Part shown: positions 1-64,000 of the stretch, one piece after another
Layout: every line of letters begins with the position of its first letter
How positions within the stretch are numbered: the first letter of the stretch is position 1
Virus record (IMG/VR): IMGVR_UViG_3300010938_000951
Span: 1 to 64,000 of that record
Direction: 5' to 3' (one strand)
DNA length: 64,000 nt
Notes under the pieces: model-generated
Database searches by the model: none
Seen by the model: only the letters and a program-made list of their open reading frames with translations
Told to the model about the DNA's origin: nothing
Translations under genes and position numbers: made by a program

Positions 1-465
1 ATGCTAAGAAAAATCTGTAATTGGTTGGCTAAACATTTACCATCATTTACCATTCCAACGCCTGATGGCGAACCATATCTCACTAGATATTATTTATTTG
101 GTGCGGATCGTAAATGGGGAAATATTTTCTTGCATCACTTTCATTCTTCCGACAAAGATATGGCTCCAAGTGGTACGTATTATTTACACAATCACCCTTG
201 GCCATGGTCTTTCTCCATTATCCTCGTAGGTGGATATGTTGAAGAAAGGCGCCGAGCTGATGATTCTATTGAAGAAAGAACTTACCTTCCCGGTTCAATT
301 AATACGATGACAGATAAAGATTTTCATCGTGTTGAATTAATTGGTAAAGATGGTTGGAGTCTCTTTTTTACTGGCTGGCGCTCTGATAAACGTAGCTGGG
401 GATTCTGGGATAGAATCACCAAAGAATATCTTGACTTTAAAAATTTCGCAAAAGCGATTGAATGA
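1..465 (+). CDS. cupin-like phage protein (HxHPW motif)
   Basis: LHHFH...HNHPW...GGYVE...FHRV...WGF; paralog of 5304..5792. Confidence 0.6.
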   Translation: MLRKICNWLAKHLPSFTIPTPDGEPYLTRYYLFGADRKWGNIFLHHFHSSDKDMAPSGTYYLHNHPWPWSFSIILVGGYVEERRRADDSIEERTYLPGSINTMTDKDFHRVELIGKDGWSLFFTGWRSDKRSWGFWDRITKEYLDFKNFAKAIE

Positions 466-478
466 GGAAGGAAAGTCA

Positions 479-1360
479 ATGTCAAAAGAAAAGAAATCAA
501 GTGCTGGGCTATGGACATTATTTGCTAAGCTTGGTAGCAAAATGTTTAGCATCGGCGCTAAACTTTTAAAGGGACTTAAGTTTACTAAAGTTGGTTTAGC
601 GGGGCTATCTCTTGCTGGGTATGCTGCCGTTTATACTTGGAAGTTCGCACTGTTATTAATGATTGCAGTTGGCTTTCATGAGAGTGGCCACGTATGGGCC
701 ATGAAGAAGATGGGAATCAAAACCAAAGGATTCTACTTCTTACCTTTTATTGGCGGTGCAGCTATCGCTGAAGAAGAGTACAAAACGTACGGAGAAAATG
801 CATACATTGCTATCATGGGTCCAGTCTGGGGCGCTTTACTAGCGGGGCTTTGTGCTGTGGCTTATTATGTTACAGGGATCCCACTATTGGCAGCGGCTGC
901 CGCATGGATGGCAACGTTGAATATTTTCAACCTACTACCCATCTCTCCACTAGATGGCGGACAGTTAATGCGATCAATTGCTTTCTCAATTCATAAAAAC
1001 CTAGGAGTTATCTTCTTGGCTTTATCTATGATTTTGGGCGTGGTAATTATGATCAAATTAAAAGTTGGATTATTTGCCCTAATTCTTATCGTTGGTGGTT
1101 TAGAATTATTCTTAGAATTACGCAAACGTTTCCTTCTTGCCAAAGTAAAATCTGGAGATTTGCCGACTTGGAAACTCCCAGAATCAATGTTTGATGATTC
1201 GCAGCCAGACGGTCTCAAAAAATATCCTGATTCGATGAATGGAAAACAATTAGCTCTCACAGCAGTATCTTACGTGGGTACCATTGCTGTACTAATTAGT
1301 ATCTTATTCTTGATGGCACATGCTCCGGGAGCTGATCTAGCAAAACAGTTCCTCGAATGA
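479..1360 (+). CDS. site-2 protease family (M50) membrane metalloprotease
   Basis: HESGH zinc motif, NLLPISPLDGG motif, several TM helices; ATG at 479 after GAGGA. Confidence 0.9.
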   Translation: MSKEKKSSAGLWTLFAKLGSKMFSIGAKLLKGLKFTKVGLAGLSLAGYAAVYTWKFALLLMIAVGFHESGHVWAMKKMGIKTKGFYFLPFIGGAAIAEEEYKTYGENAYIAIMGPVWGALLAGLCAVAYYVTGIPLLAAAAAWMATLNIFNLLPISPLDGGQLMRSIAFSIHKNLGVIFLALSMILGVVIMIKLKVGLFALILIVGGLELFLELRKRFLLAKVKSGDLPTWKLPESMFDDSQPDGLKKYPDSMNGKQLALTAVSYVGTIAVLISILFLMAHAPGADLAKQFLE

Positions 1361-1573
1361 TCGATCATTTATTACGATCATTATCAAGGGTATGCTACGA
1401 TCAACTTACTATACACCCCCTATAGATCCCCCATCGCGATGTCGAGATCAAGTTCAAAAAGATTTTGAATAGCTTTGGCGCCATGTTTTCTTATAAATTA
1501 GCTAAGGTTAGTATTGACCTCCGACATGGTTATGGTTCTATGGGATTAGAATAAATTGAAAGAACAATATACA

Positions 1574-1762
1574 ATGAGCAACCTTTCACTTAAGCCTTGT
1601 CCTATCTGTAAAAAGATGATGTGGGTCATTGGTACCGATGCTAAAGGTAAAAAGATTACCTCTTGCGGCCATAAGTTTAGATTTAAAAAGACCAAGTCTC
1701 AAAAGGACATGGATCGGAAGTATGTCCGTACTCCTGATGGCGGATTAGAATTGGTAAAATAA
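1574..1762 (+). CDS. small zinc-ribbon protein
   Basis: CPIC...CGH. Confidence 0.55.
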   Translation: MSNLSLKPCPICKKMMWVIGTDAKGKKITSCGHKFRFKKTKSQKDMDRKYVRTPDGGLELVK

Positions 1763-2211
1763 TGAGCAAAGAATTTCATAGAAATGATAAAGCTGACCGT
1801 TCTGCTTGGGCTCCTGGCCCCTGGGATGAGGAACCAGACTTCTATGAATGGACTACATCTGTAGGATATGAAGCTTATATGTTTCGTCTAGACAGTGGTG
1901 CATGGGCTGCATCTATTACCGCTCCACACCCTCAAGGTATGATGCTATTAGCATTCTCACATCATATGCGCGATACTTATCCCAATGCTCATCAAGCAGG
2001 AATGATTTCCAAAACAGACATTGAAGGGATTGGTGAATTCTGTTTGAGTATGGAACACTATGCTAGTCCCGGTCCTGCATATGGTGGTCGTACTTGGAAT
2101 CGTGGCCCCTATAAGACATTATCTGAAGTAATTCAAATCTGTGAAGATGTTGCTTCTAATATTTATGAGACACATAAGAGCGGTACTTATATAAATTATT
2201 TTAAGATGTAG
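1762..2211 (+). CDS. hypothetical protein
   Basis: ORF coupled to upstream stop (TAATG). Confidence 0.6.
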   Translation: MSKEFHRNDKADRSAWAPGPWDEEPDFYEWTTSVGYEAYMFRLDSGAWAASITAPHPQGMMLLAFSHHMRDTYPNAHQAGMISKTDIEGIGEFCLSMEHYASPGPAYGGRTWNRGPYKTLSEVIQICEDVASNIYETHKSGTYINYFKM

Positions 2212-2226
2212 GCACATATCCTACAC

Positions 2227-2254
2227 TTGACCGCGAAAAATTCGTGATTACATT
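2227..2254 (+). promoter_or_regulatory. sigma70-like promoter
   Basis: TTGACC-N16-TACATT. Confidence 0.6.
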
Positions 2255-2275
2255 TTTAACAAATTGGTGATTCAA

Positions 2276-2647
2276 ATGACTGATCGAGATGATTTCAGAG
2301 GCGGAATGCCTGCTCCACGAAAGACTCAAGCATACTCTTTTGTTGAGCCACAGAGAGTAGTGAACGTAGGAGAGCGCTCAGTGGAACCAACTATTCCAAT
2401 GGAAGCTATGGAAATTCTCTCTGTCAAAGATGTTGTTCATCGTTTGATTGAGCGCAATCTTCAAGCATGGAAAGCTTTGCCAGAACGCATCCGAGATAAG
2501 ATGCTGGAAAGTCCACAAGATTTTCAGCTTATTATGAATAAGCTTGCCAAAGAAGGCGATTTTGATTACAATATTCTATACAATGGTACTGTGTGGCGCT
2601 ATCACAATACTGCCCTTGTATGGATGATTTCTGATATCATACGATGA
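2276..2647 (+). CDS. hypothetical protein
   Basis: ORF downstream of promoter. Confidence 0.6.
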   Translation: MTDRDDFRGGMPAPRKTQAYSFVEPQRVVNVGERSVEPTIPMEAMEILSVKDVVHRLIERNLQAWKALPERIRDKMLESPQDFQLIMNKLAKEGDFDYNILYNGTVWRYHNTALVWMISDIIR

Positions 2648-3147
2648 AAATAGTATTTCTTGACATAGACGGTGTGTTCAATTCGGCCAACTACAACAAC
2701 TCAGAGAGATATCTCTTAGAAACTGCGGGTATGTCAGACGCCGAGATTATGTTGATTGCGCACCACACTCATCTCGACCCTCTATCAATTCAAATATTCA
2801 ATGATTTGATTAAGCGATCTGGAGCTGTAGTTGTTTTATCTTCTACATGGCGAGCCCGTTATTCTCCCGAAGAGATGACCAAGATGCTACAGGATCGAGG
2901 TGCCGAGTTTGAGATTAAGGAATCCACACCAATTCTTTTTGGTAAGATGTCCTCTCGTATCCCAAGAGGAAAAGAGATTGCTGCCTATTTAAAAGGATTA
3001 CAAGAGCAACCAGAGTCATTTGTTATTCTTGATGATCATGATGATATGTTACATCTTAAGCCGTTTCTTATTCAAACATCTGTAAAAACGGGTATTACTA
3101 TTCAAGATGTTGAAAAGGCTCTCAAAATTCTAAACGGAGACAAGTAA
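2644..3147 (+). CDS. HAD-family phosphatase (Swiss-army-knife RNA-repair-like HAD)
   Basis: FLDIDGV motif I, VVLSSTWR, RGKEI, FVILDD. Confidence 0.8.
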   Translation: MKIVFLDIDGVFNSANYNNSERYLLETAGMSDAEIMLIAHHTHLDPLSIQIFNDLIKRSGAVVVLSSTWRARYSPEEMTKMLQDRGAEFEIKESTPILFGKMSSRIPRGKEIAAYLKGLQEQPESFVILDDHDDMLHLKPFLIQTSVKTGITIQDVEKALKILNGDK

Positions 3148-3148
3148 G

Positions 3149-3646
3149 ATGCATTGGTGTATGGATGAAACACTTGCGTTATTGGCTATGATTCCTGTCA
3201 TTGGCTATTTCTTTCGCAAGCTTCATGTCTGGTGGCATGAGAAAATTTCTCATACTTGTCATGAAAAACATTGTGATGAAACTCATGCAGAGCATCCTGA
3301 GTTTCAATTTTCACCCAACTCTCCTTATCATCCCGATAATTGGCATAAGCCTGTGATTGTATCTGATCAAGACATGGAATATTTGCGAAGAGCACCAGCG
3401 CCATTGAAGATAACAATACCTGTTACTATTTGGGATTCTATTGAACAAGAAGATGTTGCTGAACGTTTTGGCAATGACTTAGTTATCTTTTTGTACGCAG
3501 AGCTAGAAGATGCCGGACTTACTAATATTAGTAAGGAAGAAGTGCATTGGTATATCAATGACAAAGCAGAACTTCAAGTAGAAGTTCGTGACAAAATATT
3601 TCTTCATGATTATCAAACTTGCGAATATGGATGGAGAATGGCATGA
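3149..3646 (+). CDS. hypothetical protein with N-terminal hydrophobic helix
   Basis: ORF in operon. Confidence 0.55.
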   Translation: MHWCMDETLALLAMIPVIGYFFRKLHVWWHEKISHTCHEKHCDETHAEHPEFQFSPNSPYHPDNWHKPVIVSDQDMEYLRRAPAPLKITIPVTIWDSIEQEDVAERFGNDLVIFLYAELEDAGLTNISKEEVHWYINDKAELQVEVRDKIFLHDYQTCEYGWRMA

Positions 3647-3870
3647 AAAGATACAAAGCCATCATGCATTTCAATAAGCCCGGCTCTGCACAGGGTAAAC
3701 CCTGGACAGTGCATTGGCGCGGAACATGTTATCAAGTCGAAGAAATTAGGTGTATGGTTCCTATGGTTTCTGAATGGAAACCAAATAAAAAAAGTAATCC
3801 ACGCGCCTTCTTTACCGCACAAGTAGCAACGCTATCAATTACACAAAATGGTATAGCAATATTACAATGA
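3643..3870 (+). CDS. hypothetical protein
   Basis: ATGA overlap with upstream gene. Confidence 0.55.
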   Translation: MKRYKAIMHFNKPGSAQGKPWTVHWRGTCYQVEEIRCMVPMVSEWKPNKKSNPRAFFTAQVATLSITQNGIAILQ

Positions 3871-4058
3871 ACGACGCAAATTCTAAATTAGAAAATTATT
3901 CCCACAGAGAGATTATGGTTGCCCTTGCAAAGCTTCAGGAAAAATTTCCTGCGGTTTATCGTTGGTTTCTCATCTGGGAACTGGAGAAGATGTATGGTGC
4001 CAGAGGAAGTGATTCAGGATTGGATCAAGAACAAGAAGCGAATCCAGGATCGCCTTAA
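3867..4058 (+). CDS. hypothetical protein
   Basis: ATGA overlap. Confidence 0.45.
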   Translation: MNDANSKLENYSHREIMVALAKLQEKFPAVYRWFLIWELEKMYGARGSDSGLDQEQEANPGSP

Positions 4059-4135
4059 CCGTATTAAAAAGCGCTTGAAAAAACTTCAGAAGCAAGAAAA
4101 ACATTTTGAGATGCGACTAAGGATGATTCAAAAAC

Positions 4136-4603
4136 ATGAAAAAGAAAGTGCTATCAAAGAAGAAATCAGAACCAATTCGACACGAAATCCGGACGGACTA
4201 TCTGGGTAAAGTGTATGGTAAGGAGTTTCTTAAGCTGGTCCCCAAAGCAGCCAAGAAGCTCCGAGCTATTAAGCGTAAGCATCCATTTGATGCTATCGCG
4301 TTTACAGGATCTAGTGGGGCGGCATTAGCGTATCCACTATCTTATCTTTTAAAGATGCCACTTATCCATGTGCGAAAGGGTAGTAGTCACTATAGCGGCA
4401 AAATTGAAGGAACTATTTCTTCTAAAAAATATATCATCATCGATGATTTTATTGATACTGGTAAAACCTTACTTAAGGTCATGAAAACTATTGATGAGGC
4501 CCTTGAGAAGAAAGCTAAGCCGGTTGCTATTTGTCTCTATAGTTCTGGTCGTGAAAGTGATTTTTCTTTCAATAAGAAAAAGATTCCAGTATTTACGGTG
4601 TAA
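4136..4603 (+). CDS. type I phosphoribosyltransferase
   Basis: IIIDDFIDTGKT PRPP-binding motif; IHVRK. Confidence 0.85.
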   Translation: MKKKVLSKKKSEPIRHEIRTDYLGKVYGKEFLKLVPKAAKKLRAIKRKHPFDAIAFTGSSGAALAYPLSYLLKMPLIHVRKGSSHYSGKIEGTISSKKYIIIDDFIDTGKTLLKVMKTIDEALEKKAKPVAICLYSSGRESDFSFNKKKIPVFTV

Positions 4604-4612
4604 ATTAATACA

Positions 4613-4969
4613 ATGAAACCTTATATGCACGCTAAAAATAGTGCCAAAAAGCATGGTGGTAAGCCGGAAGATTACCAAAAAATTCATGACTTCATTGACT
4701 CTACTAAGGCCGCTATGCCAGATATGAGACATCGAGCAATCTTACATAGTGCATTTGGTATTTTTATGGTAGAGCAAGTGTTTGGAACTACCATCACCAA
4801 CTCAGAGGGCAAGAAGGTTTGCACTCGCGACCTAGCCGAGGATCATGTCATTGAAGACCTGGGATTCATTCCTACTATGGAGCACTGGTTAAAAAATATG
4901 ACTATGCAGGATTGGATGTTTGGTGGCCGTCGCAAAGAAGTCAAAGATAAGTTTATTAAAATTGACTGA
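4613..4969 (+). CDS. conserved phage protein (DUF6915-like)
   Basis: HAKNSAKKHGG.PEDY..IHDFID, HRAILH, EDHVIED. Confidence 0.55.
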   Translation: MKPYMHAKNSAKKHGGKPEDYQKIHDFIDSTKAAMPDMRHRAILHSAFGIFMVEQVFGTTITNSEGKKVCTRDLAEDHVIEDLGFIPTMEHWLKNMTMQDWMFGGRRKEVKDKFIKID

Positions 4970-4977
4970 GAAGTAAA

Positions 4978-5301
4978 ATGTCAAAAGGTATATGGGAAAT
5001 ATTAGTACCAACTGTGCGTCGATTGGAGCCAGGAAAGTACTATACTACCCGATATCATCGTGTTTGGGATAGCAAAGTTCGGGCTATTACTGGAGGATTA
5101 ACGGTAATGGCCCCCGCTCGTGGACAATGGATTAACCCTACTACAGGCGAGCTATTTCAAGAAAGAATGATTCCTGTTAGGATTGTAGCTACTCGTGAAG
5201 AAATTGAACAAGTAGTTGATCTAACACTTAAATATTATGACCAACTTGCTGTTCTTTGTTACAAGATTAGTGATGAAGTCATTTTGAAATATAAGGATTG
5301 A
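4978..5301 (+). CDS. hypothetical protein
   Basis: ORF in operon. Confidence 0.6.
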   Translation: MSKGIWEILVPTVRRLEPGKYYTTRYHRVWDSKVRAITGGLTVMAPARGQWINPTTGELFQERMIPVRIVATREEIEQVVDLTLKYYDQLAVLCYKISDEVILKYKD

Positions 5302-5303
5302 AA

Positions 5304-5792
5304 ATGAGTTGGTTTCCTATTGGTGCTATTTTATATATGCGCGAGGTTATCCGTAGCCTCTTCTTAGTAAAAGAGATTGTTTCCAAAGAAGGTCAAGTGC
5401 ATTTTAGACGATGGCGCCTATTAGCTACTCCTTGGTTTAACATCTACATTCACAACATTCTAAGGTCTGACGAGGAGGCTCACCCTCATGATCATCCTTG
5501 GAATTTCCTTTCTTTTATTCTGAAAGGTGGATACACAGAAGCATGGCTTCCGTTTTATGAAGATGTGGCTTTTAGGAATGGTGCCTCTCTTCTTAATTCT
5601 AAGAGGCGACCAGGCACTTTCGTGTATCACGATGCAAAAGATTTTCATAAGCTTACACTATTAAAAGGTAGTGCTTGGACTTTGGTGTTCACATTTGGCA
5701 AACGACGCCCCACTTGGGGGTTCCAGACTGAACAAGGCTGGATTGAACACAAGGCATACCGAGAATTAAAACATGAGGGAAAGTTACGATGA
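5304..5792 (+). CDS. cupin-like phage protein (HDHPW motif)
   Basis: HPHDHPWNF..GGYTE..FHKL..WGF; paralog of 1..465. Confidence 0.6.
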   Translation: MSWFPIGAILYMREVIRSLFLVKEIVSKEGQVHFRRWRLLATPWFNIYIHNILRSDEEAHPHDHPWNFLSFILKGGYTEAWLPFYEDVAFRNGASLLNSKRRPGTFVYHDAKDFHKLTLLKGSAWTLVFTFGKRRPTWGFQTEQGWIEHKAYRELKHEGKLR

Positions 5793-6274
5793 AGTTTAAA
5801 GAAGGTGATAGGGTTGGGGCTGGTGTAGATGAAGAGGGTGGGTTTACTAAGAAACTTCGCTATGATGGCGAATTTTGTGATGGTCCAGTCTTCGGCAAAG
5901 TAACGGATGTTATTTCTGCTACTAAGGTAAAAGTCTTATGGGACGATAATTACCTTAATGATCATAGCGATTCATTTAGTAAGAAAACTGGTAAATTGCT
6001 AAAGTCTATCCCAGTTCCGCGAGAGATGGATGTAAAGTTTCTATTGCCCGAAGAGGAATGCAAAAAGAAATTTTCTGAGCTAGAAAAAGAATATGAAGAT
6101 ATTGCAGTCCAAGTTCGCGCCAAGCTAAAGGAAGCTGGATCTTTGATTAAAGAAGCCAATAAGCTTGCTAAAAAAGCTGGGGCTGATTCTTTAGCTGATA
6201 TGTATGATGCAATTGACCCGCTTGAGTCGGCTATGGATGCTTGTGGTTGGCGCAGTTCTTCTTGGAGTTGTTAA
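5789..6274 (+). CDS. hypothetical protein
   Basis: C-terminus GWRSSSWSC resembles that of 16820..17155. Confidence 0.6.
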   Translation: MKFKEGDRVGAGVDEEGGFTKKLRYDGEFCDGPVFGKVTDVISATKVKVLWDDNYLNDHSDSFSKKTGKLLKSIPVPREMDVKFLLPEEECKKKFSELEKEYEDIAVQVRAKLKEAGSLIKEANKLAKKAGADSLADMYDAIDPLESAMDACGWRSSSWSC

Positions 6275-6275
6275 G

Positions 6276-6698
6276 ATGGATACCGTATATGTTTTAATGG
6301 AAGAGGGATGGGAATATAATGATGAGATTTATTTCCGTTCAGAGGGCGGAAGTGGATCGCCTCATTCTTTCTTTACTGATAAAGAAAAAGCCCAAGCGGA
6401 ATGTGATAAGCGCAATCTAGATTCCTTTAGAAAACTGTGGGAGTCTGGAGAGATTCGTGAGTATTGTTATGGGTTTGATGATCTTATCCCATACAACAGT
6501 CGGAAAGATAGAGCAAAACGCAAAGCGTTAGACAAGATTTGTGAGAAGATTTTCGGCAAGGATTTCGGGGAAATTTCCGAAGATTTTTACAACGATGAAG
6601 ATGTAAAAATCGAATCAAGATCCGATGAAGATTGGAAAGAACTCATGTCTTATTTAAAGCTTAATTTCTGGGAAGTAGTTCCGGTAGAAAAGGGATGA
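6276..6698 (+). CDS. hypothetical protein
   Basis: ATG just after upstream stop. Confidence 0.6.
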   Translation: MDTVYVLMEEGWEYNDEIYFRSEGGSGSPHSFFTDKEKAQAECDKRNLDSFRKLWESGEIREYCYGFDDLIPYNSRKDRAKRKALDKICEKIFGKDFGEISEDFYNDEDVKIESRSDEDWKELMSYLKLNFWEVVPVEKG

Positions 6699-6701
6699 TC
6701 A

Positions 6702-7130
6702 ATGGCTAAGTTATTTGATGAGCTAACTGCGCTCAAAGAAGCATACGATACTAAGCTTGAAGAAGAAGGAGAAGATGCTGTAAAAGAACTTTTTAAAGAG
6801 TTCTTTGAGGCTCACCCTAAAGCTGCTGCCGTGTCTTGGCGCCAATATACTCCATACTTCAATGATGGTGATCCTTGTTATTTCAGAGTAGGTGAGATGT
6901 CCCTTCATCTTCATGAAGAAGATGACGAGGAAGAAGACTATGATCCTGATGGTGGGTATGATTCTTACAGTCTTTCTCATTCAGAAGATCCTGAATTAAA
7001 AAAGATGAGCGAGGATTTTGATAAGTTAACAGATATTCCTGAAGAAGTTTTGGAGTATGTGTTTGGTGACCACGTTACCATTACAGCCACTTCTGAAGGA
7101 TTTGAAATTACCGAATACGATCACGATTAA
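6702..7130 (+). CDS. conserved acidic phage protein
   Basis: WRQYTPYFNDGDPC and YDHD end motifs. Confidence 0.6.
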   Translation: MAKLFDELTALKEAYDTKLEEEGEDAVKELFKEFFEAHPKAAAVSWRQYTPYFNDGDPCYFRVGEMSLHLHEEDDEEEDYDPDGGYDSYSLSHSEDPELKKMSEDFDKLTDIPEEVLEYVFGDHVTITATSEGFEITEYDHD

Positions 7131-7140
7131 GGACTAACAA

Positions 7141-8295
7141 ATGTTACAATTGCAAATTGCCGATCCCAACGTCAGCACAGGAAGTGTTGCTGTCTCATGG
7201 TGTTTAGACCATGAAGTGCTTAAAGAATTAGCTAACCAAGGTCTCCACGATCCTCAAATTGTGATTGTTGTAGCTCCCACGGAGAAATACCACATTTCAA
7301 AAGAATCTCGTAGGGTTGTTCCTCTAAAAGATTTGATGACTTACATTGAGTGCAGGTCGGCTGGCCCTAATAAAATTTATGCTCTTATCTCATTTAGAGA
7401 GCCGAAAGATGCTAGAGAACATTATCTTTCCAAAGAAGATGGTGCTTACCGGAATAATGTTTTAGATTACGACGGTGAATCCTATAGTTCTCGTTTAATT
7501 GGTCAGGAGGACCCAGACGACATTGAAGCGGGAAATTATAAATATCTTTCTGAGCCCCTTGCAATTAATGTGCCAAAGGGAGTCTTTGCTCCCGAGCCTC
7601 CTAAATGGGAAAAAGCTTGGGTCAATTTGTTTTTCCGAAGTAAAACAGTTGATCAATGTGATTACCGTAGGCGTCGATTGTTTGCCTATTCAATTCAGCT
7701 TTTAATTGTTGGATTCAATTTATTAGTTCGTTCTCTTATATTGCTTCTTGGTTTGCTAACAGGAGCCCGTGATCTCTCATTAAAGTATCTTAATCCTATC
7801 ACGTATAGGTGGAAAGATACTTTTGAAATTTGGGAGAGTGGTAGTGTGTTTATTAAACATCAACCAGAAGATGATAATGCGGGCGAAGAACTTGCATATA
7901 TACCTCCCGGCTATCTACTCCGCAGCTTTTGGCTTGCCCCTCTTATGCCATTGTTTTCAATTCCGGTTGGATTATTAGTGTGGTTTCACCACCCCTACTG
8001 GGCTCTTAGTATTCTTTTAATTGTATTCCTTGCATTACCAGTGTTGTTGGTGACTATATCGTATCTAGCTACTAATGGTAATGGTGGCAGGTTATTTAGA
8101 AAGACATGGAAGTATGTGACTAATTTGTTTACCACTGATGAGTTGTGGTATCTTCAACAAGAAGATATGCAACTTATCACTTGCAATAGTGATAAATCAC
8201 CTACAACTTATAAAAGTCTACCAGCTCGTAAGAAGACAGTTCGTTTACGATTCCAAAACCTAAAAACCAAAGTATGTAAGCCGTTTTCAGTTTGA
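7141..8295 (+). CDS. membrane protein
   Basis: 384 aa with several hydrophobic segments. Confidence 0.65.
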   Translation: MLQLQIADPNVSTGSVAVSWCLDHEVLKELANQGLHDPQIVIVVAPTEKYHISKESRRVVPLKDLMTYIECRSAGPNKIYALISFREPKDAREHYLSKEDGAYRNNVLDYDGESYSSRLIGQEDPDDIEAGNYKYLSEPLAINVPKGVFAPEPPKWEKAWVNLFFRSKTVDQCDYRRRRLFAYSIQLLIVGFNLLVRSLILLLGLLTGARDLSLKYLNPITYRWKDTFEIWESGSVFIKHQPEDDNAGEELAYIPPGYLLRSFWLAPLMPLFSIPVGLLVWFHHPYWALSILLIVFLALPVLLVTISYLATNGNGGRLFRKTWKYVTNLFTTDELWYLQQEDMQLITCNSDKSPTTYKSLPARKKTVRLRFQNLKTKVCKPFSV

Positions 8296-8353
8296 AAGCG
8301 GCCTCCCATTCACGGCGTAAAAGTATACGCATAATAGGTGATATATTAAAGAC

Positions 8354-8437
8354 TTGGGATAGGCTATTCAGAAAACTAGGGTATTTCCCCTCCTTTCTGC
8401 CCGACGTTTCAAATTGATTAGAATAGCCCTATCCCAA
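8354..8437 (+). ncRNA. putative hairpin RNA directly upstream of tRNA-Leu
   Basis: TTGGGATAGGCTATTC pairs with GAATAGCCCTATCCCAA (one bulged C); pyrimidine-rich interior. Confidence 0.45.
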
Positions 8438-8440
8438 CCT

Positions 8441-8523
8441 GCCGAGATGGTGGAATGGCAGACACAGGGCACTCAAAACGCCCCGCGAACAGCGTGAGGG
8501 TTCAAGTCCCTCTCTCGGCACCA
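8441..8523 (+). tRNA. tRNA-Leu(CAA)
   Basis: GCCGAGA/TCTCGGC acceptor, loop CTCAAAA, long variable arm, encoded CCA. Confidence 0.9.
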
Positions 8524-8531
8524 TGATTTAT

Positions 8532-8822
8532 ATGAAAGTTTATTTATTAACAATATTTTTGTGTGCCTGCGCTACAGGGGTTTCCGATCCAATTGATGAT
8601 CCTGTAGTAGAAATTCCTGAGAATAAATCTGCTCCTAAACCAGCACCAACAACACCTTCTGCTTCTTCTTGTGAGGTAGATAGTTATTGGTCGGGTAATT
8701 GTTTTATTAAAAAGACTTATTGTTCTAATCAATTAGAACGAATTGATGTAATGTGTGATAGGGGCAGAAAGCTGTTTCCCTGGGAATATATTCCTGATCC
8801 TCCATTTGATGGTACAAAATAA
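8532..8822 (+). CDS. putative lipoprotein
   Basis: hydrophobic N-terminus with LCAC lipobox-like site, Pro-rich linker. Confidence 0.55.
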   Translation: MKVYLLTIFLCACATGVSDPIDDPVVEIPENKSAPKPAPTTPSASSCEVDSYWSGNCFIKKTYCSNQLERIDVMCDRGRKLFPWEYIPDPPFDGTK

Positions 8823-10441
8823 TGTCCTCAGAAGAAAACCTAATTCAAGTTCGCAAGGATAAGCATCAAGAAATTAATAGCGGCACTTATCCATTAGCCA
8901 GCGATCCGGCAACATTGCCATTTATCACTCATACTAATATTGAGCATGTTCGTCGTATGATTGATCTATTGCGAAATAATGGCAAGTTAGTTACTTCTGT
9001 ATCACCATCTGAATTGGGGGATACTGATAAGTACATCATCAGAGGCCGCATTGCGGCTTTGCGTAAGTCAGGAGCAATTACGTTCATTCGAGTGACTGAT
9101 GCTTCAGGGTCTATACAAGTTATTGTAAGTAAGTCGGCTTTTGATAGCTATGAAAAGCTCAAGCTGCTTGATCTAGGAGACATTGTAGAAATTGGTGGTC
9201 GCGCCTGCCAATCTAAGACTGGCGAAGATTCTTTGCTAGCTTTTACTGTGCGCGTTCTAACCAAGGCACATCGTCCACCACCTGAAAAGTTTGCAGGCAT
9301 TGCAGATCAAGAGCTTAAGTATCGTAAGAGATATCTTGATTTAATGTCTTCAGAAGAGAGTCGCGCTAGGTTTACTGTCCGCGCCTATGCTCTTCGAGCC
9401 ATTCGTGAATTTATGGAGTCTCATACTTTCCTAGAAGTAGAAACTCCTACGCTTGGCGCGATTGCAAGTGGTGCCAACGCTAAGCCATTCATTACGCATC
9501 ACAATGCTTTGGATATGGATATGCGATTGAGAATTGCTCCCGAGCTTTATCTCAAGAGGTTGCTTGTTGGTGGTCTTGATAGAGTGTACGAGATTGGTCG
9601 CAACTATCGTAATGAAGGTATTGATACACGCCACAATCCAGAATTCACTATGATGGAGAGTTATCAAGCATACGGAAATTTCCAACAGCTTGTTAATTTT
9701 GCAAAGCAACTACTACAACATGTAGTATCTTATCTATCTAATAATCTTCCTCCAAGTGCTGCTCCCTTCTATAAGCGGTGGTTGGATGAGGCCCCATATG
9801 AATTTTATCATTGCGTAGATATCAGTATGGAGCAGGCTGCTCTTAACGCTTTAGAGAAGATGGATATGAGAGCAGATGAAGAGTTTGCAATCATTGAATT
9901 CAATCATCTAAATGATGAGGCTCCACCAGAAGCAGTCAAGCGTCGTACAAGCGGAATCAATTGGGTTGCCTTTCACCATTTACTAGGTGAGTGTCAATCC
10001 CGTGGTGAAAGGGTTGCTCTTTGTTTTGAAACGTTTGCCGAACCATTCTTAGTAGATGATTATCGTAATGAATCTGGAAATAAGTCGGTTCCGGTATTCA
10101 TTACTGACTACCCAAAGGATATCTCTCCTTTGGCTAGGGCAAAAGATTCTGATCCATCGATTTGTGATCGATTTGAATTGTTTGTAGATGGTCGAGAATT
10201 GGCAAATGCATTTCAGGAACTAAACGATCCGGAAGAACAAGCTCTTCGTTTTCAGGAACAGTTGGATGCTAACAATAAGGATCCAATGGATTTTGATGCC
10301 GATTATGTAGAGGCATTGGAACATGGTATGCCACCTGCTATTGGATTTGGGATTGGCATTGATAGATTAGTGATGTTACTTACTAATACCACATCTATCA
10401 AGGATGTAATCCTATTTCCAACCTTACGACCGGAGAAGTAA
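8822..10441 (+). CDS. lysS: lysine--tRNA ligase (class II)
   Basis: OB anticodon domain, YRKRYLDL, LRIAPELYLKRL, RNEGID..HNPEFT, ELANAFQELNDP, GMPPAIGFGIGIDRL. Confidence 0.97.
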   Translation: MSSEENLIQVRKDKHQEINSGTYPLASDPATLPFITHTNIEHVRRMIDLLRNNGKLVTSVSPSELGDTDKYIIRGRIAALRKSGAITFIRVTDASGSIQVIVSKSAFDSYEKLKLLDLGDIVEIGGRACQSKTGEDSLLAFTVRVLTKAHRPPPEKFAGIADQELKYRKRYLDLMSSEESRARFTVRAYALRAIREFMESHTFLEVETPTLGAIASGANAKPFITHHNALDMDMRLRIAPELYLKRLLVGGLDRVYEIGRNYRNEGIDTRHNPEFTMMESYQAYGNFQQLVNFAKQLLQHVVSYLSNNLPPSAAPFYKRWLDEAPYEFYHCVDISMEQAALNALEKMDMRADEEFAIIEFNHLNDEAPPEAVKRRTSGINWVAFHHLLGECQSRGERVALCFETFAEPFLVDDYRNESGNKSVPVFITDYPKDISPLARAKDSDPSICDRFELFVDGRELANAFQELNDPEEQALRFQEQLDANNKDPMDFDADYVEALEHGMPPAIGFGIGIDRLVMLLTNTTSIKDVILFPTLRPEK

Positions 10442-11476
10442 ATGTCTGATATTCTTCTTGCCAAACCAAAGCTGCCACCTGATTGGATCGACGTTTCCGT
10501 AGGTGAACCACATCTTGTTAAAGATAATCTAATTAAAGTCTTTCAATTAGAAGAAGAACTTAAGATTGGTCATCTTAAAGTAGATGATTTAGTTTACCCC
10601 GCTCCAACAGGGTATCAGCCTTTAGTCAGGCATTTAGAAGAAAAACATGGGGCTCCAGTTATCATTACTAATGGTGCCAAACAAGCGTTAGGTGCCTGCT
10701 TTTATGCCCTACGAAAATTGGGCAAAGAGTATGTGGCTATGAGGAATCCACATTGGTGTTTAATTCCACCTCTAGCTAGAATGCATGACCTGGAGCCCAC
10801 CTTTTCCGATCCTGATGTAGAATCGGGAGACCCGTATCTTTTATTGGCGCCTAATAATCCAGATGGATTTTGTCAATCACCAGAAGAATTAAAAGAATTA
10901 TCTGCCGAATATAAAGAAGCTGGTGTGCCTTTTATTCATGATGCGGCATATTACACCCACATTTATCTACCAGAAACACATACGCTACCTAAGATTGGTG
11001 ATGTTCAGATTTACTCTATCAGTAAAATGCTCGGGTTATCTGGTCTTAGAATAGGATACGCCGTTTGCCACAATCCTGAATATTATAAATTGATTCAGGA
11101 ATATATGGAAGCTATGACGGTAGGAGTTTCCATCTCCTCTCAGACGTGGCTTTATGATTTGTTAGACCGTCGTATGCGTAGCTTTCCAACATTAGTTCAA
11201 CAGTTCGAAGGAACCACTTCGTTGCAGTTAGAGGCTAATAAAAAACTCTGTCTTCAGATAGATCCAGAAGTTTTAGAGGTACCTGCCACTTCTGTTCAAG
11301 TACCTGGCATGTTTGGTTGGTTCAAGACAGGGCCAAAATTTAGCGTTGAAAAATCGAAAATTAATTTTATTGACGGGGCCTTGTTTGGCATGCCGGGCAT
11401 GATTAGAATGAATTTGGCATTTGACCACGCCCGAATGCAAGAAGTGGTCAATCGATTAAACTCTTGTAAAGAGTAA
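10442..11476 (+). CDS. PLP-dependent aminotransferase class I/II
   Basis: TNGAKQAL, PNNPDG, HDAAY, SISKMLGLSGLRIGY. Confidence 0.9.
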   Translation: MSDILLAKPKLPPDWIDVSVGEPHLVKDNLIKVFQLEEELKIGHLKVDDLVYPAPTGYQPLVRHLEEKHGAPVIITNGAKQALGACFYALRKLGKEYVAMRNPHWCLIPPLARMHDLEPTFSDPDVESGDPYLLLAPNNPDGFCQSPEELKELSAEYKEAGVPFIHDAAYYTHIYLPETHTLPKIGDVQIYSISKMLGLSGLRIGYAVCHNPEYYKLIQEYMEAMTVGVSISSQTWLYDLLDRRMRSFPTLVQQFEGTTSLQLEANKKLCLQIDPEVLEVPATSVQVPGMFGWFKTGPKFSVEKSKINFIDGALFGMPGMIRMNLAFDHARMQEVVNRLNSCKE

Positions 11477-11484
11477 GAAGTAAT

Positions 11485-11856
11485 ATGTATATTTACTATG
11501 TTTGGGTTACAGCTTTATTGCCTTCATACCAAGATGGATTAATTGCAGGATTAGTTCAACGTGGTTATATGGTAGGACCAGCAGCTAAAGACGGCAAAGT
11601 TTCAATGGCTGTTGAGGGTTGTCCGGCTGTATTGATTGCCCTTTCTGTTTACAAACAGGAAGAAGAAGTAGACGTTAAAAAAATCTACGAAGATGTTTTG
11701 GCGGTTCTTACAGAGATTCCCGCCAGATATTATTCTGTGGTGATTTCACTTTCTCACGAAGCAACATGGGTTGGTGCTAATTTTACCTTACCAGCTAAGA
11801 GTAAAAAAGAACCCCCACCTGTTCCTCCTGCCGGCAAAAAGACTAATATGAATTAA
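11485..11856 (+). CDS. hypothetical protein
   Basis: ORF in operon. Confidence 0.6.
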   Translation: MYIYYVWVTALLPSYQDGLIAGLVQRGYMVGPAAKDGKVSMAVEGCPAVLIALSVYKQEEEVDVKKIYEDVLAVLTEIPARYYSVVISLSHEATWVGANFTLPAKSKKEPPPVPPAGKKTNMN

Positions 11857-11872
11857 ATGGCATTAACACAAT

Positions 11873-12088
11873 ATGCCAAAAGTCCCGTACGAGCGTATTG
11901 CTCCAGAAGCTAATAAGCTTTTTGAAAAAATGACTACAGCACCAGACCTAAAAACTGTTAGGTTCTGGTATGAAGCTTATGTCTCTTTACTAGAAGCAGC
12001 CGGCTGGGATCCAGTTTCTTTTGATAAAGAGACTCAAAAGAGAGTTGATGAAGGCTGGGAAGATACTAAGCCTGTTATTTGGAATTAA
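11873..12088 (+). CDS. hypothetical protein
   Basis: ORF in operon. Confidence 0.55.
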   Translation: MPKVPYERIAPEANKLFEKMTTAPDLKTVRFWYEAYVSLLEAAGWDPVSFDKETQKRVDEGWEDTKPVIWN

Positions 12089-12090
12089 AA

Positions 12091-12750
12091 ATGTTTAATA
12101 AGAAAGTTGCTTGTGGAGAGTTTGTAAAGAGACAAACTCCGGAATCAGGATATTCTCATTTTGATGGAACCTGGGAACAGTTAGAAGAGTTAGTTACCAA
12201 GCAAATGGAAAGCGATCCTACTAGAGTTCGTCCGGGATACAAAGATGGTGTGGTTCTAGTAGATTTAGTATCTTATGGTTTTAAATCTGCTATTGTGAAA
12301 TTAACTGAGGAAACAAAGTTAACTGCCAATTATGCGCCTCGAAGACTAGGAGAAGATCCTTTTATTCGAGTGTCAGCAAAAGCTAAAAAACAACCAGCCA
12401 AATATGCATCTGTCGTGTTATATCGACACGACGTTCTTGCAGAGAACAACGAACGTGAAACAGATGCTGAGTGGGAAATTGTAGCAATTAAAGCTAGAGT
12501 TACAGAGGAAGAAGAGCCAATGGATCCATATACAATGGCTCGCAATTTTCTTCACCTTAAAGGTGGAACTAAAGGTGATTTTACGGCTGAGCAATTTGCT
12601 CAGTCAATTTTGTATTGGAATAACCATTGTATGACTACTGGTAAGCCAAAATGGTATAAAAAGATCGCAGCGTGGTTTCGACAACTACGCCATGATATTA
12701 TTGAGGGCGGTCTGAGATTGTGGAACAACATACCTTATTTGAAAGATTGA
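12091..12750 (+). CDS. DUF3228-like protein
   Basis: VVLYRHDVLAE, WEIVAIKA, EEPMDPYTMARN...GG. Confidence 0.65.
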   Translation: MFNKKVACGEFVKRQTPESGYSHFDGTWEQLEELVTKQMESDPTRVRPGYKDGVVLVDLVSYGFKSAIVKLTEETKLTANYAPRRLGEDPFIRVSAKAKKQPAKYASVVLYRHDVLAENNERETDAEWEIVAIKARVTEEEEPMDPYTMARNFLHLKGGTKGDFTAEQFAQSILYWNNHCMTTGKPKWYKKIAAWFRQLRHDIIEGGLRLWNNIPYLKD

Positions 12751-12770
12751 TATCTAAAGTAGAGGAAATA

Positions 12771-14348
12771 ATGAGAAAAGCAGTTGCGAAAAAGGTTGAT
12801 ACGAAGGCTGATGCGAAGATTGCATTTAATACGGCAGTTCTAAAAGAGGTGGTCAAGGGCTATGAAAAAGATTTGCCCCTGTCTCTTGGAAAAGATCGAG
12901 TAACAGAAATCGTGCTCACCGATGAAAACAAGGATCTCTTGGAATTCCTTCAGGATAACATTCCACTTACTGCTGCGCAAAGCGTAATGCTTTCTAAGTG
13001 GTTGTATGGAGATAAACCAACCAACCTATCTGAAGTGTCAGCCAGTTCGGTTAATGAATTCTTCAGGAAGATTGCGCATCTTACCACTTCACCTGATCCG
13101 CTAATCGAGGTTAAGATTGCCAACAAATGGTATCCTGTAAAAGCTAGCGTATCTAAGTTCAAGACTTTTATGGGAGATCATATTATTGATTTCCATTTCT
13201 ATGCTAAGTTGGGCGACCTTCAGTTTCAGAAGAGATTCTACATTGGATCATGGGACTTCACTGATAACGATGATAGGCCATGGAAGCGAACCTTTGATGA
13301 GGTTCTTGCTAAGAAGAATATCCGTGCAGCCTCTCCAGAGTCTATTGAAAGGGCTAAGAAGCTGAATGCGCAAATCATTGCTTTCAGCAATGAAACCAAC
13401 AAGCAATATGATGCTTGGGGTGTTGGCCTTGTTAACGGCTGGTGGGGATTTGAGGAAGTCAACGTTGGTTGGAAAGATTCTCCAACACCAGTTATCGTTG
13501 AGCCGGATTTGGAAAACGAAGATGCTCATGATGACAGGCACCAAGGTAACGAGTGGCATTTGCCATTTGTCCGCGTCTTCTCTTTGAAACATAAGGGATA
13601 TATTTATGTGGATGTTGAGTCCATGAAGGAACATGTTTATCATCGAGATGGTCGAAATAAGATTGTTCTTCCGAAGAAAATGTTTACTGCATTGGATAGT
13701 ATTTTCAATGCTCAAAGGGAAAACATTTTCGGCGACTTGTTCCATGGCCGCCATGGTGGTATCGTAGTTATGGCTAACGGACCATCTGGTGTGGGTAAGA
13801 CTTTGACTGCTGAAGTTTTTGCTGAGTTTCAGGAACGCCCACTCTACTCTATTGAGATGAGTGAGATTGGTACCTCCGTAACTTCTGTTGAGGAAAATTT
13901 GCAGAAAATCTTTGCTCGTGCAAAGAAATGGAATGCAGTTCTTCTCTTTGACGAAGCAGATATCTTCTTGTCAGAGCGTGAAGCGTCCGACCTCGAACGT
14001 TCTGCAATCGTTGGTATCTTCTTGCGTTTGCTAGATTATTACGAGGGTACCTTCTTCCTTACTACCAATCGTGGTGAGGGAATTGATAAAGCGTTCAAGT
14101 CTCGTGTTACACTATACTTGAATTATCCAGAACTTTCTGCGGATACCCGTAAGAAGATTTGGCAGACAATGCTACAGGCAGCTAATGCCAATGTAACAGT
14201 TGATACTGTGACTTGGGATGACATTGCTGCTAAGCCGCTCAATGGTCGCCAGATTCGTAACCAAGTTCGTTTGCTCAAACTAATGTATCCAGATGGCAAC
14301 ATGGCCACCTCGAACATTGTTGAGAGTATGGAATTCACGGCAATCTAA
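12771..14348 (+). CDS. AAA+ ATPase
   Basis: Walker A GPSGVGKT, Walker B LLFDEAD, FLTTNR, LNGRQIRN. Confidence 0.9.
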   Translation: MRKAVAKKVDTKADAKIAFNTAVLKEVVKGYEKDLPLSLGKDRVTEIVLTDENKDLLEFLQDNIPLTAAQSVMLSKWLYGDKPTNLSEVSASSVNEFFRKIAHLTTSPDPLIEVKIANKWYPVKASVSKFKTFMGDHIIDFHFYAKLGDLQFQKRFYIGSWDFTDNDDRPWKRTFDEVLAKKNIRAASPESIERAKKLNAQIIAFSNETNKQYDAWGVGLVNGWWGFEEVNVGWKDSPTPVIVEPDLENEDAHDDRHQGNEWHLPFVRVFSLKHKGYIYVDVESMKEHVYHRDGRNKIVLPKKMFTALDSIFNAQRENIFGDLFHGRHGGIVVMANGPSGVGKTLTAEVFAEFQERPLYSIEMSEIGTSVTSVEENLQKIFARAKKWNAVLLFDEADIFLSEREASDLERSAIVGIFLRLLDYYEGTFFLTTNRGEGIDKAFKSRVTLYLNYPELSADTRKKIWQTMLQAANANVTVDTVTWDDIAAKPLNGRQIRNQVRLLKLMYPDGNMATSNIVESMEFTAI

Positions 14349-14695
14349 TGAAAGAGCGTACAGAAAGAAATCGCCATCCAGGGTGGGCGGTTCGATTTGT
14401 AGATGGTAGTTGGCTAGCATACGCTCATGGATGGCATCTATTTGAAGATGCCTTTTATGCTAGAATCTTTTCCTCTGCCCAAGAAGCTGAGGATGCCGTT
14501 AAAGATGCGGCAGATGACTTTACCAAGCTGGACGAGTATGATATCGTTCCAGCTTGGGAGCCAGTCTGTGAGCAACTACGTCATGACGTAGCGCAGCTAG
14601 AACATGCCAACAAGTTTAGCCCGAATGATATATTTGAGATAACAATGGATTTAGAAGCCATTCTTGCAAGATTAAAGGAAAGAAATGATCATTGA
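14348..14695 (+). CDS. hypothetical protein
   Basis: TAATG coupling. Confidence 0.6.
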   Translation: MKERTERNRHPGWAVRFVDGSWLAYAHGWHLFEDAFYARIFSSAQEAEDAVKDAADDFTKLDEYDIVPAWEPVCEQLRHDVAQLEHANKFSPNDIFEITMDLEAILARLKERNDH

Positions 14696-15527
14696 CTGTC
14701 ATGTCCATTTGGGACGCAACGATCATATTAAGGCTAATGTAAGTGAATTACTTACATCTATGGATGGAGCAAAGATTGACAAAGCCATGGTGTTTGCTGG
14801 CGATCTGAATGCTTATCCAACTTATGAGATGCTAAAAGAAATTGAGCCATACCGTGACAGATTGTATGGAGTGGCTGCTTGGAATTTTGGGCATGTCGTT
14901 AATATCACTTCACCAGAATATGGGGCGTGGGCTCTTGGTACACCTCAACGAGATATTTACCGCAAGTTATACCATGCAGGATTAATTTCTGCCGTTAAAT
15001 TCTATACAGGCTATGATCATTACATGCCTAATGGAGAACAAGTTAGGTACGCCTTAGATGAATTAAACAAAGTAAAATGCCCAGTTATCTTTCATATGGG
15101 AGATTGTTTAAATTCTGTGCATCGTGCCAAACTTAAGTATGCGCACCCTTTACACATCGATGATATTGCGGTAGATTATCCCGATATTAATTTCATCATT
15201 GCCCATATGGGATATCCATGGGTCCGTGATACAGCCGAAGTTTGCTATAAGAACAAAAATGTTTTTACCGATATTTCTGGTTTTGTTTATGGAGAATTCA
15301 ATAAGGATGATGTAGGAAAATTTGGTAAGACACTACAGGAGTTTTTAGATATTGCTGACAGTAGTAAACTATTGTTTGGTACGGATTGGCCAATTTCCAA
15401 TCAACGTTCATATCTAGAAACACTAGACTACCTTGCAAATGTTGCTCCGTCCTTAAAAATGAGAGAAATTCTTTCACCTCAATATATGACCAAGAATACT
15501 CAACAAGCATTCAAACTCAATGTCTAA
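14685..15527 (+). CDS. amidohydrolase family (TIM-barrel metal hydrolase)
   Basis: IIDCHVH, FHMG, IAHMGYPW, LFGTDWP. Confidence 0.9.
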   Translation: MIIDCHVHLGRNDHIKANVSELLTSMDGAKIDKAMVFAGDLNAYPTYEMLKEIEPYRDRLYGVAAWNFGHVVNITSPEYGAWALGTPQRDIYRKLYHAGLISAVKFYTGYDHYMPNGEQVRYALDELNKVKCPVIFHMGDCLNSVHRAKLKYAHPLHIDDIAVDYPDINFIIAHMGYPWVRDTAEVCYKNKNVFTDISGFVYGEFNKDDVGKFGKTLQEFLDIADSSKLLFGTDWPISNQRSYLETLDYLANVAPSLKMREILSPQYMTKNTQQAFKLNV

Positions 15528-16134
15528 GCTAAAGATTAGAACCCAAGGAGATATGGCTGCTGGTTCCATCAAGCATCGTATTGCTATGGAAGATCCGGAA
15601 GCTAACTATCGAGATTGGAATAAAAACGTAGCAGATTCTTTAAAGGGAAAGTCTGATGAAGAAATCCGACAAATCCTTCGGGCTACTGCTAATCCTTTCT
15701 CAGTGTGTTTTGAACACTGGCTGGGTGATTTTAATATGGCTACTGGTATTAGAAATGCTAATGGTTTCAATGCTAAAGAAATTTTTTACATTGGAGATAA
15801 GAAGTGGGATCGGCGTGGAGCAGTAGGCGTTCATAATTATACAGAAGTTCAATGGATTCCTACTGTTAGCGATCTGGCTTCTCTACAAAACAAATATACT
15901 TTTGTAGGCATTGATAACGTTCCGGGTTCGGTACCTATGGCTGATTATGAGTGGCCAGAGAATACTCTAATGATTTTCGGAGAAGAGGGGCCGGGACTGA
16001 CGCCAGCTATGCAGTCCTTCTGCAAAGATATTGTTCACATAGAAATGTTTGGTAGTGTTCGATCTTTTAATTGTGGATCGGCCTCGGCTATTGCTATGTA
16101 TGACTTTGTTACAAAGTATAGGGCAAAACTATGA
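15520..16134 (+). CDS. TrmH/SpoU family RNA 2'-O-methyltransferase
   Basis: NMATGIRNA, IFGEEGPG, IEMFGSVRSFNCGSA (SPOUT motifs). Confidence 0.85.
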   Translation: MSKLKIRTQGDMAAGSIKHRIAMEDPEANYRDWNKNVADSLKGKSDEEIRQILRATANPFSVCFEHWLGDFNMATGIRNANGFNAKEIFYIGDKKWDRRGAVGVHNYTEVQWIPTVSDLASLQNKYTFVGIDNVPGSVPMADYEWPENTLMIFGEEGPGLTPAMQSFCKDIVHIEMFGSVRSFNCGSASAIAMYDFVTKYRAKL

Positions 16135-16463
16135 TTTTCTGGATTTTGTTAGCTATAAGTGTCTGGATTATGGGGGCTGTAGTTTTTGGCGCTTTGGATG
16201 GTTGGTTTGAATATGGAATGACAGAGGGTGAATTGTTTTGGTCATCAGTGTTTTGGCCTATAATTGTTCCTCTGGTTCTTCCATTTCTATTGTATGAGTT
16301 TTTGCATGCAAAATTGAAGGAAGCTAAGAAGAAAAAGAAAATTAGAATTGCTAACGAAGAGAAAATTAGAATTGCAGCAGAAAAAGAATTAGAAAAAATT
16401 GAAGAGGAAATTGAAGCTTCTCTTCAAGAAGAAGCCAAAAAACCCAGGCGCCTTAAACGTTAG
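16131..16463 (+). CDS. small membrane protein
   Basis: two TM helices plus charged tail. Confidence 0.6.
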   Translation: MIFWILLAISVWIMGAVVFGALDGWFEYGMTEGELFWSSVFWPIIVPLVLPFLLYEFLHAKLKEAKKKKKIRIANEEKIRIAAEKELEKIEEEIEASLQEEAKKPRRLKR

Positions 16464-16489
16464 ATGCGTTTTCTAAAAATTAGCGGGGG

Positions 16490-16517
16490 TTGACCGCGCT
16501 AAATCTATGATTATATT
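16490..16517 (+). promoter_or_regulatory. sigma70-like promoter
   Basis: TTGACC-N16-TATATT. Confidence 0.6.
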
Positions 16518-16527
16518 TTGGCATAAC

Positions 16528-16790
16528 TGGAGAGACGCGCAGGATAGCTTCCTGCTATTGAGATGGAAACTCAAGAATACTGGAGTCGCTACCAGAAAGC
16601 CACCCCTGCTTGGGATAAAAGTTCGCTGAAAGGACAGCGATGTTTTAACTATGTTATTATGAAAGTTACAGAGTAAGAATCTATAATATAAGTAATAGCT
16701 CTTTTAGTTAAGATAGAAACGGACCACCCAGATAACAACACAGATGATTGACTTAGTTCTCATCGCAGAAACGGGTTAAGCCGTCTCCTT
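16528..16790 (+). ncRNA. unknown ~260-nt structured RNA
   Basis: ORF-free gap right after promoter; ends pair (GGAGA...TCTCC); several internal hairpins. Confidence 0.55.
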
Positions 16791-16819
16791 TTATTCTGAA
16801 TTTAAATTGAGAAAGAATC

Positions 16820-17155
16820 ATGAGCGAATTGGATAAAGATTTCGATAGCCTAGTTGCGCAAATTAATACCAAATTAGCAGAGGCCGCAGATGCGATGAAA
16901 GAGGTTAATAGGTTACGAGTAAAAGCCGGACTTAACTCTCTTATCTTTTCACAATGGGAAAGAGAGTATATTTATGAAAAAGTCTCTCGTGAAGTAAATG
17001 AATCTGAAGATTCACTTCATCCCGATCTTGATGAAGATGAAATCATTGATATGAAAATGGATGAGATTGCTGCTAGATATGATCGTATTCAAACTGATGC
17101 GCTAGAGCAAGAACTTAATCAGGCTGGGTGGTCTACGTCTAGCTCTTACTGCTGA
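16820..17155 (+). CDS. hypothetical protein
   Basis: similar to C-terminal half of 5789..6274. Confidence 0.6.
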   Translation: MSELDKDFDSLVAQINTKLAEAADAMKEVNRLRVKAGLNSLIFSQWEREYIYEKVSREVNESEDSLHPDLDEDEIIDMKMDEIAARYDRIQTDALEQELNQAGWSTSSSYC

Positions 17156-17161
17156 GGTAAT

Positions 17162-17590
17162 ATGAAAGAAGCTGGAGTAATGCTTATCATTAAAGATGGC
17201 CTGATCTTATCAGTATCTCGCAGATATGATAAGAATATCTTTGGTTTGCCTGGAGGTAAGTTCAACCCCGAACCACCTGATAATGACCGAAATACTAAAG
17301 ATACTGCCATTAGAGAGACTGCAGAAGAAACGTCGGTAAAGGTTCATGATGCTACTTTCATTTATGAGAGAGTAGAACTTGGCGGCGGCCCTAACCCTGT
17401 CGATTATTATAGTCGATGTTACTATGCAACTTCTTGGGAAGGCGTTCCGCAGAACTCGGAAGAAGGGGAAGTAAAATGGCTAACTGCCGAAGAACTTACT
17501 TCTACTAAAGCTGCCTTTGGTGATTATAATCGAAAAACTTTGGACATCTTCAAAAAGATGTATCCTGATGTCTATATTAAAGGAGAATAA
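17162..17590 (+). CDS. NUDIX hydrolase
   Basis: LPGGK...TAIRETAEET Nudix box. Confidence 0.85.
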   Translation: MKEAGVMLIIKDGLILSVSRRYDKNIFGLPGGKFNPEPPDNDRNTKDTAIRETAEETSVKVHDATFIYERVELGGGPNPVDYYSRCYYATSWEGVPQNSEEGEVKWLTAEELTSTKAAFGDYNRKTLDIFKKMYPDVYIKGE

Positions 17591-17592
17591 AA

Positions 17593-17895
17593 ATGCCTGG
17601 TCCTAAGCAGAATAATCGTCGTGTTTACCCTGATGCTACTCGTCAACCACGCCATTTGGATTCGCTCCGAAAGCGTGAAGCTAAAGAGCGCCAAGAGGCA
17701 TATGCAAAACTCTCTTTAGAAGAGAAGCTTGCCCGCCTTCCGGCCGCACCCGCCGCAGCTAAACAGCGCGCCAAGTTAACGGCCCTTCTGGAAAAGAAGA
17801 ATCAAAAAGTTGAGAACGAAAAACTTGTTGCCGAACAAACTGCGGCAACTGAACAAATCAAACAAACTAAGAAGTCTAAGAAAGGACAAAGCTGA
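17593..17895 (+). CDS. basic hypothetical protein
   Basis: AAGGAG RBS. Confidence 0.6.
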   Translation: MPGPKQNNRRVYPDATRQPRHLDSLRKREAKERQEAYAKLSLEEKLARLPAAPAAAKQRAKLTALLEKKNQKVENEKLVAEQTAATEQIKQTKKSKKGQS

Positions 17896-17896
17896 G

Positions 17897-18589
17897 ATGA
17901 AATTTTATAGTGTTATGATGGCCGTGATGCTTGGTGTTACTGGTGTCACTGTTTCTGGTTGTGATCTTGCTGACAAGGGTGTTGCCAAATACGACACTTT
18001 AGTTGATAAAGATGAAGCCTGTTCTAGGGCTTGGGCCGATTATGAGTCTAACCTAACTCGTCGTGCACAGATGGTCCCGCAGCTAGTTGCGATTGTAAAA
18101 GCGCAATCTGCCAATGAGTCTACCACCTTGCTTGCCATTGCTCAGGCACAAGCCAATGCAACTCGCCCAGAAATTAAGCTTGACCCAAAGCAGGGTGATT
18201 TGGAAGACCCGCAGAAGTTTGCAGCTTATCAGAAAGCCCAAGCTTCTCTTGGCACTCAGTTGAGCCGACTCTTGGTGCAAGCTCCTGCACAGTATCCAAC
18301 TCTTGGTGCCAATGCAGCATTCCATGATCTTCAAGTTCAAATTGAAGGTACTGAGAACCGACTGCTTCGTGCCCGTGAGCAATACAACAAGGCAGTTGAA
18401 GCCTTTAATAAGGAACTACGCCATGTGAGTGGTAAAGTTATCAATCCGGTAACTGGCCATGAATTTAAGCCCAAGGCTTATTTCCAGGCGGATGAGTCTG
18501 ATAAGGCCGCTCCAAAACTTGACTTCGGTGCACCTCCTGTTCAGACGGCGGTAACACCAGCTCCTGTTGCACCAACTCCTAGTAAGTAA
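17897..18589 (+). CDS. lemA: LemA family protein (lipoprotein-like N-terminus)
   Basis: RRAQMVPQLV, YPTL.AN..F.DLQ.QIEGTENR...AR..YN.AV. Confidence 0.9.
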   Translation: MKFYSVMMAVMLGVTGVTVSGCDLADKGVAKYDTLVDKDEACSRAWADYESNLTRRAQMVPQLVAIVKAQSANESTTLLAIAQAQANATRPEIKLDPKQGDLEDPQKFAAYQKAQASLGTQLSRLLVQAPAQYPTLGANAAFHDLQVQIEGTENRLLRAREQYNKAVEAFNKELRHVSGKVINPVTGHEFKPKAYFQADESDKAAPKLDFGAPPVQTAVTPAPVAPTPSK

Positions 18590-18599
18590 TTGAGCGCGA

Positions 18600-18845
18600 A
18601 TGAATGGTCCTAAAAATAAAAGTCTTCGCAAGACTGTGCGCCAAATTGAAGATGAGTTTGGCGTAGACAAAGATATCGAAGATATTGTAGATAATATCCT
18701 TAGTATTTTTGATGATGAGGAAGAAGATGAAGAAGAATCATTTGGTGGTTCTATCTTTGATTCTGATGATAGCGATGACGACTCTGACTCTGGAGATTTT
18801 GGAGATGGAGATTTTGGGGGAGGCGGCTCCTCCGATGATTGGTGA
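18600..18845 (+). CDS. acidic mini-protein with GDFGGGGSSDDW tail
   Basis: tail shared with three downstream genes. Confidence 0.6.
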   Translation: MNGPKNKSLRKTVRQIEDEFGVDKDIEDIVDNILSIFDDEEEDEEESFGGSIFDSDDSDDDSDSGDFGDGDFGGGGSSDDW

Positions 18846-18850
18846 GTCAA

Positions 18851-18958
18851 ATGACATTGCTAATTATTATTGTTGTGGTAATTTTACTTCTCCTATTGCT
18901 TGGTTCTAAGTTTGGTGGAGGAGATTTCGGAGGCGGTGGTTCGTCTTCTGATTGGTAA
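18851..18958 (+). CDS. 35-aa membrane peptide MTLLIIIVVVILLLLLLGSKFGGGDFGGGGSSSDW
   Basis: translated by hand; TM helix plus the same tail. Confidence 0.65.
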   Translation: MTLLIIIVVVILLLLLLGSKFGGGDFGGGGSSSDW

Positions 18959-18977
18959 TTTTATATAAGAGGATAAT

Positions 18978-19208
18978 ATGACAACTTTATTGTTTGTGTT
19001 AGTGCTAGTATTATTTGTATTAGCGGTTGTGTGGGTACTTGTCAAGCTACTTGGTAGTGGTAGTGGCTCTGGTTGGGGTGGCGGAAGCTCCTCCGGTGGA
19101 AGTTGGGGAGGCGGCAGTTCCTCTGGCGGTTCGTCTAGTTCTTCTTCGGATAGTGGAAGTTTTGGCGGCGGTGATTCCGGTGGTGGAGGCTCCAGTTCTA
19201 GCTGGTGA
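18978..19208 (+). CDS. membrane peptide with Gly/Ser tail ending GGGGSSSSW
   Basis: GAGG RBS, TM helix, same tail. Confidence 0.65.
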   Translation: MTTLLFVLVLVLFVLAVVWVLVKLLGSGSGSGWGGGSSSGGSWGGGSSSGGSSSSSSDSGSFGGGDSGGGGSSSSW

Positions 19209-19217
19209 TTCTGAGCA

Positions 19218-20402
19218 ATGAAGAAAATTGTCGCTATGTTAGTTGCTTTGGTAGCAACCTTGTTCACAGTGAATGCTTTAGCATTTACACCGCCTCCATC
19301 TCCTGCACCTGCAAGTTGGATCTCAGATAGTTCTCACGTACTTTCTGATGATGCTCACGCTCGATTAGATGCTAAATTAAGGCAGATTAATCAGAGTAGT
19401 GCTAATGAAATTGCAGCATTGATTATCCCATCTTTAGATGGTGAGGATATTGCCACTGTTGGAGACCTTACTGCTAAGGCATGGGGCGTTGGCAAGAAAG
19501 ACTTAGACAATGGAGTTCTAGTTGTTCTTGCTATGAAGGATCGTAAGTCACGCATCTCTACTGGTAAAGGTGTAGAGGGTGATCTTCCTGACCTAAAAGC
19601 CAATGATATTTTGGTAGCTGCCCGCCCTTATCTTCGTAAGGGTGATGTAGAAGGGGCACTTGGTTTTATCTTTGATAGTACCAGCAAAGCTATCGCCAAT
19701 CACAAAGCAGAGGTTGCAGCCGGAAAGTCTTCTGGTAGCTCAAGCCGTCCAGCATGTGATGTTTCAGGTGGTGTTGGAGCTGGTGATGGCACTGGTTGGG
19801 TACTAGTTTTAGTTGCTGGTGGTGCTATTGCTTTAGTTTGGTACCTTGCCGCTCAAGCAAAGCGTAGGCGCCAAGCTGAAGAAGCAGAACGTCAAGCTGC
19901 CAAACAAAGGTTAGAAGCTCGTAAACGACTGATTGAAGAGCGAGAAGCGGCCAGAAAACGAGATGAAGAACGACAGCGTAGAGAATCTCTAACTAAGAAA
20001 ACTCCAGTAGTAGATGTTCCAACTGTTCCTCGTCCAACTGTCCCGCGCCCCACACGTAAACCTGTAGAGCCTACTTCCCCAGTAGTGCCAGTAGGCGCAT
20101 CTGCTATTTCAGCCGCCGCATCTTTAGCCGCCGCTGAAGAGCAAACTCGTAGACAAAGAGCAGAAGCGGATCGTCGTAAGCGTGAACAAGAAGAAGAATC
20201 TCGACGAGCCCGAGAAAGAGCAGAAGAAGATCGTAGACGCCGAGAAAGAGACGAAGAAGACCGTCGTAGACGAGACTCTGAAAGCTCCTATAGTTCTAGC
20301 TCAAGTTCTAGTTGGTCTTCTGGTGGCTGGGATTCCGGCGGATCCTCTGGCGGATTCGGAGGCGGAGACTCAGGTGGTGGTGGATCATCTTCTGATTGGT
20401 GA
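19218..20402 (+). CDS. TPM domain protein (YgcG-like)
   Basis: signal peptide, WGVGKKDLDNGVL, STGKGVEGDLPD, TM helix, GGGDSGGGGSSSDW tail; beside lemA. Confidence 0.85.
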   Translation: MKKIVAMLVALVATLFTVNALAFTPPPSPAPASWISDSSHVLSDDAHARLDAKLRQINQSSANEIAALIIPSLDGEDIATVGDLTAKAWGVGKKDLDNGVLVVLAMKDRKSRISTGKGVEGDLPDLKANDILVAARPYLRKGDVEGALGFIFDSTSKAIANHKAEVAAGKSSGSSSRPACDVSGGVGAGDGTGWVLVLVAGGAIALVWYLAAQAKRRRQAEEAERQAAKQRLEARKRLIEEREAARKRDEERQRRESLTKKTPVVDVPTVPRPTVPRPTRKPVEPTSPVVPVGASAISAAASLAAAEEQTRRQRAEADRRKREQEEESRRARERAEEDRRRRERDEEDRRRRDSESSYSSSSSSSWSSGGWDSGGSSGGFGGGDSGGGGSSSDW

Positions 20403-20447
20403 TTTACGCTAGGTAAGTGCGATGCCATTAAATTCGCGCGTCCAACG

Positions 20448-20475
20448 GAGCCTAATCTTGACTGGTTAGGCTCTG
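20448..20475 (+). terminator. hairpin, putative terminator
   Basis: GAGCCTAATC/GGTTAGGCTC inverted repeat after operon. Confidence 0.45.
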
Positions 20476-20510
20476 TCCATACTCTACATCGACTTTTGAA
20501 AGTTTAATAA

Positions 20511-21050
20511 ATGACTACATTACCCGAAACTGTTTTTGTAAAAGACTCTCATTGTTCATATTGTGGTACTAAATTTACCGAACAAAAAGAATGGCCACGA
20601 AAATGTTTTCGTTGTTGGAATGAGAGTTATAAGAACCCAATTCCTATTGTTGTAATGTTAGTTAGAGTTTTCAAGCGAGGGGTTGGTGCCCAATGTGGTT
20701 GGCTTATTCAACAGCGTAATATCCCGCCTGAGAAAGATGGTTGGGCGTTTCCTAGTGGGTATGTAGATTTCGGAGAGACGTGGCAACAAGCTGCTGCTAG
20801 AGAACTTCAAGAAGAAGTTGGTTTAGTTACTGAGCCACAGGATTTTGAAATAATTCGTATTATAAACTCCACTCAGGGGAATATGCTTTTATTCTGTGCC
20901 CATAAGCGCGGGGTTTATGAAGATGAGATTAAGTTTTCTCCTAATGAAGAGGTTAGTGCTGTTCAGTTCCCAGTTCTTCCAGAACATTTGGAATTATGCT
21001 TTCCATCGCATAATGAAGTTTGGCGAGATTATTACTACGATATCGATTGA
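20511..21050 (+). CDS. NUDIX hydrolase with N-terminal zinc ribbon
   Basis: CSYCG...CFRC; PSGYVDFGETWQQAAARELQEEVG. Confidence 0.9.
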   Translation: MTTLPETVFVKDSHCSYCGTKFTEQKEWPRKCFRCWNESYKNPIPIVVMLVRVFKRGVGAQCGWLIQQRNIPPEKDGWAFPSGYVDFGETWQQAAARELQEEVGLVTEPQDFEIIRIINSTQGNMLLFCAHKRGVYEDEIKFSPNEEVSAVQFPVLPEHLELCFPSHNEVWRDYYYDID

Positions 21051-21102
21051 AACGGGGCCGTCCTGGCTCCAGGCGACTGTATAAATAAGGATTGAGAAGC
21101 CC

Positions 21103-21498
21103 ATGCCACCTCGCCCTGTACCCGACCCCTTCTATCTAATAAAAGACATGCCTCCCATTCACATCACACTTAACCAGTGTGAACGACAGTTTATATTTAC
21201 GCTTGTCAAGCCGAGGGCCGGCGCCCTACCAGGGCCAGTTTTCGAGGTTCATATGCTACATTATCATCATTGCCCTACATGTTATGAGCATTGGAAATGT
21301 GAATTAGATTGTACTATTGAGCCCGATTTAGAAGATAATGGCAAAGAATTCGGCGCACATTGTACTTGTCCAGAATGTGATAAGATGATTGATCATGAAC
21401 TTATTTTCTATTCTAATGATAATAAGAAGTACAATACCAAGGAATTCTGGGACGTATATAATGGATTTGTAAAGGTAAGAAAAAATGTCTTGGTCTGA
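21103..21498 (+). CDS. Cys-rich hypothetical protein (start uncertain)
   Basis: CPTC, CTCPEC. Confidence 0.5.
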   Translation: MPPRPVPDPFYLIKDMPPIHITLNQCERQFIFTLVKPRAGALPGPVFEVHMLHYHHCPTCYEHWKCELDCTIEPDLEDNGKEFGAHCTCPECDKMIDHELIFYSNDNKKYNTKEFWDVYNGFVKVRKNVLV

Positions 21499-22609
21499 TA
21501 AGCTCAAAGAAGCTGGTGTTAATATCCACATAATTGCGACTGGTGGAGGAGCTGGTGTGCAGAAATTACTTTGGCAAGTTCCCGGTAGTTCTGCCTATTT
21601 ATCAGGCTCTAGTTTTCCTTACGCTGCTGAAGAGCAAGAAGAACTTTTAGGGTTCATGCCAGAACATTTCTGTAGTGAGGAAGCTTCTGTTGACTTAGCT
21701 ATGGCAGCTTATATGAAGGCTTATAAGTTTGGTGGTAAAAAACCTGTCGGTGTTGGTTTAACTGCCTCAGTAGCATCTGAAAAAATTCACCGTGGTGACC
21801 ATCGCATTTTTGCAACTATCATCACTGAAGATAAAGTGCGAACCGCTCACTTCGTTTTAGAGAAAGGTGCGGGAGAAGCAGCACGTCATTATGATGGAGA
21901 GATGTGCGATGATTTGGCCTGGTTCCTTTTGATTGATTCATTGGCTGTTAGTGAAACAGAATTCACCCACCCAGATCATCCTTATAGCTATAAGGATAAT
22001 ACAGCTTTGGCTAAAGAGCGTTTCTTTTTGAGGCCATTCTTTGCGGCCAATGGTAAACGTTTAGAGACTATACCTACCAACAGGCACTTAGCGATTATGC
22101 CGGGAGCTTACAATCCCCCTCATGAGGGTCATTTTGGTACAGCTCAGAGCGTTATGGATGAGTATGGTCGTACTGTTGTATTTGAAGTTACTGCTGAACC
22201 ACCTCATAAAGAGGCTCTCACGGTTCAACAATTGCTACAACGAGCCAAATTACTTCAGGGCCATGACCGATTTTTTACTCGTAAAGAGCCGATGTATTTG
22301 GATAAAGCTAGACGGTTCCCTGGAGTTCCTCTAGTTTTAGGGGCTGATGCTATGGTGCGCATGCTTGACCCTAAGTGGGGCATTAAGTCAGTTGATCTTT
22401 TCAAAGGATTTATTGATTTGAATACTAAATTGCTAGTAGCTGGTCGTGTGGTGGGCGATAAATTTATGACTTGTGAAGATATTCAAGATAGCTTATTACC
22501 TCGTAATGGTGGTGATAGGGGCGTCTGGATTTTAGCCAGTAATGTTTTACTTCCTTTAGAAGGAAGGTGGGACGTTTCTTCTACTGAACTAAGAAACAAA
22601 GTGGTATAA
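21485..22609 (+). CDS. CinA-like domain fused to HxGH nucleotidyltransferase (NMNAT-like)
   Basis: TGGGAG...PGSSAY N-domain; PGAYNPPHEGH, LGADA, VSSTELR. Confidence 0.75.
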   Translation: MSWSDKLKEAGVNIHIIATGGGAGVQKLLWQVPGSSAYLSGSSFPYAAEEQEELLGFMPEHFCSEEASVDLAMAAYMKAYKFGGKKPVGVGLTASVASEKIHRGDHRIFATIITEDKVRTAHFVLEKGAGEAARHYDGEMCDDLAWFLLIDSLAVSETEFTHPDHPYSYKDNTALAKERFFLRPFFAANGKRLETIPTNRHLAIMPGAYNPPHEGHFGTAQSVMDEYGRTVVFEVTAEPPHKEALTVQQLLQRAKLLQGHDRFFTRKEPMYLDKARRFPGVPLVLGADAMVRMLDPKWGIKSVDLFKGFIDLNTKLLVAGRVVGDKFMTCEDIQDSLLPRNGGDRGVWILASNVLLPLEGRWDVSSTELRNKVV

Positions 22610-22616
22610 AGTAAAT

Positions 22617-22734
22617 GGAGCGGTGGCGGAATGGCGTACGCGGGTGCGAGAGGGAAGTGCATTTCCCTCAAACACCTATTCCAAACTGATGCTACCAGTA
22701 GGAATTGCACGTTCAACTCGTGCCCGCTCCACCA
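22617..22734 (+). ncRNA. tRNA-like RNA with enlarged anticodon and variable arms
   Basis: GGAGCGG/CCGCTCC-ACCA acceptor, D arm, T arm GCACG-TTCAACT-CGTGC; 118 nt. Confidence 0.8.
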
Positions 22735-22746
22735 AAAGGTATTGAA

Positions 22747-23130
22747 ATGTACAGTGTAATTCGTCGTTCACACGAGCGCTACGGCTCCGTTATCCACATA
22801 GAACGAGCAGAGAATGGGAGGCTGACTACGCCATTTCAAGCAGTTAACGCCGCTATGAAAGAACGGCGCTTATGGATGGAAGCCGGTACTAAAAAAGTTA
22901 GAATTCTGGTAGATGATAAGGTAATGAGTCCCAAGCAAGCTGATCACTGGGCTCGTGAAGAGTATAGCTCTTTACCCAAATGTGAAGGTTGTGCTAAAAT
23001 TCTTGATGGGAATATTCATACCCACCAACTTTCTGGTACTAAATTTTTCTGTTCAGCTCTCTGTGCTGACAGAGATTATCTAGAAGAAATAGAGAAACAA
23101 AAAGATGAAGAAGAAATCGACTACCTCTGA
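22747..23130 (+). CDS. hypothetical protein with C-terminal zinc finger
   Basis: CEGC...FFCSALC. Confidence 0.6.
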   Translation: MYSVIRRSHERYGSVIHIERAENGRLTTPFQAVNAAMKERRLWMEAGTKKVRILVDDKVMSPKQADHWAREEYSSLPKCEGCAKILDGNIHTHQLSGTKFFCSALCADRDYLEEIEKQKDEEEIDYL

Positions 23131-23419
23131 TCTTCCTACAGTAGGAATGGGGGCCACTATTCATGTGGGTTCAGATTCTTATCCAGCAACTGTGATTCAA
23201 GTTACCAGAAATGGAAAGAGGGTTGTGATTCAAGAGGATATTGCAATTCGTATTGATAATAATGGGATGTCTGAATCTCAAGAATATACATACGAACCTA
23301 ATCCTCAAGGTACAATTCATATTGTTACTTTACGTAAAGATGGTCGATATCGTGAGAGCGGTACTACTACGCCAGTTTCCATTGGTTTTCGTAGGAAATA
23401 CTACGATTTTTCGTTCTAA
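23105..23419 (+). CDS. conserved phage protein
   Basis: PTVGMGAT..GSDSYP...YYDFSF. Confidence 0.6.
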   Translation: MKKKSTTSDLPTVGMGATIHVGSDSYPATVIQVTRNGKRVVIQEDIAIRIDNNGMSESQEYTYEPNPQGTIHIVTLRKDGRYRESGTTTPVSIGFRRKYYDFSF

Positions 23420-23440
23420 ACAAATGGGTGGAGATATATA

Positions 23441-23689
23441 ATGATTGTGTATAAAAACTATCAAGTCTTTACGATTCTGGGTGAAGAAGTAAATATCATT
23501 TCAGATGAAACAGAACATGGTAGGAACACAGTTGTAGAGATTAATAAAATCTTCCATCATATGGGTGATGAGTTTCCTGGTGTTGCCGCAGCAATCTATG
23601 CCTGGCAAGAAGTTAATGGTCGCGACCTAACGAACGAGGAGCTTCATCAAATTCTAGAAGATAATAAATTACTCTCTAAAGCTATCTAA
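23441..23689 (+). CDS. hypothetical protein
   Basis: GGAG RBS. Confidence 0.6.
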   Translation: MIVYKNYQVFTILGEEVNIISDETEHGRNTVVEINKIFHHMGDEFPGVAAAIYAWQEVNGRDLTNEELHQILEDNKLLSKAI

Positions 23690-23706
23690 ACGTTTAGGAG
23701 AATAAG

Positions 23707-23940
23707 ATGCCAGCTAAGAAAGCAACAGCTAAAAAGGCCGTTAAAAAGCCAGCAAAGAAGCCAGTTAAGAAAATGGCAACTAAGAAGCCAGCAAAGGCAG
23801 CTAAGAAGCCAGCAAAGAAAGTAACAGCCCGCAAACCAAAGAAGGTTGCAGAGCCGGCCACAGATGTGGTTGTATCTCCGGTTGTGGATCCATCAGGTGT
23901 TGTCACCGTGGCGCCCGTAGCTAGTGATATGTTGAATTAA
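23707..23940 (+). CDS. histone H1-like Lys/Ala/Pro-rich protein
   Basis: KKPAKK repeats; AGGAG RBS. Confidence 0.7.
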   Translation: MPAKKATAKKAVKKPAKKPVKKMATKKPAKAAKKPAKKVTARKPKKVAEPATDVVVSPVVDPSGVVTVAPVASDMLN

Positions 23941-23965
23941 TTTCAAAACTTAAATGTATTAATTT

Positions 23966-23998
23966 AATGCCTGGGTAATTACTCGGGCATTTTCTTTT
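23966..23998 (+). terminator. intrinsic terminator
   Basis: AATGCCTGGGT/ACTCGGGCATT plus T run. Confidence 0.7.
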
Positions 23999-24008
23999 GG
24001 AAGATATT

Positions 24009-24623
24009 ATGTTTGTACTATCATTGTGCAGGCATTTCTGCCCAGATAAGATTCCTTATCAACCTGATATTAGACTCGGTGAAGGTGCTGATGGAGAAGT
24101 ATTTTCCATCATTAATGATGATGCTAAAGTTATTAAGCTTGGCATTAAATATGAACACCATGATGAAGATGTAGATAAAGAATATCATCGTATTCAGGAT
24201 GGTCTCCAGTACTTTATCGATAAGCAACCAAGCGTGTATGCGCGCGTGTATGAACAAGGTTACTTGGGAACTTTTTCGAGAAAGATTGGTTCGTTCCGTG
24301 GTGGAGAACAGAAATTTATTATCTATTACTACACGATGGAAAAACTAGAAAAAATTACAGAGGACGAGAAGAAAGTATTTCATAGTATTATTTCACACGA
24401 AGATCGCGGAATTGAAAAGAATTTTTCTCCAAGCAAAGTTCGCGAAATGTTGCAGGGTATGAGCCGAGGGCTTGACTTTGATTTAGAAAAGGTTATGTTT
24501 TTCTGCGAAAATATCAAATCGGCATCTGTCTCGCACCTCGACATACACGTCCGAAACATTATGAAAAATGGTTCGGGTGATTTTAAATTGATCGATTTAG
24601 ATCGTATTAAATTGGAGAAATAA
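24009..24623 (+). CDS. protein kinase-like fold protein
   Basis: LGEGADGEV, VIK, HLDIHVRNIM, KLIDLD. Confidence 0.75.
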   Translation: MFVLSLCRHFCPDKIPYQPDIRLGEGADGEVFSIINDDAKVIKLGIKYEHHDEDVDKEYHRIQDGLQYFIDKQPSVYARVYEQGYLGTFSRKIGSFRGGEQKFIIYYYTMEKLEKITEDEKKVFHSIISHEDRGIEKNFSPSKVREMLQGMSRGLDFDLEKVMFFCENIKSASVSHLDIHVRNIMKNGSGDFKLIDLDRIKLEK

Positions 24624-24625
24624 TT

Positions 24626-24913
24626 ATGGCTAAGAATAAAGTTGATTTAACCGTTCTGAAAAGACTGGTTGCAGAATTGGAATCTACATTAAGTACCGCA
24701 GAAGGAATTCAAACTGATGTAGCTGCTGATAAAGTAGAGTTTGTTGTAGAAGCTAACAAAGCTACTGGTTTAGCGGCTGGTATTATGATGGAGGCTGGAC
24801 TGTTAATGGGTGATATTCAGAACCTACTTCAAGGTGCGAGTGCCCCATCAGTCAAGTCAGATTTTCTAGAAAAACTACTCGGTGGTTTGAAGGGGCCAGG
24901 CTCGTCTAATTAA
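24626..24913 (+). CDS. hypothetical protein
   Basis: GGAG RBS. Confidence 0.6.
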   Translation: MAKNKVDLTVLKRLVAELESTLSTAEGIQTDVAADKVEFVVEANKATGLAAGIMMEAGLLMGDIQNLLQGASAPSVKSDFLEKLLGGLKGPGSSN

Positions 24914-24999
24914 AAGAAATTAGACGCCCTTGCCACGTCAAAAATTCGTGTTTAATTTATAAAAGATTCCCGCTAAGAGGAAAATTAGGAGATTATAAA

Positions 25000-25290
25000 A
25001 TGTCTAATACTGTTCGTAATGAAATGAGCCGTCTTGCTCAACAGATTGAAAATCTTGCTCGTCAAGTGCAAGATAAGATTGCATCTGGCACAGACTATAA
25101 CGGTCTAATCACAACTGCCAATGAACTTGTTCGTAATAGCAGCGTGTTTGTTTTCACCTTTGGTGAAATGGCTGCTCTTGAAGAGACTGTTAAAAAGGTG
25201 AAGACTACTGTTGTTAGTAATCCTAACAACACTAAACCTCGTAACTATCACAACGTCCGTGACTCCTTGGGACGTTTCAGCCGAGTGTAA
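25000..25290 (+). CDS. hypothetical protein
   Basis: AGGAG RBS; ends RDSLGRF. Confidence 0.6.
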   Translation: MSNTVRNEMSRLAQQIENLARQVQDKIASGTDYNGLITTANELVRNSSVFVFTFGEMAALEETVKKVKTTVVSNPNNTKPRNYHNVRDSLGRFSRV

Positions 25291-25535
25291 TGCAAAACGA
25301 TAAGTTAACCGAAGCGTTAGCTGTGATTCCTGTCATCATAATGATGACTCTTATTGACGTTCTTATCGCCTCGATTGTATCCATTACATTCTTTTTACAT
25401 CTTGTGTTAGTGATGGAGATATCAAAAGGCGTTTCTTTGGGGATGGCTATTCTTGTGGCCATAGCTGTACTGGCGTATATTCGCTTTCAGCCAAACATGA
25501 GAAAATATATAGACACGAGGAGTCGTAAAGTATGA
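25290..25535 (+). CDS. small membrane protein
   Basis: hydrophobic; coupled start and stop. Confidence 0.5.
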   Translation: MQNDKLTEALAVIPVIIMMTLIDVLIASIVSITFFLHLVLVMEISKGVSLGMAILVAIAVLAYIRFQPNMRKYIDTRSRKV

Positions 25536-25966
25536 GTGTACCATTACATATTCAATCTTACTTAGATAGTAAAATCTCTATTTTTCAAGTTGTGGACGAA
25601 GTTCTTGATGCTTGGAATGGAGAAGGTTGCCTTCAGTTCCCAACCCTAATGGGAACTGTAAATGCCAAGATGGGCTGGACAGACAAAGAAGGTGAGAAAC
25701 TTTCTAGAGCTAATGAGCCTATCATCCGTGACTACGTTCGTAACCATCCTAACTGGTATGTTACGCGCGGTGCTCATGGTGGTATTATGAGGGCATCTGA
25801 TAAACAAAAGAAAGAAGAAGCAAAAGCGGCAAAAGAAAAAGCTAAAGCTGAATTGGCTGCCGCTATTGAGGCAGAAGTGGCCCGTAAGAAGGCTGAAGCT
25901 GCCGCTTCTCAGACAACTGCATCACCTGCAATTGTTACAGACAATACCAATATTGATTCCGAATAA
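25532..25966 (+). CDS. hypothetical protein (YVTRGxxGGI family)
   Basis: motif shared with 60542..60874. Confidence 0.6.
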   Translation: MSVPLHIQSYLDSKISIFQVVDEVLDAWNGEGCLQFPTLMGTVNAKMGWTDKEGEKLSRANEPIIRDYVRNHPNWYVTRGAHGGIMRASDKQKKEEAKAAKEKAKAELAAAIEAEVARKKAEAAASQTTASPAIVTDNTNIDSE

Positions 25967-25974
25967 TTCGGACA

Positions 25975-26006
25975 AAAGGTGGACCGGGTAATACTTGTCT
26001 ACCTTT
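25975..26006 (+). terminator. hairpin, putative terminator
   Basis: AAAGGTGGAC/GTCTACCTTT. Confidence 0.5.
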
Positions 26007-26023
26007 CCACAGTTAGGTAACTT

Positions 26024-26218
26024 ATGGCTACAGATTTATCACGTGAGGCTTTAGAAGCCTGGAAAGAATTTAAAAAGTTCTTAACAGTCAAAAATATTAT
26101 TGTAACAATAATTGTAGTTCTGGCACTTATAGTAGTGTGCTCTCCAAAATCATCGAACCCTCATGACGACTGTAGTGAAGATCATTGTCCAATGAGGTTG
26201 CATGATAATATCCGTTGA
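26024..26218 (+). CDS. small membrane protein
   Basis: single TM helix. Confidence 0.5.
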   Translation: MATDLSREALEAWKEFKKFLTVKNIIVTIIVVLALIVVCSPKSSNPHDDCSEDHCPMRLHDNIR

Positions 26219-26489
26219 TTATGATAATACTTATACTGCTGCCCCTCAATTATGGGACGCATTTATTACTATGGCCCTTGCTGCCGGTCATACAGTAATC
26301 TGTACTACTGCTCGCCCTGAAACTATGGGACAAGTAGTATTGGATTCTATTGGCAAGTTAGTGCCAGTTATATTTGCGGGTGGGGAGTGGAAAAGAGAAA
26401 TAACACTCAAACGCGGCTATAAAGTAGATGTTTGGATTGATGATATGCCTGAGTATATTGGACCTCAAACTATCATAGGTCATCGTTAA
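26202..26489 (+). CDS. small HAD-family protein
   Basis: SVDYDNT, CTTAR, WIDDMP. Confidence 0.75.
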   Translation: MIISVDYDNTYTAAPQLWDAFITMALAAGHTVICTTARPETMGQVVLDSIGKLVPVIFAGGEWKREITLKRGYKVDVWIDDMPEYIGPQTIIGHR

Positions 26490-27403
26490 TGGATAAAGTT
26501 CTTCTTATTGACGCGCACAATGCTATGTGGCGCGCTAGTATTGGCTTTGGCCCTAAGAAAGAACCCGCCCCCATAGCTTCAAGTCCTCAATCGGATACTG
26601 AAGATGGCTGGGAAATGGTGCCAGGTGATCCGGCCCCACCTATGCCAGAAAAGAAAAATACAGAAGAGTTTGTTCTCATTTTTAATTTCTTCCGTAATCT
26701 TCGACCAATCATTGAGTTATTCTCCCCTGACAAATGTTTTTTTGTTTTGGAGGGTCACCCTCAATTTAGATATGATTTGTTTGCCGATTACAAAGCAAAT
26801 CGTATTATTAAGCAGGCTAGCTCTAAAGAAAAATTGGATTCTTTTCTAAAGAATAAAGATGAGATTGTTAGAATCCTTCAATACTTTCCTGTTACCGTAG
26901 CACGAGCTGCTAACTATGAAGCAGACGATGTTATCGCCACTCTTTGCGATAATATGCGAGATGAGGAATTAACAATTCTGAGTAATGACTCAGATTATAT
27001 TCAACTCTTACAGCGCGGTTATCCTAATTGTAAGGTTTATAATCCTATCAAAAAAGTTTTTATGGAAGCCCCGCCTTATCCATATGTGGCATGGAAGTGT
27101 TTAAATGGCGATAAATCAGATAATATTCCAGCGCTTTTGAAACCAAAGAAAGCTTTAGATACTGTAAACAATCCTGAACTCTTTAAAAAGTTTATGGAAG
27201 TAGAAGAAAATCGTGCCAATTTTAATGTCAATCGTCAATTAATTGAATTTCGTTCAGTTCCTATGGAAGAAATTACTATCTATGAAGGAATTCGTAACTT
27301 CGATATAGTTAAACAAGAATTTGCTAGAATGGATTTTCAATCCATAATTAATGATAAATCCTGGGATAAATATACAAAAACATTTGACTGTTTGAGGTAC
27401 TGA
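26489..27403 (+). CDS. 5'-3' exonuclease / flap endonuclease (T4 RNase H-like)
   Basis: LLIDAHN, YKANR, EADDVIATL, SNDSDYIQL, GDKSDNIP. Confidence 0.9.
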   Translation: MDKVLLIDAHNAMWRASIGFGPKKEPAPIASSPQSDTEDGWEMVPGDPAPPMPEKKNTEEFVLIFNFFRNLRPIIELFSPDKCFFVLEGHPQFRYDLFADYKANRIIKQASSKEKLDSFLKNKDEIVRILQYFPVTVARAANYEADDVIATLCDNMRDEELTILSNDSDYIQLLQRGYPNCKVYNPIKKVFMEAPPYPYVAWKCLNGDKSDNIPALLKPKKALDTVNNPELFKKFMEVEENRANFNVNRQLIEFRSVPMEEITIYEGIRNFDIVKQEFARMDFQSIINDKSWDKYTKTFDCLRY

Positions 27404-27404
27404 A

Positions 27405-28286
27405 ATGGATCATAAAGCATTTAAGTCAGATATGACTTACGCTCTAAAGAAGATGACTAAAGAAGGTAAGACTATTACTTTTGAAGTCCTTTCAGATAAT
27501 CTCCAATTGGTTGATGGCAAGCTTACTTTACCTAGTGACAAGGTAGACGTATTAGAGGCTTTTGCTTTAGTCAAAGGATATCAATTGAGTCCAGTCAAAG
27601 AAGTATCAGATTGGGCCGCATCTGATGGTGCTAAATTTCATTTAGAATGGTATCATCACGAGGCATTTGGTATTCCTGTTGCAGACATTATTTCTGAGCA
27701 AGGGCAAATTGCCAAGTCCGATCTCTATGATTTTATGGATGGCCTAGAAAATGTGGCCGGCAACGACAAGACTGAGTTCTACAAGGTGGGAGCTTATCTT
27801 CGTGAGAAGTTTACTCCGATTGGTGTACGAACAGAAACTTTACAGAAAACTAAGTATCAAGACACAAAGGCGGTAGAAACTGTGCGCAAATTTATTGTTC
27901 ACAACAGAGTTATTCCTGGCGGATGTGCCGGCTCTAGCTGTACCAAGCCAGGGGTAAAGGGCCTTCCTTCCATTGTGGAAGTGGAATGTGAAGTGTTTAC
28001 TCCGCTCCTGTCGCCACCTGGTGAATTTGCAGCGCGCATTCTTAAGCCAGAATGGTTATGGGAACCGACTCGAACCCTACAGAATGGGGTTTTAGTTGAT
28101 GTAGATATGCCACCCGTCTATTGTAGCCATGCGGTATATGAAACTGTTGAAGCAGCAAGAGATGTTGCCCATCGACAAATTCGCAGTGGCCTGGAGTTTG
28201 AAGTTCGTAAGGGAAGGATTTCTTCTTTCACGGAAGAAGAATTCAAGTCCCGATGTGATCAAGTTCAAGAAGTTCATCTATCATGA
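27405..28286 (+). CDS. hypothetical protein
   Basis: 293-aa ORF in operon. Confidence 0.65.
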   Translation: MDHKAFKSDMTYALKKMTKEGKTITFEVLSDNLQLVDGKLTLPSDKVDVLEAFALVKGYQLSPVKEVSDWAASDGAKFHLEWYHHEAFGIPVADIISEQGQIAKSDLYDFMDGLENVAGNDKTEFYKVGAYLREKFTPIGVRTETLQKTKYQDTKAVETVRKFIVHNRVIPGGCAGSSCTKPGVKGLPSIVEVECEVFTPLLSPPGEFAARILKPEWLWEPTRTLQNGVLVDVDMPPVYCSHAVYETVEAARDVAHRQIRSGLEFEVRKGRISSFTEEEFKSRCDQVQEVHLS

Positions 28287-28864
28287 GAATCTTTATTGTT
28301 GGTTTACCAAAGAGTGGTCGAACGACCGTATCTAAAGCTGTAGCTGAAGCTCACAACTTTGAATACATTGACGCGATGTCATGGGTTCGATCCACCTTTC
28401 GTGAGCGCAAAGAGGACGAGCACCCCCAACAATATGAAGATGAGTATCATCACTATCTTACAAAAAGAATGATGGTGAATCCTTGGTTTATTAGTGATCA
28501 TGTCTATGAAATGATGAAGGTTAGTGGAAAGGATGAAGCTACCTTTATTATTGATGGGATTGCTTCTCCAAAGGATTTTACCACTTTGTTTGATTATCGG
28601 CAAGATATTGTAGTATTTCTTAATAGAACAGATCATGACCCAGAGTCGAGAGATCACGAATCAATTGGTGTTTCAGTTATTCGAGACTATTGTTTCTGGA
28701 TGTCGGCAGCCGGCGTATTAACTAGAGATCGATGGTTAGAATATAACTTTAAAATTCCCGGAGAAGACTCTGATCATATTAAGCCAATGGGTGCACAGAA
28801 TAGCGTATTCATTTGTCGTTCAATTAAGAAAGTAATTTCTCACTTATCAGATAGATTCAAATGA
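28283..28864 (+). CDS. P-loop nucleotide kinase-like protein
   Basis: GLPKSGRTT, FIIDG. Confidence 0.7.
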   Translation: MRIFIVGLPKSGRTTVSKAVAEAHNFEYIDAMSWVRSTFRERKEDEHPQQYEDEYHHYLTKRMMVNPWFISDHVYEMMKVSGKDEATFIIDGIASPKDFTTLFDYRQDIVVFLNRTDHDPESRDHESIGVSVIRDYCFWMSAAGVLTRDRWLEYNFKIPGEDSDHIKPMGAQNSVFICRSIKKVISHLSDRFK

Positions 28865-29817
28865 GTATTACCTTCATTGATTTGTTTGCTGGTGTTGGAG
28901 GATTCAGGGTTGCCCTTGAACAATTAGGGGCAACCTGTGTTTTTTCCTCTGAAATAGACAAGTATGCTTTACAAGTCTATAAAGCAAACTTTAATGAAGA
29001 TGCCTCTGGGGATATCACTAAAATAAAAGAAGAGGATATACCGGCGCATGATGTATTGTGCGCCGGATTTCCTTGCCAAGCTTTTTCTGATTTTGGCAAT
29101 CGAAAAGGGTTTGGCGATCCTAGAGGTACGCTTTTCTTTGAGATTGTTAGGGTTGCCAAGCATCATAAGCCCAAAATTGTACTACTAGAAAATGTGCAAG
29201 GATTAACTTGGCATGACGGTGGTAAAACGTTTAGAACCATTCTTGATAGTCTAGAACAAATAGGATACAAAGTATATTGGAAAGTTTTAGACGCTATCAT
29301 GTTTGATGTGCCACAGCAAAGGAAAAGAATTTTTATTGTTGGTGTACGCAATGACATCGATAAGGAATTCGTCTTTCCAGATGGCAAGTTAACTACTAGA
29401 ACAATGAAAGATATTATTGAAAGTAATGTCGATGCTAATCATTTTCTCGCAGAAGAACGATATGAAAAGGTTTTAAAACAAAAGGCTAATGGAAAATGTC
29501 AGTATAGTCATTTCGTTATTGGGCCTAATGATTATGCACACACTTTACTTACATCTAAATATGAGCACAATTTAGTTGTTGATCATACATCTCCAACGGG
29601 CAAATTCCATAATGTTAAAGCTAAAACGGCGAAAGCTGCTCGAATCAATAAGCAACATGTTCGCCGTTTAACTCCAAAGGAATATAGTAGGCTACAAGGA
29701 TTTCCAGATACGTTCCAAGTGCCAGTATCTAATAAGCAGGCTTATAGATTATTTGGTAATGCAGTAGCTGTTCCAGTAGTAGCCGCAGTATTTGAAGAGA
29801 TTAAAAAAGTATTATGA
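28861..29817 (+). CDS. DNA (cytosine-5)-methyltransferase
   Basis: DLFAGVGG, GFPCQAFS, LENV, QQRKRIF, RLQGFP, FGNAV. Confidence 0.95.
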   Translation: MSITFIDLFAGVGGFRVALEQLGATCVFSSEIDKYALQVYKANFNEDASGDITKIKEEDIPAHDVLCAGFPCQAFSDFGNRKGFGDPRGTLFFEIVRVAKHHKPKIVLLENVQGLTWHDGGKTFRTILDSLEQIGYKVYWKVLDAIMFDVPQQRKRIFIVGVRNDIDKEFVFPDGKLTTRTMKDIIESNVDANHFLAEERYEKVLKQKANGKCQYSHFVIGPNDYAHTLLTSKYEHNLVVDHTSPTGKFHNVKAKTAKAARINKQHVRRLTPKEYSRLQGFPDTFQVPVSNKQAYRLFGNAVAVPVVAAVFEEIKKVL

Positions 29818-39583: not shown

Positions 39584-40356
39584 TGGAAAAATGGCACGAC
39601 CCATCTCTTCCATTAGGTAAGAGATGTATAGAATTTGCAAAAAATGAAATGGCTAATGGCGTAGCTGAGGATAAACCTAATTCATTTACCTCACCCCGCA
39701 TTAGAGAGTATTTTAGCATCTGTACTCGATTAATTAATGGCAAAGAAACTCCAATTGGAAAGACTTTTAAAGCTGGAAATTGGTGTTCAGCGGGCGTGTC
39801 TTTTACTTTACATAACTGTTATTTAGAACAAGATGGTTCCCTTCCGCACGGCTACAGATTGGGCGTAATCGAAGTTATGTCTGACATGCAAAAGAAGGGA
39901 ACCTACCGTTCTATTGATCAAGTAAGGAAAGGTCTCTACAAGATTAAAGTAGGCGATCCGGTCTTTTTTGATCGTAGTAATCCAAACAATCCTGCCTCTT
40001 CTTGGTGGCGTCATATTGGATTTGTTTATTCTGTTGAGGCTAATGGTAAATTTATTTGTATTAGCGGTAATAACGGTGGTAGGTGGAGGCTAAGTAATCA
40101 TGATATCAATCAAAAATCTTTACTAGGTTTTGGTGACTATCCTGATGTTAGTGTGGTACAAACAGTTCCAGATGTTGTTGTCGTTAATACTACAGTAGTG
40201 ACAACGCCACCTGCCCCTCCAGAACCTTCTGTTAATATAGATGATTTAGATGACCAGTCATTAACCCCGCCACCACATGATACTGGCAAGGGACTAGGTG
40301 TTAAGAATCCTTTGGTTGCCATTATTGATTTTATCCTTAGTCTATTTAAGAGGTAA
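39583..40356 (+). CDS. CHAP/NlpC-like peptidoglycan hydrolase candidate
   Basis: WCSAGV, GDPVFF, HIGFV, ISGN. Confidence 0.65.
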   Translation: MEKWHDPSLPLGKRCIEFAKNEMANGVAEDKPNSFTSPRIREYFSICTRLINGKETPIGKTFKAGNWCSAGVSFTLHNCYLEQDGSLPHGYRLGVIEVMSDMQKKGTYRSIDQVRKGLYKIKVGDPVFFDRSNPNNPASSWWRHIGFVYSVEANGKFICISGNNGGRWRLSNHDINQKSLLGFGDYPDVSVVQTVPDVVVVNTTVVTTPPAPPEPSVNIDDLDDQSLTPPPHDTGKGLGVKNPLVAIIDFILSLFKR

Positions 40357-40359
40357 ATA

Positions 40360-40566
40360 ATGTGTGCGGTATCTGTGATTTATGATATGTTTGGCAAGCA
40401 GCCTGATGATTGGTATACACTAGACCGCATTGATTTGTTTAAACGCATGGTGGCTGACGCTAAAGTTTTTGATGAAGAATCTGGTCAGCCCGATTGTGAA
40501 GATCCTGAAAAAGCAAAAATTACTGAACGTATAGAAAATCTAGAAAAAGAATTAGAGCAAAAATAA
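40360..40566 (+). CDS. small conserved phage protein
   Basis: MCAVSVIYD...QPDCEDPEK. Confidence 0.55.
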   Translation: MCAVSVIYDMFGKQPDDWYTLDRIDLFKRMVADAKVFDEESGQPDCEDPEKAKITERIENLEKELEQK

Positions 40567-41087
40567 TGTGCAAAGCTATTTACGCTGGTACGTTTGATCC
40601 TATCACTTTCGGTCATATGGATATTATTAAACGTACTATGCAGTTCGCTAGAGAATTAGTGATTGTAGTTGGAATTAATTCAAATAAACAAACTCTTTTT
40701 ACAGAAGAAGAACGAATTAATTTGATTAATAAATCATTTGATTCTGAAATAGATTTTCTAACGGGCACCAATATTAAAGTAGTTTCTTATCAAGGGTTGA
40801 TGGTAAGCTATGCTAAAGAAATTGGTGCATCTATAATGGTTAGAGGTATTAGATCAGTTTCTGATTTTGAATATGAAATCAACTTAGCTAATGTTAATAA
40901 AACCTTAGCACCAGATATAGAGACTGTCTTTTTACCAACTCGTCCTGAACTAGCTGTTGTTTCTTCTTCGATGGTTAAGGAGATTGCTAAGTTTAATAGA
41001 GATATTAAACAGTATGTTCCAGGCTGTGTAGCAGAAGCAATAGTTTCTAAATTTGGTTTTGTCAAGTTTGGGGAGCCGCAAAAATAA
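40566..41087 (+). CDS. coaD: phosphopantetheine adenylyltransferase
   Basis: YAGTFDPITFGHMDII, RGIRSVSDFEYE, VSSSMVKEIA. Confidence 0.95.
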   Translation: MCKAIYAGTFDPITFGHMDIIKRTMQFARELVIVVGINSNKQTLFTEEERINLINKSFDSEIDFLTGTNIKVVSYQGLMVSYAKEIGASIMVRGIRSVSDFEYEINLANVNKTLAPDIETVFLPTRPELAVVSSSMVKEIAKFNRDIKQYVPGCVAEAIVSKFGFVKFGEPQK

Positions 41088-41100
41088 AAATTAGGGCCAC

Positions 41101-41128
41101 TTGACGGTTCAATTTTTTGGTATACAAT
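41101..41128 (+). promoter_or_regulatory. sigma70-like promoter of the tRNA / Y-like RNA array
   Basis: TTGACG-N16-TACAAT. Confidence 0.7.
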
Positions 41129-41202
41129 GTTCGTTATCCAAATCGCGAAATCGAAAAATCTGGGCATAGCCTGATATAGATGATACGATTCCGCATTTTC
41201 AT

Positions 41203-41285
41203 GGGGGAGTAGCTCAGAGAAAGAGCGCAAGGAGTCCGTAAGGAAAACCTTGAGGTCCCAGGTTTAATTCCTGGCTCCCCCACCA
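41203..41285 (+). ncRNA. tRNA-like RNA with anticodon loop replaced by a GNRA hairpin
   Basis: GGGGGAG/CTCCCCC-ACCA; CAAGG[AG-TCC-GTAA-GGA-AAA]CCTTG. Confidence 0.75.
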
Positions 41286-41326
41286 AGCCATATATTAGTA
41301 GCGTCCTAGGTACTAATAGGCTATAT

Positions 41327-41403
41327 GGGACAGTAGCTCAGTGTTAGAGCACCGGCCTTTAACTGCCGGGGGTCGCTGGTTCAACTCCATGCCTGTCCCA
41401 CCA
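41327..41403 (+). tRNA. atypical tRNA with 8-nt anticodon loop CTTTAACT (identity undetermined)
   Basis: GGGACAG/CTGTCCC-ACCA; bulged T stem. Confidence 0.65.
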
Positions 41404-41463
41404 AACCGAATGCAAGTAGGATTACATCGGATTAAAAATAATCTTACTAACCTTTCGTCGGTT
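41404..41463 (+). ncRNA. Y-like scaffold RNA 1 (no cargo)
   Basis: AACCGA/TCGGTT and AGTAGGATTA/TAATCTTACT stems; CCGAATG and GGATTACAT motifs. Confidence 0.7.
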
Positions 41464-41465
41464 AT

Positions 41466-41552
41466 CCTGTCTGATTCGATGCCTGGGAGCATCTACCGGC
41501 TGTAACCCGGTCGCCAATGTGCTAAGTGGTTCGACTCCACCAGGCAGGACCA
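41466..41552 (+). tRNA. tRNA with Tyr anticodon (GTA), 8/4 allo-tRNA-like fold
   Basis: CCTGTCTG/CAGGCAGG-ACCA, 4-bp T stem, loop CTGTAAC. Confidence 0.75.
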
Positions 41553-41652
41553 AAACTAAACTGTAATAGGAGCTTCGGCTCTAATATTTGTGACGCACAA
41601 GAGTTAAGCAAGTATTTACAGTCTGTTCAATGACAACTGAATATCTGTTTAT

Positions 41653-41729
41653 CGGGGATTAGCTCAATCTGGTAGAGCGCTAGTTTTGGGTACTAGATGT
41701 TGCACGTTCAAATCGTGTATCCCCGACCA
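41653..41729 (+). tRNA. tRNA-Pro(TGG)
   Basis: cloverleaf, loop TTTGGGT, CCA. Confidence 0.9.
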
Positions 41730-41870
41730 TAGAAGATGGTCCTAATCACAGCCCCACAAGGGCCGCGAGTGGAAAACAATAGCATCATACTAGTTCTGAG
41801 TAAGCGGTATTGGTATCTGGCTTACGCTTTCCTTTTCCACAAGTAGGTTGACCTTTTACCAAATCTTCTA
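41730..41870 (+). ncRNA. unknown rod-like RNA between tRNAs
   Basis: nested TAGAAGAT/ATCTTCTA, GTGGAAAA/TTTTCCAC, GTAAGC/GCTTAC. Confidence 0.55.
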
Positions 41871-41875
41871 GTAAT

Positions 41876-41951
41876 GGCCCTGTCGTCTAATGGATAGGAT
41901 AAGAGACTTTCACCCTCTTGATGTTGGGTTCGATTCCCACCAGGGTCGCCA
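41876..41951 (+). tRNA. tRNA-Glu(TTC)
   Basis: cloverleaf, loop CTTTCAC, GCCA. Confidence 0.88.
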
Positions 41952-42059
41952 TGACGAATGCCCGAAAGGGTTTACATTGTATGCGAAACAATCCGATGGA
42001 GTTCGATTCTCCTTTAAGGCTGGTGCCAGGTAAAACAACTCTTTCATTATTAGTCGTCA
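41952..42059 (+). ncRNA. Y-like scaffold RNA 2 (anticodon arm GCG plus T arm)
   Basis: TGACGA/TCGTCA, GAAAGGGTT/AACTCTTTC; ATTGT-ATGCGAA-ACAAT; GGAG-TTCGATT-CTCC. Confidence 0.75.
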
Positions 42060-42061
42060 AT

Positions 42062-42138
42062 CAGAGCGTGGTGTTTAATGGCTAGCATCCGTGGTCTGGA
42101 ACCATGTGGAGTCAGTTCGAATCTGACCGCTCTGACCA
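42062..42138 (+). tRNA. tRNA-Pro(TGG), C33 variant
   Basis: CAGAGCG/CGCTCTG-ACCA, loop TCTGGAA. Confidence 0.8.
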
Positions 42139-42185
42139 ATGCCAGTATAACTCAAATATAATTTGGTAGATTAGTTTGGGCTGGT

Positions 42186-42321
42186 ACATACCGAATGAGC
42201 TTAAGAGCTACTTAGTCCTAAGGTAGGCAGTCCGCTTACCTGACAATGAATGTAGCTACCTTAAAACAACCGTTATAGTTAGGCTCTAAAGGAATTGTGA
42301 CAAACATTTTTGTCGGTATGT
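42186..42321 (+). ncRNA. Y-like scaffold RNA 3 (divergent)
   Basis: ACATACCGA/TCGGTATGT with CCGAATG and TTTGTCGG; lacks GGATTACAT. Confidence 0.55.
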
Positions 42322-42326
42322 TTTAT

Positions 42327-42403
42327 CAGGGAATGATGTTTAATGGCTAGCATCCTACCTTCGGAGAGTAGAAGTCCCGGTTCGAATCCGGGTTCCCTGA
42401 CCA
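42327..42403 (+). tRNA. tRNA-Pro(CGG)
   Basis: CAGGGAA/TTCCCTG-ACCA, loop TTCGGAG. Confidence 0.85.
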
Positions 42404-42536
42404 TCAGCAAATGCCTGTAGGGATTACATTGCATTTGGAGCACGAGGAGAAGGTCCGATTCCTTCCGGCCCGACCATATCGGGACGAGGTGTTATGGCAG
42501 CACGCGTAAAAATAGTCTCTCAATTCTTGTTGCTGA
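42404..42536 (+). ncRNA. Y-like scaffold RNA 4 (circularly permuted Pro-type tRNA)
   Basis: TCAGCAA/TTGCTGA scaffold; order anticodon, T arm, CGGCCCG-ACCA, CGGGACG, D arm. Confidence 0.8.
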
Positions 42537-42815
42537 ATATCTTCGCATTAGTGTAATAGCTAGTGCGAGGACCATGAGGTCACTCAACTGAAACCTCATC
42601 CATCTAAACGGTCGTCCATTATCGGTTAGAGGAAAATGTAAAGTGGACGTAGCCACAAGGTTCCCAGCGATCGAATGGCTACATTATATTGTTTGAAACT
42701 ATCACTGGGGGCGTAATCGGTTGCGCTTGATATTCCGATGACTAATGGGAGTGAAGATAGTTCCATTGCAGCCCGCAGCTATCACGATATAGTAACTCAG
42801 CGGGATGCGTTTTAT

Positions 42816-42889
42816 TCCGAGGTCGTTCAAAGGCAGGACGGGTCGCTGTTAACGACTCTATGTTGGTTCGATTCCAGCCCTCGGAGCCA
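42816..42889 (+). tRNA. tRNA-Asn(GTT)
   Basis: cloverleaf, loop CTGTTAA. Confidence 0.92.
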
Positions 42890-42892
42890 TAT

Positions 42893-42979
42893 TCTGCGGT
42901 AGCCTAATGGTAAGGCAGGCGGCTGTTAACCGCCCGGTGGTAAAACACTTTCTAGGTTCGAGTCCTAGCTGCAGAGCCA
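42893..42979 (+). tRNA. tRNA-Asn(GTT) with long variable arm
   Basis: loop CTGTTAA; extra arm GGTG-GTAAAA-CACT. Confidence 0.85.
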
Positions 42980-42987
42980 AATAATAC

Positions 42988-43342
42988 GGGGACTGATTAG
43001 ACTGGAATGATCCGTATTAGGTGTTGCGTTTGGTCAGTTCTGCGCAACGACAGGAGTTGTCACCGGAACTTTAACCCGGCCAATCTTCTGAGATGAATGC
43101 GGTAAGGACTACATTACTAATAGCGATCCGCAAGGACAACCCACTCCTTTACAGTACACAAGAGCGGTAGAAAATGCAAACTGAGTACCTGACAAACTTG
43201 ATAACCAGTAAAGCTTCAAGTGTAGGCGGTGAACTACTAAAATTTGCTGCGGACCTTATCGATATCCATAACAGGACTCTTTAAGCAAACCCGCTGTCTT
43301 TACTACCTCTTGTATTGAAATACAAGTTCTTGTCATCAATCT
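42988..43342 (+). ncRNA. unknown ~350-nt structured RNA
   Basis: no ORF; long-range pairings GACAGGAGTTGT/ACAAGTTCTTGTC and ACAAGAG(C)GGTAG/CTACCTCTTGT. Confidence 0.5.
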
Positions 43343-43344
43343 AT

Positions 43345-43419
43345 TCCGCTCTAGTGTAATTAGCACGACGATCCTTTTTCGGGTCGGGGGTCATGGTTCG
43401 AGTCCATGGGGCGGAGCCA
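43345..43419 (+). tRNA. atypical tRNA (T-rich anticodon loop, identity undetermined)
   Basis: TCCGCTC/GGGCGGA-GCCA; arm CGATC-CTTTTTCG-GGTCG. Confidence 0.65.
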
Positions 43420-43500
43420 AAGCGAGCCATAGAGGAACTTCCTTCTACTCATTTATTAACTGAAAACAGTTCTTCTGCTTTCTCGCTAACTTTTACTACT

Positions 43501-43674
43501 ATGGAAAAAATTGCAACATATAATTTGTCTGAATGTATTCATGCCCGCAATGGTTTAAATGAGCCTTTATGTGGGTTTGATCCTAAACAGGCAAAATTAA
43601 CAGACAACATAGAAGAAGTTGACTGTCCTAGTTGCAAGAAATATAAACAATTTCATCGTTCACAACCAATTTAA
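43501..43674 (+). CDS. small Cys/His protein
   Basis: CIH..LCG..VDCPSC. Confidence 0.5.
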   Translation: MEKIATYNLSECIHARNGLNEPLCGFDPKQAKLTDNIEEVDCPSCKKYKQFHRSQPI

Positions 43675-43689
43675 TACCATGAGAAAATT

Positions 43690-44118
43690 ATGTTTACATC
43701 TACCGGAATCTTGCATTATGATCCCGGCTTGGGATCTAAACAATATGACCCTTGGTGGGCTCTTCTAATCTGTGACGATGAAGTGTCTAGGTATTATGCC
43801 TGGTTATTAAAGAGAAATGGAGTAGAAGTTTATCCCAATGATAAAGGATTGTGGGGCACACACGTTTCAGTTTTGAAAGGTCAAATCCCAGAAAATACGA
43901 CTAATTGGGGGAAATACGAAGGCTACGAAGTAGAATTCCATTACAATCATCTTGTCCGTTATGATAACGGTAAACATGCTTGGGTGGATGTATATTCCGA
44001 AGATTTATCGTATATACGTCAAGAATTAGGATTCGAGGCAAAGCCCTGGTATCACTTGACAATAGGAAGATTAGTTAGGCCATATGCAGTAGACTTTACA
44101 AAGTATGGCATAACATGA
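43690..44118 (+). CDS. 2H phosphoesterase-like protein
   Basis: two HxS/T motifs: THVSV and YHLTI. Confidence 0.65.
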   Translation: MFTSTGILHYDPGLGSKQYDPWWALLICDDEVSRYYAWLLKRNGVEVYPNDKGLWGTHVSVLKGQIPENTTNWGKYEGYEVEFHYNHLVRYDNGKHAWVDVYSEDLSYIRQELGFEAKPWYHLTIGRLVRPYAVDFTKYGIT

Positions 44119-44132
44119 TATAACTGCTATAC

Positions 44133-44207
44133 GGTCCCGTCGTTCAATGGTTAGGACAGCACCTTGTCACGGTGCATACGAGGGTTCGATTCCCTTCGGG
44201 ACCGCCA
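44133..44207 (+). tRNA. tRNA-Asp(GTC)
   Basis: cloverleaf, loop TTGTCAC. Confidence 0.92.
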
Positions 44208-44216
44208 GCATATAAT

Positions 44217-44291
44217 GCCTCCGTACGCATCTGGTGAAGCGGGGTGATTGTCAATCATCTGAGGGCGGTTCGATTCCGCTCGGGGGCGCCA
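44217..44291 (+). tRNA. tRNA-Asp(GTC)
   Basis: cloverleaf, loop TTGTCAA. Confidence 0.85.
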
Positions 44292-44362
44292 AGCCAAATG
44301 CCTTGATAGGATTACATTGAACTGTTAATTCAAACCTATATCTTATCTAATTTTTGTTGGCT
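44292..44362 (+). ncRNA. Y-like scaffold RNA 5 (isolated Asn anticodon stem-loop)
   Basis: AGCCAA/TTGGCT, GATAGGAT/ATCTTATC; cargo TTGAA-CTGTTAA-TTCAA. Confidence 0.8.
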
Positions 44363-44366
44363 ACAT

Positions 44367-44445
44367 CGGACAAAAGGTAAGCTGGTGGCATCCGGAAGTC
44401 TTATAAACTTCTCATAGGAGGGTTCGATTCCCTCTTGTCCGACCA
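44367..44445 (+). tRNA. tRNA-Ile(TAT)
   Basis: CGGACAA/TTGTCCG-ACCA, GAAGT-CTTATAA-ACTTC. Confidence 0.8.
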
Positions 44446-44448
44446 TAT

Positions 44449-44525
44449 GGCACGGTAGTCCAAAGGCAGGAGACACCTGACTTAAAATCAGTTCAGTGTG
44501 GGTTCGAATCCCACCCGTGCTACCA
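44449..44525 (+). tRNA. tRNA-Leu(TAA), short variable loop
   Basis: loop CTTAAAA, CCA. Confidence 0.85.
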
Positions 44526-44557
44526 AATGATAATCTTGCGCAAGATTATCAGATAAA

Positions 44558-44702
44558 GACAGAATGCCCCGAAGGAATACATAGAACAGCAATTGAATGA
44601 AAATCAATAGATTGTAGGTGCGAATCCTACCTCTCCCACCAATAATAAGATATATGGGAGGGAAGCTAAATAAAACAAACTTCTTTCAAATCTTTGTCTG
44701 TC
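44558..44702 (+). ncRNA. Y-like scaffold RNA 6 (circularly permuted tRNA-Phe)
   Basis: GACAGA/TCTGTC; ATTGA-ATGAAAA-TCAAT, T arm, CTCTCCC-ACCA, linker, GGGAGGG. Confidence 0.8.
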
Positions 44703-44705
44703 AAT

Positions 44706-44781
44706 GGAGCTTGAGCAAGTGTGGTCATTGCATCGGTCTGAAAAGCCGACAAATCCGGTTCGATCCCGGAAGGCTCCACCA
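44706..44781 (+). tRNA. tRNA-Phe(GAA)
   Basis: loop CTGAAAA, CCA. Confidence 0.85.
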
Positions 44782-44790
44782 ACTACCAAT

Positions 44791-44865
44791 GGTCCTGTAG
44801 CTCAGTGGTAGAGCGCTTGCCTGAAGAGCAGGGCGTCGGGGGTTCAATTCCCTCCGGGACCACCA
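44791..44865 (+). tRNA. tRNA-Phe(GAA)
   Basis: loop CTGAAGA, CCA. Confidence 0.92.
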
Positions 44866-45219
44866 ATGAGAATTGTTCAGAAGCCTTGGGGCCATGAAGA
44901 AATCTGGGCCGAAACTGACAGTTATGTTGGTAAAATCCTAGTAATTAATCCTGGTCACAAACTTTCTCGACAATATCATAATTTCAAAGAAGAAACTTTT
45001 AGAGTACTAGAAGGTATTCTTTATCTTGAAATTGGCAATCCTGGTGATATAGATTTTGCTACTTATACTTTATATGAAGGAAATTCTTTTCATTGCCCGC
45101 CAAAAACAATTCATAGAATGATTTGTTCTACTGGCAATATTCAGGCAGTTAAAGTACTAGAAGTATCGACCAATCATTTGGATGATGTAGTAAGACTAGA
45201 AGATGACTATAAAAGATAA
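44866..45219 (+). CDS. cupin (mannose-6-phosphate isomerase C-terminal-like)
   Basis: KPWGHE, LSRQYH..KEET, IHR, DDVVRLEDDY. Confidence 0.85.
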   Translation: MRIVQKPWGHEEIWAETDSYVGKILVINPGHKLSRQYHNFKEETFRVLEGILYLEIGNPGDIDFATYTLYEGNSFHCPPKTIHRMICSTGNIQAVKVLEVSTNHLDDVVRLEDDYKR

Positions 45220-45394
45220 AATAGTAGAGTTAGAAATTGAAAGACTTTCTTTATTAGAAGTAGTAAGGCAATTTACAATACATGATTGCGATGCAAGAAT
45301 GTGGTGTGAACTAAATGAATTCTTAATAAAGATTGAAGAAAGAGCAGAAGAAATAAATCGTGCCATAGCTCAGTTGGTTAGAGCGCATGTCTGA
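45203..45394 (+). CDS. hypothetical protein overlapping tRNA-Ile
   Basis: short ORF. Confidence 0.4.
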   Translation: MTIKDKIVELEIERLSLLEVVRQFTIHDCDARMWCELNEFLIKIEERAEEINRAIAQLVRAHV

Positions 45395-45435
45395 TACACA
45401 TGAGGTCGCAGGTTCGACTCCCGCTGGCACGACCA
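45359..45435 (+). tRNA. tRNA-Ile(GAT)
   Basis: loop CTGATAC, CCA. Confidence 0.92.
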
Positions 45436-45444
45436 AGATAACAT

Positions 45445-45519
45445 GGGATGTTAGTTCAACGGTGAGAACGGAAGTCCGATAAACTTCAGACAATGGTTCA
45501 ACTCCATTACATCCTACCA
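45445..45519 (+). tRNA. tRNA-Ile(GAT), C33 variant
   Basis: GAAGT-CCGATAA-ACTTC, CCA. Confidence 0.8.
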
Positions 45520-45520
45520 C

Positions 45521-45660
45521 TGAAACAAATGCTCGCAGAGGATTACATCGCATATCCAGCGGGTTACGTGAGTGCGAATCTCACTCTCAGCTCATTATGC
45601 TGAGATCGTCTAGCAGTCTAGGACACCTAAAAAATAGTCTTCTCAATTCTTGTTGTTTCA
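45521..45660 (+). ncRNA. Y-like scaffold RNA 7 (circularly permuted Gly-type tRNA)
   Basis: TGAAACAA/TTGTTTCA; CGC-ATATCCA-GCG, T arm, TCTCAGC/GCTGAGA, D arm. Confidence 0.8.
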
Positions 45661-45667
45661 CAATTAT

Positions 45668-45863
45668 GCCTCCTATCATGGCTGGAAACTGATAGCGATA
45701 CCACCAGGCGGTCCCAGAGGGATGCAGCAGGGGAAGTACAAGAGTATCAAACAGAAGGGACGCCTTCTAGCCTGCTCACATGGTTGGAAACTGTGACGCG
45801 GTCTTGGTCGCGATAGACCAAGTAGTAAAACCGCAAGCCTGCCCACATGGTCGGAAACTGTGG
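45668..45863 (+). repeat. three copies of a hairpin with conserved core CATGGYYGGAAACTG
   Basis: copies at 45668, 45770 and 45837 with co-varying stems. Confidence 0.75.
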
Positions 45864-45866
45864 AAA

Positions 45867-45943
45867 GAATCGTCTAGCTCAATGGTAGAGCTACGTCACT
45901 AGTGACGACGTGGATCTGGGTTCGAATCCCAGGATGATTCCCA
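45867..45943 (+). tRNA. His-like tRNA (G-1:C73) with 9-nt anticodon loop
   Basis: GAATCGTC/GATGATTC-CCA; ACGTC-ACTAGTGAC-GACGT. Confidence 0.7.
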
Positions 45944-45945
45944 GC

Positions 45946-46097
45946 GAAGCAAATGCCCCGAAGGTTTACATTTGAGAAACTGTATTATCGCAAGATAGTC
46001 GTGGGTTCGAATCCCACATCACCGCAAGGTGATTGGCTGAGTGGTCTAAAGCGACAGTGCCGCAAGGCATGCTAACTTTCAAATTTTTTGTTGCTTC
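45946..46097 (+). ncRNA. Y-like scaffold RNA 8 (YrlA-like, permuted class II tRNA)
   Basis: GAAGCAA/TTGCTTC; variable arm, GTGGG-TTCGAAT-CCCAC, acceptor ATCACC-GCAA-GGTGAT, D arm. Confidence 0.85.
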
Positions 46098-46098
46098 A

Positions 46099-46228
46099 TC
46101 TCCCGCTAGTTTAAAACGAAACACCTGTTATAGAGGACGTATACTTCAATCTATGAGGGGTTAGTAGTCCAGAAGAATACCTTCCAGTGAGGAAGGAGAT
46201 GCGAGTGCAAGTCTCGCAAGGGAGACCA
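46099..46228 (+). ncRNA. tRNA-like RNA with ~55-nt insert between D and anticodon arms
   Basis: TCTCCC/GGGAGA-CCA, CCTTC-CAGTGAG-GAAGG, GCGAG-TGCAAGT-CTCGC. Confidence 0.65.
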
Positions 46229-46232
46229 ATTT

Positions 46233-46559
46233 ATGGAAAAGAAAATTCCAACTATGAAGGATCTCAAAGAAGGTCCGCCATTACTCTGTCCAATTTGTGA
46301 CAGACCAAATTATTTTCCATCCGACCATCATATGGTACCAAAGTCTAGGGGCGGTAAAACTACCGAAACTATTTGTGAAGATTGCCATAAAGCAATTCAT
46401 GCGCATTTCACCAATAAAGAATTAGAAGAAACGTATCATACGCCAGAAGCTTTGCTATCTCATGAGGGGTTTGCAAAACAGATTAAATTCCTTTCTAAAC
46501 AGGATCCTGGTGGCCGAACCAAAACGAAAAAGAATAAAGATCGTTTGAGGCGAGAATGA
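46233..46559 (+). CDS. small HNH nuclease-like protein
   Basis: CPIC..HHMVPKSRGG..CEDCHKAIH. Confidence 0.8.
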   Translation: MEKKIPTMKDLKEGPPLLCPICDRPNYFPSDHHMVPKSRGGKTTETICEDCHKAIHAHFTNKELEETYHTPEALLSHEGFAKQIKFLSKQDPGGRTKTKKNKDRLRRE

Positions 46560-46825
46560 GTAGGATTATTGAATTAGTAAAAGCTGGCGCCAAGATTCAA
46601 CAAGAAATTGTTGATGAATTAGTAGTTGATGTCTTAAAAGACGTCGAATTACATCACGAAGAACTTGACATAGCTTTGTCGTTAGATTTTGATAAAATAA
46701 AAGATCCAAATGATAAAGATTTAGCCATTTATCTGGCATTGGATGCTATACGTGATGCGAGAGAAACATTATCTATAATGAAGAAGTTATTAAGAGCCAG
46801 CGAGCTTTTAGATCGTATCGGGTGA
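46556..46825 (+). CDS. hypothetical protein
   Basis: ATGA overlap. Confidence 0.55.
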   Translation: MSRIIELVKAGAKIQQEIVDELVVDVLKDVELHHEELDIALSLDFDKIKDPNDKDLAIYLALDAIRDARETLSIMKKLLRASELLDRIG

Positions 46826-46828
46826 TTT

Positions 46829-47020
46829 ATGGAAGAGAAGAAAGATTTTTGTGAAAAGTGTCAAAAAGAAGTTTGGTCGCTGTATTTACATAAACACTGT
46901 CCTGAATGTGACTCAGATCCAAGCCAGCATGAGCTAAGAAATTATGACATGATGTGGCACGAAGGAGACATTCATTGTGGTAAGTGCGGAACATTTGTTA
47001 GATATTATGACGCCGGCTAA
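46829..47020 (+). CDS. small zinc-finger protein
   Basis: three CxxC pairs. Confidence 0.55.
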   Translation: MEEKKDFCEKCQKEVWSLYLHKHCPECDSDPSQHELRNYDMMWHEGDIHCGKCGTFVRYYDAG

Positions 47021-47086
47021 TCGTTCGATATATCTATTACAACCTGCGTGAGCCCTAGTGGCCACGGTCGAATTAAAGGTGGTAAT

Positions 47087-47674
47087 ATGAATAAAATTCA
47101 AAGATTGCAAATGAGGGGCGTGAGGCTCACGTCCGAGGCAGACTGGGAGAAAGTTATAATTTCCCCTGAAGAGGTAGAAGAAGGCATTAGGCTCGGTACG
47201 CTGCAAGAGATGGAGTCCGCAAAACTGGGATTAAAAGATCGATCATTCTCCGGAGATGAAGGAGATTCGTTAGCAAGGTCAATCGCAGCCAAACAGTTCG
47301 AATTTGCAATTAGACGATGGGGTGGTGGTACTGCTCGCATTGTGCAAATTAATGAGTTCCATGACTTCCCGGACGTTGGGAAAGTGAATGCTCGATATAC
47401 ATTCAACACTGGTTACGGGATGATTATTACCAACCGTGATCAGGGTAAAGTACCAATGATCTTGGGAACGGGTAAATGTCCTGAGTTTTATTTAATGGGA
47501 TGGTTTATTCCAGATTATGCAAAACAAATTATTTTTAAAGTCCACCAAAAACGCAATGAAGATTGTGAAACCGATTTTGGTTTCTTGCAGGAAATGAAAG
47601 ACCACGAATGTTGTCAGCTTAATATGCAAATGCTTTTTCCTATGTGGTCTTTCAATAAAGAACTACTAAAATGA
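47087..47674 (+). CDS. hypothetical protein
   Basis: AAGGTGG RBS before ATG. Confidence 0.65.
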   Translation: MNKIQRLQMRGVRLTSEADWEKVIISPEEVEEGIRLGTLQEMESAKLGLKDRSFSGDEGDSLARSIAAKQFEFAIRRWGGGTARIVQINEFHDFPDVGKVNARYTFNTGYGMIITNRDQGKVPMILGTGKCPEFYLMGWFIPDYAKQIIFKVHQKRNEDCETDFGFLQEMKDHECCQLNMQMLFPMWSFNKELLK

Positions 47675-47796
47675 TATAAGTTTAGGAAGCAAAACAAAGT
47701 ACCTGCTGTTCAAGGGAAAGTTTTGATGAGGAGAGCCGGAACAGGGCAATCCTAAGTTAGGGGTGGACTCAACATCCAACCGCCGCTTCCGCTTAT

Positions 47797-47873
47797 GGGC
47801 TCTTAGTGTTAACGGTAGCACACCTGACTCTTAATCAGGCAAGTCCTCGGTTCGAATCCGGGAGAGCCCACCA
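47797..47873 (+). tRNA. tRNA-Lys(CTT)
   Basis: loop CTCTTAA, CCA. Confidence 0.9.
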
Positions 47874-48104
47874 GATGTATCACAAATGGGAATTCGGGAA
47901 AGGTCCCGCATATAGAATTGGTTTTCAATTCCTACATGTATGGTGGTCATTTACTTCCAAATGTTTTGGAATTAATTTAGGCTCGCGTTATAGAATTTTT
48001 ATTCAGCGCCTTGCTTTTCCAAACTCAAAACCTTATGTTAGGTTTGAGTTTCATCTTCCCAATAAGAAGATGCCAAATCATCCGAAGTGTTACAGTTTTG
48101 AAAT

Positions 48105-48182
48105 GGGTTCGTAGTATAATTGGATTATTACCTCTCCCTCTTAAGGAGCACGATGCGGGTTCGAGTCCCGCTGAACCCACCA
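48105..48182 (+). tRNA. tRNA-Lys(CTT)
   Basis: loop CTCTTAA, CCA. Confidence 0.82.
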
Positions 48183-48195
48183 ATACGAGGTAAGT

Positions 48196-48396
48196 ATGAC
48201 TCGCAATGAAATCAAAGATTTGATCATGGTAATTCTTGGTCAAGCCGATTATGATCTGATGAAAGCATATGATCCAGAAACGGCTGAAGAACCCGAGTAT
48301 GCCGAATCAGAAATGGAAAGATTAATCGATACAGTAGTGGAACATCTCAAAAAGTTAGAAAAGAAAAAGACTAAGAAGGTAAAGAAAAAGAAGTAA
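48196..48396 (+). CDS. hypothetical protein
   Basis: GAGGT RBS. Confidence 0.55.
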   Translation: MTRNEIKDLIMVILGQADYDLMKAYDPETAEEPEYAESEMERLIDTVVEHLKKLEKKKTKKVKKKK

Positions 48397-48397
48397 T

Positions 48398-48471
48398 GGG
48401 TTTATAATTCAATGGCAGAATAGCGGTCTTTTAAACCGTCCATCAGGGTTCGATTCCCTGTGAACCTACCA
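48398..48471 (+). tRNA. tRNA-Lys(TTT)
   Basis: loop CTTTTAA, CCA. Confidence 0.9.
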
Positions 48472-48493
48472 CATGCATGATATATTAAAAGTC

Positions 48494-48949
48494 ATGCCAG
48501 ATCAAAGTTTCAAAGTTTGTAGTATTTGTGGTGAAGATAAGCATATTCACTTGTTTAATAATAGGGCTCGTAGTCCTGATGGTAAACAAGTATTTTGTCG
48601 TCAATGCGGCAAAGAAAAATCTAGAAAATATTATCGCGACAATCAATCACATCATAAAAGTGTAGTCTATTCTAGAAAGATAGATCATATACAAAAATCA
48701 AAAGAGTTTGTTCTTTCATTTTTAAAGGAACATTCTTGTATAGATTGCGGAGAACGAGATCCTGTTGTTCTGGATTTTGATCATGTTAGAGGCGAGAAAT
48801 ATCGCAATATTTCTCAGATGGTACATAGAGGAAATTCTTTAGAGAAGATTAAATTAGAAATAGAGAAATGTGAAGTACGATGTGCTAATTGTCATCGCAG
48901 AAAAACTGCAAAGGAATTAGAGTATTTTACATATATTATGGGGTCATAG
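48494..48949 (+). CDS. HNH endonuclease
   Basis: CSIC/CRQC N-terminal finger; CIDCG..LDFDH..CANCHR. Confidence 0.85.
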   Translation: MPDQSFKVCSICGEDKHIHLFNNRARSPDGKQVFCRQCGKEKSRKYYRDNQSHHKSVVYSRKIDHIQKSKEFVLSFLKEHSCIDCGERDPVVLDFDHVRGEKYRNISQMVHRGNSLEKIKLEIEKCEVRCANCHRRKTAKELEYFTYIMGS

Positions 48950-49015
48950 TGTTAGTGGTAGCATAGTGGACTTTTAATCCATCGGTCTCGGTTCGATTCC
49001 AGAGTGGCCCTACCA
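48940..49015 (+). tRNA. tRNA-Lys(TTT)
   Basis: loop CTTTTAA, CCA. Confidence 0.85.
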
Positions 49016-49036
49016 AGCATAATTAGTAATAGTAAT

Positions 49037-50056
49037 ATGAGAATTATAATGAACCTCATTTTACTTATTGTCTTAATAATATTTATTCCATTTCATGAAT
49101 TAGCTTGTATTAATTCAAATATATCTCCAACAATACAGCAACCTATTCCTTCTAGAATAGAAAAATCTAAAGTGGTTCTAATTACTTTGGATGGTGTAAG
49201 ATGGCAAGAGATTTTCAACGGAACTGATCCTCTTCTCTATCATGGAAAAAAGATATCAGCCCGCGACTTACTTCCCAATATTTATTATCAGTTTGTTGAT
49301 AGGGGCATGGTGGTTGGTAAGGATTCAACATTTGTAGCTACTGGTCCGAACCATATTTCTTTGCCGGGGTATCTTGAAATTATGAGAGGGCATCCATCTT
49401 CTGATTGTCAAGATAATGATTGTGAGCCCCGTCTGCAAGAAAATACTATCGCTGACTTATTTGACAAGTCAGCAATTTTTGCTTCTTGGGATACTATTAG
49501 AAAAACAGTTGGTAAAAATACAGATAAGTTTGTAGTTAACTGTGGCCGTAATTTTCGTTCTACTGGCTGGAAACAAGCCGAACTAGATGATAATCAAACT
49601 TTTCCAGAAGTATGGGGAGATCCAATTTATAGACCAGACGATCTCACAGAGAAAGCTGCTATAGATTATTTACAGTATTATAGCCCAGATTTCTTTTGGG
49701 TTTCTCTGGGGGATACTGATGAGTGGGCTCATTATGGAGACTATGATAAATATTTAGAATCTTTACAACAGGCTGATAAGTTTATAGGTATGGTTGTGGA
49801 GATGGTGAAATCTGGCGAAGATGGTCAAGATTTTACATTTATAGTTACAGCAGATCATGGTCGTGGATTACAATGGCAATCACATGGCTGGGATAGAGAA
49901 TCCGCCAGAGATTGGGTGATGATGGCGGGAAGAAAGATACCGGCACAAGGTTTCGTATCTTATCCTACCAAAAAATCTCTCTCAAATATTTTTCCTACCG
50001 TTAAGCATTTAGTAACTGGAGTTCATACTAAGAATTCTTTATTATCTAAGGATTGA
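49037..50056 (+). CDS. alkaline phosphatase superfamily protein
   Basis: ITLDGVRWQE, SLPGY, DTDEWAH, TADHGRG. Confidence 0.85.
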   Translation: MRIIMNLILLIVLIIFIPFHELACINSNISPTIQQPIPSRIEKSKVVLITLDGVRWQEIFNGTDPLLYHGKKISARDLLPNIYYQFVDRGMVVGKDSTFVATGPNHISLPGYLEIMRGHPSSDCQDNDCEPRLQENTIADLFDKSAIFASWDTIRKTVGKNTDKFVVNCGRNFRSTGWKQAELDDNQTFPEVWGDPIYRPDDLTEKAAIDYLQYYSPDFFWVSLGDTDEWAHYGDYDKYLESLQQADKFIGMVVEMVKSGEDGQDFTFIVTADHGRGLQWQSHGWDRESARDWVMMAGRKIPAQGFVSYPTKKSLSNIFPTVKHLVTGVHTKNSLLSKD

Positions 50057-50057
50057 G

Positions 50058-50606
50058 ATGAAGACTACTATTATCAATTTGTATGGTGGACCTGGTGCAG
50101 GAAAATCCACCTCAGCCTCATATTTGTATTATCTGTTAAAATGTCAACAAGAAAACGTTGAATTAGTTCGTGAATACGTTAAGAATTGGGCATGGGAAAA
50201 CCGACCATTCGGAGTGTATGATGAACTATATTTTCTAGGTAAACAAGTAAGACATGAAAGTATGCTTTTTGGTAAAGTCAAATACATTGTTACTGATGCT
50301 CCGGTGTATATGACAGCCTACTATGCTGATCTTTATTGTAGCAAAGTATTTGCCCAAGGAATTGAGAAAGCTGCTACTGCCTTTTATCAACAAGCTAAAG
50401 ATGATGGACATAATCATGTTCATGTTTATTTAAAACGCTTGCGTCCTTATCAAGCCGAAGGGCGCTATCAATCTGAGCAGGAAGCCTTGTCAGTTGATGA
50501 CGGTGTGCTTAAGATGTTGGCAAGACTGGATGTTCCAGTTATTCATGCCGCTCCTGATGAAGAAGATTTAAAAAGAGTTTTAGAGGATATTCGCAAAGGA
50601 CAATAA
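50058..50606 (+). CDS. NadR-like P-loop kinase/ATPase
   Basis: INLYGGPGAGKST, VREY, IVTD, GRYQ. Confidence 0.8.
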   Translation: MKTTIINLYGGPGAGKSTSASYLYYLLKCQQENVELVREYVKNWAWENRPFGVYDELYFLGKQVRHESMLFGKVKYIVTDAPVYMTAYYADLYCSKVFAQGIEKAATAFYQQAKDDGHNHVHVYLKRLRPYQAEGRYQSEQEALSVDDGVLKMLARLDVPVIHAAPDEEDLKRVLEDIRKGQ

Positions 50607-50607
50607 T

Positions 50608-51021
50608 ATGGTTGAAACTTTCAAAGACCTTGTCGGTGAGGATGTAAAAACTCCTGAAGACATTGATGCTAAACTTAAAGAAAAGCTTGGCATTGGACTT
50701 CAAGAAATGTCATATGCGCTTTGCGATTCATTAAGGCAAAGAGCCGAAGAGGTAGCAGAAGATTGCTATAGTGTTGCTCCTTATGGAGACTATAGTAAAA
50801 TGATTGAAGATCCAGAAGGGGTAGCGAAATTTTTCAGAGATGAAGCTTCAAAGCCCGAGCATTGGAAATTAGAATATCTAGAAGTTCGAAAGAAAGGCGA
50901 TCAGCTCATCGAATTTGTTTTTACTAACTCAGCAGTAGATGATGGCGACATTCTCAAAGGTTTTGTTTTCGTAGGGTTTAGTGGAACCATACGACATGCT
51001 TTTTGTCAGGTTCACACATGA
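50608..51021 (+). CDS. hypothetical protein
   Basis: AAGGA RBS. Confidence 0.6.
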   Translation: MVETFKDLVGEDVKTPEDIDAKLKEKLGIGLQEMSYALCDSLRQRAEEVAEDCYSVAPYGDYSKMIEDPEGVAKFFRDEASKPEHWKLEYLEVRKKGDQLIEFVFTNSAVDDGDILKGFVFVGFSGTIRHAFCQVHT

Positions 51022-51030
51022 AAAAAATCA

Positions 51031-51246
51031 TTGACCATTGAAGAGAGGGTGGATATCCTACTTCGTGAAGGAGTAGATAAACCCAAGAAGTGGGCGGCTG
51101 TTCATGGATATGATGAACCTACTTGGGGAACAAACGATTCTCATGGTTGGGCCAAAGAATATAAAAAGCTTCGTGAACATCATCTTGAAGAAACTAAATT
51201 TCTTTTTGAGGTGATTGGGGAATTAGTAAAGAGAATTAACAAATGA
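51031..51246 (+). CDS. hypothetical protein
   Basis: short ORF with TTG start. Confidence 0.45.
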   Translation: MTIEERVDILLREGVDKPKKWAAVHGYDEPTWGTNDSHGWAKEYKKLREHHLEETKFLFEVIGELVKRINK

Positions 51247-51473
51247 AAAAGATTCTTTTATTATGTTTAGTTTTGTTTGCTTGTGATGAAGAGACTCGTA
51301 AGCAATGGAATCCAACTCCACAAGAGAGTGCGCAAGGAATTCGTTATGTTAAAGATAATCGCACTGGATTATGCTTTGTTTACAATAACATAGGCATGTC
51401 TGCTCAAGGTGGTGGAGGCGATGTATATACTAATGTACCTTGTACTCCAGAAGTAGAGAAGCTAATAAAGTGA
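51243..51473 (+). CDS. small lipoprotein
   Basis: MKKILLLCLVLFAC lipobox. Confidence 0.65.
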   Translation: MKKILLLCLVLFACDEETRKQWNPTPQESAQGIRYVKDNRTGLCFVYNNIGMSAQGGGGDVYTNVPCTPEVEKLIK

Positions 51474-51521
51474 TATATAATAAGTAAGTTGTAAGTCCAA
51501 CTTTTTAAATGGAGAAACAAT

Positions 51522-51623
51522 ATGCTTTCTACTTTGACTTTTGTTATGGTAGCTTGTTTATTCGCAAACCTCGCCTATGAAAAGGGCGGAAAGCTTGTCG
51601 AATTAGTTAAGAGCAAGTTCTAA
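51522..51623 (+). CDS. 33-aa membrane peptide
   Basis: GGAG RBS, hydrophobic, followed by hairpin. Confidence 0.5.
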   Translation: MLSTLTFVMVACLFANLAYEKGGKLVELVKSKF

Positions 51624-51685
51624 TACCTTAATAGAAGGTGGACTTGATTGGGCGCCTTCTATCTAATTAAAAAAATTTGACAGGC

Positions 51686-51713
51686 TTGACGTCTGGTAAT
51701 AAAGTGTTATAAT
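51686..51713 (+). promoter_or_regulatory. sigma70-like promoter
   Basis: TTGACG-N16-TATAAT, 12 nt before tRNA-Ala. Confidence 0.75.
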
Positions 51714-51725
51714 AGTAAGCGTTAT

Positions 51726-51801
51726 GGGGCTGTAGCTCAGTTGGGAGAGCGTCTCGTTTGCACCGAGAAGGTCAGGGGTTTGAATCCCCTCAGCTCCACC
51801 A
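51726..51801 (+). tRNA. tRNA-Ala(TGC)
   Basis: G3:U70, loop TTTGCAC. Confidence 0.93.
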
Positions 51802-51939
51802 TAACTCACTGGCCGGATACGAAACACAATTCGCGAATGTTTCATTATGTTATCCGGTGTCAGATTGAGTAAAAGTTTGGCGATGTACAACTCGCTACAA
51901 GTCCTGGACATGACTTGGATACGGAAACTGTCCGGTAAT

Positions 51940-52015
51940 GGGGCCTTAGCTCAATTGGGAGAGCGTCACGCTGGCAGTGTGAAGGTCGCGGGTTCGACCC
52001 CCGCAGGCTCCACCA
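51940..52015 (+). tRNA. tRNA-Ala(GGC)
   Basis: G3:U70, loop CTGGCAG. Confidence 0.93.
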
Positions 52016-52018
52016 TAT

Positions 52019-52117
52019 ATCCCGCAATTCGATATAATCTCTGCTGGCTGTCTTATCGCGGCTGAACATAGGTTGGCACGGACAGAGAACAAGGTGCAAT
52101 TCCTTGGCGGGATACCA
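52019..52117 (+). ncRNA. tRNA-like RNA (acceptor, T arm and CCA; non-canonical core)
   Basis: ATCCCGC/GCGGGAT-ACCA; CAAGG-TGCAATT-CCTTG; CTCTG/CAGAG encloses ~40 nt. Confidence 0.65.
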
Positions 52118-52122
52118 AATTA

Positions 52123-52323
52123 ATGAGTAAGATTGATTGGTCAAAACACGAGATAGACATGTGGGGCTACTATTGTGAGTCCTGGTGTAAAGCTTGTGAA
52201 AAAGATCGTCGTGTTTGTGAGAAGTGCGGCCTAAACTATGGGGCTGGCCAATGGCACAGTATAGAGCAATGTGCTAAGGTTATTGCCGATGAAAAGGCAA
52301 AACAACTCTCTTTTCCATTCTAA
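52123..52323 (+). CDS. small Cys-rich protein
   Basis: CxxC motifs. Confidence 0.5.
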   Translation: MSKIDWSKHEIDMWGYYCESWCKACEKDRRVCEKCGLNYGAGQWHSIEQCAKVIADEKAKQLSFPF

Positions 52324-52505
52324 TTTTCGAATTGTTGATATAAACTACGCAACTGATTGTATAGACTTATCCGCATGGATCGCTAGTTAAACTGGCGTTA
52401 CAATTCACCTCTTGGAGAAGGGAGGGCTCATCATGAGCGGTAAAAGTAGTAAAGGCATTAGAGACTAATAAGAAAGAAACGTTTTCCCAACGTTTATCAA
52501 TCCAG

Positions 52506-52859
52506 ATGGCCAAGGTCATTAGAACTTGGGCATTCATCATAGGCCAACTAGTTTTTGTGGTTGGCTGGTTTAGTGGACATCACTTCTTCCCACAGCATTT
52601 ACCTTTCGAGGTATTACAAATCTTACTTCTCACTGAAGGTTGCTGTATTGGATCAGTTTTCTTGATGAATCAGCATCGCGAGCAATCATTGGATCGTCGC
52701 ATTGCAATAAATGATTACATTGTTAATTGTCAGATGAGAAATGATGTGAAAGAATTACTCAAAGACGCCGAAAAGAAAAATAATTTTTGGTGTGTAGGTT
52801 GCGGGGAACCGCGATATAAATGTGCTTGCGAAGAGCAAACGCAACTTCGTCAAAGCTAA
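52506..52859 (+). CDS. membrane protein (DUF1003-like)
   Basis: TWAFII..TM..PF..L...LMNQ.R. Confidence 0.5.
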   Translation: MAKVIRTWAFIIGQLVFVVGWFSGHHFFPQHLPFEVLQILLLTEGCCIGSVFLMNQHREQSLDRRIAINDYIVNCQMRNDVKELLKDAEKKNNFWCVGCGEPRYKCACEEQTQLRQS

Positions 52860-52895
52860 AGTTTCTATGAATATTCAAGTATCATAGATACTCAT

Positions 52896-52969
52896 TCAGG
52901 GATCGTCTAATGGTAGGACCGCGGCCTTTGACTCCGCAGATACAGGTTCGAATCCTGAGCCCTGAGCCA
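52896..52969 (+). tRNA. tRNA-Gln(TTG)
   Basis: loop CTTTGAC, GCCA. Confidence 0.85.
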
Positions 52970-52985
52970 GGTCAGTTAAGTATAC

Positions 52986-53059
52986 TGGAGCATCGTCTAA
53001 CGGCAGGACAACGGACTCTGACCCCGTTTATCTAGGTTCGAATCCTAGTGCTCCAGCCA
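52986..53059 (+). tRNA. tRNA-Gln(CTG)
   Basis: loop CTCTGAC, GCCA. Confidence 0.9.
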
Positions 53060-53063
53060 GTAT

Positions 53064-53137
53064 TCTCCGATCGTCTAATGGTAGGACGGGTCGCTCTGAA
53101 CGATCAAATCGAGGTTCGAATCCTCAGCGGAGAACCA
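53064..53137 (+). tRNA. tRNA-Gln(CTG)
   Basis: loop CTCTGAA, ACCA. Confidence 0.82.
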
Positions 53138-53297
53138 GCAACAAATGCCAGCTAGGATTACATAGCTCGCAACTATTTTCCCCGCCAGCCCGAGAGGGCA
53201 AATAAACTTTTATTTTTTATGTTACTAACACGGGGAAATGTTCAAGTCGGTCTGAAAAACCGATAAGGAACTCTTCTTGGCACCTTTAGTTGTTGCT
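53137..53297 (+). ncRNA. Y-like scaffold RNA 9 (two anticodon-like stem-loops)
   Basis: AGCAACAA/TTGTTGCT, GGATTACAT; ATAG-CTCGCAA-CTAT and TCGGT-CTGAAAA-ACCGA. Confidence 0.7.
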
Positions 53298-53303
53298 AAA
53301 TAT

Positions 53304-53404
53304 AGCAGATTGGAGCAGCGGTAGCTCGCCAGGTTCACAATGGGGCTGATGCCCTATAAGGATACCCTGGAGGTCGTGTGGTTCGATTCCCTCATCTGCA
53401 ACCA
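53304..53404 (+). tRNA. initiator-type tRNA-Met with 25-nt insert in the anticodon
   Basis: 1:72 mismatch, TGGAGCAG..GGTAGCTCG D arm; CCAGG-TTCA[25 nt]TAC-CCTGG. Confidence 0.8.
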
Positions 53405-53412
53405 AAACAATC

Positions 53413-53808
53413 ATGAACCCTAAAGAAGTTGGCGAGAAAACAGAAGCCGCCATCCTAAATCATTTCATCCAAAAAGGCGTTTCAGTATCATTGCCGTGGG
53501 GTAATAACCAGCGCTATGATATGATTATTGATGTAGATGGTAAACTTCTTAAAGCACAATGTAAAACTGGCACCTACAAAAAGGGTGTCATTTCTTTTTC
53601 TACTAGCAGCAAAGCTGGCGGAAAAGAACGTAAAGATTATAAGGGTCAAATTGATTGTTTCTTAGTTTATTGTGAACAGCTAAACAAATACTATAAAGTA
53701 GACATTGAGGGTTTACATAATGTAAATGCTATGTCTCTTAGAGTTGATCCTCTTAAAAAGTTTGGTCCCAAGTCTGCCATTAGGTGGGCAAAAGACTATG
53801 AAGTATAA
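53413..53808 (+). CDS. PD-(D/E)XK homing endonuclease, I-Ssp6803I-like
   Basis: GEKTE..G..VSLPWG...RYDMIIDVDGKLLKAQCKT. Confidence 0.85.
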   Translation: MNPKEVGEKTEAAILNHFIQKGVSVSLPWGNNQRYDMIIDVDGKLLKAQCKTGTYKKGVISFSTSSKAGGKERKDYKGQIDCFLVYCEQLNKYYKVDIEGLHNVNAMSLRVDPLKKFGPKSAIRWAKDYEV

Positions 53809-53826
53809 CAGATATTAAGTTGTCAT

Positions 53827-54207
53827 ATGGATCCCGTACTGAAAGCACTTTTAAATTCTATGAAGTGCCCTGTATGTGGCGGTCAGATTGATGGTGTAAC
53901 AAAATTCCATTGTGCATTTAGCAAACAGCACTATAGTGTTGTAATTGATAATGACAATTTCCCCATCCGCATTACTCATGAATACGTAAGAGTAAATGAT
54001 GGACATAAACAGTATTATATTATTCAATCTGAGAATAGAACAGAGATTAATATTTTACAATTGAATGGCGACTATGAAGTAATTCCGCCAGACAAAACAC
54101 AGCCGGCTCCTAAGCCATTTGTTTACGATAAAAGACTTTTTGTTTTCTCGAAAACCAATCGAGAAAAACTAATTAACAAGGTCAAAACCATTTTGGTTTT
54201 CTCCTAA
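53827..54207 (+). CDS. hypothetical protein
   Basis: CPVC N-terminus. Confidence 0.6.
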   Translation: MDPVLKALLNSMKCPVCGGQIDGVTKFHCAFSKQHYSVVIDNDNFPIRITHEYVRVNDGHKQYYIIQSENRTEINILQLNGDYEVIPPDKTQPAPKPFVYDKRLFVFSKTNREKLINKVKTILVFS

Positions 54208-54228
54208 TTTGTCTCTTCGGAGAATGCA

Positions 54229-55155
54229 ATGTCTAAGAAAAATCTTTCCCGCACCGTTATTGAGGGCGGACGTTATACTGGCAACAAATGGGATCGTCGT
54301 AATTCCCATGCCGAAAGTCGCGCTGAAGAACGCAATTACATGCAAGAAGTGCGCCTTGATCCTGACAACTATGATGAGTATGACATCGAGCCCCTTCAAC
54401 ATGTTTACAAGGGCTTTAAAGATAAACTGAGTCCAATGTATCGATGGCTTAATAGTCAAGTTGGTCGTCCTTGGGATGAAGTTTATGCAGACGTCAGAAA
54501 ATCTTTTGACACTCGTACTACTGCTGGTCGTCATATTGTTTTTGATCATTTACTAAGTTCAGTAGAAATTACACCTCGACCACCATACCGTTGGTCTAGT
54601 GTACCAGATGATCCTACTGCGTCCTATTTTGAACATGATTTCTATGTAGATGATGATGGTATCCTACGCAAGAAACGCTATCTTGGTAGGCGTCGTTATC
54701 GAGAAAAAGTTCCTGCTTTTGATACTAATCGTATTTCCAATTGGTTAAACGGCCGTATTGTTGGTAAAGTGGGCAACAAGCTTTTCTGGTTTGTCCCCAC
54801 CACTAAGTCTAAGAAGAGGGGTGGATATAGCCACATTTGGGCTACTGAATGGCATCGTGGTAGCTATTATGCTGACCCCGGCCCGCAATTCCTTTATCTA
54901 ACTTATGAGCCAATTTATAAGAAAGATTCTATGGGGCGGGCAGTTATTGGTGAGGATGGCAGGATGATTATTGTAGATCATCAAGCAAAATGGATTCGAG
55001 CTAGTGTGCCAAGCCTGCGCCAGGATCGTAAGTTGAATGATAAAGATTTACAATTCTGGAATTCTCTTCCAGAATATTATCAAACTAAGATTCTTCAGAA
55101 ATCGCCCGGTTATCCAAAGCCCGCAAAAACTAATCTATATGGATATTACTACTAA
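54229..55155 (+). CDS. basic hypothetical protein
   Basis: GGAG RBS; RWL.SQVGRPWDEVY motif. Confidence 0.65.
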   Translation: MSKKNLSRTVIEGGRYTGNKWDRRNSHAESRAEERNYMQEVRLDPDNYDEYDIEPLQHVYKGFKDKLSPMYRWLNSQVGRPWDEVYADVRKSFDTRTTAGRHIVFDHLLSSVEITPRPPYRWSSVPDDPTASYFEHDFYVDDDGILRKKRYLGRRRYREKVPAFDTNRISNWLNGRIVGKVGNKLFWFVPTTKSKKRGGYSHIWATEWHRGSYYADPGPQFLYLTYEPIYKKDSMGRAVIGEDGRMIIVDHQAKWIRASVPSLRQDRKLNDKDLQFWNSLPEYYQTKILQKSPGYPKPAKTNLYGYYY

Positions 55156-55170
55156 TTTCACATTTCCTAT

Positions 55171-55692
55171 GTGAAGGTACATGGTCCATATAAAAGAAAA
55201 GATGGTCGTCAAATTGTTATCGTCGTTGAAGATGACGGTACAAGGCGAACTATTTCCTATCCTAAATGGTTATTAGAATTACAATTAGGTCGCAAGTTAG
55301 ATCCAGATTTGGAAACTGTAGACCATATTGATAGTAATTTTGATAATAACGATTTAGATAATCTTAGAATAATGCCACGTAAGGATCATTCTACTGAAGA
55401 TACTAGACGTGTAAAATTAGTTCAATTTACCTGTCCTTGGTGTAAAAAAGATTTCGAACGTAGTCCACGTCTAGTAAGAGATAAGGCTCGTAAAAATAAG
55501 GCCGGACCTTTTTGTTCTAGAAATTGTGCCGGTAAGTATAGTCGAAAATTGCAACTTAAATTAATTGATAAATTTGATACGCAGCCAGTTATTGATTCAG
55601 AATATTACAAGAAAAAGTATGTAAAAGCTTTTTCTTCAATTATCGATAGTGATGCGTTAATTGATTTTATTTGTGACGTGTGGGAAGAATAA
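55171..55692 (+). CDS. HNH endonuclease
   Basis: VDHIDSNFDNNDLDNL..H; CPWC..FCSRNC. Confidence 0.85.
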   Translation: MKVHGPYKRKDGRQIVIVVEDDGTRRTISYPKWLLELQLGRKLDPDLETVDHIDSNFDNNDLDNLRIMPRKDHSTEDTRRVKLVQFTCPWCKKDFERSPRLVRDKARKNKAGPFCSRNCAGKYSRKLQLKLIDKFDTQPVIDSEYYKKKYVKAFSSIIDSDALIDFICDVWEE

Positions 55693-55781
55693 TTTCTTAT
55701 ATTTGACTTTTGATGCAAGGCGACATATTATAGGCGTTGGTTTATACGCGATAGTATAGCCGTTACATAAAGAGGAAAATA

Positions 55782-56819
55782 ATGAAGAAAGTCTTAAAGC
55801 TATTTAGCGTCGCACTGGCGAGCATTGGTTTATTAGCACTACCTTCTATAGCTCAAGCCCAAGAGGTAACTTTGAGAGCGGAACCTGGCGTAGCCATTCC
55901 GCTCACTGATCCTCAGGCTCAACGCTTTGGAGTAGGTGGGGCTGTTGCGGTAAAGCCAGAGGTCACCCTATTCCACTATTTAGGAGTTGGTCCAAGTTTA
56001 CAGTGGATTGGTCTTCCATCCAATGTTTCTGGTGTTGATGCTGGTACTGCTACTCGATTGGGTGCTTTTGCACGTGTTAAGCGTCCACATGATGAAACCA
56101 ATACTGGTCGTGGTTTCTCCGCAGCATCCCCTTGGGTTGATGCTGATTTAGGTTATGTTCGTACTGATGGTCTTGATCGTTTAGGCGCCTCTGTTGCTGC
56201 CGGTGTTCAGGTTCCTACTAGTGACTCACGTTGGTTATGGGTTGGCCCATTTGCTCGCTATGATCTTGTTAATCAAGAAGATGGTAAACGCTTGGTTAAC
56301 ACCAACAGTGCTAAAACTTTGATTCTTGGTTTGAGCTTTGAAATTGGGGCGCCTGCTAAAAAGAAAGTAGAGCCACCACCTCCTGCGCCTAAGCCAGTCC
56401 CGCCTCCAGTTGTGGAAGAGCCAAAGAAGCCCGAACCACCTCCAGTTGTTGAGGAAACTGTTGTTAAGTTCAAGCCACGCATCCAGTTTGCTTGGGATTC
56501 TGCAGTGCTTGATGAGGCACAACAAACTGTGTTAAAAGATGTTGTCAAATCACTTTTGGCCGATAAATCTTACAATGTTAAGATTGAAGGTCATGCTTCT
56601 TCTGAAGGTCAGGTTGAGCACAATAACAAATTGTCTCAGCGTAGAGCTGATTCGGTGCGCAATTTCCTCATTGCCAATGGTGTTGATGGAAGCCGCTTGA
56701 CTGCTACTGGGTTTGGTTCCAGAGTACCAGTCGCCGATAACAAAACTGAGGCTGGACGTATCCAGAACCGCAGAGTCGAATTCGACGTATCATTTGTAGT
56801 GGTGAAAGAGAGTAAGTAA
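55782..56819 (+). CDS. OmpA family outer-membrane protein
   Basis: signal peptide, beta-barrel-like region, Pro linker, IEGHAS..N.KLSQRRA..GFG..P....NRRVEF. Confidence 0.92.
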   Translation: MKKVLKLFSVALASIGLLALPSIAQAQEVTLRAEPGVAIPLTDPQAQRFGVGGAVAVKPEVTLFHYLGVGPSLQWIGLPSNVSGVDAGTATRLGAFARVKRPHDETNTGRGFSAASPWVDADLGYVRTDGLDRLGASVAAGVQVPTSDSRWLWVGPFARYDLVNQEDGKRLVNTNSAKTLILGLSFEIGAPAKKKVEPPPPAPKPVPPPVVEEPKKPEPPPVVEETVVKFKPRIQFAWDSAVLDEAQQTVLKDVVKSLLADKSYNVKIEGHASSEGQVEHNNKLSQRRADSVRNFLIANGVDGSRLTATGFGSRVPVADNKTEAGRIQNRRVEFDVSFVVVKESK

Positions 56820-56821
56820 AA

Positions 56822-57718
56822 ATGAAGAAACTAGTTTGTATTTGCTCGCTGTTATTGGCAGCGATTGCAGTAGGATGTGGTTCTCAAGTAGTTGAGTTCC
56901 AAGAAGCAGTTGGTAACAGCGATGCTGGTAGTCCTCCAACTCTCCTTGAGCCACCTCCTGCAGAAGGGTGTGTCGATCAGAATTGTCCACTTGGACAAGC
57001 CTGTCGAGATGGAGTTTGTACTGTAGTCGATCCTTGTGAAGGTGTAATCTGTCCACCTGGTGAAGTTTGCCAGAATGGTGGTTGTGCCGTTGTTGATCCA
57101 TGTGCCGGTGTTATCTGTCCAGAAGGATCGTCTTGCAAAGATGGGGCCTGTGTTCCAAATGATCCTTGTGCTGGTGTTACCTGTCCAGAAGGAGCTACCT
57201 GCCAAAATGGAACTTGTGTAACTCCAGACCCATGTGCTGGTGTGGTATGTGAGGCAGGTACTTGCGTCAATGGTCAGTGTGTCATTTCTGACCCTTGTGC
57301 GGGGGTAGTTTGTGATGGCGGAACTTGTGTCAATGGTCTGTGCGTACCAAATGACCCTTGTGCCGGTGTCACCTGTCCAGAAAATTCTACTTGCCAAAAT
57401 GGCACTTGTGTTCCAAATGATCCCTGTGCTGGCGTAACTTGTCCTCCAGGATCTGAGTGTCGTGGCGGTACTTGTGTAGTAACTGATCCATGTGCTGGTG
57501 TAGTCTGTCCAGAAAGCAGAGTTTGCCGAGATGGCGTCTGTGTCTGTGATGGAGATCATGATGATGATAAGGTTTGCCGTCCAGGTAAAACTTTGATTTG
57601 TCACCGCGCTGGTCCACATGGCAAGAAAGTGCAGCTCTGTGTTGGTAATGCAGCAGTCCCGGCTCACCTCAAGCATGGTGATAAGGTTGGGGATTGCGAT
57701 CAGTGTAATTGCCACTGA
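56822..57718 (+). CDS. Cys-rich tandem-repeat lipoprotein
   Basis: AVGC lipobox; about 10 repeats of DPCAGVxCPxGxxCxxGxCV. Confidence 0.85.
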   Translation: MKKLVCICSLLLAAIAVGCGSQVVEFQEAVGNSDAGSPPTLLEPPPAEGCVDQNCPLGQACRDGVCTVVDPCEGVICPPGEVCQNGGCAVVDPCAGVICPEGSSCKDGACVPNDPCAGVTCPEGATCQNGTCVTPDPCAGVVCEAGTCVNGQCVISDPCAGVVCDGGTCVNGLCVPNDPCAGVTCPENSTCQNGTCVPNDPCAGVTCPPGSECRGGTCVVTDPCAGVVCPESRVCRDGVCVCDGDHDDDKVCRPGKTLICHRAGPHGKKVQLCVGNAAVPAHLKHGDKVGDCDQCNCH

Positions 57719-57741
57719 CTAATTCAGTAGGTAATTGATTC

Positions 57742-57782
57742 AAATGACCTACACCGTAAAAAGTGTAGGTCATTCTATTTTT
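57742..57782 (+). terminator. intrinsic terminator
   Basis: AATGACCTACAC/GTGTAGGTCATT plus T run. Confidence 0.8.
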
Positions 57783-57797
57783 ACAGATTAGGGCGCC

Positions 57798-57825
57798 TTG
57801 ACGCGCTATTTATTAAGAATACATT
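57798..57825 (+). promoter_or_regulatory. sigma70-like promoter
   Basis: TTGACG-N16-TACATT. Confidence 0.65.
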
Positions 57826-57830
57826 GATGG

Positions 57831-58169
57831 GTGAAAGTTATGAGCTTACCTTGGTCACGAGATATGCAATTAGATCCTGGCACATTTGGAGGGTCTCCAG
57901 CATGTCATGTATTAGTTGATATGATGAACAAAAATGTGATTCCTGTTCAGGAAAAACATCGAGTTCTATCATTCATTAGCGGTACTATTTTGCATTTCAA
58001 GGCCATCTCTGCCATCAAAGAAAGAGGTATAAGGGCACGGGTTATGGTGCTTTTGAAAAATGATCTGTTTTCCAGAATAGATCAAATGCCATATCCAGCT
58101 CATTTCAACTCTTATCTGAAGAACGTAGTAAATCACCACTTCAGGCGATACTTAAAAGAAGTAGTCTAG
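57831..58169 (+). CDS. hypothetical protein
   Basis: ORF whose end overlaps RNase P helix P1. Confidence 0.5.
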   Translation: MKVMSLPWSRDMQLDPGTFGGSPACHVLVDMMNKNVIPVQEKHRVLSFISGTILHFKAISAIKERGIRARVMVLLKNDLFSRIDQMPYPAHFNSYLKNVVNHHFRRYLKEVV

Positions 58170-58488
58170 ACAATCGCTCTGCAAGGAGAGGAAAGTCGGA
58201 GCTACATAGGACAGTCTGCTGGCTAACGGCCAGGCGTAGTAATACGACGGAAAGTGCAACAGAAAATAAACCGCCCGCAAGGGTAAGGGTGAAATGGTGA
58301 GGTAAGAGCTTACCGCATGTTTGGCGACAAATATGGCAAGGCAAACCCCAGATGTAGCAAGCTAAACAGAGAGTGACTTGTCCGGTCAATACTCTCGGGT
58401 TAGTGCTGGAGCCGTCAAGTAATTGTCGGCCAAGATTAATGATTGTCTCGATTTATAGACAGAACTCCGCTTATAGGGCTACTTCTTT
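58155..58488 (+). ncRNA. rnpB: RNase P RNA (bacterial type A)
   Basis: P1 AAGAAGTAGTC/GGCTACTTCTT; GAGGAAAGTCGGAGC, GGAAAGTGCAACAGAAA, GGGTGAAA..GGTAAGAGC, GGCAAACCCC, ACAGAACTCCGCTTA with compensatory P4. Confidence 0.95.
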
Positions 58489-58510
58489 TAAGTTCTTTTA
58501 AGGAATTATT

Positions 58511-59029
58511 ATGCAGAAAAAGAAAGTTATTGCCATAGCTCCCAAAGTGGTATCACAATGGGAAGCCGCCCGCCATGAATATAAAAAACTAGAAGATCAA
58601 ATTTTAGATCGTATTGATTATATTCTCAATACTTGGTTTTCTATTTATGGAGCTAAGTTAGAATATTGGTATTTTGATGGGGCGGCTGAAGGTGAGGTGG
58701 GCGATCTTCATCGATTTATGAATACAGATTCTATCTGGAGTTTTTACGTTGAAACTAAAAATTACCCAGATAATGATATGGTATTTATCGATAAAGACGG
58801 CGATGAATATAGTTGGCAATCAGAAATTCCCACTCGTTGGCTTTATGATGATTCCTTTGAGGAAGAAATTATAAAAGGTAAAGCCGAATATGAGAGACGA
58901 GAAGAGGAGCGTCTTGCAAAGAAAAAGCAAAAGACGGCTAATAAAAAAGCTCAAGACGAAAAACTCGTAGAAGAAGCTAAGAAAAAACTTTCAAAAGAAG
59001 AGTTAGCAGCTCTTCGTAGAACATTATAA
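58511..59029 (+). CDS. hypothetical protein
   Basis: AAGGA RBS. Confidence 0.65.
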   Translation: MQKKKVIAIAPKVVSQWEAARHEYKKLEDQILDRIDYILNTWFSIYGAKLEYWYFDGAAEGEVGDLHRFMNTDSIWSFYVETKNYPDNDMVFIDKDGDEYSWQSEIPTRWLYDDSFEEEIIKGKAEYERREEERLAKKKQKTANKKAQDEKLVEEAKKKLSKEELAALRRTL

Positions 59030-59040
59030 AAGGAAAAACA

Positions 59041-59733
59041 ATGGCAGATAAAGTTACCACCGTTAGCGCAAAAGGTTGCGTTGTAACAGATTTTGATACG
59101 GCTACATTTGCACTCTCATTTAATGAGTTTGCTCCTAAAGCCAAAGACGCAAAGCTGAAGCTAAAGAAAGGTGCAGCTAAGATTACAGCGGCCCTTGATG
59201 ATCTCAAGAAACGTGGGTTGGAGTTTTTAACCAACAACTATCGCACTAATATTACAGTGCAACCAAATTATGTTTATGACCGTTCGTCCGGCCAAAACAG
59301 AATGGAAGGACAGAAGGCAACTTACTCTGTAACGTTCCAAACTCCTACACTAGAAATGGTTAGTGAAGCATACGATCTACTTTCTGAATTGGAAGTGAAT
59401 GAACTTTCAATTAATTCTCCTGCTTATTCTGTCAGGTCCGAAGCGCAATTTAAGCAACAAGCATTGGAAGATGCTTGGAAGGTAGCTCAAGTTTTGTTTG
59501 CTAATCAGTGCAAGGTTCTTGGGTTTGATGAAACTAAATTCTCTGTTGATAGCTGGCAGGTTAATTATAGTGGCCATGACCATGGTGGATTTGCTAAGGG
59601 TCGTAGCTATTCAAACTCTGTGCTAGCGGCATCAGCTTCGGCTGATTATGGTGATGAAGCCATTGAACTAAATGCTGGCCGTGCTATCATTGAAGTAGTT
59701 CTGACTGTCGATTACGTTCGTACCGGATCATGA
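59041..59733 (+). CDS. SIMPL (DUF541) domain protein
   Basis: VTTVSAKG...D.A, ITVQPNY.Y, QQALEDA pattern. Confidence 0.7.
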   Translation: MADKVTTVSAKGCVVTDFDTATFALSFNEFAPKAKDAKLKLKKGAAKITAALDDLKKRGLEFLTNNYRTNITVQPNYVYDRSSGQNRMEGQKATYSVTFQTPTLEMVSEAYDLLSELEVNELSINSPAYSVRSEAQFKQQALEDAWKVAQVLFANQCKVLGFDETKFSVDSWQVNYSGHDHGGFAKGRSYSNSVLAASASADYGDEAIELNAGRAIIEVVLTVDYVRTGS

Positions 59734-60401
59734 AAATTAAGCTAGCCTATCCTAAAATTCCTGATACTTTAGACTGTCCACTCAAGCAATGTATTGCTTT
59801 TGAAAAATTGGATGGAACTAATTTGCATTGGGTTTGGAATAGGGAAAAAGGCTGGCATGCTTTTGGTACTCGCCGAGATAGATTTAATCTAGATGAACAA
59901 GGAATTGCTTCTTTCAACCAAGCACATCCCGGACTGGAGGAAGCAATTTCCTTGTTTAGAAAATCGTATGAGCATCTCGCTGAGTATCCACTTAAACATA
60001 AATATGGTCCAATATCAGAATCCACGGGTGACGTAATTCTATTTACAGAGTTCCTTGGAGATAAATCTTTTGCTGGTTCTCACCAAAAAGGCGACCCCAA
60101 AAGATTAGTATTATTTGATGTAATGACTGATAAAGGAATAACTCCACCAGATCAGTTTGTGATTGATTTTGGACAGTTTGATGATATTCCGGGATATTAT
60201 ATTCCACAAATTGTTTTTAGTGGAAAGTTTTCAGGACAATTATTTGTAGATGTTAGGAAAAACAAGTTCAAAGTAAACGAGGGCGTGGTTGTCAAAGGTA
60301 TGTTTGCCGGGCAAGTTTACATGGCCAAGATTAAGACGACTGACTATTTAGAGCGCCTAAAGAAAGAATTTAAAAACGATTGGAAAAATTATTGGGAATG
60401 A
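59730..60401 (+). CDS. RNA ligase (Rnl2-like adenylyltransferase domain)
   Basis: YPKI, EKLDGTN, TEFLG, LFDV, EGVVVK, AKIKT. Confidence 0.85.
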   Translation: MKIKLAYPKIPDTLDCPLKQCIAFEKLDGTNLHWVWNREKGWHAFGTRRDRFNLDEQGIASFNQAHPGLEEAISLFRKSYEHLAEYPLKHKYGPISESTGDVILFTEFLGDKSFAGSHQKGDPKRLVLFDVMTDKGITPPDQFVIDFGQFDDIPGYYIPQIVFSGKFSGQLFVDVRKNKFKVNEGVVVKGMFAGQVYMAKIKTTDYLERLKKEFKNDWKNYWE

Positions 60402-60469
60402 GCCCGGTTGGACGTAAAAGAATTGTATAATTTAATCTCGATATTCAAATTGTTTTTCTTTTGATTTCG

Positions 60470-60497
60470 TTGACACTATTGGAATCGTGTATATAGT
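60470..60497 (+). promoter_or_regulatory. sigma70-like promoter
   Basis: TTGACA-N16-TATAGT. Confidence 0.6.
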
Positions 60498-60541
60498 TAT
60501 GAATATACACGAGGTATGTCCTCAAATTGTGGAGAATTACA

Positions 60542-60874
60542 ATGAGTTCAAAAGACGTCGAGCGTATGACCGCTTTTTCTAAGGAAGTTTATGAGGCCGC
60601 CGAGCATGCTATCGAAGCAATGCAGGATGGCGAACGCATTCAGATTAAAGAGCTTGCTAAGGTAGTTGGGTTAGCTTTAGCCAAGGATCCAAAGGATGTT
60701 CTTGGGTTTGTTAATCACTATGCACATGATAACAGCCTATCCTATGTAACACGTGGAAAGAACGGTGGCATTATCAAGGGCACCAAGCCAGCTAAGGTTG
60801 TTAAAGCTAGCAAGCGCCAAAAGAAAGTTGATACAGTTACTGTAACTGATTCAGTCGTCGATCCAGCTAACTAA
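60542..60874 (+). CDS. hypothetical protein (YVTRGxxGGI family)
   Basis: motif shared with 25532..25966. Confidence 0.6.
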   Translation: MSSKDVERMTAFSKEVYEAAEHAIEAMQDGERIQIKELAKVVGLALAKDPKDVLGFVNHYAHDNSLSYVTRGKNGGIIKGTKPAKVVKASKRQKKVDTVTVTDSVVDPAN

Positions 60875-61206
60875 TGAGTAAAGAGCGAGGTGTTCTTGCT
60901 CAAATACTTAAGAGTTGGGCGCAAGAGCATGATACCAACTTTCAGATTGCATCCGCTACTCCTGGCGATCAGGGCGTAGATGAGACAAGTGCATTCTTTT
61001 CTTGGCTTATCAAGAACACCGAAGCTAACATTGATCTAACGTCTTTGCTAGATAGGCTGGAACTTTATTATCTTAATTTGAAAAAGAAAACATACCCAGA
61101 TGGTATGTTTTGTCGTAAGTGCCAATCATTTTACAAATATGCTGAGCCCAATCAGTCCGATGGTACGTTATTATGTTGGTCATGTCGAACTAATCCATTT
61201 AGATAA
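60874..61206 (+). CDS. hypothetical protein with zinc ribbon
   Basis: CRKC...CWSC. Confidence 0.6.
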   Translation: MSKERGVLAQILKSWAQEHDTNFQIASATPGDQGVDETSAFFSWLIKNTEANIDLTSLLDRLELYYLNLKKKTYPDGMFCRKCQSFYKYAEPNQSDGTLLCWSCRTNPFR

Positions 61207-61215
61207 GAGGAAGAT

Positions 61216-62568
61216 ATGTTGAACTTGAAGAACTTTGTAATCATTGGAGGTGGCACGGTTTCTCATGTTCGTAATCATCTGGCATTGTGCGCTCCAGCAT
61301 ATGGGACCACTGCTAGAAAATTGAATCGTTTGTTTCGTGATAAATTAAATATTGTCGGAGCCGAAGCTCAAATGCGAGAGTATGGTTACTGGCCTTCTGA
61401 TCAATCAGAAGATGTTGTGATGTATCTAACCAAAATGGCAGGATCAGACAACCTTGCACGAGAATCCAATCTAGAAACCAACGCAGATATTTCTAAATTG
61501 GTTGATGAGTTGATCGCAGATCCAAATACTAAGGCTATTATTTTTAATCCAGCTTTGGTAGATTTTGAAGGATCTATTACAACTTCAGGTATAGTTGGCT
61601 ACGAATGGTCCGATGATATTACTACTAAGAGTGGTAAATACGAAGAGCGCCTAAAGACTTCTGAGGGTGAGAAGTCAATGTTATTGTGGCCTTCCGAAAA
61701 AATTATTAGTAAAATTCGTAAAGAACGTAAGGATATTTTCTTAGTTGCGTTTAAGACAACTTGTGGAGCAACTGAAGACGAGCAGTTTTTAACCGGCCTG
61801 CACTTACTCAAGACTAACTCCTGTAACCTAGTTTTGGCTAACGATACCAAGACTAGAGTAAACATGATTATCACTCCGGAACAAGCTCGTCATTGTGTTA
61901 CTACTAATCGAGACATAGCTTTGGATATGTTAGCAGAGATGACTATCTCTCGCTCTAGAGGAACTTTTACCCGCTCTAAAGTAGTGACTGGTAGAGGCGT
62001 TCCCTGGGGCCATGATATGGTTCCAGCCTCTTTACGAAGAGTAGTGAATCATTGTATTCAAGCTGGAGCATACAAGCCATTCCAAGGTTCAACGGTTGGT
62101 CATTTCGCTGTCAAGGTTGATGACAATAGGTTCCTTACTTCTATGCGTAAGACTAATTTCAATCAGCTAGAAGAGTTAGCGCTGGTTCATGCTAATGGCG
62201 ACAATGAGGTTTGGAGTCAGGGAGGGAAGCCCTCTGTAGGAGGACAATCACAACGTATCGTCTTTCGAGAGCATCCTGGCATGGATTGTATTGTTCATTT
62301 CCATTGTCCCCCTAAACCAGGAGCGAAGCTTTCTATCAGAGACCAGGCACCCTACGAATGTGGTAGCCATGAGTGTGGCAAAAATACAAGCAATGGTCTT
62401 CGAGAAGAAGCAGAAGGTATCAAATGTGTCTATTTAGACAATCATGGCCCCAACATTGTCTTCAATCGAAACATCGACCCCGAAAGAGTAATTAAGTTTA
62501 TCGAAGAGAATTTCGACCTAACTAAGTCCACTGACGGAGTAGATAGGACAAAAATAACGGTAGTCTAA
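61216..62568 (+). CDS. CoaB/DFP-like domain fused to class II aldolase-like domain
   Basis: IIGGGT, PALVDF, FLVAFKTT, LVLAND; C-terminal GHFAV..IVHFH..NHG. Confidence 0.7.
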   Translation: MLNLKNFVIIGGGTVSHVRNHLALCAPAYGTTARKLNRLFRDKLNIVGAEAQMREYGYWPSDQSEDVVMYLTKMAGSDNLARESNLETNADISKLVDELIADPNTKAIIFNPALVDFEGSITTSGIVGYEWSDDITTKSGKYEERLKTSEGEKSMLLWPSEKIISKIRKERKDIFLVAFKTTCGATEDEQFLTGLHLLKTNSCNLVLANDTKTRVNMIITPEQARHCVTTNRDIALDMLAEMTISRSRGTFTRSKVVTGRGVPWGHDMVPASLRRVVNHCIQAGAYKPFQGSTVGHFAVKVDDNRFLTSMRKTNFNQLEELALVHANGDNEVWSQGGKPSVGGQSQRIVFREHPGMDCIVHFHCPPKPGAKLSIRDQAPYECGSHECGKNTSNGLREEAEGIKCVYLDNHGPNIVFNRNIDPERVIKFIEENFDLTKSTDGVDRTKITVV

Positions 62569-62891
62569 TGTTTGTTCACTATAAAGGCAAGGTAGTCAAC
62601 GCAGACTCTATTGAGTGGATAGACTACTCCAATTTTGCCAAATTGGGATACATTAGGGTCTATTGTGAAGGCCAAGTGGGCCAAGTTGTAGAAGGTCCTG
62701 AAGCTTTCAATATACTAATGCGGCTGTGCCCAGAAGCATTAGAGGGCGAAAATGTCAAATATAAACGCGGGGCTTGGGCTGTTCATAATTTAATTGGGCA
62801 CCCCTTGATGCAGATTTTATCATGGTTAGGTTTCACGAGGTTGGGGTTAAAAATTCATGATGCAACCGTCCCCAATCCTATTACTAAGTAG
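62568..62891 (+). CDS. hypothetical protein
   Basis: WAVHNLIGHPL motif. Confidence 0.6.
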   Translation: MFVHYKGKVVNADSIEWIDYSNFAKLGYIRVYCEGQVGQVVEGPEAFNILMRLCPEALEGENVKYKRGAWAVHNLIGHPLMQILSWLGFTRLGLKIHDATVPNPITK

Positions 62892-62904
62892 ATAAGTAAA
62901 GTAA

Positions 62905-63444
62905 ATGGGAACTAAACTAGAGATTGAACGTAAATTCTTGGTCAAATTTCCGACAGACTGGTCAGCACTCGCTGAGCTTTTTGACGGTATAGTAGATGTT
63001 AAACGCATCTCGCAAACATATTTAAAGCCGGAGCCAGGGGAGCAAGCTGGTCGTGTTAGGAAAACGGTGGAGGGATTAACTGGTGAAACTGAAACTGTAT
63101 ACCACCACAATCAAAAGAAACCAACGGGCGATACTGGAGTGCATGAGGAAACCGAATCTGAAATTAGTGAGAAGGAGTATAACAGCGCACTCAAGAGAGC
63201 AAACCCTGATAAATGCGCTGTTGAAAAAACCAGATTCGTCTTCAAATGGCACGATCAAATTTTTGAGCTTGACTTATTCAAAGGGCATCTCAAGGGGCTG
63301 GCTATATTGGAGATTGAGCTAAACGATAAAGATGATACCGTTGAATTACCTCCCTTCTTAAAAGTTATTAAAGAAGTAACTAAGGATAAAAAATATACAA
63401 ATTTTAGTTTAGCCGATAAAAAACTAAAAGAAAGATGCAAGTGA
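62905..63444 (+). CDS. CYTH domain protein
   Basis: EIERKFLV, QTYL, RVRK, KTR, ELDLF, LEIEL, EVT. Confidence 0.9.
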   Translation: MGTKLEIERKFLVKFPTDWSALAELFDGIVDVKRISQTYLKPEPGEQAGRVRKTVEGLTGETETVYHHNQKKPTGDTGVHEETESEISEKEYNSALKRANPDKCAVEKTRFVFKWHDQIFELDLFKGHLKGLAILEIELNDKDDTVELPPFLKVIKEVTKDKKYTNFSLADKKLKERCK

Positions 63445-63447
63445 CAC

Positions 63448-63672
63448 ATGGATAAACTAAAAGATATCTCGGCAAAAATCACCGAAGCTTTGGACAAAAT
63501 TCTCCCAGACGAAATGCGTTGTGCATTTGTTTTAATTGATTTAAAGGAGAAAGAAGTTTCAACTGTATCTAATATGTCTGATGAGAGCACCATTAGTCTT
63601 TTAGAGCAAGCAGCCGCCGCCATGAAAAATCCAGAAGAAACAGATAATTCAGACGAATTCAAAATTAATTAA
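63448..63672 (+). CDS. hypothetical protein
   Basis: short ORF. Confidence 0.55.
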   Translation: MDKLKDISAKITEALDKILPDEMRCAFVLIDLKEKEVSTVSNMSDESTISLLEQAAAAMKNPEETDNSDEFKIN

Positions 63673-63712
63673 ACATACGAATAATCGGGTATATATGATA
63701 CGCCGATATTAA

Positions 63713-63788
63713 GTCGCAGTACCCAATCGGATAAGGGAGCTGTCTGCAAAACAGCCATTAGCAAGTTCGACTCTTGCCTGCGACTCCA
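63713..63788 (+). tRNA. tRNA-Cys(GCA)
   Basis: loop CTGCAAA, U73-CCA. Confidence 0.9.
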
Positions 63789-63798
63789 CACCTAATAC

Positions 63799-63888
63799 GG
63801 AAGGGTGCGTGAGTGGCTGAAACGGCTACCCTGGAAAGGTAGTGATCTCGCAAGGGGTCCGAGGGTTCGAATCCCTCCTCTTCCGCCA
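63799..63888 (+). tRNA. tRNA-Ser(GGA)
   Basis: loop CTGGAAA, long variable arm, GCCA. Confidence 0.93.
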
Positions 63889-63898
63889 AATATAATAT

Positions 63899-63988
63899 GG
63901 AAACTTGGCCGAGCGGTTTAAGGCGCTAGTCTTGAAAACTAGAGATCCTGAAAGGGGTCCGGGGGTTCGAATCCCTCAGTTTCCGCCA
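63899..63988 (+). tRNA. tRNA-Ser(TGA)
   Basis: loop CTTGAAA, long variable arm, GCCA. Confidence 0.95.
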
Positions 63989-64000
63989 AAGGGTAATAAT

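What the first reader, a model, noticed from the sequence alone, without database searches (positions are those of the whole stretch)
45946..46097. YrlA-like element with a class II tRNA body sealed by three GCAA tetraloops
Seen: TTGAGAA-ACTGT, variable arm ATTATC-GCAA-GATAGT, canonical T arm, acceptor ATCACC-GCAA-GGTGAT with no CCA, Ser-like D arm, ACAGT, then GCC-GCAA-GGC. This is the member closest to the known YrlA topology (T, closed acceptor, D), which anchors the family call. It also keeps a long variable arm and the anticodon loop sequence.
Basis: partly seen in the sequence, partly recalled or inferred. Interest (0 to 1): 0.65.

Follow-up and report, generated by a model that had tools for sequence, protein, structure and literature searches.

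The report
Phage Y RNA with permuted tRNA body
The element is a real, divergent YrlA-type Y RNA: a Ro60-binding stem carrying a circularly permuted class II tRNA, one of at least 11 related RNAs that fill the gaps between tRNA genes of a giant phage that also encodes Ro60.

Summary
When the two halves are joined in tRNA order in silico, ARAGORN folds them as a class II tRNA; none of 2000 shuffles does.

The window is the first 64 kb of a 267-kb phage record with 65 tRNAs, an RNase P RNA and a Ro60 homologue (33424-35115).

The element belongs to a family of at least 11 inter-tRNA spacers in this genome and 42 copies in 8 viral records. All share a terminal stem P1, a 5' AUGC junction, a stem P2 followed by UUACAU, and a 3' junction ending in UUG. 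Both stems covary strongly. A model built without this element finds it at 46 bits, at exactly the reported ends.

That model also hits clusters of RNAs next to Ro60 genes in four bacteria. Rfam YrlA scores several of these same RNAs at 37-63 bits over its full length. The shared core is therefore the Ro60-binding module of YrlA.

Rfam alone gives this element only 26 bits (threshold 69), and it lies 10.8 kb from Ro60. Ro60 binding and expression were not tested.

Phage Ro60 with Y RNAs, long variable loops in YrlA, and an origin from tRNA dimers are already published. New here are the placement inside a tRNA array, the many copies with different centres, and the Ser-like D arm.

The parts
33424..35115 (+). 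Ro60 (TROVE + Ro60-type vWA) homologue, the presumed protein partner. The start codon is uncertain.
   Evidence: Pfam vWA_Ro60 55.4 bits and TROVE 39.7 bits. Near full-length matches to solved Ro60 structures: 9KOP phage phiLo E 1.4e-15, 2NVO D. radiodurans Rsr 2.8e-13, and 9NEN (deposited as RNA-binding protein RO60) 4.8e-8.
45868..45943 (+). tRNA-Thr(AGU) with an encoded CCA. The element starts 2 nt after it.
   Evidence: ARAGORN and Rfam tRNA 48.1 bits.
45946..46097 (+). The whole Y RNA-like element (called H in this report).
   Evidence: Family model R2, built without H, matches exactly these ends at 46.3 bits, E 3.6e-8.
45946..45952 (+). P1 5' strand GAAGCAA. It pairs with 46091-46097.
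   Evidence: Sequence. P1 covaries across 40 distinct copies: all 7 pairs have changes on both sides and 91% of cells pair.
45953..45959 (+). 5' junction AUGCCCC. With the preceding CAA it corresponds to the GNCGAAN0-1G Ro60-binding motif region of YrlA; here it reads GCAAAUG.
   Evidence: AAUGC is invariant in the seed alignment. The Rfam YrlA consensus reads cggCgaA-UGCu. The motif is described in PMC4201824.
45960..45966 (+). P2 5' strand GAAGGUU. It pairs with 46074-46080.
   Evidence: Present in the MFE and centroid folds. P2 covaries: 6 of 7 pairs have changes on both sides. The A-U pair common in the family is flipped to U-A in H.
45966..45971 (+). UUACAU, the family-wide conserved motif. 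Its UUAC matches the YUAY motif of YrlA. CAU can pair with AUG at 46069-46071.
   Evidence: TTACAT is invariant in the seed. YUAY is described in PMC4201824. The energy with the CAU/AUG pairing is -43.1 kcal/mol.
45972..45978 (+). UUGAGAA, a junction strand that reads as a 7-nt anticodon loop (GAG) once the halves are joined in tRNA order.
   Evidence: ARAGORN on the re-joined sequence calls tRNA-Leu(gag).
45979..45983 (+). Anticodon-stem 3' strand ACUGU. It pairs with ACAGU at 46054-46058.
45984..45999 (+). Long variable arm: 6 bp plus a GCAA tetraloop.
   Evidence: Present in the MFE and centroid folds; ARAGORN cloverleaf.
46001..46017 (+). T arm GUGGG-UUCGAAU-CCCAC.
   Evidence: Aligned to the YrlA T arm; present in the MFE fold.
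46018..46033 (+). Closed acceptor stem (AS): 6 bp capped by GCAA, with no discriminator base and no CCA.
   Evidence: Aligned to the YrlA AS; present in the MFE fold.
46036..46052 (+). D arm of class II type: a 3-bp stem GCU/AGC with the loop GAGUGGUCUAA.
   Evidence: Aligned to the YrlA D arm with one non-standard pair. ARAGORN cloverleaf. The best match among the phage's own tRNAs is tRNA-Ser(UGA) at 63899-63988.
46054..46058 (+). Anticodon-stem 5' strand ACAGU.
46059..46068 (+). Extra hairpin GCC-GCAA-GGC at the junction between the tRNA body and P2.
   Evidence: Present in the centroid fold; included in the energy evaluation.
46074..46080 (+). P2 3' strand AACUUUC.
46081..46090 (+). 3' junction AAAUUUUUUG. 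It matches the family consensus aUcAAUUUUUG and the YrlA consensus aAaAcUuG.
46091..46097 (+). P1 3' strand UUGCUUC.
41403..41464 (+). Family member A: minimal, with no tRNA-like centre.
   Evidence: R2 53.8 bits.
41951..42060 (+). Family member B: a T-arm-like hairpin only.
   Evidence: R2 73 bits.
42404..42536 (+). Family member C.
   Evidence: R2 62.3 bits.
43090..43339 (+). Family member D: long centre and a weak model score. It was recognised from its motifs and its terminal stem.
   Evidence: R2 7.7 bits, E 5.5; sequence.
44291..44363 (+). Family member E: minimal.
   Evidence: R2 58 bits.
44557..44703 (+). Family member F.
   Evidence: R2 31.8 bits.
45522..45659 (+). Family member G.
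   Evidence: R2 57.7 bits.
53138..53296 (+). Family member I.
   Evidence: R2 27.7 bits.
58158..58489 (+). Phage-encoded bacterial type A RNase P RNA, the likely ribozyme that cuts at the tRNA 5' ends bounding these spacers.
   Evidence: Rfam RF00010 279.9 bits. Conserved in related records G001 and G004.

Best explanation
The element is a YrlA-type Y RNA encoded by a giant phage.

Its paired 5' and 3' ends form the module that in YrlA binds Ro60/Rsr. This module consists of P1, an asymmetric internal loop (5' AUGC and 3' AAUUUUUUG), P2, and then UUAC.

Its centre is a circularly permuted class II tRNA, in the order variable arm, T arm, tetraloop-closed acceptor, Ser-like D arm and 5-bp anticodon stem. 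It keeps the tRNA tertiary-contact positions: U8, A14, G15 with C48, G18-G19, the loop UUCGAAU, and G53-C61. It should therefore fold into an L shape with no free CCA end.

Inferred mechanism:
1. The RNA is transcribed with the tRNA array.
2. It is freed by the enzymes that trim the neighbouring tRNAs. Its start lies 2 nt after the CCA of tRNA-Thr, and the phage carries its own RNase P RNA.
3. It binds the phage Ro60 through the stem module.
4. Its tRNA-shaped domain serves as a nuclease-resistant handle that recruits a tRNA-binding protein or host PNPase. This would direct Ro60 to RNA decay, RNA repair or tRNA quality control during infection.

Shown here: the sequence anatomy, family covariation, homology of the core to Ro60-adjacent YrlA RNAs, and the presence of Ro60 in the phage.

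Inferred, not shown: transcription, processing, Ro60 binding and the downstream effector.
For: - Anatomy and tRNA-likeness.
- Partial Rfam YrlA alignment covering T, AS and D arms.
- Covariation: across 42 copies in 8 viral records, 87.7% of P1/P2 cells pair against 64.8% in shuffles. There are 128 double-change cells against 40.6 in shuffles. Slid controls pair in 64% of cells or fewer.
- Genome-wide placement: every R2 hit in five whole phage records lies in tRNA-gene clusters, on the strand of Ro60 and the tRNAs.
- Link to Ro60: all 7 viral contigs with a Ro60 at 65-86% identity carry family members downstream. Cultured Myxococcus phage Mx1 has a Ro60 at 52% identity and two members.
- Link to YrlA: R2 hits 11 elements at E<0.01 directly adjacent to Ro60 genes, on the same strand, in Neisseria sp., two Brucella species and a Hyphomicrobium MAG. 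Rfam YrlA scores 9 elements at these loci at 37-63 bits over the full model, 8 of them also among the R2 hits at E<0.01.
- Ro60 identity of the phage protein.
- Published precedent: phage Ro60 binds phage Y RNA-like RNAs and host PNPase in Thermus phage phiLo (PMC12135203). YrlA features are described in PMC4201824 and 10.1101/312249.
Against: - The Rfam YrlA score is 26.3 bits against a gathering score of 69, and only model positions 26-82 align.
- The literal GNCGAA motif reads GCAAA here, with A in place of G.
- The element is 10.8 kb from Ro60. The published search criterion was 4 kb.
- No orthologue keeps this tRNA-like centre. In the closest relative, G001, the same scaffold after the same tRNA-Thr holds a GIY-YIG endonuclease gene instead. 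The centre is therefore not conserved and has no covariation support of its own.
Confidence: 0.72

Rival explanations
1. It is a structured spacer that only helps tRNA maturation. The spacers would fold to present neighbouring tRNAs to RNase P and the 3'-end processing enzymes, or to insulate them, and would have no partner of their own.
For: Nine of 11 copies in this genome start 0-2 nt after the 3' end of an upstream tRNA, and 7 of 11 end 2-6 nt before the next tRNA. The phage has its own RNase P RNA.
Against: The same conserved core occurs next to Ro60 genes in four bacterial loci that have no tRNA gene within 13 kb. The junction letters are conserved in sequence, not only in pairing, which points to a specific binding partner.
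Confidence: 0.1
2. The tRNA-like centre is a decaying relic. A rearranged or duplicated class II tRNA landed in a Y RNA scaffold, and the cargo has no function.
For: The cargo is not conserved: relative G001 has a GIY-YIG gene at the same place. No close copy of the cargo was found in five related records. The best match to the phage's own tRNAs is only 63 of 83 positions.
Against: All tRNA tertiary-contact positions are intact. All six helices of the centre (the five of the tRNA body and the extra junction hairpin) are intact apart from one G-U pair, and three are capped by GNRA tetraloops. The acceptor is closed by exactly a tetraloop rather than by leftover spacer. The T and D stems stay close to the YrlA consensus. 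A second, unrelated viral contig (L152) has the same order of T arm, tetraloop-closed acceptor and class II D arm, with every stem changed in a compensatory way.
Confidence: 0.1
3. It is a permuted tRNA gene. The scaffold would bring the two ends of the anticodon loop together for ligation, and the acceptor loop would then be opened to give a working tRNA, as in red-alga permuted tRNAs.
For: The 3' half precedes the 5' half with a break in the anticodon loop, and the re-joined sequence passes ARAGORN as tRNA-Leu(gag). The resemblance of YrlA to permuted pre-tRNAs is noted in 10.1101/312249.
Against: The acceptor has 6 pairs, a 4-nt cap, no discriminator base and no CCA. About 12 nt and a hairpin sit where the loop would have to be joined. 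Minimal family members have the same scaffold with no tRNA part at all. The phage already has tRNA-Leu(gag) at genome position 125251-125334.
Confidence: 0.03
4. It is a mobile element or a homing-endonuclease landing pad, with the paired ends acting as DNA inverted repeats rather than as an RNA stem.
For: A GIY-YIG gene sits inside the orthologous scaffold in G001. HNH and GIY-YIG genes are scattered through the array.
Against: The P1 sequences differ between copies while staying complementary, including G-U pairs, which only matter in RNA. All copies are on one strand. The core is shared with Ro60-adjacent YrlA RNAs.
Confidence: 0.03

Closest known systems
YrlA (Rfam RF02553; S. Typhimurium, M. 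smegmatis, mycobacteriophages; PMC4201824, 10.1101/312249)
   Same: The order of parts is the same: terminal stem with the CGAA/AUGC motif region, second stem, YUAY, variable loop, T arm, closed acceptor, D arm, return strand, and a 3' junction ending in UUG. The tRNA tertiary positions are kept and there is no free CCA. A Ro60 gene lies on the same strand. Long class II-like variable loops are already reported for many YrlA RNAs.
   Different: - The score is 26 bits against a threshold of 69.
- The motif reads CAAAUG instead of CGAA(N)G.
- The D arm has a 3-bp stem and a Ser-like loop, instead of the nearly invariant GCUC...GAGC arm.
- There is an extra GCC-GCAA-GGC hairpin and a 12-nt strand at the junction.
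- It lies 10.8 kb from Ro60, inside a tRNA array, as one of at least 11 paralogues.
YrlB and other Y RNAs without a full tRNA-like domain (S. Typhimurium YrlB, D. radiodurans Yrn1)
   Same: The other family members here share the Ro60-type stem module. They have either no tRNA-like part or only a T-arm-like hairpin, as in Yrn1.
   Different: This element has the full T, acceptor and D set, so it corresponds to YrlA rather than to YrlB.
Yrl1 and Yrl2 of Thermus phage phiLo (PMC12135203)
   Same: They are phage-encoded Y RNA-like RNAs with a CGAA-type motif in a stem-bulge-stem. They were shown to bind the phage Ro60 and to form complexes with host PNPase. The Ro60 here matches that protein (9KOP) at E 1.4e-15.
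   Different: phiLo has two RNAs just upstream of Ro60. A tRNA-array setting and variable centres were not described there.
Circularly permuted tRNA genes (Cyanidioschyzon merolae and others)
   Same: The 3' half precedes the 5' half, the acceptor is initially closed, and the break is at the anticodon loop.
   Different: There is no sign of a joinable loop, no discriminator base and no 7-bp acceptor. The body is embedded in a Y RNA scaffold that also exists without any tRNA part.
Small stable RNAs in the phage T4 tRNA cluster (species 1 and 2; from my own knowledge, not checked here)
   Same: They are non-tRNA structured RNAs encoded between phage tRNA genes and released by tRNA-processing enzymes.
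   Different: No sequence relation was tested, and no Ro60 link is known for T4.

Membership tests
YrlA (RF02553) | Score at or above Rfam's gathering score (69 bits). | tested here: not met
   26.3 bits, model positions 26-82 only. Ro60-adjacent relatives in bacteria also stay below the threshold, at 37-63 bits.
YrlA (RF02553) | Permuted tRNA-like domain in the order T arm, closed acceptor stem-loop, D arm, with the tRNA tertiary-contact nucleotides. | tested here: met
   Aligned to the model's T, AS and D positions. ARAGORN cloverleaf of the re-joined halves. U8, A14, G15/C48, GG in the D loop, UUCGAAU and G53-C61 are read directly.
YrlA (RF02553) | GNCGAAN0-1G motif near the 5' end, the proposed Ro60 contact (PMC4201824). 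| tested here: inconclusive
   The element reads GAAGCAAAUGC, with CAAAUG where the motif has CGAAUG. Position 6 of P1 is G (as in CGAA) in 27 of 40 distinct family copies and A in 13. The same CAAAUGC variant occurs in a Ro60-adjacent RNA of Neisseria sp. that scores 61.1 bits with YrlA.
YrlA (RF02553) | Conserved YUAY at the start of the variable loop. | tested here: met
   UUAC at 45966-45969, within the family-invariant UUACAU.
YrlA (RF02553) | Encoded within 4 kb of a Ro60 orthologue and on the same strand (operational criterion of PMC4201824). | tested here: not met
   It is on the same strand, but the element starts 10.8 kb after the end of the Ro60 ORF at 35115.
YrlA (RF02553) | Bound by Ro60/Rsr in vivo or in vitro. 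| not testable with these tools
YrlA (RF02553) | T and D loops modified by TruB and DusA. | not testable with these tools
   This needs RNA from infected cells.
Phage tRNA-array Y RNA-like family (model R2, defined here) | A P1 stem and a P2 stem (14 modelled pairs in all), the 5' junction AAUGC, UUACAU after P2, and a 3' junction ending in UUG. | tested here: met
   46.3 bits, E 3.6e-8, full model 1-102, with a model that did not include the element.
Canonical class II tRNA | A contiguous cloverleaf with free 5' and 3' acceptor ends, a discriminator base and CCA. | tested here: not met
   Neither ARAGORN nor Rfam tRNA calls it in native order. The acceptor is capped by GCAA.
Permuted tRNA gene | Ends that can be joined to restore the anticodon loop, plus an intervening acceptor sequence that can be removed to leave a 7-bp stem and a discriminator base. 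| tested here: not met
   The stem has 6 bp and a 4-nt cap with no discriminator. The loop side carries 12 nt plus a hairpin and runs into P2.

The most novel reading that the evidence does not exclude
The phage clade related to Myxococcus phage Mx1 may run a modular Y RNA adaptor array. A dozen Y RNAs share one Ro60-binding stem but carry different centres: none, a T arm only, a full permuted class II tRNA, other folds, and in one case a homing-endonuclease gene. They would be transcribed between tRNAs and cut out by tRNA-processing enzymes, including a phage-encoded RNase P RNA. One phage Ro60 could then be directed to several different RNA or protein targets during infection, for example quality control of the phage's own 65 tRNAs or defence against host tRNA-cutting systems. 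The element studied here would also be a living intermediate for the proposed origin of YrlA from tRNA dimers.
Probability: 0.3. Interest if true: 0.75.

Novelty: new variant of a known kind. Interest (0 to 1): 0.52.

Why it matters
[quoted passage not shown] This phage clade offers natural variation on one scaffold: the same Ro60-type stem with many different centres, including a complete class II tRNA body with a Ser-like D arm. That variation can be used to ask which parts recruit which partners.

The setting between tRNA genes, together with a phage RNase P RNA, gives a concrete and testable route for how Y RNAs are made. It also fits the published idea that YrlA arose from tRNA dimers.

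Myxococcus phage Mx1 is a cultured phage that has both Ro60 and two family members, so experiments are possible.

The work also shows that Rfam's YrlA model misses this subfamily, and that it places even the Ro60-adjacent copies in Neisseria, Brucella and Hyphomicrobium below its threshold.

Tried and rejected
- **Other Rfam YrlA hits in the genome.** The hits at 128025-128139 (36.9 bits) and 42839-42939 are junctions between tandem tRNA genes, not Y RNAs. This is the false-positive type that PMC4201824 warns about.
- **Local hairpin reading of the 5' motif.** I first read it as AUG-CCC-GAAA-GGG-UUUA-CAU. The minimal members and covariation favour long-range pairing of GGAUU with the 3' AAUCU, which is P2.
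- **Collection-wide scan with the 5' motif.** The 14-base pattern gave 118 stretches, nearly all chance matches. Only L112 and L120 were real members.
- **DNA search for orthologues of the tRNA-like centre.** In five related records it found only T-arm-level matches and tandem tRNA-Ser genes.
- **Promoter and terminator scans of the array.** They were no better than shuffles.
- **Supplementary tables of PMC4201824.** They are not held in the library.
- This was an unfinished script with no result.

Full report
**What the window is**

The window is the first 64 kb of a 266,899-base IMG/VR virus record. ARAGORN finds 65 tRNA genes in the record, 31 of them in the window, and nearly all on the + strand in arrays. 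Rfam finds a bacterial type A RNase P RNA at 58158-58489 (279.9 bits).

An ORF at 33424-35115 carries the TROVE and Ro60-type vWA domains. It aligns over nearly its full length to solved Ro60 structures: Thermus phage phiLo 9KOP at E 1.4e-15, D. radiodurans Rsr 2NVO at 2.8e-13, and the chain 9NEN (deposited as RNA-binding protein RO60) at 4.8e-8.

**The observation**

In order:
- GAAGCAA (P1 5' strand)
- AUGCCCC
- GAAGGUU (P2 5' strand)
- UACAU
- UUGAGAA
- ACUGU
- variable arm AUUAUC-GCAA-GAUAGU
- C
- T arm GUGGG-UUCGAAU-CCCAC
- closed acceptor AUCACC-GCAA-GGUGAU
- UG
- D arm GCU-GAGUGGUCUAA-AGC
- G
- ACAGU
- GCC-GCAA-GGC
- AUGCU
- AACUUUC (P2 3' strand)
- AAAUUUUUUG
- UUGCUUC (P1 3' strand)

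The element starts 2 nt after the encoded CCA of tRNA-Thr(AGU), which spans 45868-45943.

I joined the segment from the acceptor 5' strand to ACAGU to the segment from UUGAGAA to the acceptor 3' strand. ARAGORN folds the result as a class II tRNA, reading it as Leu(gag). It has a 6-bp acceptor, a 3-bp D stem, a 5-bp anticodon stem, a 7-nt loop, a 6-bp variable arm and a canonical T arm. None of 2000 shuffles gives a tRNA call.

The complete proposed structure has -43.1 kcal/mol, against an MFE of -43.7. The MFE and centroid folds already contain P1, P2 and the variable, T and acceptor hairpins. The phage's own tRNA most like it is tRNA-Ser(UGA) at 63899-63988, with 63 of 83 positions identical. 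It is therefore not a recent copy.

**The family**

The element is not alone. The gaps between tRNA genes hold a repeated design. Each copy has:
- a terminal stem whose two strands differ between copies but stay complementary;
- an invariant AAUGC just after the 5' strand;
- a conserved GGAUUACAU;
- a 3' stretch of the form UCUYUCAAUUYUUG just before the 3' strand.

Minimal copies of 56-70 nt in this and related phages show that GGAUU pairs with the 3' AAUCU to form P2.

I built a covariance model from nine minimal copies (R1). A search with it over this and related loci gave 30 matches, and these 30 copies became the second model (R2). This element was not among the 30. R2 finds it at 46.3 bits, E 3.6e-8, at exactly 45946-46097.

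In all there are 42 copies in 8 viral records. On that alignment:
- 87.7% of P1/P2 cells pair, against 64.8% after shuffling;
- 13 of 14 pairs show changes on both sides;
- there are 128 double-change cells, against 40.6 expected;
- sliding the 3' partner by 1-3 columns drops pairing to 35-64%.

In whole-record scans every hit lies in tRNA-gene clusters, on the strand of the tRNAs and Ro60.

This genome has at least 11 copies. Eight lie in the window at 41403, 41951, 42404, 43090, 44291, 44557, 45522 and 53138, besides the element itself. Two more lie at genome positions 79688 and 79892. Nine start 0-2 nt after an upstream tRNA, and seven end 2-6 nt before the next one.

**Link to YrlA and Ro60**

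Rfam YrlA aligns its T arm, acceptor and D arm (model positions 26-82) to 45996-46053. The score is 26.3 bits, well under the gathering score of 69. The two other YrlA hits in the genome are junctions between tandem tRNAs.

The printed Rfam consensus has the same layout as the family consensus:

| Part | Rfam YrlA | Phage family |
|---|---|---|
| P1 5' strand | cggCga | agcCGA |
| 5' junction | A-UGCu | AUGCcuaU |
| P2 5' strand | uggGgaa | aggGaUu |
| After P2 | CUA | ACAU, giving UUAC with the base before it |
| P2 3' strand | uucCcca | aAuCucu |
| 3' junction | aAaAcUuG | aUcAAUUUUUG |
| P1 3' strand | ucGccg | UCGgcu |

These are the features that Chen et al. describe as the GNCGAAN0-1G motif and the YUAY motif (PMC4201824).

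The decisive check was independent. The closest bacterial Ro60 homologues, at about 50% identity, are in Neisseria sp. HMSC078H04, Brucella pituitosa, Brucella cytisi and a Hyphomicrobium MAG. In all four, R2 hits a cluster of elements on the same strand directly beside the Ro60 gene, 11 of them at E<0.01. Rfam YrlA scores 9 elements at these loci at 37-63 bits over its full length, 8 of them also among the R2 hits at E<0.01. These loci contain no tRNA genes.

The phage family core is therefore the stem module of Ro60-adjacent YrlA RNAs, and it does not depend on tRNA neighbours. All seven viral contigs with a Ro60 at 65-86% identity carry family members downstream of it. The cultured Myxococcus phage Mx1, with a Ro60 at 52% identity, has two members in its tRNA array.

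**How it differs from described YrlA**

- The D arm has a 3-bp stem (GCU/AGC, with G and A where YrlA has the fourth pair) and the loop GAGUGGUCUAA, as in tRNA-Ser. YrlA has the nearly invariant arm GCUCA...GAGC.
- The T stem differs from the consensus by one compensated pair.
- An extra GCC-GCAA-GGC hairpin and a 12-nt strand sit where the tRNA body meets P2.
- The motif reads CAAAUG rather than CGAAUG. This variant is also found in the 61-bit Neisseria RNA.
- The element is 10.8 kb from Ro60.

Some features are not new. Long class II-like variable loops, tRNA neighbours, an origin from tRNA dimers and the likeness to permuted pre-tRNAs are all discussed in 10.1101/312249. Phage Ro60 with Y RNA-like partners is known from mycobacteriophages (PMC4201824) and from Thermus phage phiLo. 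In phiLo, binding to Ro60 and host PNPase was shown (PMC12135203).

**The centre is not conserved**

In the closest relative, G001 (Ro60 86% identical), the same tRNA-Thr is followed by the same 5' piece (GAAGCAAAUGCACCGAAGGU...) and the same 3' piece (GCAUGCUAACUUUCAAAUUUUUGUUGCUUC). Between them lies a 212-codon GIY-YIG endonuclease gene in place of the tRNA body. No close copy of the tRNA body was found in five related records.

One unrelated 5.4-kb viral contig (L152) has the same order of T arm, GAAA-capped acceptor and class II D arm, with all stems changed in a compensatory way. It scores 25.1 bits with YrlA over the full model.

The apical part of the scaffold thus behaves as a swappable slot. 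Other copies hold nothing, a T-arm-like hairpin, or other folds.

**Most likely mechanism**

The RNA is made as part of the tRNA-array transcript and trimmed free by tRNA-processing enzymes. It binds the phage Ro60 through the P1-junction-P2 module. It presents an L-shaped tRNA mimic with no CCA as a stable handle for a tRNA-binding partner or for PNPase, as proposed for YrlA.

Only the anatomy, the covariation, the homology and the gene content were shown here. Transcription, processing, binding and the effector are inferences. I could get no expression evidence.

**Rivals**

I considered four alternatives and give each low weight, for the reasons set out in the rival explanations:
- a pure processing spacer;
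- a decaying tRNA relic;
- a true permuted tRNA gene;
- a DNA mobile element.

**Verdict**

The element is a divergent member of the YrlA class. The new aspects are its class II D arm and, above all, its context: a multi-copy Y RNA family with variable centres, punctuated by tRNAs, in a clade of giant phages that also carry Ro60 and, in three of the records searched, an RNase P RNA.

Noticed in passing
window 58158-58489: A full-length bacterial type A RNase P RNA (279.9 bits) is encoded in a phage record. Related records G001 (36384-36715) and G004 (51723-52066) have it too. G003, G005 and Myxococcus phage Mx1 gave no hit.
   Followed up: partly
L138 1500-2210 (G001:C1, about 25195-25905): In the closest relative, the scaffold orthologous to this element holds a GIY-YIG homing-endonuclease ORF (Pfam 31.7 bits) in place of the tRNA-like centre. 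The ORF reads through the conserved UACAUUG of the scaffold.
   Followed up: partly
window 42816-42979, 44133-44291, 44706-44865, 45359-45519: Many tRNAs come as adjacent pairs with the same anticodon but different sequences (Asn/Asn, Asp/Asp, Phe/Phe, Ile/Ile). The same occurs elsewhere in the genome (His/His, Arg/Arg).
   Followed up: no
window 45669-45867 and 51912-51939: A second kind of repeated spacer motif occurs just upstream of tRNA-Thr and tRNA-Ala: hairpins such as CAUGG-UUGGAAA-CUGUG, a 7-nt loop containing GGAAAC. It is also conserved in G001. It does not belong to the Y RNA-like family, and its function is unknown.
   Followed up: no
window 41327-41403 and 43345-43419: For two tRNA-like genes ARAGORN reports four-base anticodons (ttaa, tttt). 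The first scores 53 bits with Rfam tRNA. They may be frameshift-type or otherwise odd tRNAs.
   Followed up: no
G000:C1:176544-176700 (outside the window): Two adjacent tRNAs have the anticodon CUA (amber suppressors; ARAGORN labels them Pyl). ORFs in the window read normally under table 11, so recoding was neither assumed nor tested.
   Followed up: no
window 41203-41282 and 53300-53400: The Rfam tRNA model hits 41203-41282 (52.4 bits), which ARAGORN does not call; it may carry an insert near the anticodon loop. The region after family member I (about 53300-53400) looks by eye like a tRNA with an internal insertion; no tool was run on it.
   Followed up: no
window 31936-33123, 36920-37780, 40566-41087: Ro60 is flanked by genes of NAD and ADP-ribose metabolism: a nucleoside deoxyribosyltransferase-like plus NUDIX fusion, a microbial PARG, and a cytidylyltransferase-like (NMNAT-type) protein. 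A GIY-YIG endonuclease lies at 37695-38318.
   Followed up: no
L153 5048-5815; L154 and L155 7543-7932; L156 7695-8312: Bacterial Ro60 genes in Neisseria sp. HMSC078H04, Brucella pituitosa, Brucella cytisi and a Hyphomicrobium MAG are flanked by tandem Y RNA-like elements (two to five per locus at E<0.01, up to seven counting weaker hits). All score below Rfam's YrlA threshold, and some are minimal with no tRNA-like domain.
   Followed up: partly
L151 8553-8656 (OR576727.2 45521-45624): In Myxococcus phage Mx1, one family member overlaps an annotated 'hypothetical protein' CDS (locus 8556-8678) directly after tRNA-Ile. That CDS is probably a mis-annotated RNA gene.
   Followed up: partly
L152 263-370: An unrelated 5.4-kb viral contig carries a YrlA-like RNA with a GAAA-capped acceptor and a class II D arm, just upstream of a tRNA-Ser(GCU).
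   Followed up: partly

What the first reader, a model, noticed from the sequence alone, without database searches (positions are those of the whole stretch)
53137..53297. Y-like scaffold with two anticodon-like hairpins and a central stem
Seen: ATAG-CTCGCAA-CTAT (CGC) and TCGGT-CTGAAAA-ACCGA (GAA, nearly the same as the anticodon arm of tRNA-Phe at 44706) flank a TTTCCCCG/CGGGGAAA stem containing GCCC-GAGA-GGGC. Inference: a multivalent anticodon display.
Basis: partly seen in the sequence, partly recalled or inferred. Interest (0 to 1): 0.65.

Follow-up and report, generated by a model that had tools for sequence, protein, structure and literature searches.

The report
Divergent phage Y RNA between tRNAs
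The 161-base structured spacer between two tRNA genes of this soil jumbo phage is one of about eleven divergent Y RNA-like (YrlA-type) genes scattered through the phage's tRNA arrays, most likely partners of the Ro60 protein the phage encodes, not a purpose-built "anticodon display".

Summary

At least 10-11 inter-tRNA spacers of this 267-kb phage share one scaffold:
- a terminal stem P1;
- CRAAUGC;
- a second helix P2 (AGGAUU with AAUCUU);
- UUACAU;
- a variable head;
- ..UUG, then the P1 return strand.

P1 and P2 covary strongly. A covariance model built without this element finds it full length (38.6 bits, E 4.5e-7).

The scaffold matches the Ro60-binding stem of Rfam YrlA (Y RNA-like). Three further lines link the family to Ro60:
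- The phage encodes a full Ro60/Rsr protein (33424-35115).
- Three related phages, including cultured Myxococcus phage Mx1, carry both Ro60 and family copies.
- In four bacterial Ro60 loci the model hits only tandem copies beside the Ro60 gene. One of these is a near-canonical YrlA (63 bits).

This copy lacks the tRNA-like T and D arms, gets no Rfam hit, and is truncated or absent in close relatives. The anticodon-like loops are not conserved.

Verdict: a new variant of a known kind.

The parts
53137..53144 (+). P1, 5' strand (AGCAACAA). Its first base is the terminal A of the CCA of tRNA-Gln.
   Evidence: Perfect 8-bp inverted repeat with 53290-53297. Pair probabilities 0.68-0.99. P1 covaries in the family: 5 of 6 modelled pairs show changes on both sides.
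53142..53150 (+). Conserved 5' motif CAAAUGC, continuing into the junction AUGCCA. It corresponds to YrlA's CGAAUGC (published as GNCGAAN0-1G), the proposed Ro60 recognition site.
   Evidence: AUGC is invariant in 25 of 26 aligned copies. Same motif in the Rfam YrlA consensus. Motif described in PMC4201824 and PMC12135203.
53151..53157 (+). P2, 5' strand (GCUAGGA).
   Evidence: Pairs with 53275-53281 in 7 standard pairs. P2 covaries in the family: 7 of 9 pairs show changes on both sides. In this copy the thermodynamic probability is only 0.01 unless P2 is enforced.
53158..53163 (+). UUACAU, the conserved apex of P2. It corresponds to YrlA's YUAY.
   Evidence: (U)ACAU is kept in 23 of 26 aligned copies; one of the exceptions is a partial match with a gap here. 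YUAY is described in PMC4201824.
53162..53176 (+). Head hairpin 1: AUAG-CUCGCAA-CUAU, a 7-nt loop in anticodon-loop format. It sits at the 'V arm' position of the family.
   Evidence: Forms when P2 is enforced (probability about 0.7). Sister copies have a 4-5 bp hairpin with a 7-nt loop at the same place. The G003 ortholog keeps the stem but its loop is CUCAUAA.
53177..53238 (+). Head hairpin 2: the UUUCCCCG/CGGGGAAA stem enclosing the GCCC-GAGA-GGGC hairpin (53188-53199) and an A/U-rich stretch.
   Evidence: Inverted repeat I4. Pair probabilities 0.66-1.0. In G003 the tetraloop is GAAA, so the GNRA form is kept, but the 3' strand is deleted.
53240..53271 (+). Head hairpin 3: GUUC..GAAC enclosing GUCGGU-CUGAAAA-ACCGAU (53246-53264).
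   Evidence: Pair probabilities 0.88-1.0. 16 of 17 bases match the anticodon arm of tRNA-Phe at 44733-44749. Absent from the G003 ortholog.
53275..53281 (+). P2, 3' strand (UCUUGGC).
   Evidence: The pyrimidine-rich return strand (AAUCUU type) is conserved and covaries in the family.
53282..53289 (+). 3' junction ACCUUUAG. In the family this reads ..UUUUG or ..CUUG, and in YrlA it reads AcUuG.
53290..53297 (+). P1, 3' strand (UUGUUGCU), followed by a 6-nt trailer before tRNA-Met.
53064..53137 (+). tRNA-Gln(CUG), directly abutting the element.
   Evidence: ARAGORN and Rfam. 9 of the 11 family copies start 0-2 nt after a tRNA CCA.
53304..53404 (+). tRNA-Met(CAU) with a 25-nt insertion in the anticodon loop. 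RNase P cleavage at its 5' end would define the element's 3' side.
   Evidence: Rfam tRNA 39.8 bits. ARAGORN -i reports i(34,25).
33424..35115 (+). Phage Ro60/Rsr ortholog (TROVE plus Ro60 vWA domains), the proposed protein partner.
   Evidence: Pfam vWA_Ro60 9.2e-15 and TROVE 4.4e-10. PDB matches: phage phiLo Ro60 1.4e-15, D. radiodurans Rsr 2.8e-13, Ro60 4.8e-8, each over nearly the full length.
41404..46097 (+). Sister copies of the family within the window: 41404-41463, 41952-42059, 42404-42536, 43092-43337 (motif level only), 44292-44362, 44558-44702, 45521-45660, 45946-46097. Two more lie beyond the window at 79687-79815 and 79893-80022 of the record.
58158..58489 (+). Phage-encoded RNase P RNA (class A), the likely processing enzyme of the array. 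Its link to the element is inferred only.
   Evidence: Rfam 279.9 bits.

Best explanation
The element is a divergent member of the bacterial and phage Y RNA family (YrlA type).

Proposed mechanism:
1. It is transcribed as one cistron of the phage's tRNA array.
2. It is released by maturation of the 3' end of the upstream tRNA-Gln and by RNase P cleavage at the downstream tRNA-Met.
3. Its paired ends (P1), the CAAAUGC junction, helix P2 and UUACAU form the stem module that in Y RNAs binds the Ro60 ring. Here the partner would be the phage's own Ro60, encoded at 33424-35115.
4. The variable three-hairpin head takes the place of YrlA's tRNA-like domain. In known Y RNAs that domain tethers Ro60 to a partner such as PNPase or gates its cavity.

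Shown here by computation:
- The fold.
- Family membership and covariation of P1 and P2.
- Correspondence of the motifs to YrlA.
- The genomic link between the family and Ro60 genes.

Inferred, not shown:
- Expression and processing.
- Ro60 binding by this copy.
- Any role of the head.

This copy is evolutionarily dispensable and may be a weak or decaying member.
For: 1. A family exists. The motif ATGY-N2-9-GGNWTACAT occurs 10 times on the tRNA strand of the record, 0 times on the other strand and 0 times in the reversed control. The related phage G001 has 4 forward and 0 reverse.

2. Each copy has its own terminal stem and its own P2.
- On the 15-sequence alignment, 95.5% of cells are paired, 12 of 15 pairs change on both sides, 0 of 500 shuffles reach this, and slid controls reach at most 67% paired.
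- On the 26-sequence alignment, 91% of cells are paired with 97 double-change cells.

3. Model R2 was built without this element. It finds window 53139-53295 full length at 38.6 bits, E 4.5e-7.

4. The Rfam YrlA consensus has the same P1 / AUGC / P2 / CUAc ... AcUuG / P1' layout. A minimal G001 copy with no head still scores 28.2 bits full length with YrlA.

5. A Ro60 gene is in the window and in relatives G001 and G003. Myxococcus phage Mx1 also has one (52% identical Ro60) and carries two copies in its tRNA array.

6. In four bacterial Ro60 loci all 16 R2 hits lie on the Ro60 strand within about 0.8 kb of the gene, 3-5 in tandem. These loci have no tRNAs. One of the hits is a near-canonical YrlA at 63 bits, against a gathering score of 69.

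7. Published work supports the class:
- Y RNAs with a CGAA-type 5' motif bind Ro60 or Rsr.
- Second Y RNAs that lack the full tRNA-like domain are known.
- Phage-encoded Y RNA-like RNAs bind phage Ro60 and host PNPase.
Sources: PMC4201824 and PMC12135203.
Against: - This copy gets no YrlA or tRNA match in Rfam even at E <= 10.
- It has no T-arm or D-arm.
- Its 5' motif reads CAAAUG, not CGAAUG.
- Folded alone, it prefers a local hairpin that sequesters UGC of the motif and the 5' strand of P2. P2 has probability 0.01, and the enforced structure costs +1.9 kcal/mol in minimum free energy.
- Its R2 score is the lowest among the well-aligned window copies.
- The G003 ortholog has lost its 3' half.
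- G001 and a soil relative have no element at this site.
- The Ro60 gene is 18 kb away. The published association criterion is within 4 kb.
- There is no expression data. Only metagenome contigs were available.
Confidence: 0.7

Rival explanations
1. A decayed or neutral copy. The element descends from the Y RNA-like family but no longer functions in this phage. It survives only as a structured spacer that is trimmed away during tRNA processing.
For: - It is truncated in G003 and absent in G001 and in a soil relative.
- It lacks the T and D arms that most sister copies keep.
- P2 is thermodynamically disfavoured.
- It has the lowest model score among the well-aligned window copies.
Against: - P1 (8 of 8 pairs), P2 (7 of 7 standard pairs), AUGC and UUACAU are all intact.
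- The head is strongly structured (z -3.7).
- A near-identical strain keeps it with 1 mismatch over 174 nt.
- Minimal copies with no head at all are conserved between phages, so the lack of a tRNA-like head does not by itself imply decay.
Confidence: 0.17
2. A processing or insulator element of the tRNA array, independent of Ro60. Its paired ends present the neighbouring tRNA termini to RNase P or to 3' nucleases, or it is a self-cleaving ribozyme that frees the CCA end of the upstream tRNA.
For: - 9 of the 11 copies start 0-2 nt after a tRNA CCA, and several end 2-6 nt before the next tRNA.
- The phage encodes its own RNase P RNA.
Against: - The same RNA family occurs in tandem beside Ro60 genes in bacterial loci that have no tRNAs.
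- No ribozyme family matches at E <= 10.
- The first bases after the CCA pair with the extreme 3' end. This does not fit the HDV-like topology (my reading of the structure, from memory of that fold).
Confidence: 0.06
3. The element is a decoy or display of two anticodon stem-loops (CGC and GAA) that titrates or recruits anticodon-recognising factors such as host anticodon nucleases, modification enzymes or synthetases.
For: - Both loops have the U33/A37 format.
- The GAA hairpin matches the anticodon arm of the phage's own tRNA-Phe in 16 of 17 bases.
- Several sister copies carry a hairpin with a 7-nt loop in the same position, and one has a GAA loop just upstream of the tRNA-Phe genes.
Against: - Loop sequences change between orthologs, and the GAA hairpin is deleted in G003.
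- Minimal family members have no such hairpins.
- The first loop is buried in the unconstrained fold.
- The match to tRNA-Phe is not significant genome-wide (E 0.5).
Confidence: 0.05
4. A tRNA pseudogene or a miniature mobile element with inverted-repeat ends, inserted between two tRNA genes.
For: - Terminal inverted repeats, and presence/absence polymorphism with exact borders.
- Short similarities to the neighbouring tRNAs.
Against: - There is no second similar copy in the genome by BLAST or nhmmer.
- There is no tRNA model hit.
- The repeats are at chance level.
- The strict strand bias and the covariation point to an RNA-level family.
Confidence: 0.02

Closest known systems
YrlA (Y RNA-like A; Rfam RF02553), the Ro60/Rsr-bound RNA of bacteria and phages
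   Same: - The 5' and 3' ends pair.
- A CGAAUGC-type motif follows P1.
- There is a second helix, followed by YUAY.
- A ..CUUG junction precedes the return strand.
- A Ro60 gene lies in the same genome on the same strand.
- Sister copies and the bacterial copies give full-length sub-threshold YrlA matches of 17-63 bits.
   Different: - This copy has no T-arm, acceptor-like stem or D-arm.
- It gives no Rfam match at E <= 10.
- It is 161 nt long, against a model length of 114.
- Its motif reads CAAAUG.
- It lies inside a tRNA array 18 kb from Ro60, not within 4 kb.
- It is one of about 11 copies per genome.
Second Y RNAs without a full tRNA-like domain: Salmonella and M. smegmatis YrlB, D. radiodurans Yrn2, and Thermus phage phiLo Yrl1 and Yrl2
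   Same: - A Ro60-binding stem with a CGAA-type motif, joined to a different head.
- Several Y RNAs per genome.
- phiLo shows that phage-encoded Y-like RNAs bind phage Ro60 and host PNPase (PMC4201824, PMC12135203).
   Different: Those RNAs lie next to the Ro60 gene. Their heads are unrelated to the three hairpins of this copy.
Stable small RNAs of the phage T4 tRNA cluster (species 1 and 2, also called RNA C and D). This is recalled from memory and was not tested.
   Same: They are non-tRNA structured RNAs, co-transcribed with and processed from a phage tRNA cluster.
   Different: No homology was tested or is known. T4 has no Ro60.
tRNA
   Same: - The GUCGGU-CUGAAAA-ACCGAU hairpin is nearly identical to the anticodon arm of the phage's tRNA-Phe.
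- The family as a whole looks tRNA-derived, since many copies carry T-arm-like hairpins.
   Different: This copy has no cloverleaf, no T-loop and no D-loop, and its 3' end lacks CCA. Neither ARAGORN nor the Rfam tRNA model matches it.
HDV-like 'theta' and other self-cleaving ribozymes found next to phage tRNAs (recalled from memory)
   Same: The position immediately downstream of a tRNA CCA.
   Different: The topology differs: here the first bases pair with the last. No Rfam ribozyme family matches.

Membership tests
Y RNA, YrlA type | The 5' and 3' ends pair to form the stem that carries the Ro60 site. | tested here: met
   8-bp P1 plus P2. Both helices covary across the family.
Y RNA, YrlA type | The conserved 5' motif GNCGAAN0-1G (the CGAA motif; CGAAUGC in the Rfam consensus). 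| tested here: inconclusive
   This copy reads AACAAAUGC. That matches the family consensus CRAAUGC, but it has A where the published motif has G. Five other copies in the record share CAAAUGC, and four read CGAAUG (three CGAAUGC, one CGAAUGU).
Y RNA, YrlA type | A conserved YUAY following the stem. | tested here: met
   UUAC at 53158-53161. The feature is described in PMC4201824.
Y RNA, YrlA type | A tRNA-like domain with T-arm, acceptor-like stem-loop and D-arm. | tested here: not met
   No T-loop or D-loop hairpins appear in the constrained fold. There is no tRNA or YrlA match at E <= 10. Most sister copies do have a T-arm-like hairpin.
Y RNA, YrlA type | A score at or above the Rfam gathering threshold (69 bits). 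| tested here: not met
   No hit for this copy. Sister copies score 17-28 bits, Mx1 32 bits, and the Brucella copy 63 bits.
Y RNA, YrlA type | Encoded with a Ro60/Rsr (TROVE) gene, on the same strand. | tested here: met
   - A Ro60 ortholog lies at 33424-35115 on the + strand, but 18 kb away.
- The family co-occurs with Ro60 in G001, G003 and Mx1.
- The family lies within 0.8 kb of Ro60 in four bacterial loci.
Y RNA, YrlA type | Physical binding to Ro60. | not testable with these tools
   This needs EMSA or immunoprecipitation.
The phage tRNA-array spacer family defined here (model R2) | A full-length significant match to a covariance model built without the element. | tested here: met
   38.6 bits, E 4.5e-7, model positions 1-104.
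tRNA | A cloverleaf with T and D loops, detectable by ARAGORN or Rfam RF00005. | tested here: not met
Known self-cleaving ribozymes (HDV-like, hatchet, twister, hammerhead, pistol) | A match to the family's covariance model. | tested here: not met
   No such family appears at E <= 10.
Miniature inverted-repeat mobile element | Several near-identical copies in the genome. | tested here: not met
   Only the self-match is found by BLAST and nhmmer.

The most novel reading that the evidence does not exclude
Jumbo phages of the Mx1 group embed a diversified library of Ro60-tethering Y RNAs as cistrons of their tRNA arrays. The variable heads would be pieces of tRNAs (anticodon arms, T-arms or whole permuted tRNA-like domains). 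Each head would direct the phage Ro60 and host exonuclease machinery to a different tRNA-handling enzyme or damaged tRNA, or shield it from one. One example would be a head acting as a decoy for a host anticodon nuclease. In that reading the two anticodon-format loops of this copy would be functional ligands presented on a Ro60 scaffold.
Probability: 0.1. Interest if true: 0.8.

Novelty: new variant of a known kind. Interest (0 to 1): 0.5.

Why it matters
Y RNAs and Ro60 are known in bacteria and in some phages, but their function in phages is open. So far they have been sought only within a few kilobases of the Ro60 gene, and candidates overlapping tandem tRNA genes were discarded.

Here a family of about eleven divergent Y-like RNAs sits inside the tRNA arrays of a jumbo phage. 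The copies abut tRNA 3' ends and carry very different heads on one conserved Ro60-type stem. This suggests three things:
- Y RNA repertoires are larger and more modular than the Rfam model captures.
- In these phages the RNAs are made and processed like tRNAs.
- Phage Ro60 may be tied to tRNA quality control or to conflicts over tRNA.

The family is also present in the cultured Myxococcus phage Mx1, so all of this can be tested at the bench. For annotation, it explains structured "spacers" in phage tRNA arrays. It also flags at least one probable false protein call in Mx1.

Tried and rejected
- **Rfam on the element itself**: nothing but chance-level CRISPR-repeat hits.
- **Open reading frames**: no meaningful frame in the element.
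- **Promoter and terminator scan**: no site inside the element.
- **Second copy in the genome**: BLAST and nhmmer found only short chance matches plus the tRNA-Phe arm. Primary-sequence search therefore missed the family.
- **Exact 23-mer search in viral contigs**: 0 hits.
- **DNA search of the element in G001 and G002**: nothing.
- **Short direct repeats shared with the neighbouring tRNAs**: judged to be at chance level, so the tRNA-pseudogene idea was dropped.
- **MAFFT on copies of mixed length**: it misaligned the 3' ends, so I went through covariance models instead.
- **HDV-like, hatchet or twister ribozyme downstream of a tRNA**: considered because of the position. Rejected on topology and the lack of Rfam matches.
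- **Integron attC-like or MITE-like DNA element**: rejected, because there are no conserved recombination-core motifs, no near-identical copies, and a strict strand bias.
- **A 3-bp AUG/CAU pseudoknot flanking the 5' strand of P2**: possible, but both sides are invariant, so there is no covariation evidence. Left open.
- **Sub-threshold YrlA hits across whole genomes**: confounded by tRNAs, since the control rang in 13 of 14 genomes. I relied only on full-length hits to tRNA-free copies.
- **Sequencing runs**: only soil metagenome contigs carried the sequence, and no RNA run held a useful share. Expression and RNA ends could not be examined.
- **Two reviews on bacterial Y RNAs** were not held in the library. 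No supplement of PMC4201824 was available either.
- the large protein searches, structure prediction and complex prediction were not needed.

Full report
**Context.** The window is the first 64 kb of a 266,899-bp IMG/VR virus record. The record carries 65 tRNA genes in several arrays and a class A RNase P RNA at 58158-58489. Near-identical sequence occurs in soil metagenomes. The finding (53137-53297) fills the whole spacer between tRNA-Gln(CUG), 53064-53137, and an intron-bearing tRNA-Met(CAU), 53304-53404.

**Observation.**
- The + strand folds at -47.5 kcal/mol, z -3.7 against dinucleotide shuffles. The - strand gives z -3.4.
- The central stem, the GCCC-GAGA-GGGC hairpin and the GUCGGU-CUGAAAA-ACCGAU hairpin are stable in the ensemble (probabilities 0.66-1.0).
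- The ATAG-CTCGCAA-CTAT hairpin is not. Unconstrained folding replaces it with UGC.AGCUA/UAGCU.GCA.
- The CUGAAAA hairpin matches the anticodon arm of tRNA-Phe (44733-44749) in 16 of 17 bases. The genome-wide E-value is 0.5.
- There is no ORF, no promoter or terminator site and no Rfam family in the element.

**A family, not a singleton.** I folded every inter-tRNA spacer of the record and found a shared plan in many of them:
- a terminal stem whose sequence differs in each copy;
- (A)AUGC(C);
- a few bases, then AGGAUUACAU or a close variant;
- a head of variable length;
- a pyrimidine-rich AAUCUU-type segment;
- ..UUG, and then the return strand of the terminal stem.

The motif ATGY-N2-9-GGNWTACAT occurs 10 times on the tRNA strand, never on the other strand and never in the reversed control. 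A related 268-kb phage (G001) has 4 forward and 0 reverse. Anchored extraction gave 11 copies in this record, 60 to 246 nt long. Nine of them begin 0-2 nt after a tRNA CCA, and several end 2-6 nt before the next tRNA.

**Covariance models.**
- A model built from four short copies recovered 15 copies. On that alignment 95.5% of cells pair, 12 of 15 pairs change on both sides, 0 of 500 shuffles reach this, and slid registers give 30-67% pairing.
- A second model (R2) was built from those 15 sequences, which did not include the finding. It finds window 53139-53295 over its full length at 38.6 bits, E 4.5e-7. It also finds the two copies beyond the window at 79.7-80.0 kb.
- On the 26-sequence alignment 91% of cells pair, with 97 double-change cells.
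- In the finding, P1 is 53137-53144 with 53290-53297, and P2 is GCUAGGA (53151-53157) with UCUUGGC (53275-53281). AUGC and UUACAU sit in the family positions.
Hairpin 1 then has probability about 0.7.

**What the family is.** The Rfam YrlA (Y RNA-like) consensus reads: stem, AUGC, second helix, CUAc, tRNA-like T, acceptor-like and D arms, return of the helix, AcUuG, return of the stem. That is the same scaffold.
- YrlA gives full-length sub-threshold matches to the sister copy at 42404-42539 (17.2 bits).
- It also matches a headless G001 copy (28.2 bits). In that case the score can only come from the stem module.
- It matches the tRNA-like head of copy 45946-46097 (26.3 bits).
- The published hallmarks of YrlA are a GNCGAAN0-1G motif near the 5' end, thought to be the Ro60/Rsr site, and a YUAY after the stem (PMC4201824). 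A 'CGAA motif' was also used to find the Y-like RNAs of Thermus phage phiLo, which bind phage Ro60 and host PNPase (PMC12135203). The family consensus CRAAUGC ... UUAC fits both hallmarks.

**Link to Ro60.**
- The window encodes a 563-residue protein with TROVE and Ro60-vWA domains at 33424-35115. It aligns over nearly its full length to phage phiLo Ro60, D. radiodurans Rsr and Ro60 in the PDB.
- Relatives G001 and G003 also have a TROVE gene 6-7 kb upstream of their first family copy.
- The closest Ro60 among cultured phages is that of Myxococcus phage Mx1, at 52% identity. Mx1's tRNA array holds two family copies (40.8 and 32.1 bits), one of which scores 32 bits with YrlA.
- The strongest test used four bacterial loci fetched only by similarity to the Ro60 protein: a Neisseria scaffold, two Brucella species and a Hyphomicrobium MAG. 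There R2 gave 16 hits, all on the Ro60 strand and all within about 0.8 kb of the gene, 3-5 in tandem. These loci contain no tRNA or any other Rfam gathering-level match.
- The first Brucella copy is a near-canonical YrlA with T and D arms (63 bits, against a gathering score of 69). The second is a T-arm-less variant (39.8 bits).
- So the model built from phage tRNA-array spacers recognises Ro60-adjacent Y RNAs.

**How this copy differs, and how labile it is.**
- Most sister copies carry a T-arm-like hairpin (loops UUCGAUU, UCCGAUU, UGCGAAU). One has a whole permuted class II tRNA-like head. This copy has none, which explains the lack of any Rfam hit.
- The hairpin right after UUACAU, with a 7-nt loop, is a recurrent position in the family, but its loop sequence is not conserved between orthologs.
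- The ortholog in the 359-kb phage G003 keeps the first 85 nt or so at about 86% identity. Its first loop reads CUCAUAA and its tetraloop GAAA. It then jumps straight to tRNA-Met, losing the central stem's return strand, the GAA hairpin, and the return strands of P2 and P1.
- In G001, tRNA-Gln and tRNA-Met are 1 nt apart.
- In one soil run a near-identical contig keeps the element (1 mismatch in 174 nt). A more diverged contig in the same run joins 53137 to 53301 through only 11 unrelated bases.
- The copy is therefore dispensable among close relatives.

**Mechanism (inferred).** The element is transcribed within the tRNA array. It is freed by tRNA 3'-end maturation upstream and by RNase P cleavage downstream. 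P1, CAAAUGC, P2 and UUACAU then bind the phage Ro60 ring. By analogy with D. radiodurans, Salmonella and phiLo, the head would gate Ro60 or tether it to a partner such as PNPase (PMC4201824, PMC12135203). Nothing here shows expression, processing or binding. For this copy, the competing local hairpin and the labile evolution leave a real chance that it is a weak or decaying member.

**Novelty.** Phage Ro60 and Y-like RNAs are known. They were reported in mycobacteriophages, CcrColossus, Bacillus phage G and phiLo. Jumbo-phage TROVE proteins 'with a tRNA-like partner' are also mentioned in PMC7824862. The original survey kept only candidates within 4 kb of Ro60 and discarded those overlapping tandem tRNA genes. 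I found no description of three features seen here: Y-like RNAs embedded as cistrons of phage tRNA arrays, about eleven copies per genome, and heads that range from nothing to a permuted tRNA. My literature search was limited. I therefore rate the finding a new variant of a known kind.

**Limits.**
- E-values from the session's covariance models are rough, because the calibration is short.
- Alignments made by the model lean towards its structure. The slid-register and shuffle controls address this only in part.
- Orthologous copies from related phages are counted as separate rows.

Noticed in passing
window 53304-53404 and 53413-53808: tRNA-Met(CAU) carries a 25-nt insertion in its anticodon loop (ARAGORN -i).
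- G003 keeps the insertion.
- L002 has a different insertion of about 27 nt at the same place.
- G001 has the uninterrupted loop UUCAUAC.

The gene immediately downstream is a PDDEXK_5 endonuclease (Pfam 1.3e-29). Its only PDB relative is 2OST. From memory, 2OST is I-Ssp6803I, the homing endonuclease of the tRNA-fMet group I intron.

This may be a free-standing homing endonuclease next to an interrupted, and so immune, target. Whether so short an insert is spliced is unknown.
   Followed up: partly
window 58158-58489: A complete class A bacterial RNase P RNA (279.9 bits) is encoded by the phage, downstream of the tRNA arrays.
   Followed up: no
G000 record 176544-176700; window 41327-41403 and 43345-43419: The record has two tRNAs with a CUA anticodon (amber suppressors). 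ARAGORN also reads two tRNAs as having 8-nt anticodon loops (ttaa and tttt). Together these hint at stop-codon recoding or frameshift suppression in part of the genome.
   Followed up: no
window 45946-46097: This sister copy has a head that reads as a circularly permuted class II tRNA. In order it shows a long variable arm, a T-arm, an acceptor-like stem capped by GCAA, and a D-arm of the Ser/Leu type. This matches the published YrlA head layout. Rfam YrlA scores 26.3 bits on 45996-46053.
   Followed up: partly
window 44558-44702: This sister copy contains a weak tRNA-like match (Rfam tRNA 23.6 bits at 44571-44638) with a GAA loop. It lies directly upstream of the two tRNA-Phe(GAA) genes.
   Followed up: no
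L211 8554-8655 (Myxococcus phage Mx1, OR576727.2, about 45522-45623): A family copy (32.1 bits) overlaps the annotated 40-residue 'hypothetical protein' WNM70101.1 (locus positions 8556-8678). That CDS is probably a false call over an RNA gene.
   Followed up: partly
window 31936-33123, 36920-37780 and 37695-38318: The neighbours of the Ro60 gene include a nucleoside 2-deoxyribosyltransferase-like/NUDIX fusion, a microbial-type PARG and a GIY-YIG nuclease. This looks like an ADP-ribose and nucleotide-conflict gene neighbourhood.
   Followed up: no
L212 4243-4938; L213 6544-6925; L215 6696-7311: Bacterial Ro60 genes about 50% identical to the phage's are flanked by tandem arrays of 3-5 Y-like RNAs (Neisseria sp. 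scaffold, Brucella pituitosa and B. cytisi, Hyphomicrobium MAG). None of these reaches the Rfam YrlA gathering score.
   Followed up: partly
L193 about 1442-1520 (G003): In G003 the third tRNA-Gln, upstream of the truncated element, looks disrupted. ARAGORN calls only two Gln genes there, and the alignment to the window's third Gln is poor except at its 3' end.
   Followed up: no

Follow-up and report, generated by a model that had tools for sequence, protein, structure and literature searches.

Why would a phage carry an initiator-type tRNA-Met gene that is split within its anticodon by a 25-nt hairpin, and is the presence of a homing nuclease-like gene immediately downstream of it a coincidence? 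We addressed this question at a locus in a 64,000-nt stretch of DNA (hereafter the window) that forms the start of a 267-kb soil phage record (IMGVR_UViG_3300010938_000951) with 67 tRNAs. A first-pass annotation, made from the sequence alone, had described an initiator-type tRNA-Met with a 25-nt anticodon insert, followed after 8 nt by a free-standing I-Ssp6803I-like gene. It proposed that the insert protects this allele from the nuclease (collaborative homing), and that it must be removed by a protein-dependent route, or else that the tRNA is a non-decoding mimic. All of its sequence statements held when re-examined. Its interpretation is supported in part: the initiator-like character of the tRNA, the family of the nuclease and the association between insert and nuclease were corroborated, while cleavage of the uninterrupted arm and removal of the insert from the RNA remain inferences.

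An initiator-type tRNA gene interrupted within the anticodon

Positions 53304-53404 (+) read as a tRNA, with a score of 39.8 bits against Rfam RF00005 (gathering threshold 29) and a 27-nt insertion in the anticodon loop, and ARAGORN, with introns allowed, called a tRNA-Met(cat) with a 25-nt intron. The 5' part of the gene (53304-53337, +) comprises the acceptor 5' strand, in which A1 is unpaired with A72, a D arm with A11:U24, the anticodon stem 5' strand CCAGG and the loop nucleotides TTCA (U32 U33 C34 A35). The 3' part (53363-53404, +) carries TAC (U36 A37 C38), the anticodon stem 3' strand CCTGG, the variable loop, a T arm with a bulged T, the acceptor 3' strand, the discriminator A and an encoded CCA. 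Removal of the insert (53338-53362, +) generates the loop TTCATAC and restores the anticodon CAT; because of a repeated A, 53337-53361 is equally valid, and the insert thus lies between anticodon nucleotides 35/36 or 34/35. The insert carries a GGGC/GCCC hairpin that extends to 7 bp with a G-U pair (ATGGGGC-TGAT-GCCCTAT), folds better than 999 of 1000 shuffled sequences, and ends in GGA, which can pair with U32-C34. The extended anticodon arm has a z value of -3.4. The interruption is not an assembly artefact, since the same interrupted gene occurs in at least 12 distinct alleles from independent assemblies.

The tRNA is initiator-like. Among the 11 interrupted alleles that were aligned, positions 1 and 72 are unpaired in 10 and A11:U24 is present in 10. 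The three consecutive G:C pairs at the base of the anticodon stem of bacterial initiators are, however, reduced to two (30:40 and 31:39), pair 29:41 being A:U in 10 of 11 alleles. The uninterrupted orthologue from the related locus L110 matches, at 79%, the E. coli tRNA-Met gene that lies between argG and rimP, with a median of 4 matches per E. coli genome. This gene is metY, an initiator.

Upstream of the locus, three tRNA-Gln genes (52896-53137, +) form a flank that is conserved in all relatives. Downstream, the conserved flank is a gene for a 126-aa, zinc-ribbon-like protein (53827-54207, +). In most relatives a second tRNA(CAT) lies between the nuclease and this gene; the window has lost it. 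A megablast search of the locus against deposited phage genomes returned no match, a promoter and terminator scan around the locus gave nothing convincing, and a second 'intron'-bearing tRNA called by ARAGORN (Ser, 22617-22734) had no Rfam support.

The downstream gene belongs to the I-Ssp6803I family

An 8-nt spacer (53405-53412, +), with no evident Shine-Dalgarno sequence, separates the CCA from the ATG of a 131-aa open reading frame (53413-53808, +). The product matches PF11645 (PDDEXK_5) with an E value of 1.3e-29 and 103.4 bits against a cut-off of 26.1, covering profile positions 1-136 of 138, and its best sequence hit in the PDB is I-Ssp6803I (2OST, E 3e-5). Residues E11, D36, Q49 and K51 are invariant among 26 homologues, and D36, Q49 and K51, which constitute the family's D...QxK variant of the (D/E)xK motif, align with YD and QVK of 2OST. 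The AF2 model (pLDDT 87) was compared to known structures with Foldseek, where ranks 1-4 were all chains of 2OST (TM 0.67-0.76, best E 1.6e-8), four orders of magnitude ahead of the next hit, Hjc (4.5e-4). The gene is free-standing: sensitive Rfam scans of 52800-54000 and 40500-64000 identified no group I intron or any other ribozyme in or around the insert.

The insert travels with the nuclease gene in related phages

We reasoned that if the insert shields the tRNA gene from the nuclease, the two should occur together in relatives, as the first-pass annotation had also suggested should be examined. Among syntenic loci whose tRNA has the same anticodon arm, all 8 distinct alleles with an intact nuclease gene (the window's and those of loci L002, L051, L053, L056, L057, L059 and L141) carry a 25-28-nt insert at the same anticodon position, and none has an intact nuclease without an insert. 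Two alleles have the insert and a nuclease remnant (L006, 18 codons; L114, 5 codons), and three have the insert only (L115, L105 and a contig in run X16). Four (L104, L110, L102 and L109) have neither, and in L104 and L110, which read TTCATAC without interruption, the tRNA directly abuts the next tRNA. The association gives a Fisher p value of 0.015, which is not corrected for relatedness; the alleles are related, and the counts are not independent. No PF11645 gene was found anywhere in the records of L006 (359 kb), L104, L110 (480 kb, rated 100% complete) or L106.

Empty and occupied loci interleave on trees of flanking genes. On the tree of the flanking orf308, the empty L110 is sister to the window plus L107 (support 97), and the empty L102 and L104 group with the occupied L051 and L059, indicating that insert and nuclease changed state together more than once. 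Together these data support a mobile unit composed of a free-standing homing nuclease and a target-splitting insert.

The association has limits. Nuclease relatives with 74% (L139/L140) and 64% (L063/L064) identity lie next to uninterrupted initiator-type tRNAs that have a different arm (GC-CTCATAA-GC), and one (L062) follows a tRNA-Gln, with no tRNA-Met(i) at all. The insert is therefore one way, and not the only way, for a neighboring tRNA to differ from the presumed target.

It could be argued that the linkage is coincidental, the nuclease homing to another nearby site, such as the inter-tRNA spacer or the T arm as SegB does, with the insert hitch-hiking because it lies 50-70 bp away. Indeed, free-standing phage nucleases usually cut within a few hundred bp of their own gene, with co-conversion of flanking markers (PMC2330249), and some relatives of the nuclease sit next to other tRNAs (Gln, Thr). 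We consider this unlikely, since the only characterized family member targets exactly this part of exactly this tRNA type, since none of the 8 intact nucleases was found beside an uninterrupted arm of the same sequence, and since the design recurs independently. In the related phage locus L108, a 26-nt hairpin lies inside the anticodon of the tRNA-Gln(UUG) orthologue, with an HNH gene 36 nt downstream, in a spacer that is 3-15 nt in relatives.

The possibility that the PD-(D/E)XK protein is itself the splicing enzyme, in a maturase-like role, was also considered, since it is adjacent to and co-occurs with the insert, and since PD-(D/E)XK proteins include tRNA-intron endonucleases (PMC3424549), the tRNA-splicing endonucleases sharing this fold superfamily. 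This is very unlikely: interrupted alleles persist where the nuclease is deleted, with no other copy in a 359-kb record, close relatives of the nuclease occur where there is no insert, and the nearest structure is a DNA homing enzyme and not EndA.

The interrupted alleles are probably under RNA-level constraint

Of twelve distinct interrupted alleles, eleven were folded and aligned; these carry ten distinct insert sequences of three unrelated sequence types. All adopt the same fold, a simple hairpin in an insert of 25-29 nt that ends in GGA, and each hairpin beats shuffled sequences at 0.001-0.05. Inner stems covary within one type (GGCGC/GCGCC, GGTGC/GCACC and GCGTC/GACGC). The hammerhead-like CUGAUG in the window's insert is not conserved in the other alleles and is a coincidence. 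Among interrupted alleles alone, 92.7% of cloverleaf cells are paired, against 82% in shuffles (0 of 500 as high) and about 35% when partners are slid, and eight pairs changed on both sides, including T-arm variants that lie between the insert and the nuclease. An RNA-level role is thus likely, although stem variants are shared between interrupted and uninterrupted alleles, and part of the covariation could have been imported by recombination rather than selected after the insertion.

These observations bear on the possibility that the insert is a repair scar that made the gene both resistant and dead, the phage relying on the host initiator tRNA while a pseudogene is carried along with the nuclease. 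In its favor, no splicing machinery was identified, the window's T stem has a U-U mismatch and a bulge, and the locus degrades in relatives, with nuclease remnants and a decayed third tRNA-Gln in L006. However, the hairpin is kept through complete sequence turnover, with compensatory changes and a fixed length range and GGA end, cloverleaf pairing is maintained, and the bulged T, also present in uninterrupted alleles, is a lineage trait and not decay. We thus regard a dead gene as unlikely.

In RNA data, only one run held a related sequence, as a single unspliced contig that also lacks the nuclease; its depth is 2.4 and it could be DNA carry-over or precursor, and is not decisive, although it is compatible with both the dead gene and a further alternative, in which the unspliced RNA is itself the product. 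This would be a non-decoding tRNA-like RNA with an extended anticodon arm, for example a decoy for host anticodon nucleases or another tRNA-binding factor. Conservation of the structure, and the heavy investment of these phages in RNA repair, which suggests pressure from host tRNA nucleases, could fit this view, and the non-decoding mimic is not excluded. It appears improbable, however, since it does not explain why the insert is tied to the nuclease gene or why relatives do without it, and since the flanking loop nucleotides stay exactly TTCA...TAC, as if a CAU loop must be restorable.

The insert does not correspond to a bulge-helix-bulge (BHB) intron. Instead of two 3-nt bulges separated by a 4-bp helix, the folds of the 11 alleles show one 3-nt bulge (U36 A37 C38), a 2-3-bp helix and a symmetric internal loop. 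By our reading of these folds, BHB-rule cuts would give CAU in only 2 of 11 alleles, the others yielding CAC, CAA or CAG, often with a pyrimidine at position 37. EndA (PF01974) was absent from the phage record G000, which is rated 62% complete, and RtcB (PF01139) was absent from the five related records G000-G004. The phage does encode Pnkp and Rnl1/Rnl2 ligases: G000 carries two Pnkp-like genes, one Rnl1-like gene and three Rnl2-like genes, with a Pnkp/Rnl cassette at 149-158 kb of the genome, but Pnkp and ligase genes are also present in phages with the uninterrupted allele, and are not specific to the insert.

Discussion

The explanation that we favor, with moderate confidence, is that the insert and the nuclease gene form one selfish, mobile unit within the tRNA array of a soil jumbo phage. 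The nuclease gene sits in what is otherwise a 2-3-nt spacer between the initiator-type tRNA-Met gene and the next tRNA(CAT) gene. By analogy with the family's one characterized member, which is only about 21% identical, the nuclease would cut the near-palindromic DNA of the uninterrupted anticodon arm (CCAGG-TTCATAC-CCTGG type) in co-infecting relatives that lack it, and repair from the nuclease-bearing genome would copy in the nuclease gene together with the nearby insert. The insert, at the exact center of that arm, would push the two half-sites about 25 bp apart, so that the carrier genome is not cut. Once the unit is fixed, the nuclease gene would decay and be lost while the insert stays, and such stages are seen in relatives. 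At the RNA level, the insert behaves like a constrained mini-intron. We believe that it is most likely cut out by a protein endoribonuclease that we could not identify, the loop then being resealed by the phage's own T4-like Pnkp/Rnl1 repair enzymes or by a host ligase. In this scheme the anatomy of the locus, the family assignment, the co-distribution and the structural conservation rest on the analyses described here, while the cleavage target, the immunity and the excision are inferred.

A more far-reaching possibility, which we put forward only tentatively, is that these hairpins represent a new class of intron: 25-29-nt elements inside the anticodon of phage tRNAs, excised by proteins (an unknown endoribonuclease plus the phage's sealing enzymes, or host enzymes), and maintained because they make the tRNA gene immune to free-standing homing nucleases of at least two families (PD-(D/E)XK and HNH). 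The 3' tail of each insert is complementary to the last nucleotides of the 5' exon, and this pairing may guide excision. To our knowledge, this would be the first protein-dependent tRNA splicing in the bacterial world.

Homing nucleases are thought to persist either inside self-splicing introns and inteins or next to genes whose target site differs by point changes. Here, the shield appears to be a tiny hairpin in the most sensitive part of a tRNA, and the whole life cycle can be read from metagenomes, as empty site, occupied site, decaying nuclease and orphan insert. If the interrupted tRNA still works, bacteria or their viruses must have a way to excise short introns from tRNA without a ribozyme, which is not known to have been reported.

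Comparison with known systems

Archaeal and eukaryal BHB tRNA introns, spliced by EndA and RtcB, share with this insert, if it is excised as proposed, a short, protein-dependent intron in the anticodon loop, exon-intron pairing and a 3-nt bulge next to the anticodon stem on the 3' side, but lie at 37/38 rather than inside the anticodon, and the second bulge at the right spacing is missing here. The enigmatic tRNA introns of Lak megaphages (bioRxiv 10.1101/356790) are also conserved inserts of unknown type in tRNA genes of large phages, with coexisting alleles with and without the insert. They were reported without a partner nuclease or mechanism, in gut phages and in other tRNAs, and some are long enough to contain a tRNA-like sequence; excision of short introns as considered above would provide a testable explanation for the unexplained tRNA introns of other huge phages.

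Phage T4 SegB (PMC2330249), of the GIY-YIG family, provides a precedent for a free-standing homing nuclease whose gene is inserted between phage tRNA genes, which recognizes tRNA-gene DNA and drives preferential inheritance of the surrounding tRNA region. SegB belongs to a different nuclease family and recognizes T-arm DNA, and no protective insert has been described for it. Collaborative homing, in the strict sense, pairs a free-standing nuclease with a self-splicing group I intron (PMC3984707). As in that case, a free-standing nuclease gene lies here next to a gene interrupted at the presumed target site, relatives without the nuclease can have the uninterrupted gene (L104, L110), and the interruption would confer immunity, both being inherited together; here, however, the interrupting element is a 25-29-nt hairpin with no ribozyme, the host gene is a tRNA, and removal from the RNA, if it occurs, needs outside factors.

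The closest known system is I-Ssp6803I, which is encoded in the group I intron of the Synechocystis PCC 6803 tRNA-fMet gene (PMC1995217) and binds a 23-bp pseudo-palindrome as a tetramer (PMC3384342), its specificity for the tRNA(fMet) anticodon region being stated in the title of Bonocora and Shub 2001 (cited in PMC3984707). The Pfam family, the predicted fold and the D...QxK motif are the same, and both genes are associated with an initiator-type tRNA-Met gene interrupted in the anticodon loop. In the phage, rather than the cyanobacterial chromosome, the gene is free-standing and downstream of the tRNA, and the interruption is 25 nt instead of a 655-nt self-splicing ribozyme. The phage protein is a candidate new sequence-specific enzyme related to I-Ssp6803I.

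Identification of the interrupted tRNA gene and its neighboring nuclease

The 266,899-bp IMG/VR virus record, of which the window is the first 64 kb, has a GC content of 39% and is estimated to be 62% complete by CheckV; its relatives occur mainly in soil and root metagenomes. Almost all long ORFs lie on the + strand. ARAGORN identified 67 tRNA genes in the record, two of which carry the anticodon CTA (amber suppressors; G001, a related record, also has two), while three have odd anticodon loops that are read as anticodons of 4 nt (ttaa, tttt) or 2 nt (cg); the positions recorded for these unusual tRNA genes are window 41327-41403 and 43345-43419, and genome 173300-173377 and 176544-176700. 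In addition, tRNA-Asn (42893-42979) and tRNA-Arg (genome 127990-128073) have long extra arms, and Rfam detected one more tRNA, at 41203-41282, that is missed by ARAGORN. A full-length bacterial class A RNase P RNA is encoded amid the tRNA arrays (window 58158-58489, + strand; 279.9 bits, gathering threshold 100), and the related phage contig L105 has one too (6068-6397; 257 bits). A virus carrying its own RNase P ribozyme is unusual.

At 53304-53404, the Rfam tRNA model scores 39.8 bits, with 27 nt inserted in the anticodon loop, and ARAGORN, when introns are allowed, calls a tRNA-Met(CAT) with a 25-nt intron. The first-pass annotation had placed a 25-nt insert at 53338-53362 of an initiator-type tRNA-Met gene lying beside a free-standing I-Ssp6803I-like endonuclease, and this observation is confirmed; the coordinates are correct, with a 1-nt ambiguity caused by a repeated A, and the insert therefore lies between anticodon positions 35/36 or 34/35. 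The insert contains a 7-bp hairpin that folds better than 999 of 1000 shuffled sequences. With introns allowed, ARAGORN also calls a tRNA-Ser(aga) with a 23-nt intron and a non-canonical loop at 22617-22734, but a sensitive Rfam scan found nothing there, and this is probably a false call.

An ORF of 131 residues starts eight nucleotides after the encoded CCA. It matches PF11645 over its full length (E 1.3e-29), and its only significant sequence match in the PDB is 2OST, I-Ssp6803I. When an AlphaFold model of the protein (pLDDT 87) was compared to known structures using Foldseek, the four chains of 2OST were the top hits (TM up to 0.76, E 1.6e-8), far ahead of Hjc resolvases and SPARDA nuclease domains. 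E11, D36, Q49 and K51 are invariant in 26 homologues, and D36 and Q49-x-K51 align with YD and QVK of I-Ssp6803I. Our confidence in the assignment to this nuclease family is very high.

We next examined whether the tRNA carries initiator features. Among 11 interrupted alleles, positions 1 and 72 are unpaired in 10 and A11:U24 is present in 10, but only two of the three canonical G:C pairs of the anticodon stem are present. The uninterrupted orthologue from L110, a related phage, matches E. coli tRNA-Met genes at 78-81% identity, at a median of four places per genome, one of these being the gene between argG and rimP. This gene is metY, an initiator gene, and E. coli has four initiator genes. 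'Initiator-type' is therefore a fair description.

Distribution of insert and nuclease among related phages

Relatives were collected through the nuclease protein, through DNA patterns of the anticodon arm, and through the conserved HNH gene located about 1.8 kb downstream. The locus is syntenic in a clade of jumbo phages with contigs up to 480 kb, in the order tRNA-Ala genes, a DUF1003 gene, two or three tRNA-Gln, the initiator-type tRNA-Met, a second tRNA(CAT), a zinc-ribbon ORF, a 308-aa ORF and an HNH gene. Two HNH endonuclease genes lie within or beside the tRNA arrays of the window (46233-46559 and 55171-55692), and the second (173 aa, HNH_3 plus a zinc finger), which is conserved at 72-90% across the clade, served as a synteny anchor. 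The window has lost the second tRNA(CAT) that follows the nuclease, or follows the tRNA-Met directly, in nearly all relatives: when 53808-53830 is compared to L051 (915-991) and L110 (3031-3108), the nuclease stop codon runs straight into the sequence that follows that tRNA elsewhere. The other tRNA-Met of the record (genome 76074-76148) is of a different type.

Four states were found among alleles whose arm reads GG-TTCATAC-CC. The insert is accompanied by an intact nuclease gene between the two tRNAs in the allele of the window (WIN) and in those of the related loci L002, L051, L053, L056, L057, L059 and L141. It is accompanied by a nuclease remnant in L006/L107, where 18 identical codons are followed by a frameshift and deletion, and in L114, where five codons remain. 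The insert occurs without a nuclease in L115, which has an 18-nt spacer to the next tRNA, in a contig of RNA run X16, and in L105/L106, which carry a third insert type in a sister tRNA type. Lastly, neither insert nor nuclease is present in L104 and L110, where the tRNA-Met abuts the next tRNA with a 2-3-nt spacer, nor in L102/L103 and L109. In L002 (= L021; 336-725), the 79%-identical nuclease gene has an in-frame TGA where the window protein has Gly (YKGQ against YT*Q); either it is a fresh pseudogene or that phage reads TGA as a sense codon. In the 359-kb relative holding L006, the third tRNA-Gln upstream of the interrupted tRNA-Met is decayed, and only its 3' end is recognisable (300-375).

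No PF11645 gene was found anywhere in the records holding L006, L104, L110 (rated 100% complete) or L106, and no intact nuclease was found beside an uninterrupted arm of this sequence. The association of nuclease (intact or remnant) with insert gave a Fisher p value of 0.015, not corrected for relatedness. On trees of the flanking genes, empty and occupied loci interleave: the empty L110 is sister to WIN+L107 with support 97, and the empty L102/L104 group with the occupied L051/L059. Insert and nuclease therefore changed state together more than once. This is the pattern expected of a homing element, with invasion, fixation, decay of the nuclease, and an orphan protective insert.

Some relatives refine this picture. 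Two relatives of the nuclease, L139/L140 (74% identity) and L063/L064 (64%), follow uninterrupted initiator-type tRNAs, but with a different anticodon arm (GC-CTCATAA-GC), and L062 has the nuclease after a tRNA-Gln and no tRNA-Met(i). More distant family members also sit next to tRNA genes, namely Gln in L004, Thr in L117, and Met on the other strand in L118. Upstream of a 50%-identical nuclease in L003, a high-GC viral contig, lies what looks like the 3' half of a tRNA (T arm, acceptor strand, ACCA) on the opposite strand (2925-3000), although ARAGORN and Rfam find no complete tRNA there. The family as a whole lives in tRNA arrays, and in this view the insert would be needed only where the neighboring arm would otherwise look like the presumed target.

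The anticodon arm is the likely target by analogy with I-Ssp6803I, which is encoded in the 655-nt group I intron of the Synechocystis tRNA-fMet gene (PMC1995217) and binds a 23-bp pseudo-palindromic target as a tetramer (PMC3384342). The uninterrupted arm of the phage gene is a near-palindrome because of the anticodon stem, and the insert sits at its center. The architecture of the locus, the family of the nuclease and the joint distribution of the two parts are established by the sequences, whereas cleavage of the uninterrupted arm, its abolition by the insert, and any removal of the insert from the RNA are inferred. The first-pass annotation had interpreted the insert as protecting this allele from the nuclease, in a form of collaborative homing, and as being removed by a protein-dependent route; these proposals are supported only in part. 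That insert and nuclease form one mobile, self-protecting unit is more likely than not, while excision of the insert from the RNA is a more tentative proposal, somewhat less than evenly supported.

Probable structural constraint on the interrupted RNA

Twelve distinct interrupted alleles were found. The eleven that were folded and aligned carry ten distinct insert sequences in three unrelated types, while the twelfth, L141, shares the insert of L002 and has a further T-arm variant. The inserts share only their length (25-29 nt), their position and a terminal GGA. All eleven fold alike, with the 5-bp anticodon stem, U33-C34 (or U32-C34) paired with the GA/GGA end of the insert, a 2-3-nt internal loop, a 5-7-bp hairpin, and U36 A37 C38 as a 3-nt bulge. 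Within the type A inserts, changes in the stem mostly turn Watson-Crick pairs into G-U pairs, which only matter in RNA, and within type B the inner stem is replaced by fully compensated variants.

Among interrupted alleles alone, the cloverleaf is 92.7% paired, as compared to 82% in shuffles (0 of 500 as high) and about 35% when partners are slid. Eight pairs changed on both sides, including T-arm pairs that lie between the insert and the nuclease. This argues that the interrupted gene makes a constrained RNA. Some stem variants are shared with uninterrupted alleles and could have been imported by recombination, and the argument is thus good but not conclusive. The only evidence from RNA libraries is one unspliced contig, with a depth of 2.4.

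Possible routes of excision

The insert is neither a group I intron nor any ribozyme recognized by Rfam. It is not a bulge-helix-bulge (BHB) intron either, since only one bulge is present and, by our reading of the folds, BHB-rule cuts would give CAU in 2 of 11 alleles. No EndA or RtcB is encoded in five related records. The phage does encode a T4-like RNA repair set at 149-158 kb (locus L116, genome 149127-158223), which comprises two Pnkp-like genes, an Rnl2-like, an Rnl1-like, an Hsp20, a second Rnl2-like and a metallophosphoesterase, as well as a weak, sub-threshold Macro-domain match. A third Rnl2-like gene lies in the window at 59730-60401. In T4, Pnkp and Rnl1 heal and seal breaks in a tRNA anticodon loop. 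The sealing half of a protein-dependent route is therefore available, although no cutting enzyme was identified, and these genes are also present in phages with the uninterrupted allele, relatives with and without the insert having the same ligases.

A second case in tRNA-Gln

An independent case was found in L108, a related phage in which the orthologue of tRNA-Gln(UUG) (3441-3540, mislabeled tRNA-Lys by ARAGORN) carries a 26-nt hairpin insert inside the anticodon, at 34/35 or 35/36. An HNH endonuclease gene (PF01844; 3576-4091) starts 36 nt downstream, and occupies what is a 3-15-nt spacer between the two tRNA-Gln genes in relatives. This insert begins with TGCAGG and has GCA before its tail, like the type B Met inserts, and its tail (CAAA) is complementary to the preceding loop nucleotides, just as GGA is in tRNA-Met. 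The design thus recurs with another tRNA and another nuclease family.

Comparison with known systems

Unexplained tRNA introns have been noted in Lak megaphages (bioRxiv 10.1101/356790), and our literature searches found no report linking such inserts to homing nucleases. If excision of the insert by proteins were to hold, it would represent a new kind of bacterial or phage intron. As inferred here, the element works like collaborative homing (PMC3984707) and like T4 SegB in the tRNA cluster (PMC2330249), and its nuclease is a member of the I-Ssp6803I family; it differs in that the protective element is a minimal hairpin and not a ribozyme.

Follow-up and report, generated by a model that had tools for sequence, protein, structure and literature searches.

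A bacteriophage of roughly 490 kb from soil or groundwater carries its own complete copy of the RNase P ribozyme, normally a cellular housekeeping RNA. The copy has been kept intact through the evolution of its phage clade and most likely trims the 5' ends of the 65 tRNAs that the phage also encodes. The gene lies in a 64,000-nt stretch of DNA (hereafter the window) that forms the first 64 kb of the 266,899-bp IMG/VR record IMGVR_UViG_3300010938_000951. An earlier note, made from the sequence alone, had placed an intact RNase P RNA at 58155–58488 in a phage-like genome, and this observation is confirmed. Its interpretation, that a viral copy would allow independent maturation of the tRNA array and could open the acceptor loops of permuted tRNAs, is only partly supported. 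The intact type-A RNA, the viral genome, purifying selection on the RNA and a large tRNA array bearing the determinants that a type-A RNase P reads all held, whereas independence from the host, permuted tRNAs and Y-like RNAs did not find support.

A covariance-model scan of the window against Rfam 15, the search that the note had proposed for its claim, returned RNaseP_bact_a (RF00010) at 58158–58489 on the + strand, within 3 nt of the note's coordinates. The match scores 279.9 bits against a gathering score of 100 (E 2.3e-90), covers model positions 1–367 of 367 without truncation, and is the type-A match that was kept within clan CL00002. The alignment yields a complete type-A secondary structure with every standard helix from P1 to P18. 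In RNA numbering, where position 1 is 58158, P1 pairs 1–11 with 317–328, P2 pairs 12–18 with 284–290, and P3 pairs 20–23 with 28–31 under a GCAA loop. P4 pairs 37, 38 and 40–44 with 308–314, leaving U39 bulged. P5, P7, P8, P9 (GUAA loop), P10, P11, a short P12 (GCAA loop), P13, P14 (GCGA loop), P15, P16, P17 and P18 (GUAA loop) follow, so that the specificity domain P7–P14 is complete, with a conserved J11/12 (ACAGAAAAUAAA), and loops L9, L14 and L18 are GNRA tetraloops. The P6 pseudoknot is formed by GGAC at 58209–58212 (positions 52–55) and the L17 loop bases GUCC at 58380–58383. The 3' side of the L15 internal loop, GGGUU at 58397–58401, contains the GGU motif that pairs with the tRNA 3'-RCCA end. 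The P15–L15–P16–P17 module and P6 are specific to type A, type B having P15.1, P5.1 and P10.1 instead. The RNA is short (332 nt) only because P3 (4 bp) and P12 are minimal. Of 135 positions that are at least 97% conserved in 82 reference RNase P RNAs, 131 are retained, and two of the four differences are the two sides of one P6 pair.

The long-range helix P4 had been singled out in the note as showing compensatory changes that indicate selection. Its 5' strand, AGTCGGAG in the DNA and AGUCGGAG in the RNA, lies at 58194–58201 with the bulged U at 58196, and overlaps conserved region CR-I (GAGGAAAGUC at 58188–58197). Its 3' strand, CTCCGCT (CUCCGCU), lies at 58465–58471 within conserved region CR-V (ACAGAAC...GCUUA). 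The two strands form 7 bp around the conserved bulged U and, compared with the consensus AGUCCGGG/CCCGGCU, two pairs are changed on both sides. However, this variant is not special to the phage. The 16-mer GAGGAAAGTCGGAGCT hit at least 120 bacterial genome stretches, of which 109 are genuine RNase P RNAs, mostly from Clostridia and Syntrophomonadaceae. The P4 changes alone therefore do not prove selection in the phage, which is demonstrated instead by comparison among phage copies, as described below.

The genome is that of a huge tailed phage and not a cellular chromosome, a possibility that the note had named as one that would overturn its claim. The record encodes a large terminase (TerL, 235946–237991 of the record), a portal (238069–239943) and a head-maturation protease domain (within 245151–248846), together with DNA polymerase, an SbcC-like nuclease, RIIA, NAD-dependent ligase, NAMPT and an EF-G-like factor. 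All 65 tRNA genes are on the + strand, about 82% of the sequence is covered by + strand ORFs under the standard code, and GC content is fairly even (0.34–0.42 in 10-kb bins). No tyrosine integrase (PF00589) was found in this record or in a complete 480,838-bp relative (G006); serine integrases were not searched for. IMG/VR cut the contig, flagged the record 'provirus' and estimated it to be 62% complete. The exact protein encoded upstream of the RNA is also on a JGI contig of 490,849 bp, at about 281.8 kb, indicating that the record is the right-hand 54% of a contig about as long as complete relatives and that the RNase P locus lies deep inside it. The left 224 kb of that contig was not examined. 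Genes around the RNA are typical of phage accessory regions, comprising an HNH endonuclease, an OmpA-domain protein, a SIMPL-domain protein, an RNA ligase family gene (59730–60401, + strand; PF09414 and phrog_548) and a CYTH-domain protein.

The RNA recurs at the same syntenic locus in five related megaphage records and five further contigs. A conserved CR-I pattern found 26 IMG/VR contigs, and Rfam confirmed RNase P RNA in 15 of the 20 loci scanned. Many of these sit at contig ends and look like host flank, but two lie inside contigs of 359 kb and 268 kb amid tRNA arrays. The phage terminase has 177 relatives in IMG/VR at 68–91% identity. Among 19 of those records, RF00010 is present in five (designated G001, G002, G006, G011 and G012), including three of the five records that are at least 97% complete. 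In these and the window's own record (G000), the RNA occupies one slot, with a 308-aa protein and the HNH gene upstream and the CYTH gene and the tRNA-Cys/Ser array downstream; flanking protein identities run from 25% to 95%. The RNA ligase gene is a neighbor in five of the six records and was not found beside the RNA in G011. Near-complete relatives G013 and G015, and G014 at the same syntenic slot, lack the RNA, and G014 and G015 keep the neighborhood but lack the unit of the RNA and its upstream ORF. The RNA is therefore dispensable for this kind of phage.

The six RNAs form one clade (SH-aLRT 97), and their divergence tracks the TerL tree. On that tree, genomes with the RNA fall on both sides of the deepest split, while G014, which lacks it, nests beside G011 and G012. 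The simplest history is thus one old acquisition followed by losses. We sought the donor among bacteria with the same P4 variant, but the phage clade did not group with the Clostridia and Syntrophomonadaceae in which that variant is widespread; the reference sample is biased, and no donor was identified. A search with the NAD ligase for a host returned mainly viral clusters, and the OmpA and SIMPL domain genes only hint at a Gram-negative host.

Comparison of the phage copies shows selection on the structure. The six copies are 66–89% identical, and over the 101 base pairs of the Rfam-derived structure, 586 of 606 cells are canonical pairs (96.7%) and 61 pairs show changes on both sides that preserve pairing. 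Sliding the 3' partner by 1–3 nt gives 32–41% canonical cells and 8–12 such pairs. In P4, 5 of 7 pairs covary and all 42 cells are canonical, and in P6, all 4 pairs covary and 24 of 24 cells are canonical. Four different P4 sequences all keep 7 bp plus the bulge. With the five further copies, 93.8% of cells are canonical and 67 of 101 pairs are compensatory, against 15–22 in slid controls. P4 with its bulged U is kept in all 11 copies, L15 GGGUU and J5/15 CAA are invariant, and L9, L14 and L18 remain GNRA tetraloops while their letters change. Length differences are confined to peripheral elements, mainly the P12 loop (insertions of 12, 31, 164 and 412 nt), with smaller ones in P3, the P13 loop and P16. 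In another phage lineage, a 288-nt form lacks P13 and P14, which suggests at least a second independent viral acquisition.

The tRNA genes of the phage carry features that match a type-A enzyme. Rfam matched 27 tRNAs in the window and ARAGORN called 31. About 29 genes, including a tRNA-Gln triplet at 52896–53137, lie at 41203–53401 (+), interspersed with HNH, PD-(D/E)XK and other small genes, and are the presumed substrates. A tRNA-Cys, tRNA-Ser, tRNA-Ser group with 10-nt spacers lies at 63713–63988 (+), and the array continues beyond the window, giving 65 tRNAs in the record. Of the 65 genes, 63 encode 3'-CCA, matching the retained GGU motif, 49 have U at −1, against a 30% background, and 47 have G at +1; such features are determinants for type-A RNase P RNA, and A248/N−1 is discussed in PMC6582537. 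Of 64 spacers, 22 are 16 nt or shorter. With spacers that short, one RNase P cut both matures the 5' end of a tRNA and frees its upstream neighbor, and separating polycistronic pre-tRNAs is stated to be the essential role of RNase P in E. coli (PMC7049720). The record also encodes two PolyA_pol/CCA-adding-type nucleotidyltransferases and a Ro60 orthologue which, with the RNA ligase, make up a broader tRNA and RNA maintenance toolkit.

A gene for the RNase P protein was not found. No RnpA (PF00825) match exists in G000, G001, G002, G003 (a further related record), G006, G011 or G012, three of which are 97–100% complete, while the same search hit 10 control genomes. This does not affect membership of the RNA family, but the partner must come from the host or be a novel protein, and tRNA maturation is probably not independent of the host.

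Immediately upstream of the RNA, at 57840–58169 (+), is an orphan gene for a 109-aa basic protein (pI about 10) whose TAG stop codon (58167–58169) lies inside the P1 5' strand. The protein has 52 homologues, all unnamed and of similar length, none with a Pfam domain. All 10 of its loci that were examined have RF00010 directly downstream, from a 29-nt overlap to a 55-nt gap. These are G000, G001, G002, G006 and G011, and five of five independently fetched contigs of its most distant homologues (44–54% identical). The protein is absent from all 11 clade records that lack RNase P RNA, including G013 and G015, and from G012, which has the RNA. Its AlphaFold model (pLDDT 86) is a four-helix protein with no structural match, the best Foldseek E-value being about 0.9 in both PDB and AFDB clusters. 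An RnpA-like fold was therefore rejected. A terminator-like hairpin (57743–57774; 12-bp stem followed by a T run) and a weak sigma-70-like promoter match (57798–57825) may together mark the start of an ORF-plus-RNA transcription unit, although these are consensus matches only and not evidence of function.

DNA of the phage is found in soil and groundwater metagenomes. RNA libraries mostly held the universally conserved core of other organisms' RNase P RNA. A few short, low-depth contigs in soil and rhizosphere metatranscriptomes were 92–96% identical over the clade-specific, variable P15–P18 region, with no coverage of the flanking ORFs, which is suggestive only and does not show transcription.

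We consider it likely that this is a functional, phage-encoded catalytic RNA subunit of RNase P. In this view, a clade of roughly 430–490-kb tailed phages acquired a bacterial type-A rnpB gene once and has kept it at one locus while it diverged together with the phages. During infection the RNA would be transcribed with the small upstream ORF, released from that transcript, and assembled with a protein cofactor, most simply the host's RnpA, and the resulting enzyme would cut the 5' leaders from the phage's own tRNA precursors. Those precursors would come from densely packed arrays in which RNase P cleavage is what separates neighboring tRNAs. Extra RNase P RNA would keep tRNA maturation from becoming limiting, or from failing if the host's supply of the RNA is shut off. 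The analysis itself establishes the identity and completeness of the RNA, its viral location, selection on its structure and the matching substrate determinants, whereas transcription, catalysis, the protein partner and the benefit to the phage are inferences; cleavage of pre-tRNA was not assayed. Activity in vivo would depend on a partner not demonstrated here, and the host was not identified, nor whether its RNase P is limiting or incompatible. The RNA is also about 5 kb from the nearest tRNA on either side and overlaps the stop codon of an ORF, so it must be cut out of an mRNA-like transcript by an unknown route.

A more speculative possibility, which we regard as unlikely but not excluded, is that these megaphages carry a self-contained two-gene RNase P cassette, in which the 109-aa protein serves as a virus-specific subunit or chaperone that replaces or supplements RnpA. 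The consistent linkage to the RNA, the absence of the protein from records lacking the RNA, its RnpA-like size and pI, and the lack of RnpA genes favor this reading. If true, it would be a new kind of RNase P holoenzyme, and the first ribozyme-based RNase P encoded by a virus. However, the predicted fold is all-helical rather than the alpha/beta RnpA fold and matches no known RNA-binding protein, G012 has the RNA without the protein, and the linkage could simply reflect co-transcription or a shared mobile cassette. No protein–RNA complex was modeled, and whether the protein is a cofactor, a regulator or just a co-transcribed neighbor was not distinguished.

Still less probable is that the RNA is functional but acts against the host or on other substrates, soaking up host RnpA to starve host tRNA maturation, or processing phage mRNAs or tRNA-like RNAs. 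Without an RnpA gene, any phage RNA competes for the host protein, a 118-nt tRNA-like RNA with an acceptor stem, T-arm and CCA exists at 22617–22734, and the locus sits among RNA-repair and surveillance genes (RNA ligase, CYTH and Ro60). A decoy, however, would need only the protein-binding part, whereas here the whole catalytic core, the specificity domain, the L15 GGU motif and all tertiary-contact loops are conserved and covary, and the U−1, G+1 and CCA of the phage's own tRNA genes fit their being the substrates. Host DNA at a provirus edge, a recently captured passenger or an assembly chimera, as the 'provirus' flag, the many CR-I hits at contig ends and the host-flank nature of the only INPHARED match (below) might suggest, is very unlikely, since the locus is 58 kb inside the part kept as viral and about 282 kb inside the source contig, both flanks are syntenic in five other viral records from different samples, no integrase was found in the PF00589 search, and the full-length gene has co-diverged with TerL with abundant compensatory change.

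The phage RNA shares its architecture and conserved nucleotides, including CR-I to CR-V, with bacterial type-A RNase P RNA (rnpB; E. coli M1 RNA, Thermotoga maritima P RNA). It differs in being encoded by a virus, without an rnpA gene in the same genome, in being compact, in overlapping the stop codon of a conserved orphan ORF and in being absent from sister phages. Cyanelle and plastid rnpB genes (PMC4264200, PMC6330054) are likewise bacterial-type genes kept in a small, dependent genome that does not encode the protein subunit, so that the partner must be supplied from elsewhere. Organelle copies, however, descend vertically from an endosymbiont and some are functionally defective (PMC4264200), while the phage copy was acquired horizontally and keeps a full consensus core. 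Phage RNAs are classical RNase P substrates, as in processing of the T4 tRNA cluster and maturation of P1/P7 C4 antisense RNA, so phages do depend on this activity, but there the enzyme is entirely the host's. Huge phages carry tRNAs, tmRNA/SmpB, aminoacyl-tRNA synthetases, release factors and ribosomal proteins (Al-Shayeb et al. 2020, PMC7162821), a theme that this phage shares. RNase P is not mentioned in that study or in the leading jumbo-, huge- and mega-phage papers examined, the P finder paper mentions no phage or virus, and we found no published report of a virus-encoded RNase P RNA in a literature collection without most subscription journals. A blastn search of INPHARED with the RNA found only two 'Acinetobacter phage MD-2021a' contigs, and the one inspected is a bacterial contig in which rnpB lies outside the prophage and its integrase, next to coaD and fdx, and was rejected as a phage precedent.

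RNase P RNA is one of the few ribozymes shared by all cellular life and has been treated as a purely cellular or organellar gene. A copy kept under selection in a virus lineage would be a new item among the translation-related genes of huge phages, extending their known reach from tRNAs and translation factors to the enzyme that matures tRNAs. It also suggests that tRNA 5' processing can limit the usefulness of large phage tRNA arrays. For RNase P research, the phage copies supply natural, compact, rapidly diverging type-A variants with rich covariation and a candidate new protein partner. Practically, RNase P RNA hits should no longer be read automatically as host contamination when virus contigs are curated.

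The other RNAs proposed in the note were also sought. A whole-record scan for T-arm, acceptor and CCA modules, as expected of permuted tRNAs, found 52, of which 51 lie inside ordinary tRNAs and the remaining one is the 3' end of the unpermuted 118-nt tRNA-like RNA. Although a Ro60 gene is present, no Y-RNA family matched at E <= 0.01 in 32.5–54.5 kb. The record has two tRNAs with a CUA anticodon, but an alternative genetic code was rejected, as the standard code already gives 82% + strand ORF coverage and recoding adds little. Finally, the downstream 172-aa ORF (58511–59029) had no relatives in IMG/VR by pattern search, and tblastn found it beside the RNA only in G011; it is not part of the conserved unit.

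A basic 109-aa orphan ORF lies immediately upstream of the RNase P RNA at 57840–58169 (+), and its stop codon falls inside helix P1 of the RNA. The protein family has 52 members and was found directly upstream of an RNase P RNA in all 10 loci examined. The predicted fold is a four-helix protein with no structural match. Just before this ORF, at 56822–57718 (+), is a gene for a 298-aa acidic protein with a lipoprotein-like N-terminus and about 12 tandem Cys-rich repeats (DPCAGV.CP motif), which occupies a locally GC-rich stretch (0.46) and has no Pfam or PHROG match.

Variation in the architecture of the RNA was observed in other contigs. Two phage RNase P RNA genes, in the sequences designated L252 (1992–2786) and L254 (2329–2831), have very large insertions in the P12 loop, of 412 nt and 164 nt, respectively, and the 412-nt insert contains a called 144-aa ORF. 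Two IMG/VR contigs, L032 (204,762 bp) and L014 (73,655 bp), carry an identical-scoring 288-nt RNase P RNA (166.9 bits) that lacks P13 and P14, at 7749–8036 (+) and 340–627 (−), respectively. Membership of these contigs in the same TerL clade was not established, as the record of L014 (G003) was searched only for RnpA and that of L032 was not examined. The 288-nt RNA sits inside a tRNA array, 9 nt after the upstream tRNA match, and its last base abuts the next tRNA. Its 3′ end would therefore be made by RNase P itself.

Short, low-depth contigs in soil and rhizosphere metatranscriptomes (runs X15, X18 and X22), aligning within 58284–58494, are 92–96% identical to the clade-specific P15–P18 part of the RNA, with no coverage of the flanking ORFs. 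These may be transcripts of related phages. The GenBank record named ‘Acinetobacter phage MD-2021a’ (CAKLQF020000022.1, region 43356–51538) is a bacterial contig containing a prophage. Its RNase P RNA match lies outside the integrase, next to coaD, fdx and a tRNA-Met gene, and is unannotated.

The IMG/VR record that begins at position 1 of the window, and which is flagged ‘provirus’, is the right-hand 266,899 bp of a 490,849-bp JGI contig (3300010938|Ga0137716_10000005). Several related megaphage records (G006 and G011–G014) carry the same flag. No integrase was found in the two records searched, namely the record under study (G000) and G006, so the flag may be an artefact of cellular-looking tRNA and translation genes.

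We also identified a 118-nt tRNA-like RNA at 22617–22734 (+) that had been missed by both ARAGORN and Rfam. It has a perfect 7-bp acceptor stem, a discriminator A, CCA, and D-arm-like and T-arm elements, while the middle, of about 65 nt, forms a long interrupted stem plus a second long arm (MFE −44.6 kcal/mol, z −2.8). This RNA is a possible RNase P substrate of unknown role. Odd tRNA calls were made at 41203–41282, 41327–41403, 43345–43419 and 53304–53401. Two of these are found by Rfam only, one of them 98 nt long, and ARAGORN assigns two others 4-nt anticodons (ttaa, tttt). Outside the window, at 176544–176700 of G000, are two adjacent tRNAs with a CUA anticodon (amber suppressors, labeled Pyl by ARAGORN), although the standard genetic code fits the ORFs well.

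The region 33424–38318 encodes a Ro60 orthologue with TROVE and Ro60 vWA domains (33424–35115), followed by an unknown 558-aa ORF, a microbial-type PARG (36920–37780) and a GIY-YIG protein. No Y-RNA family matched nearby at E ≤ 0.01.
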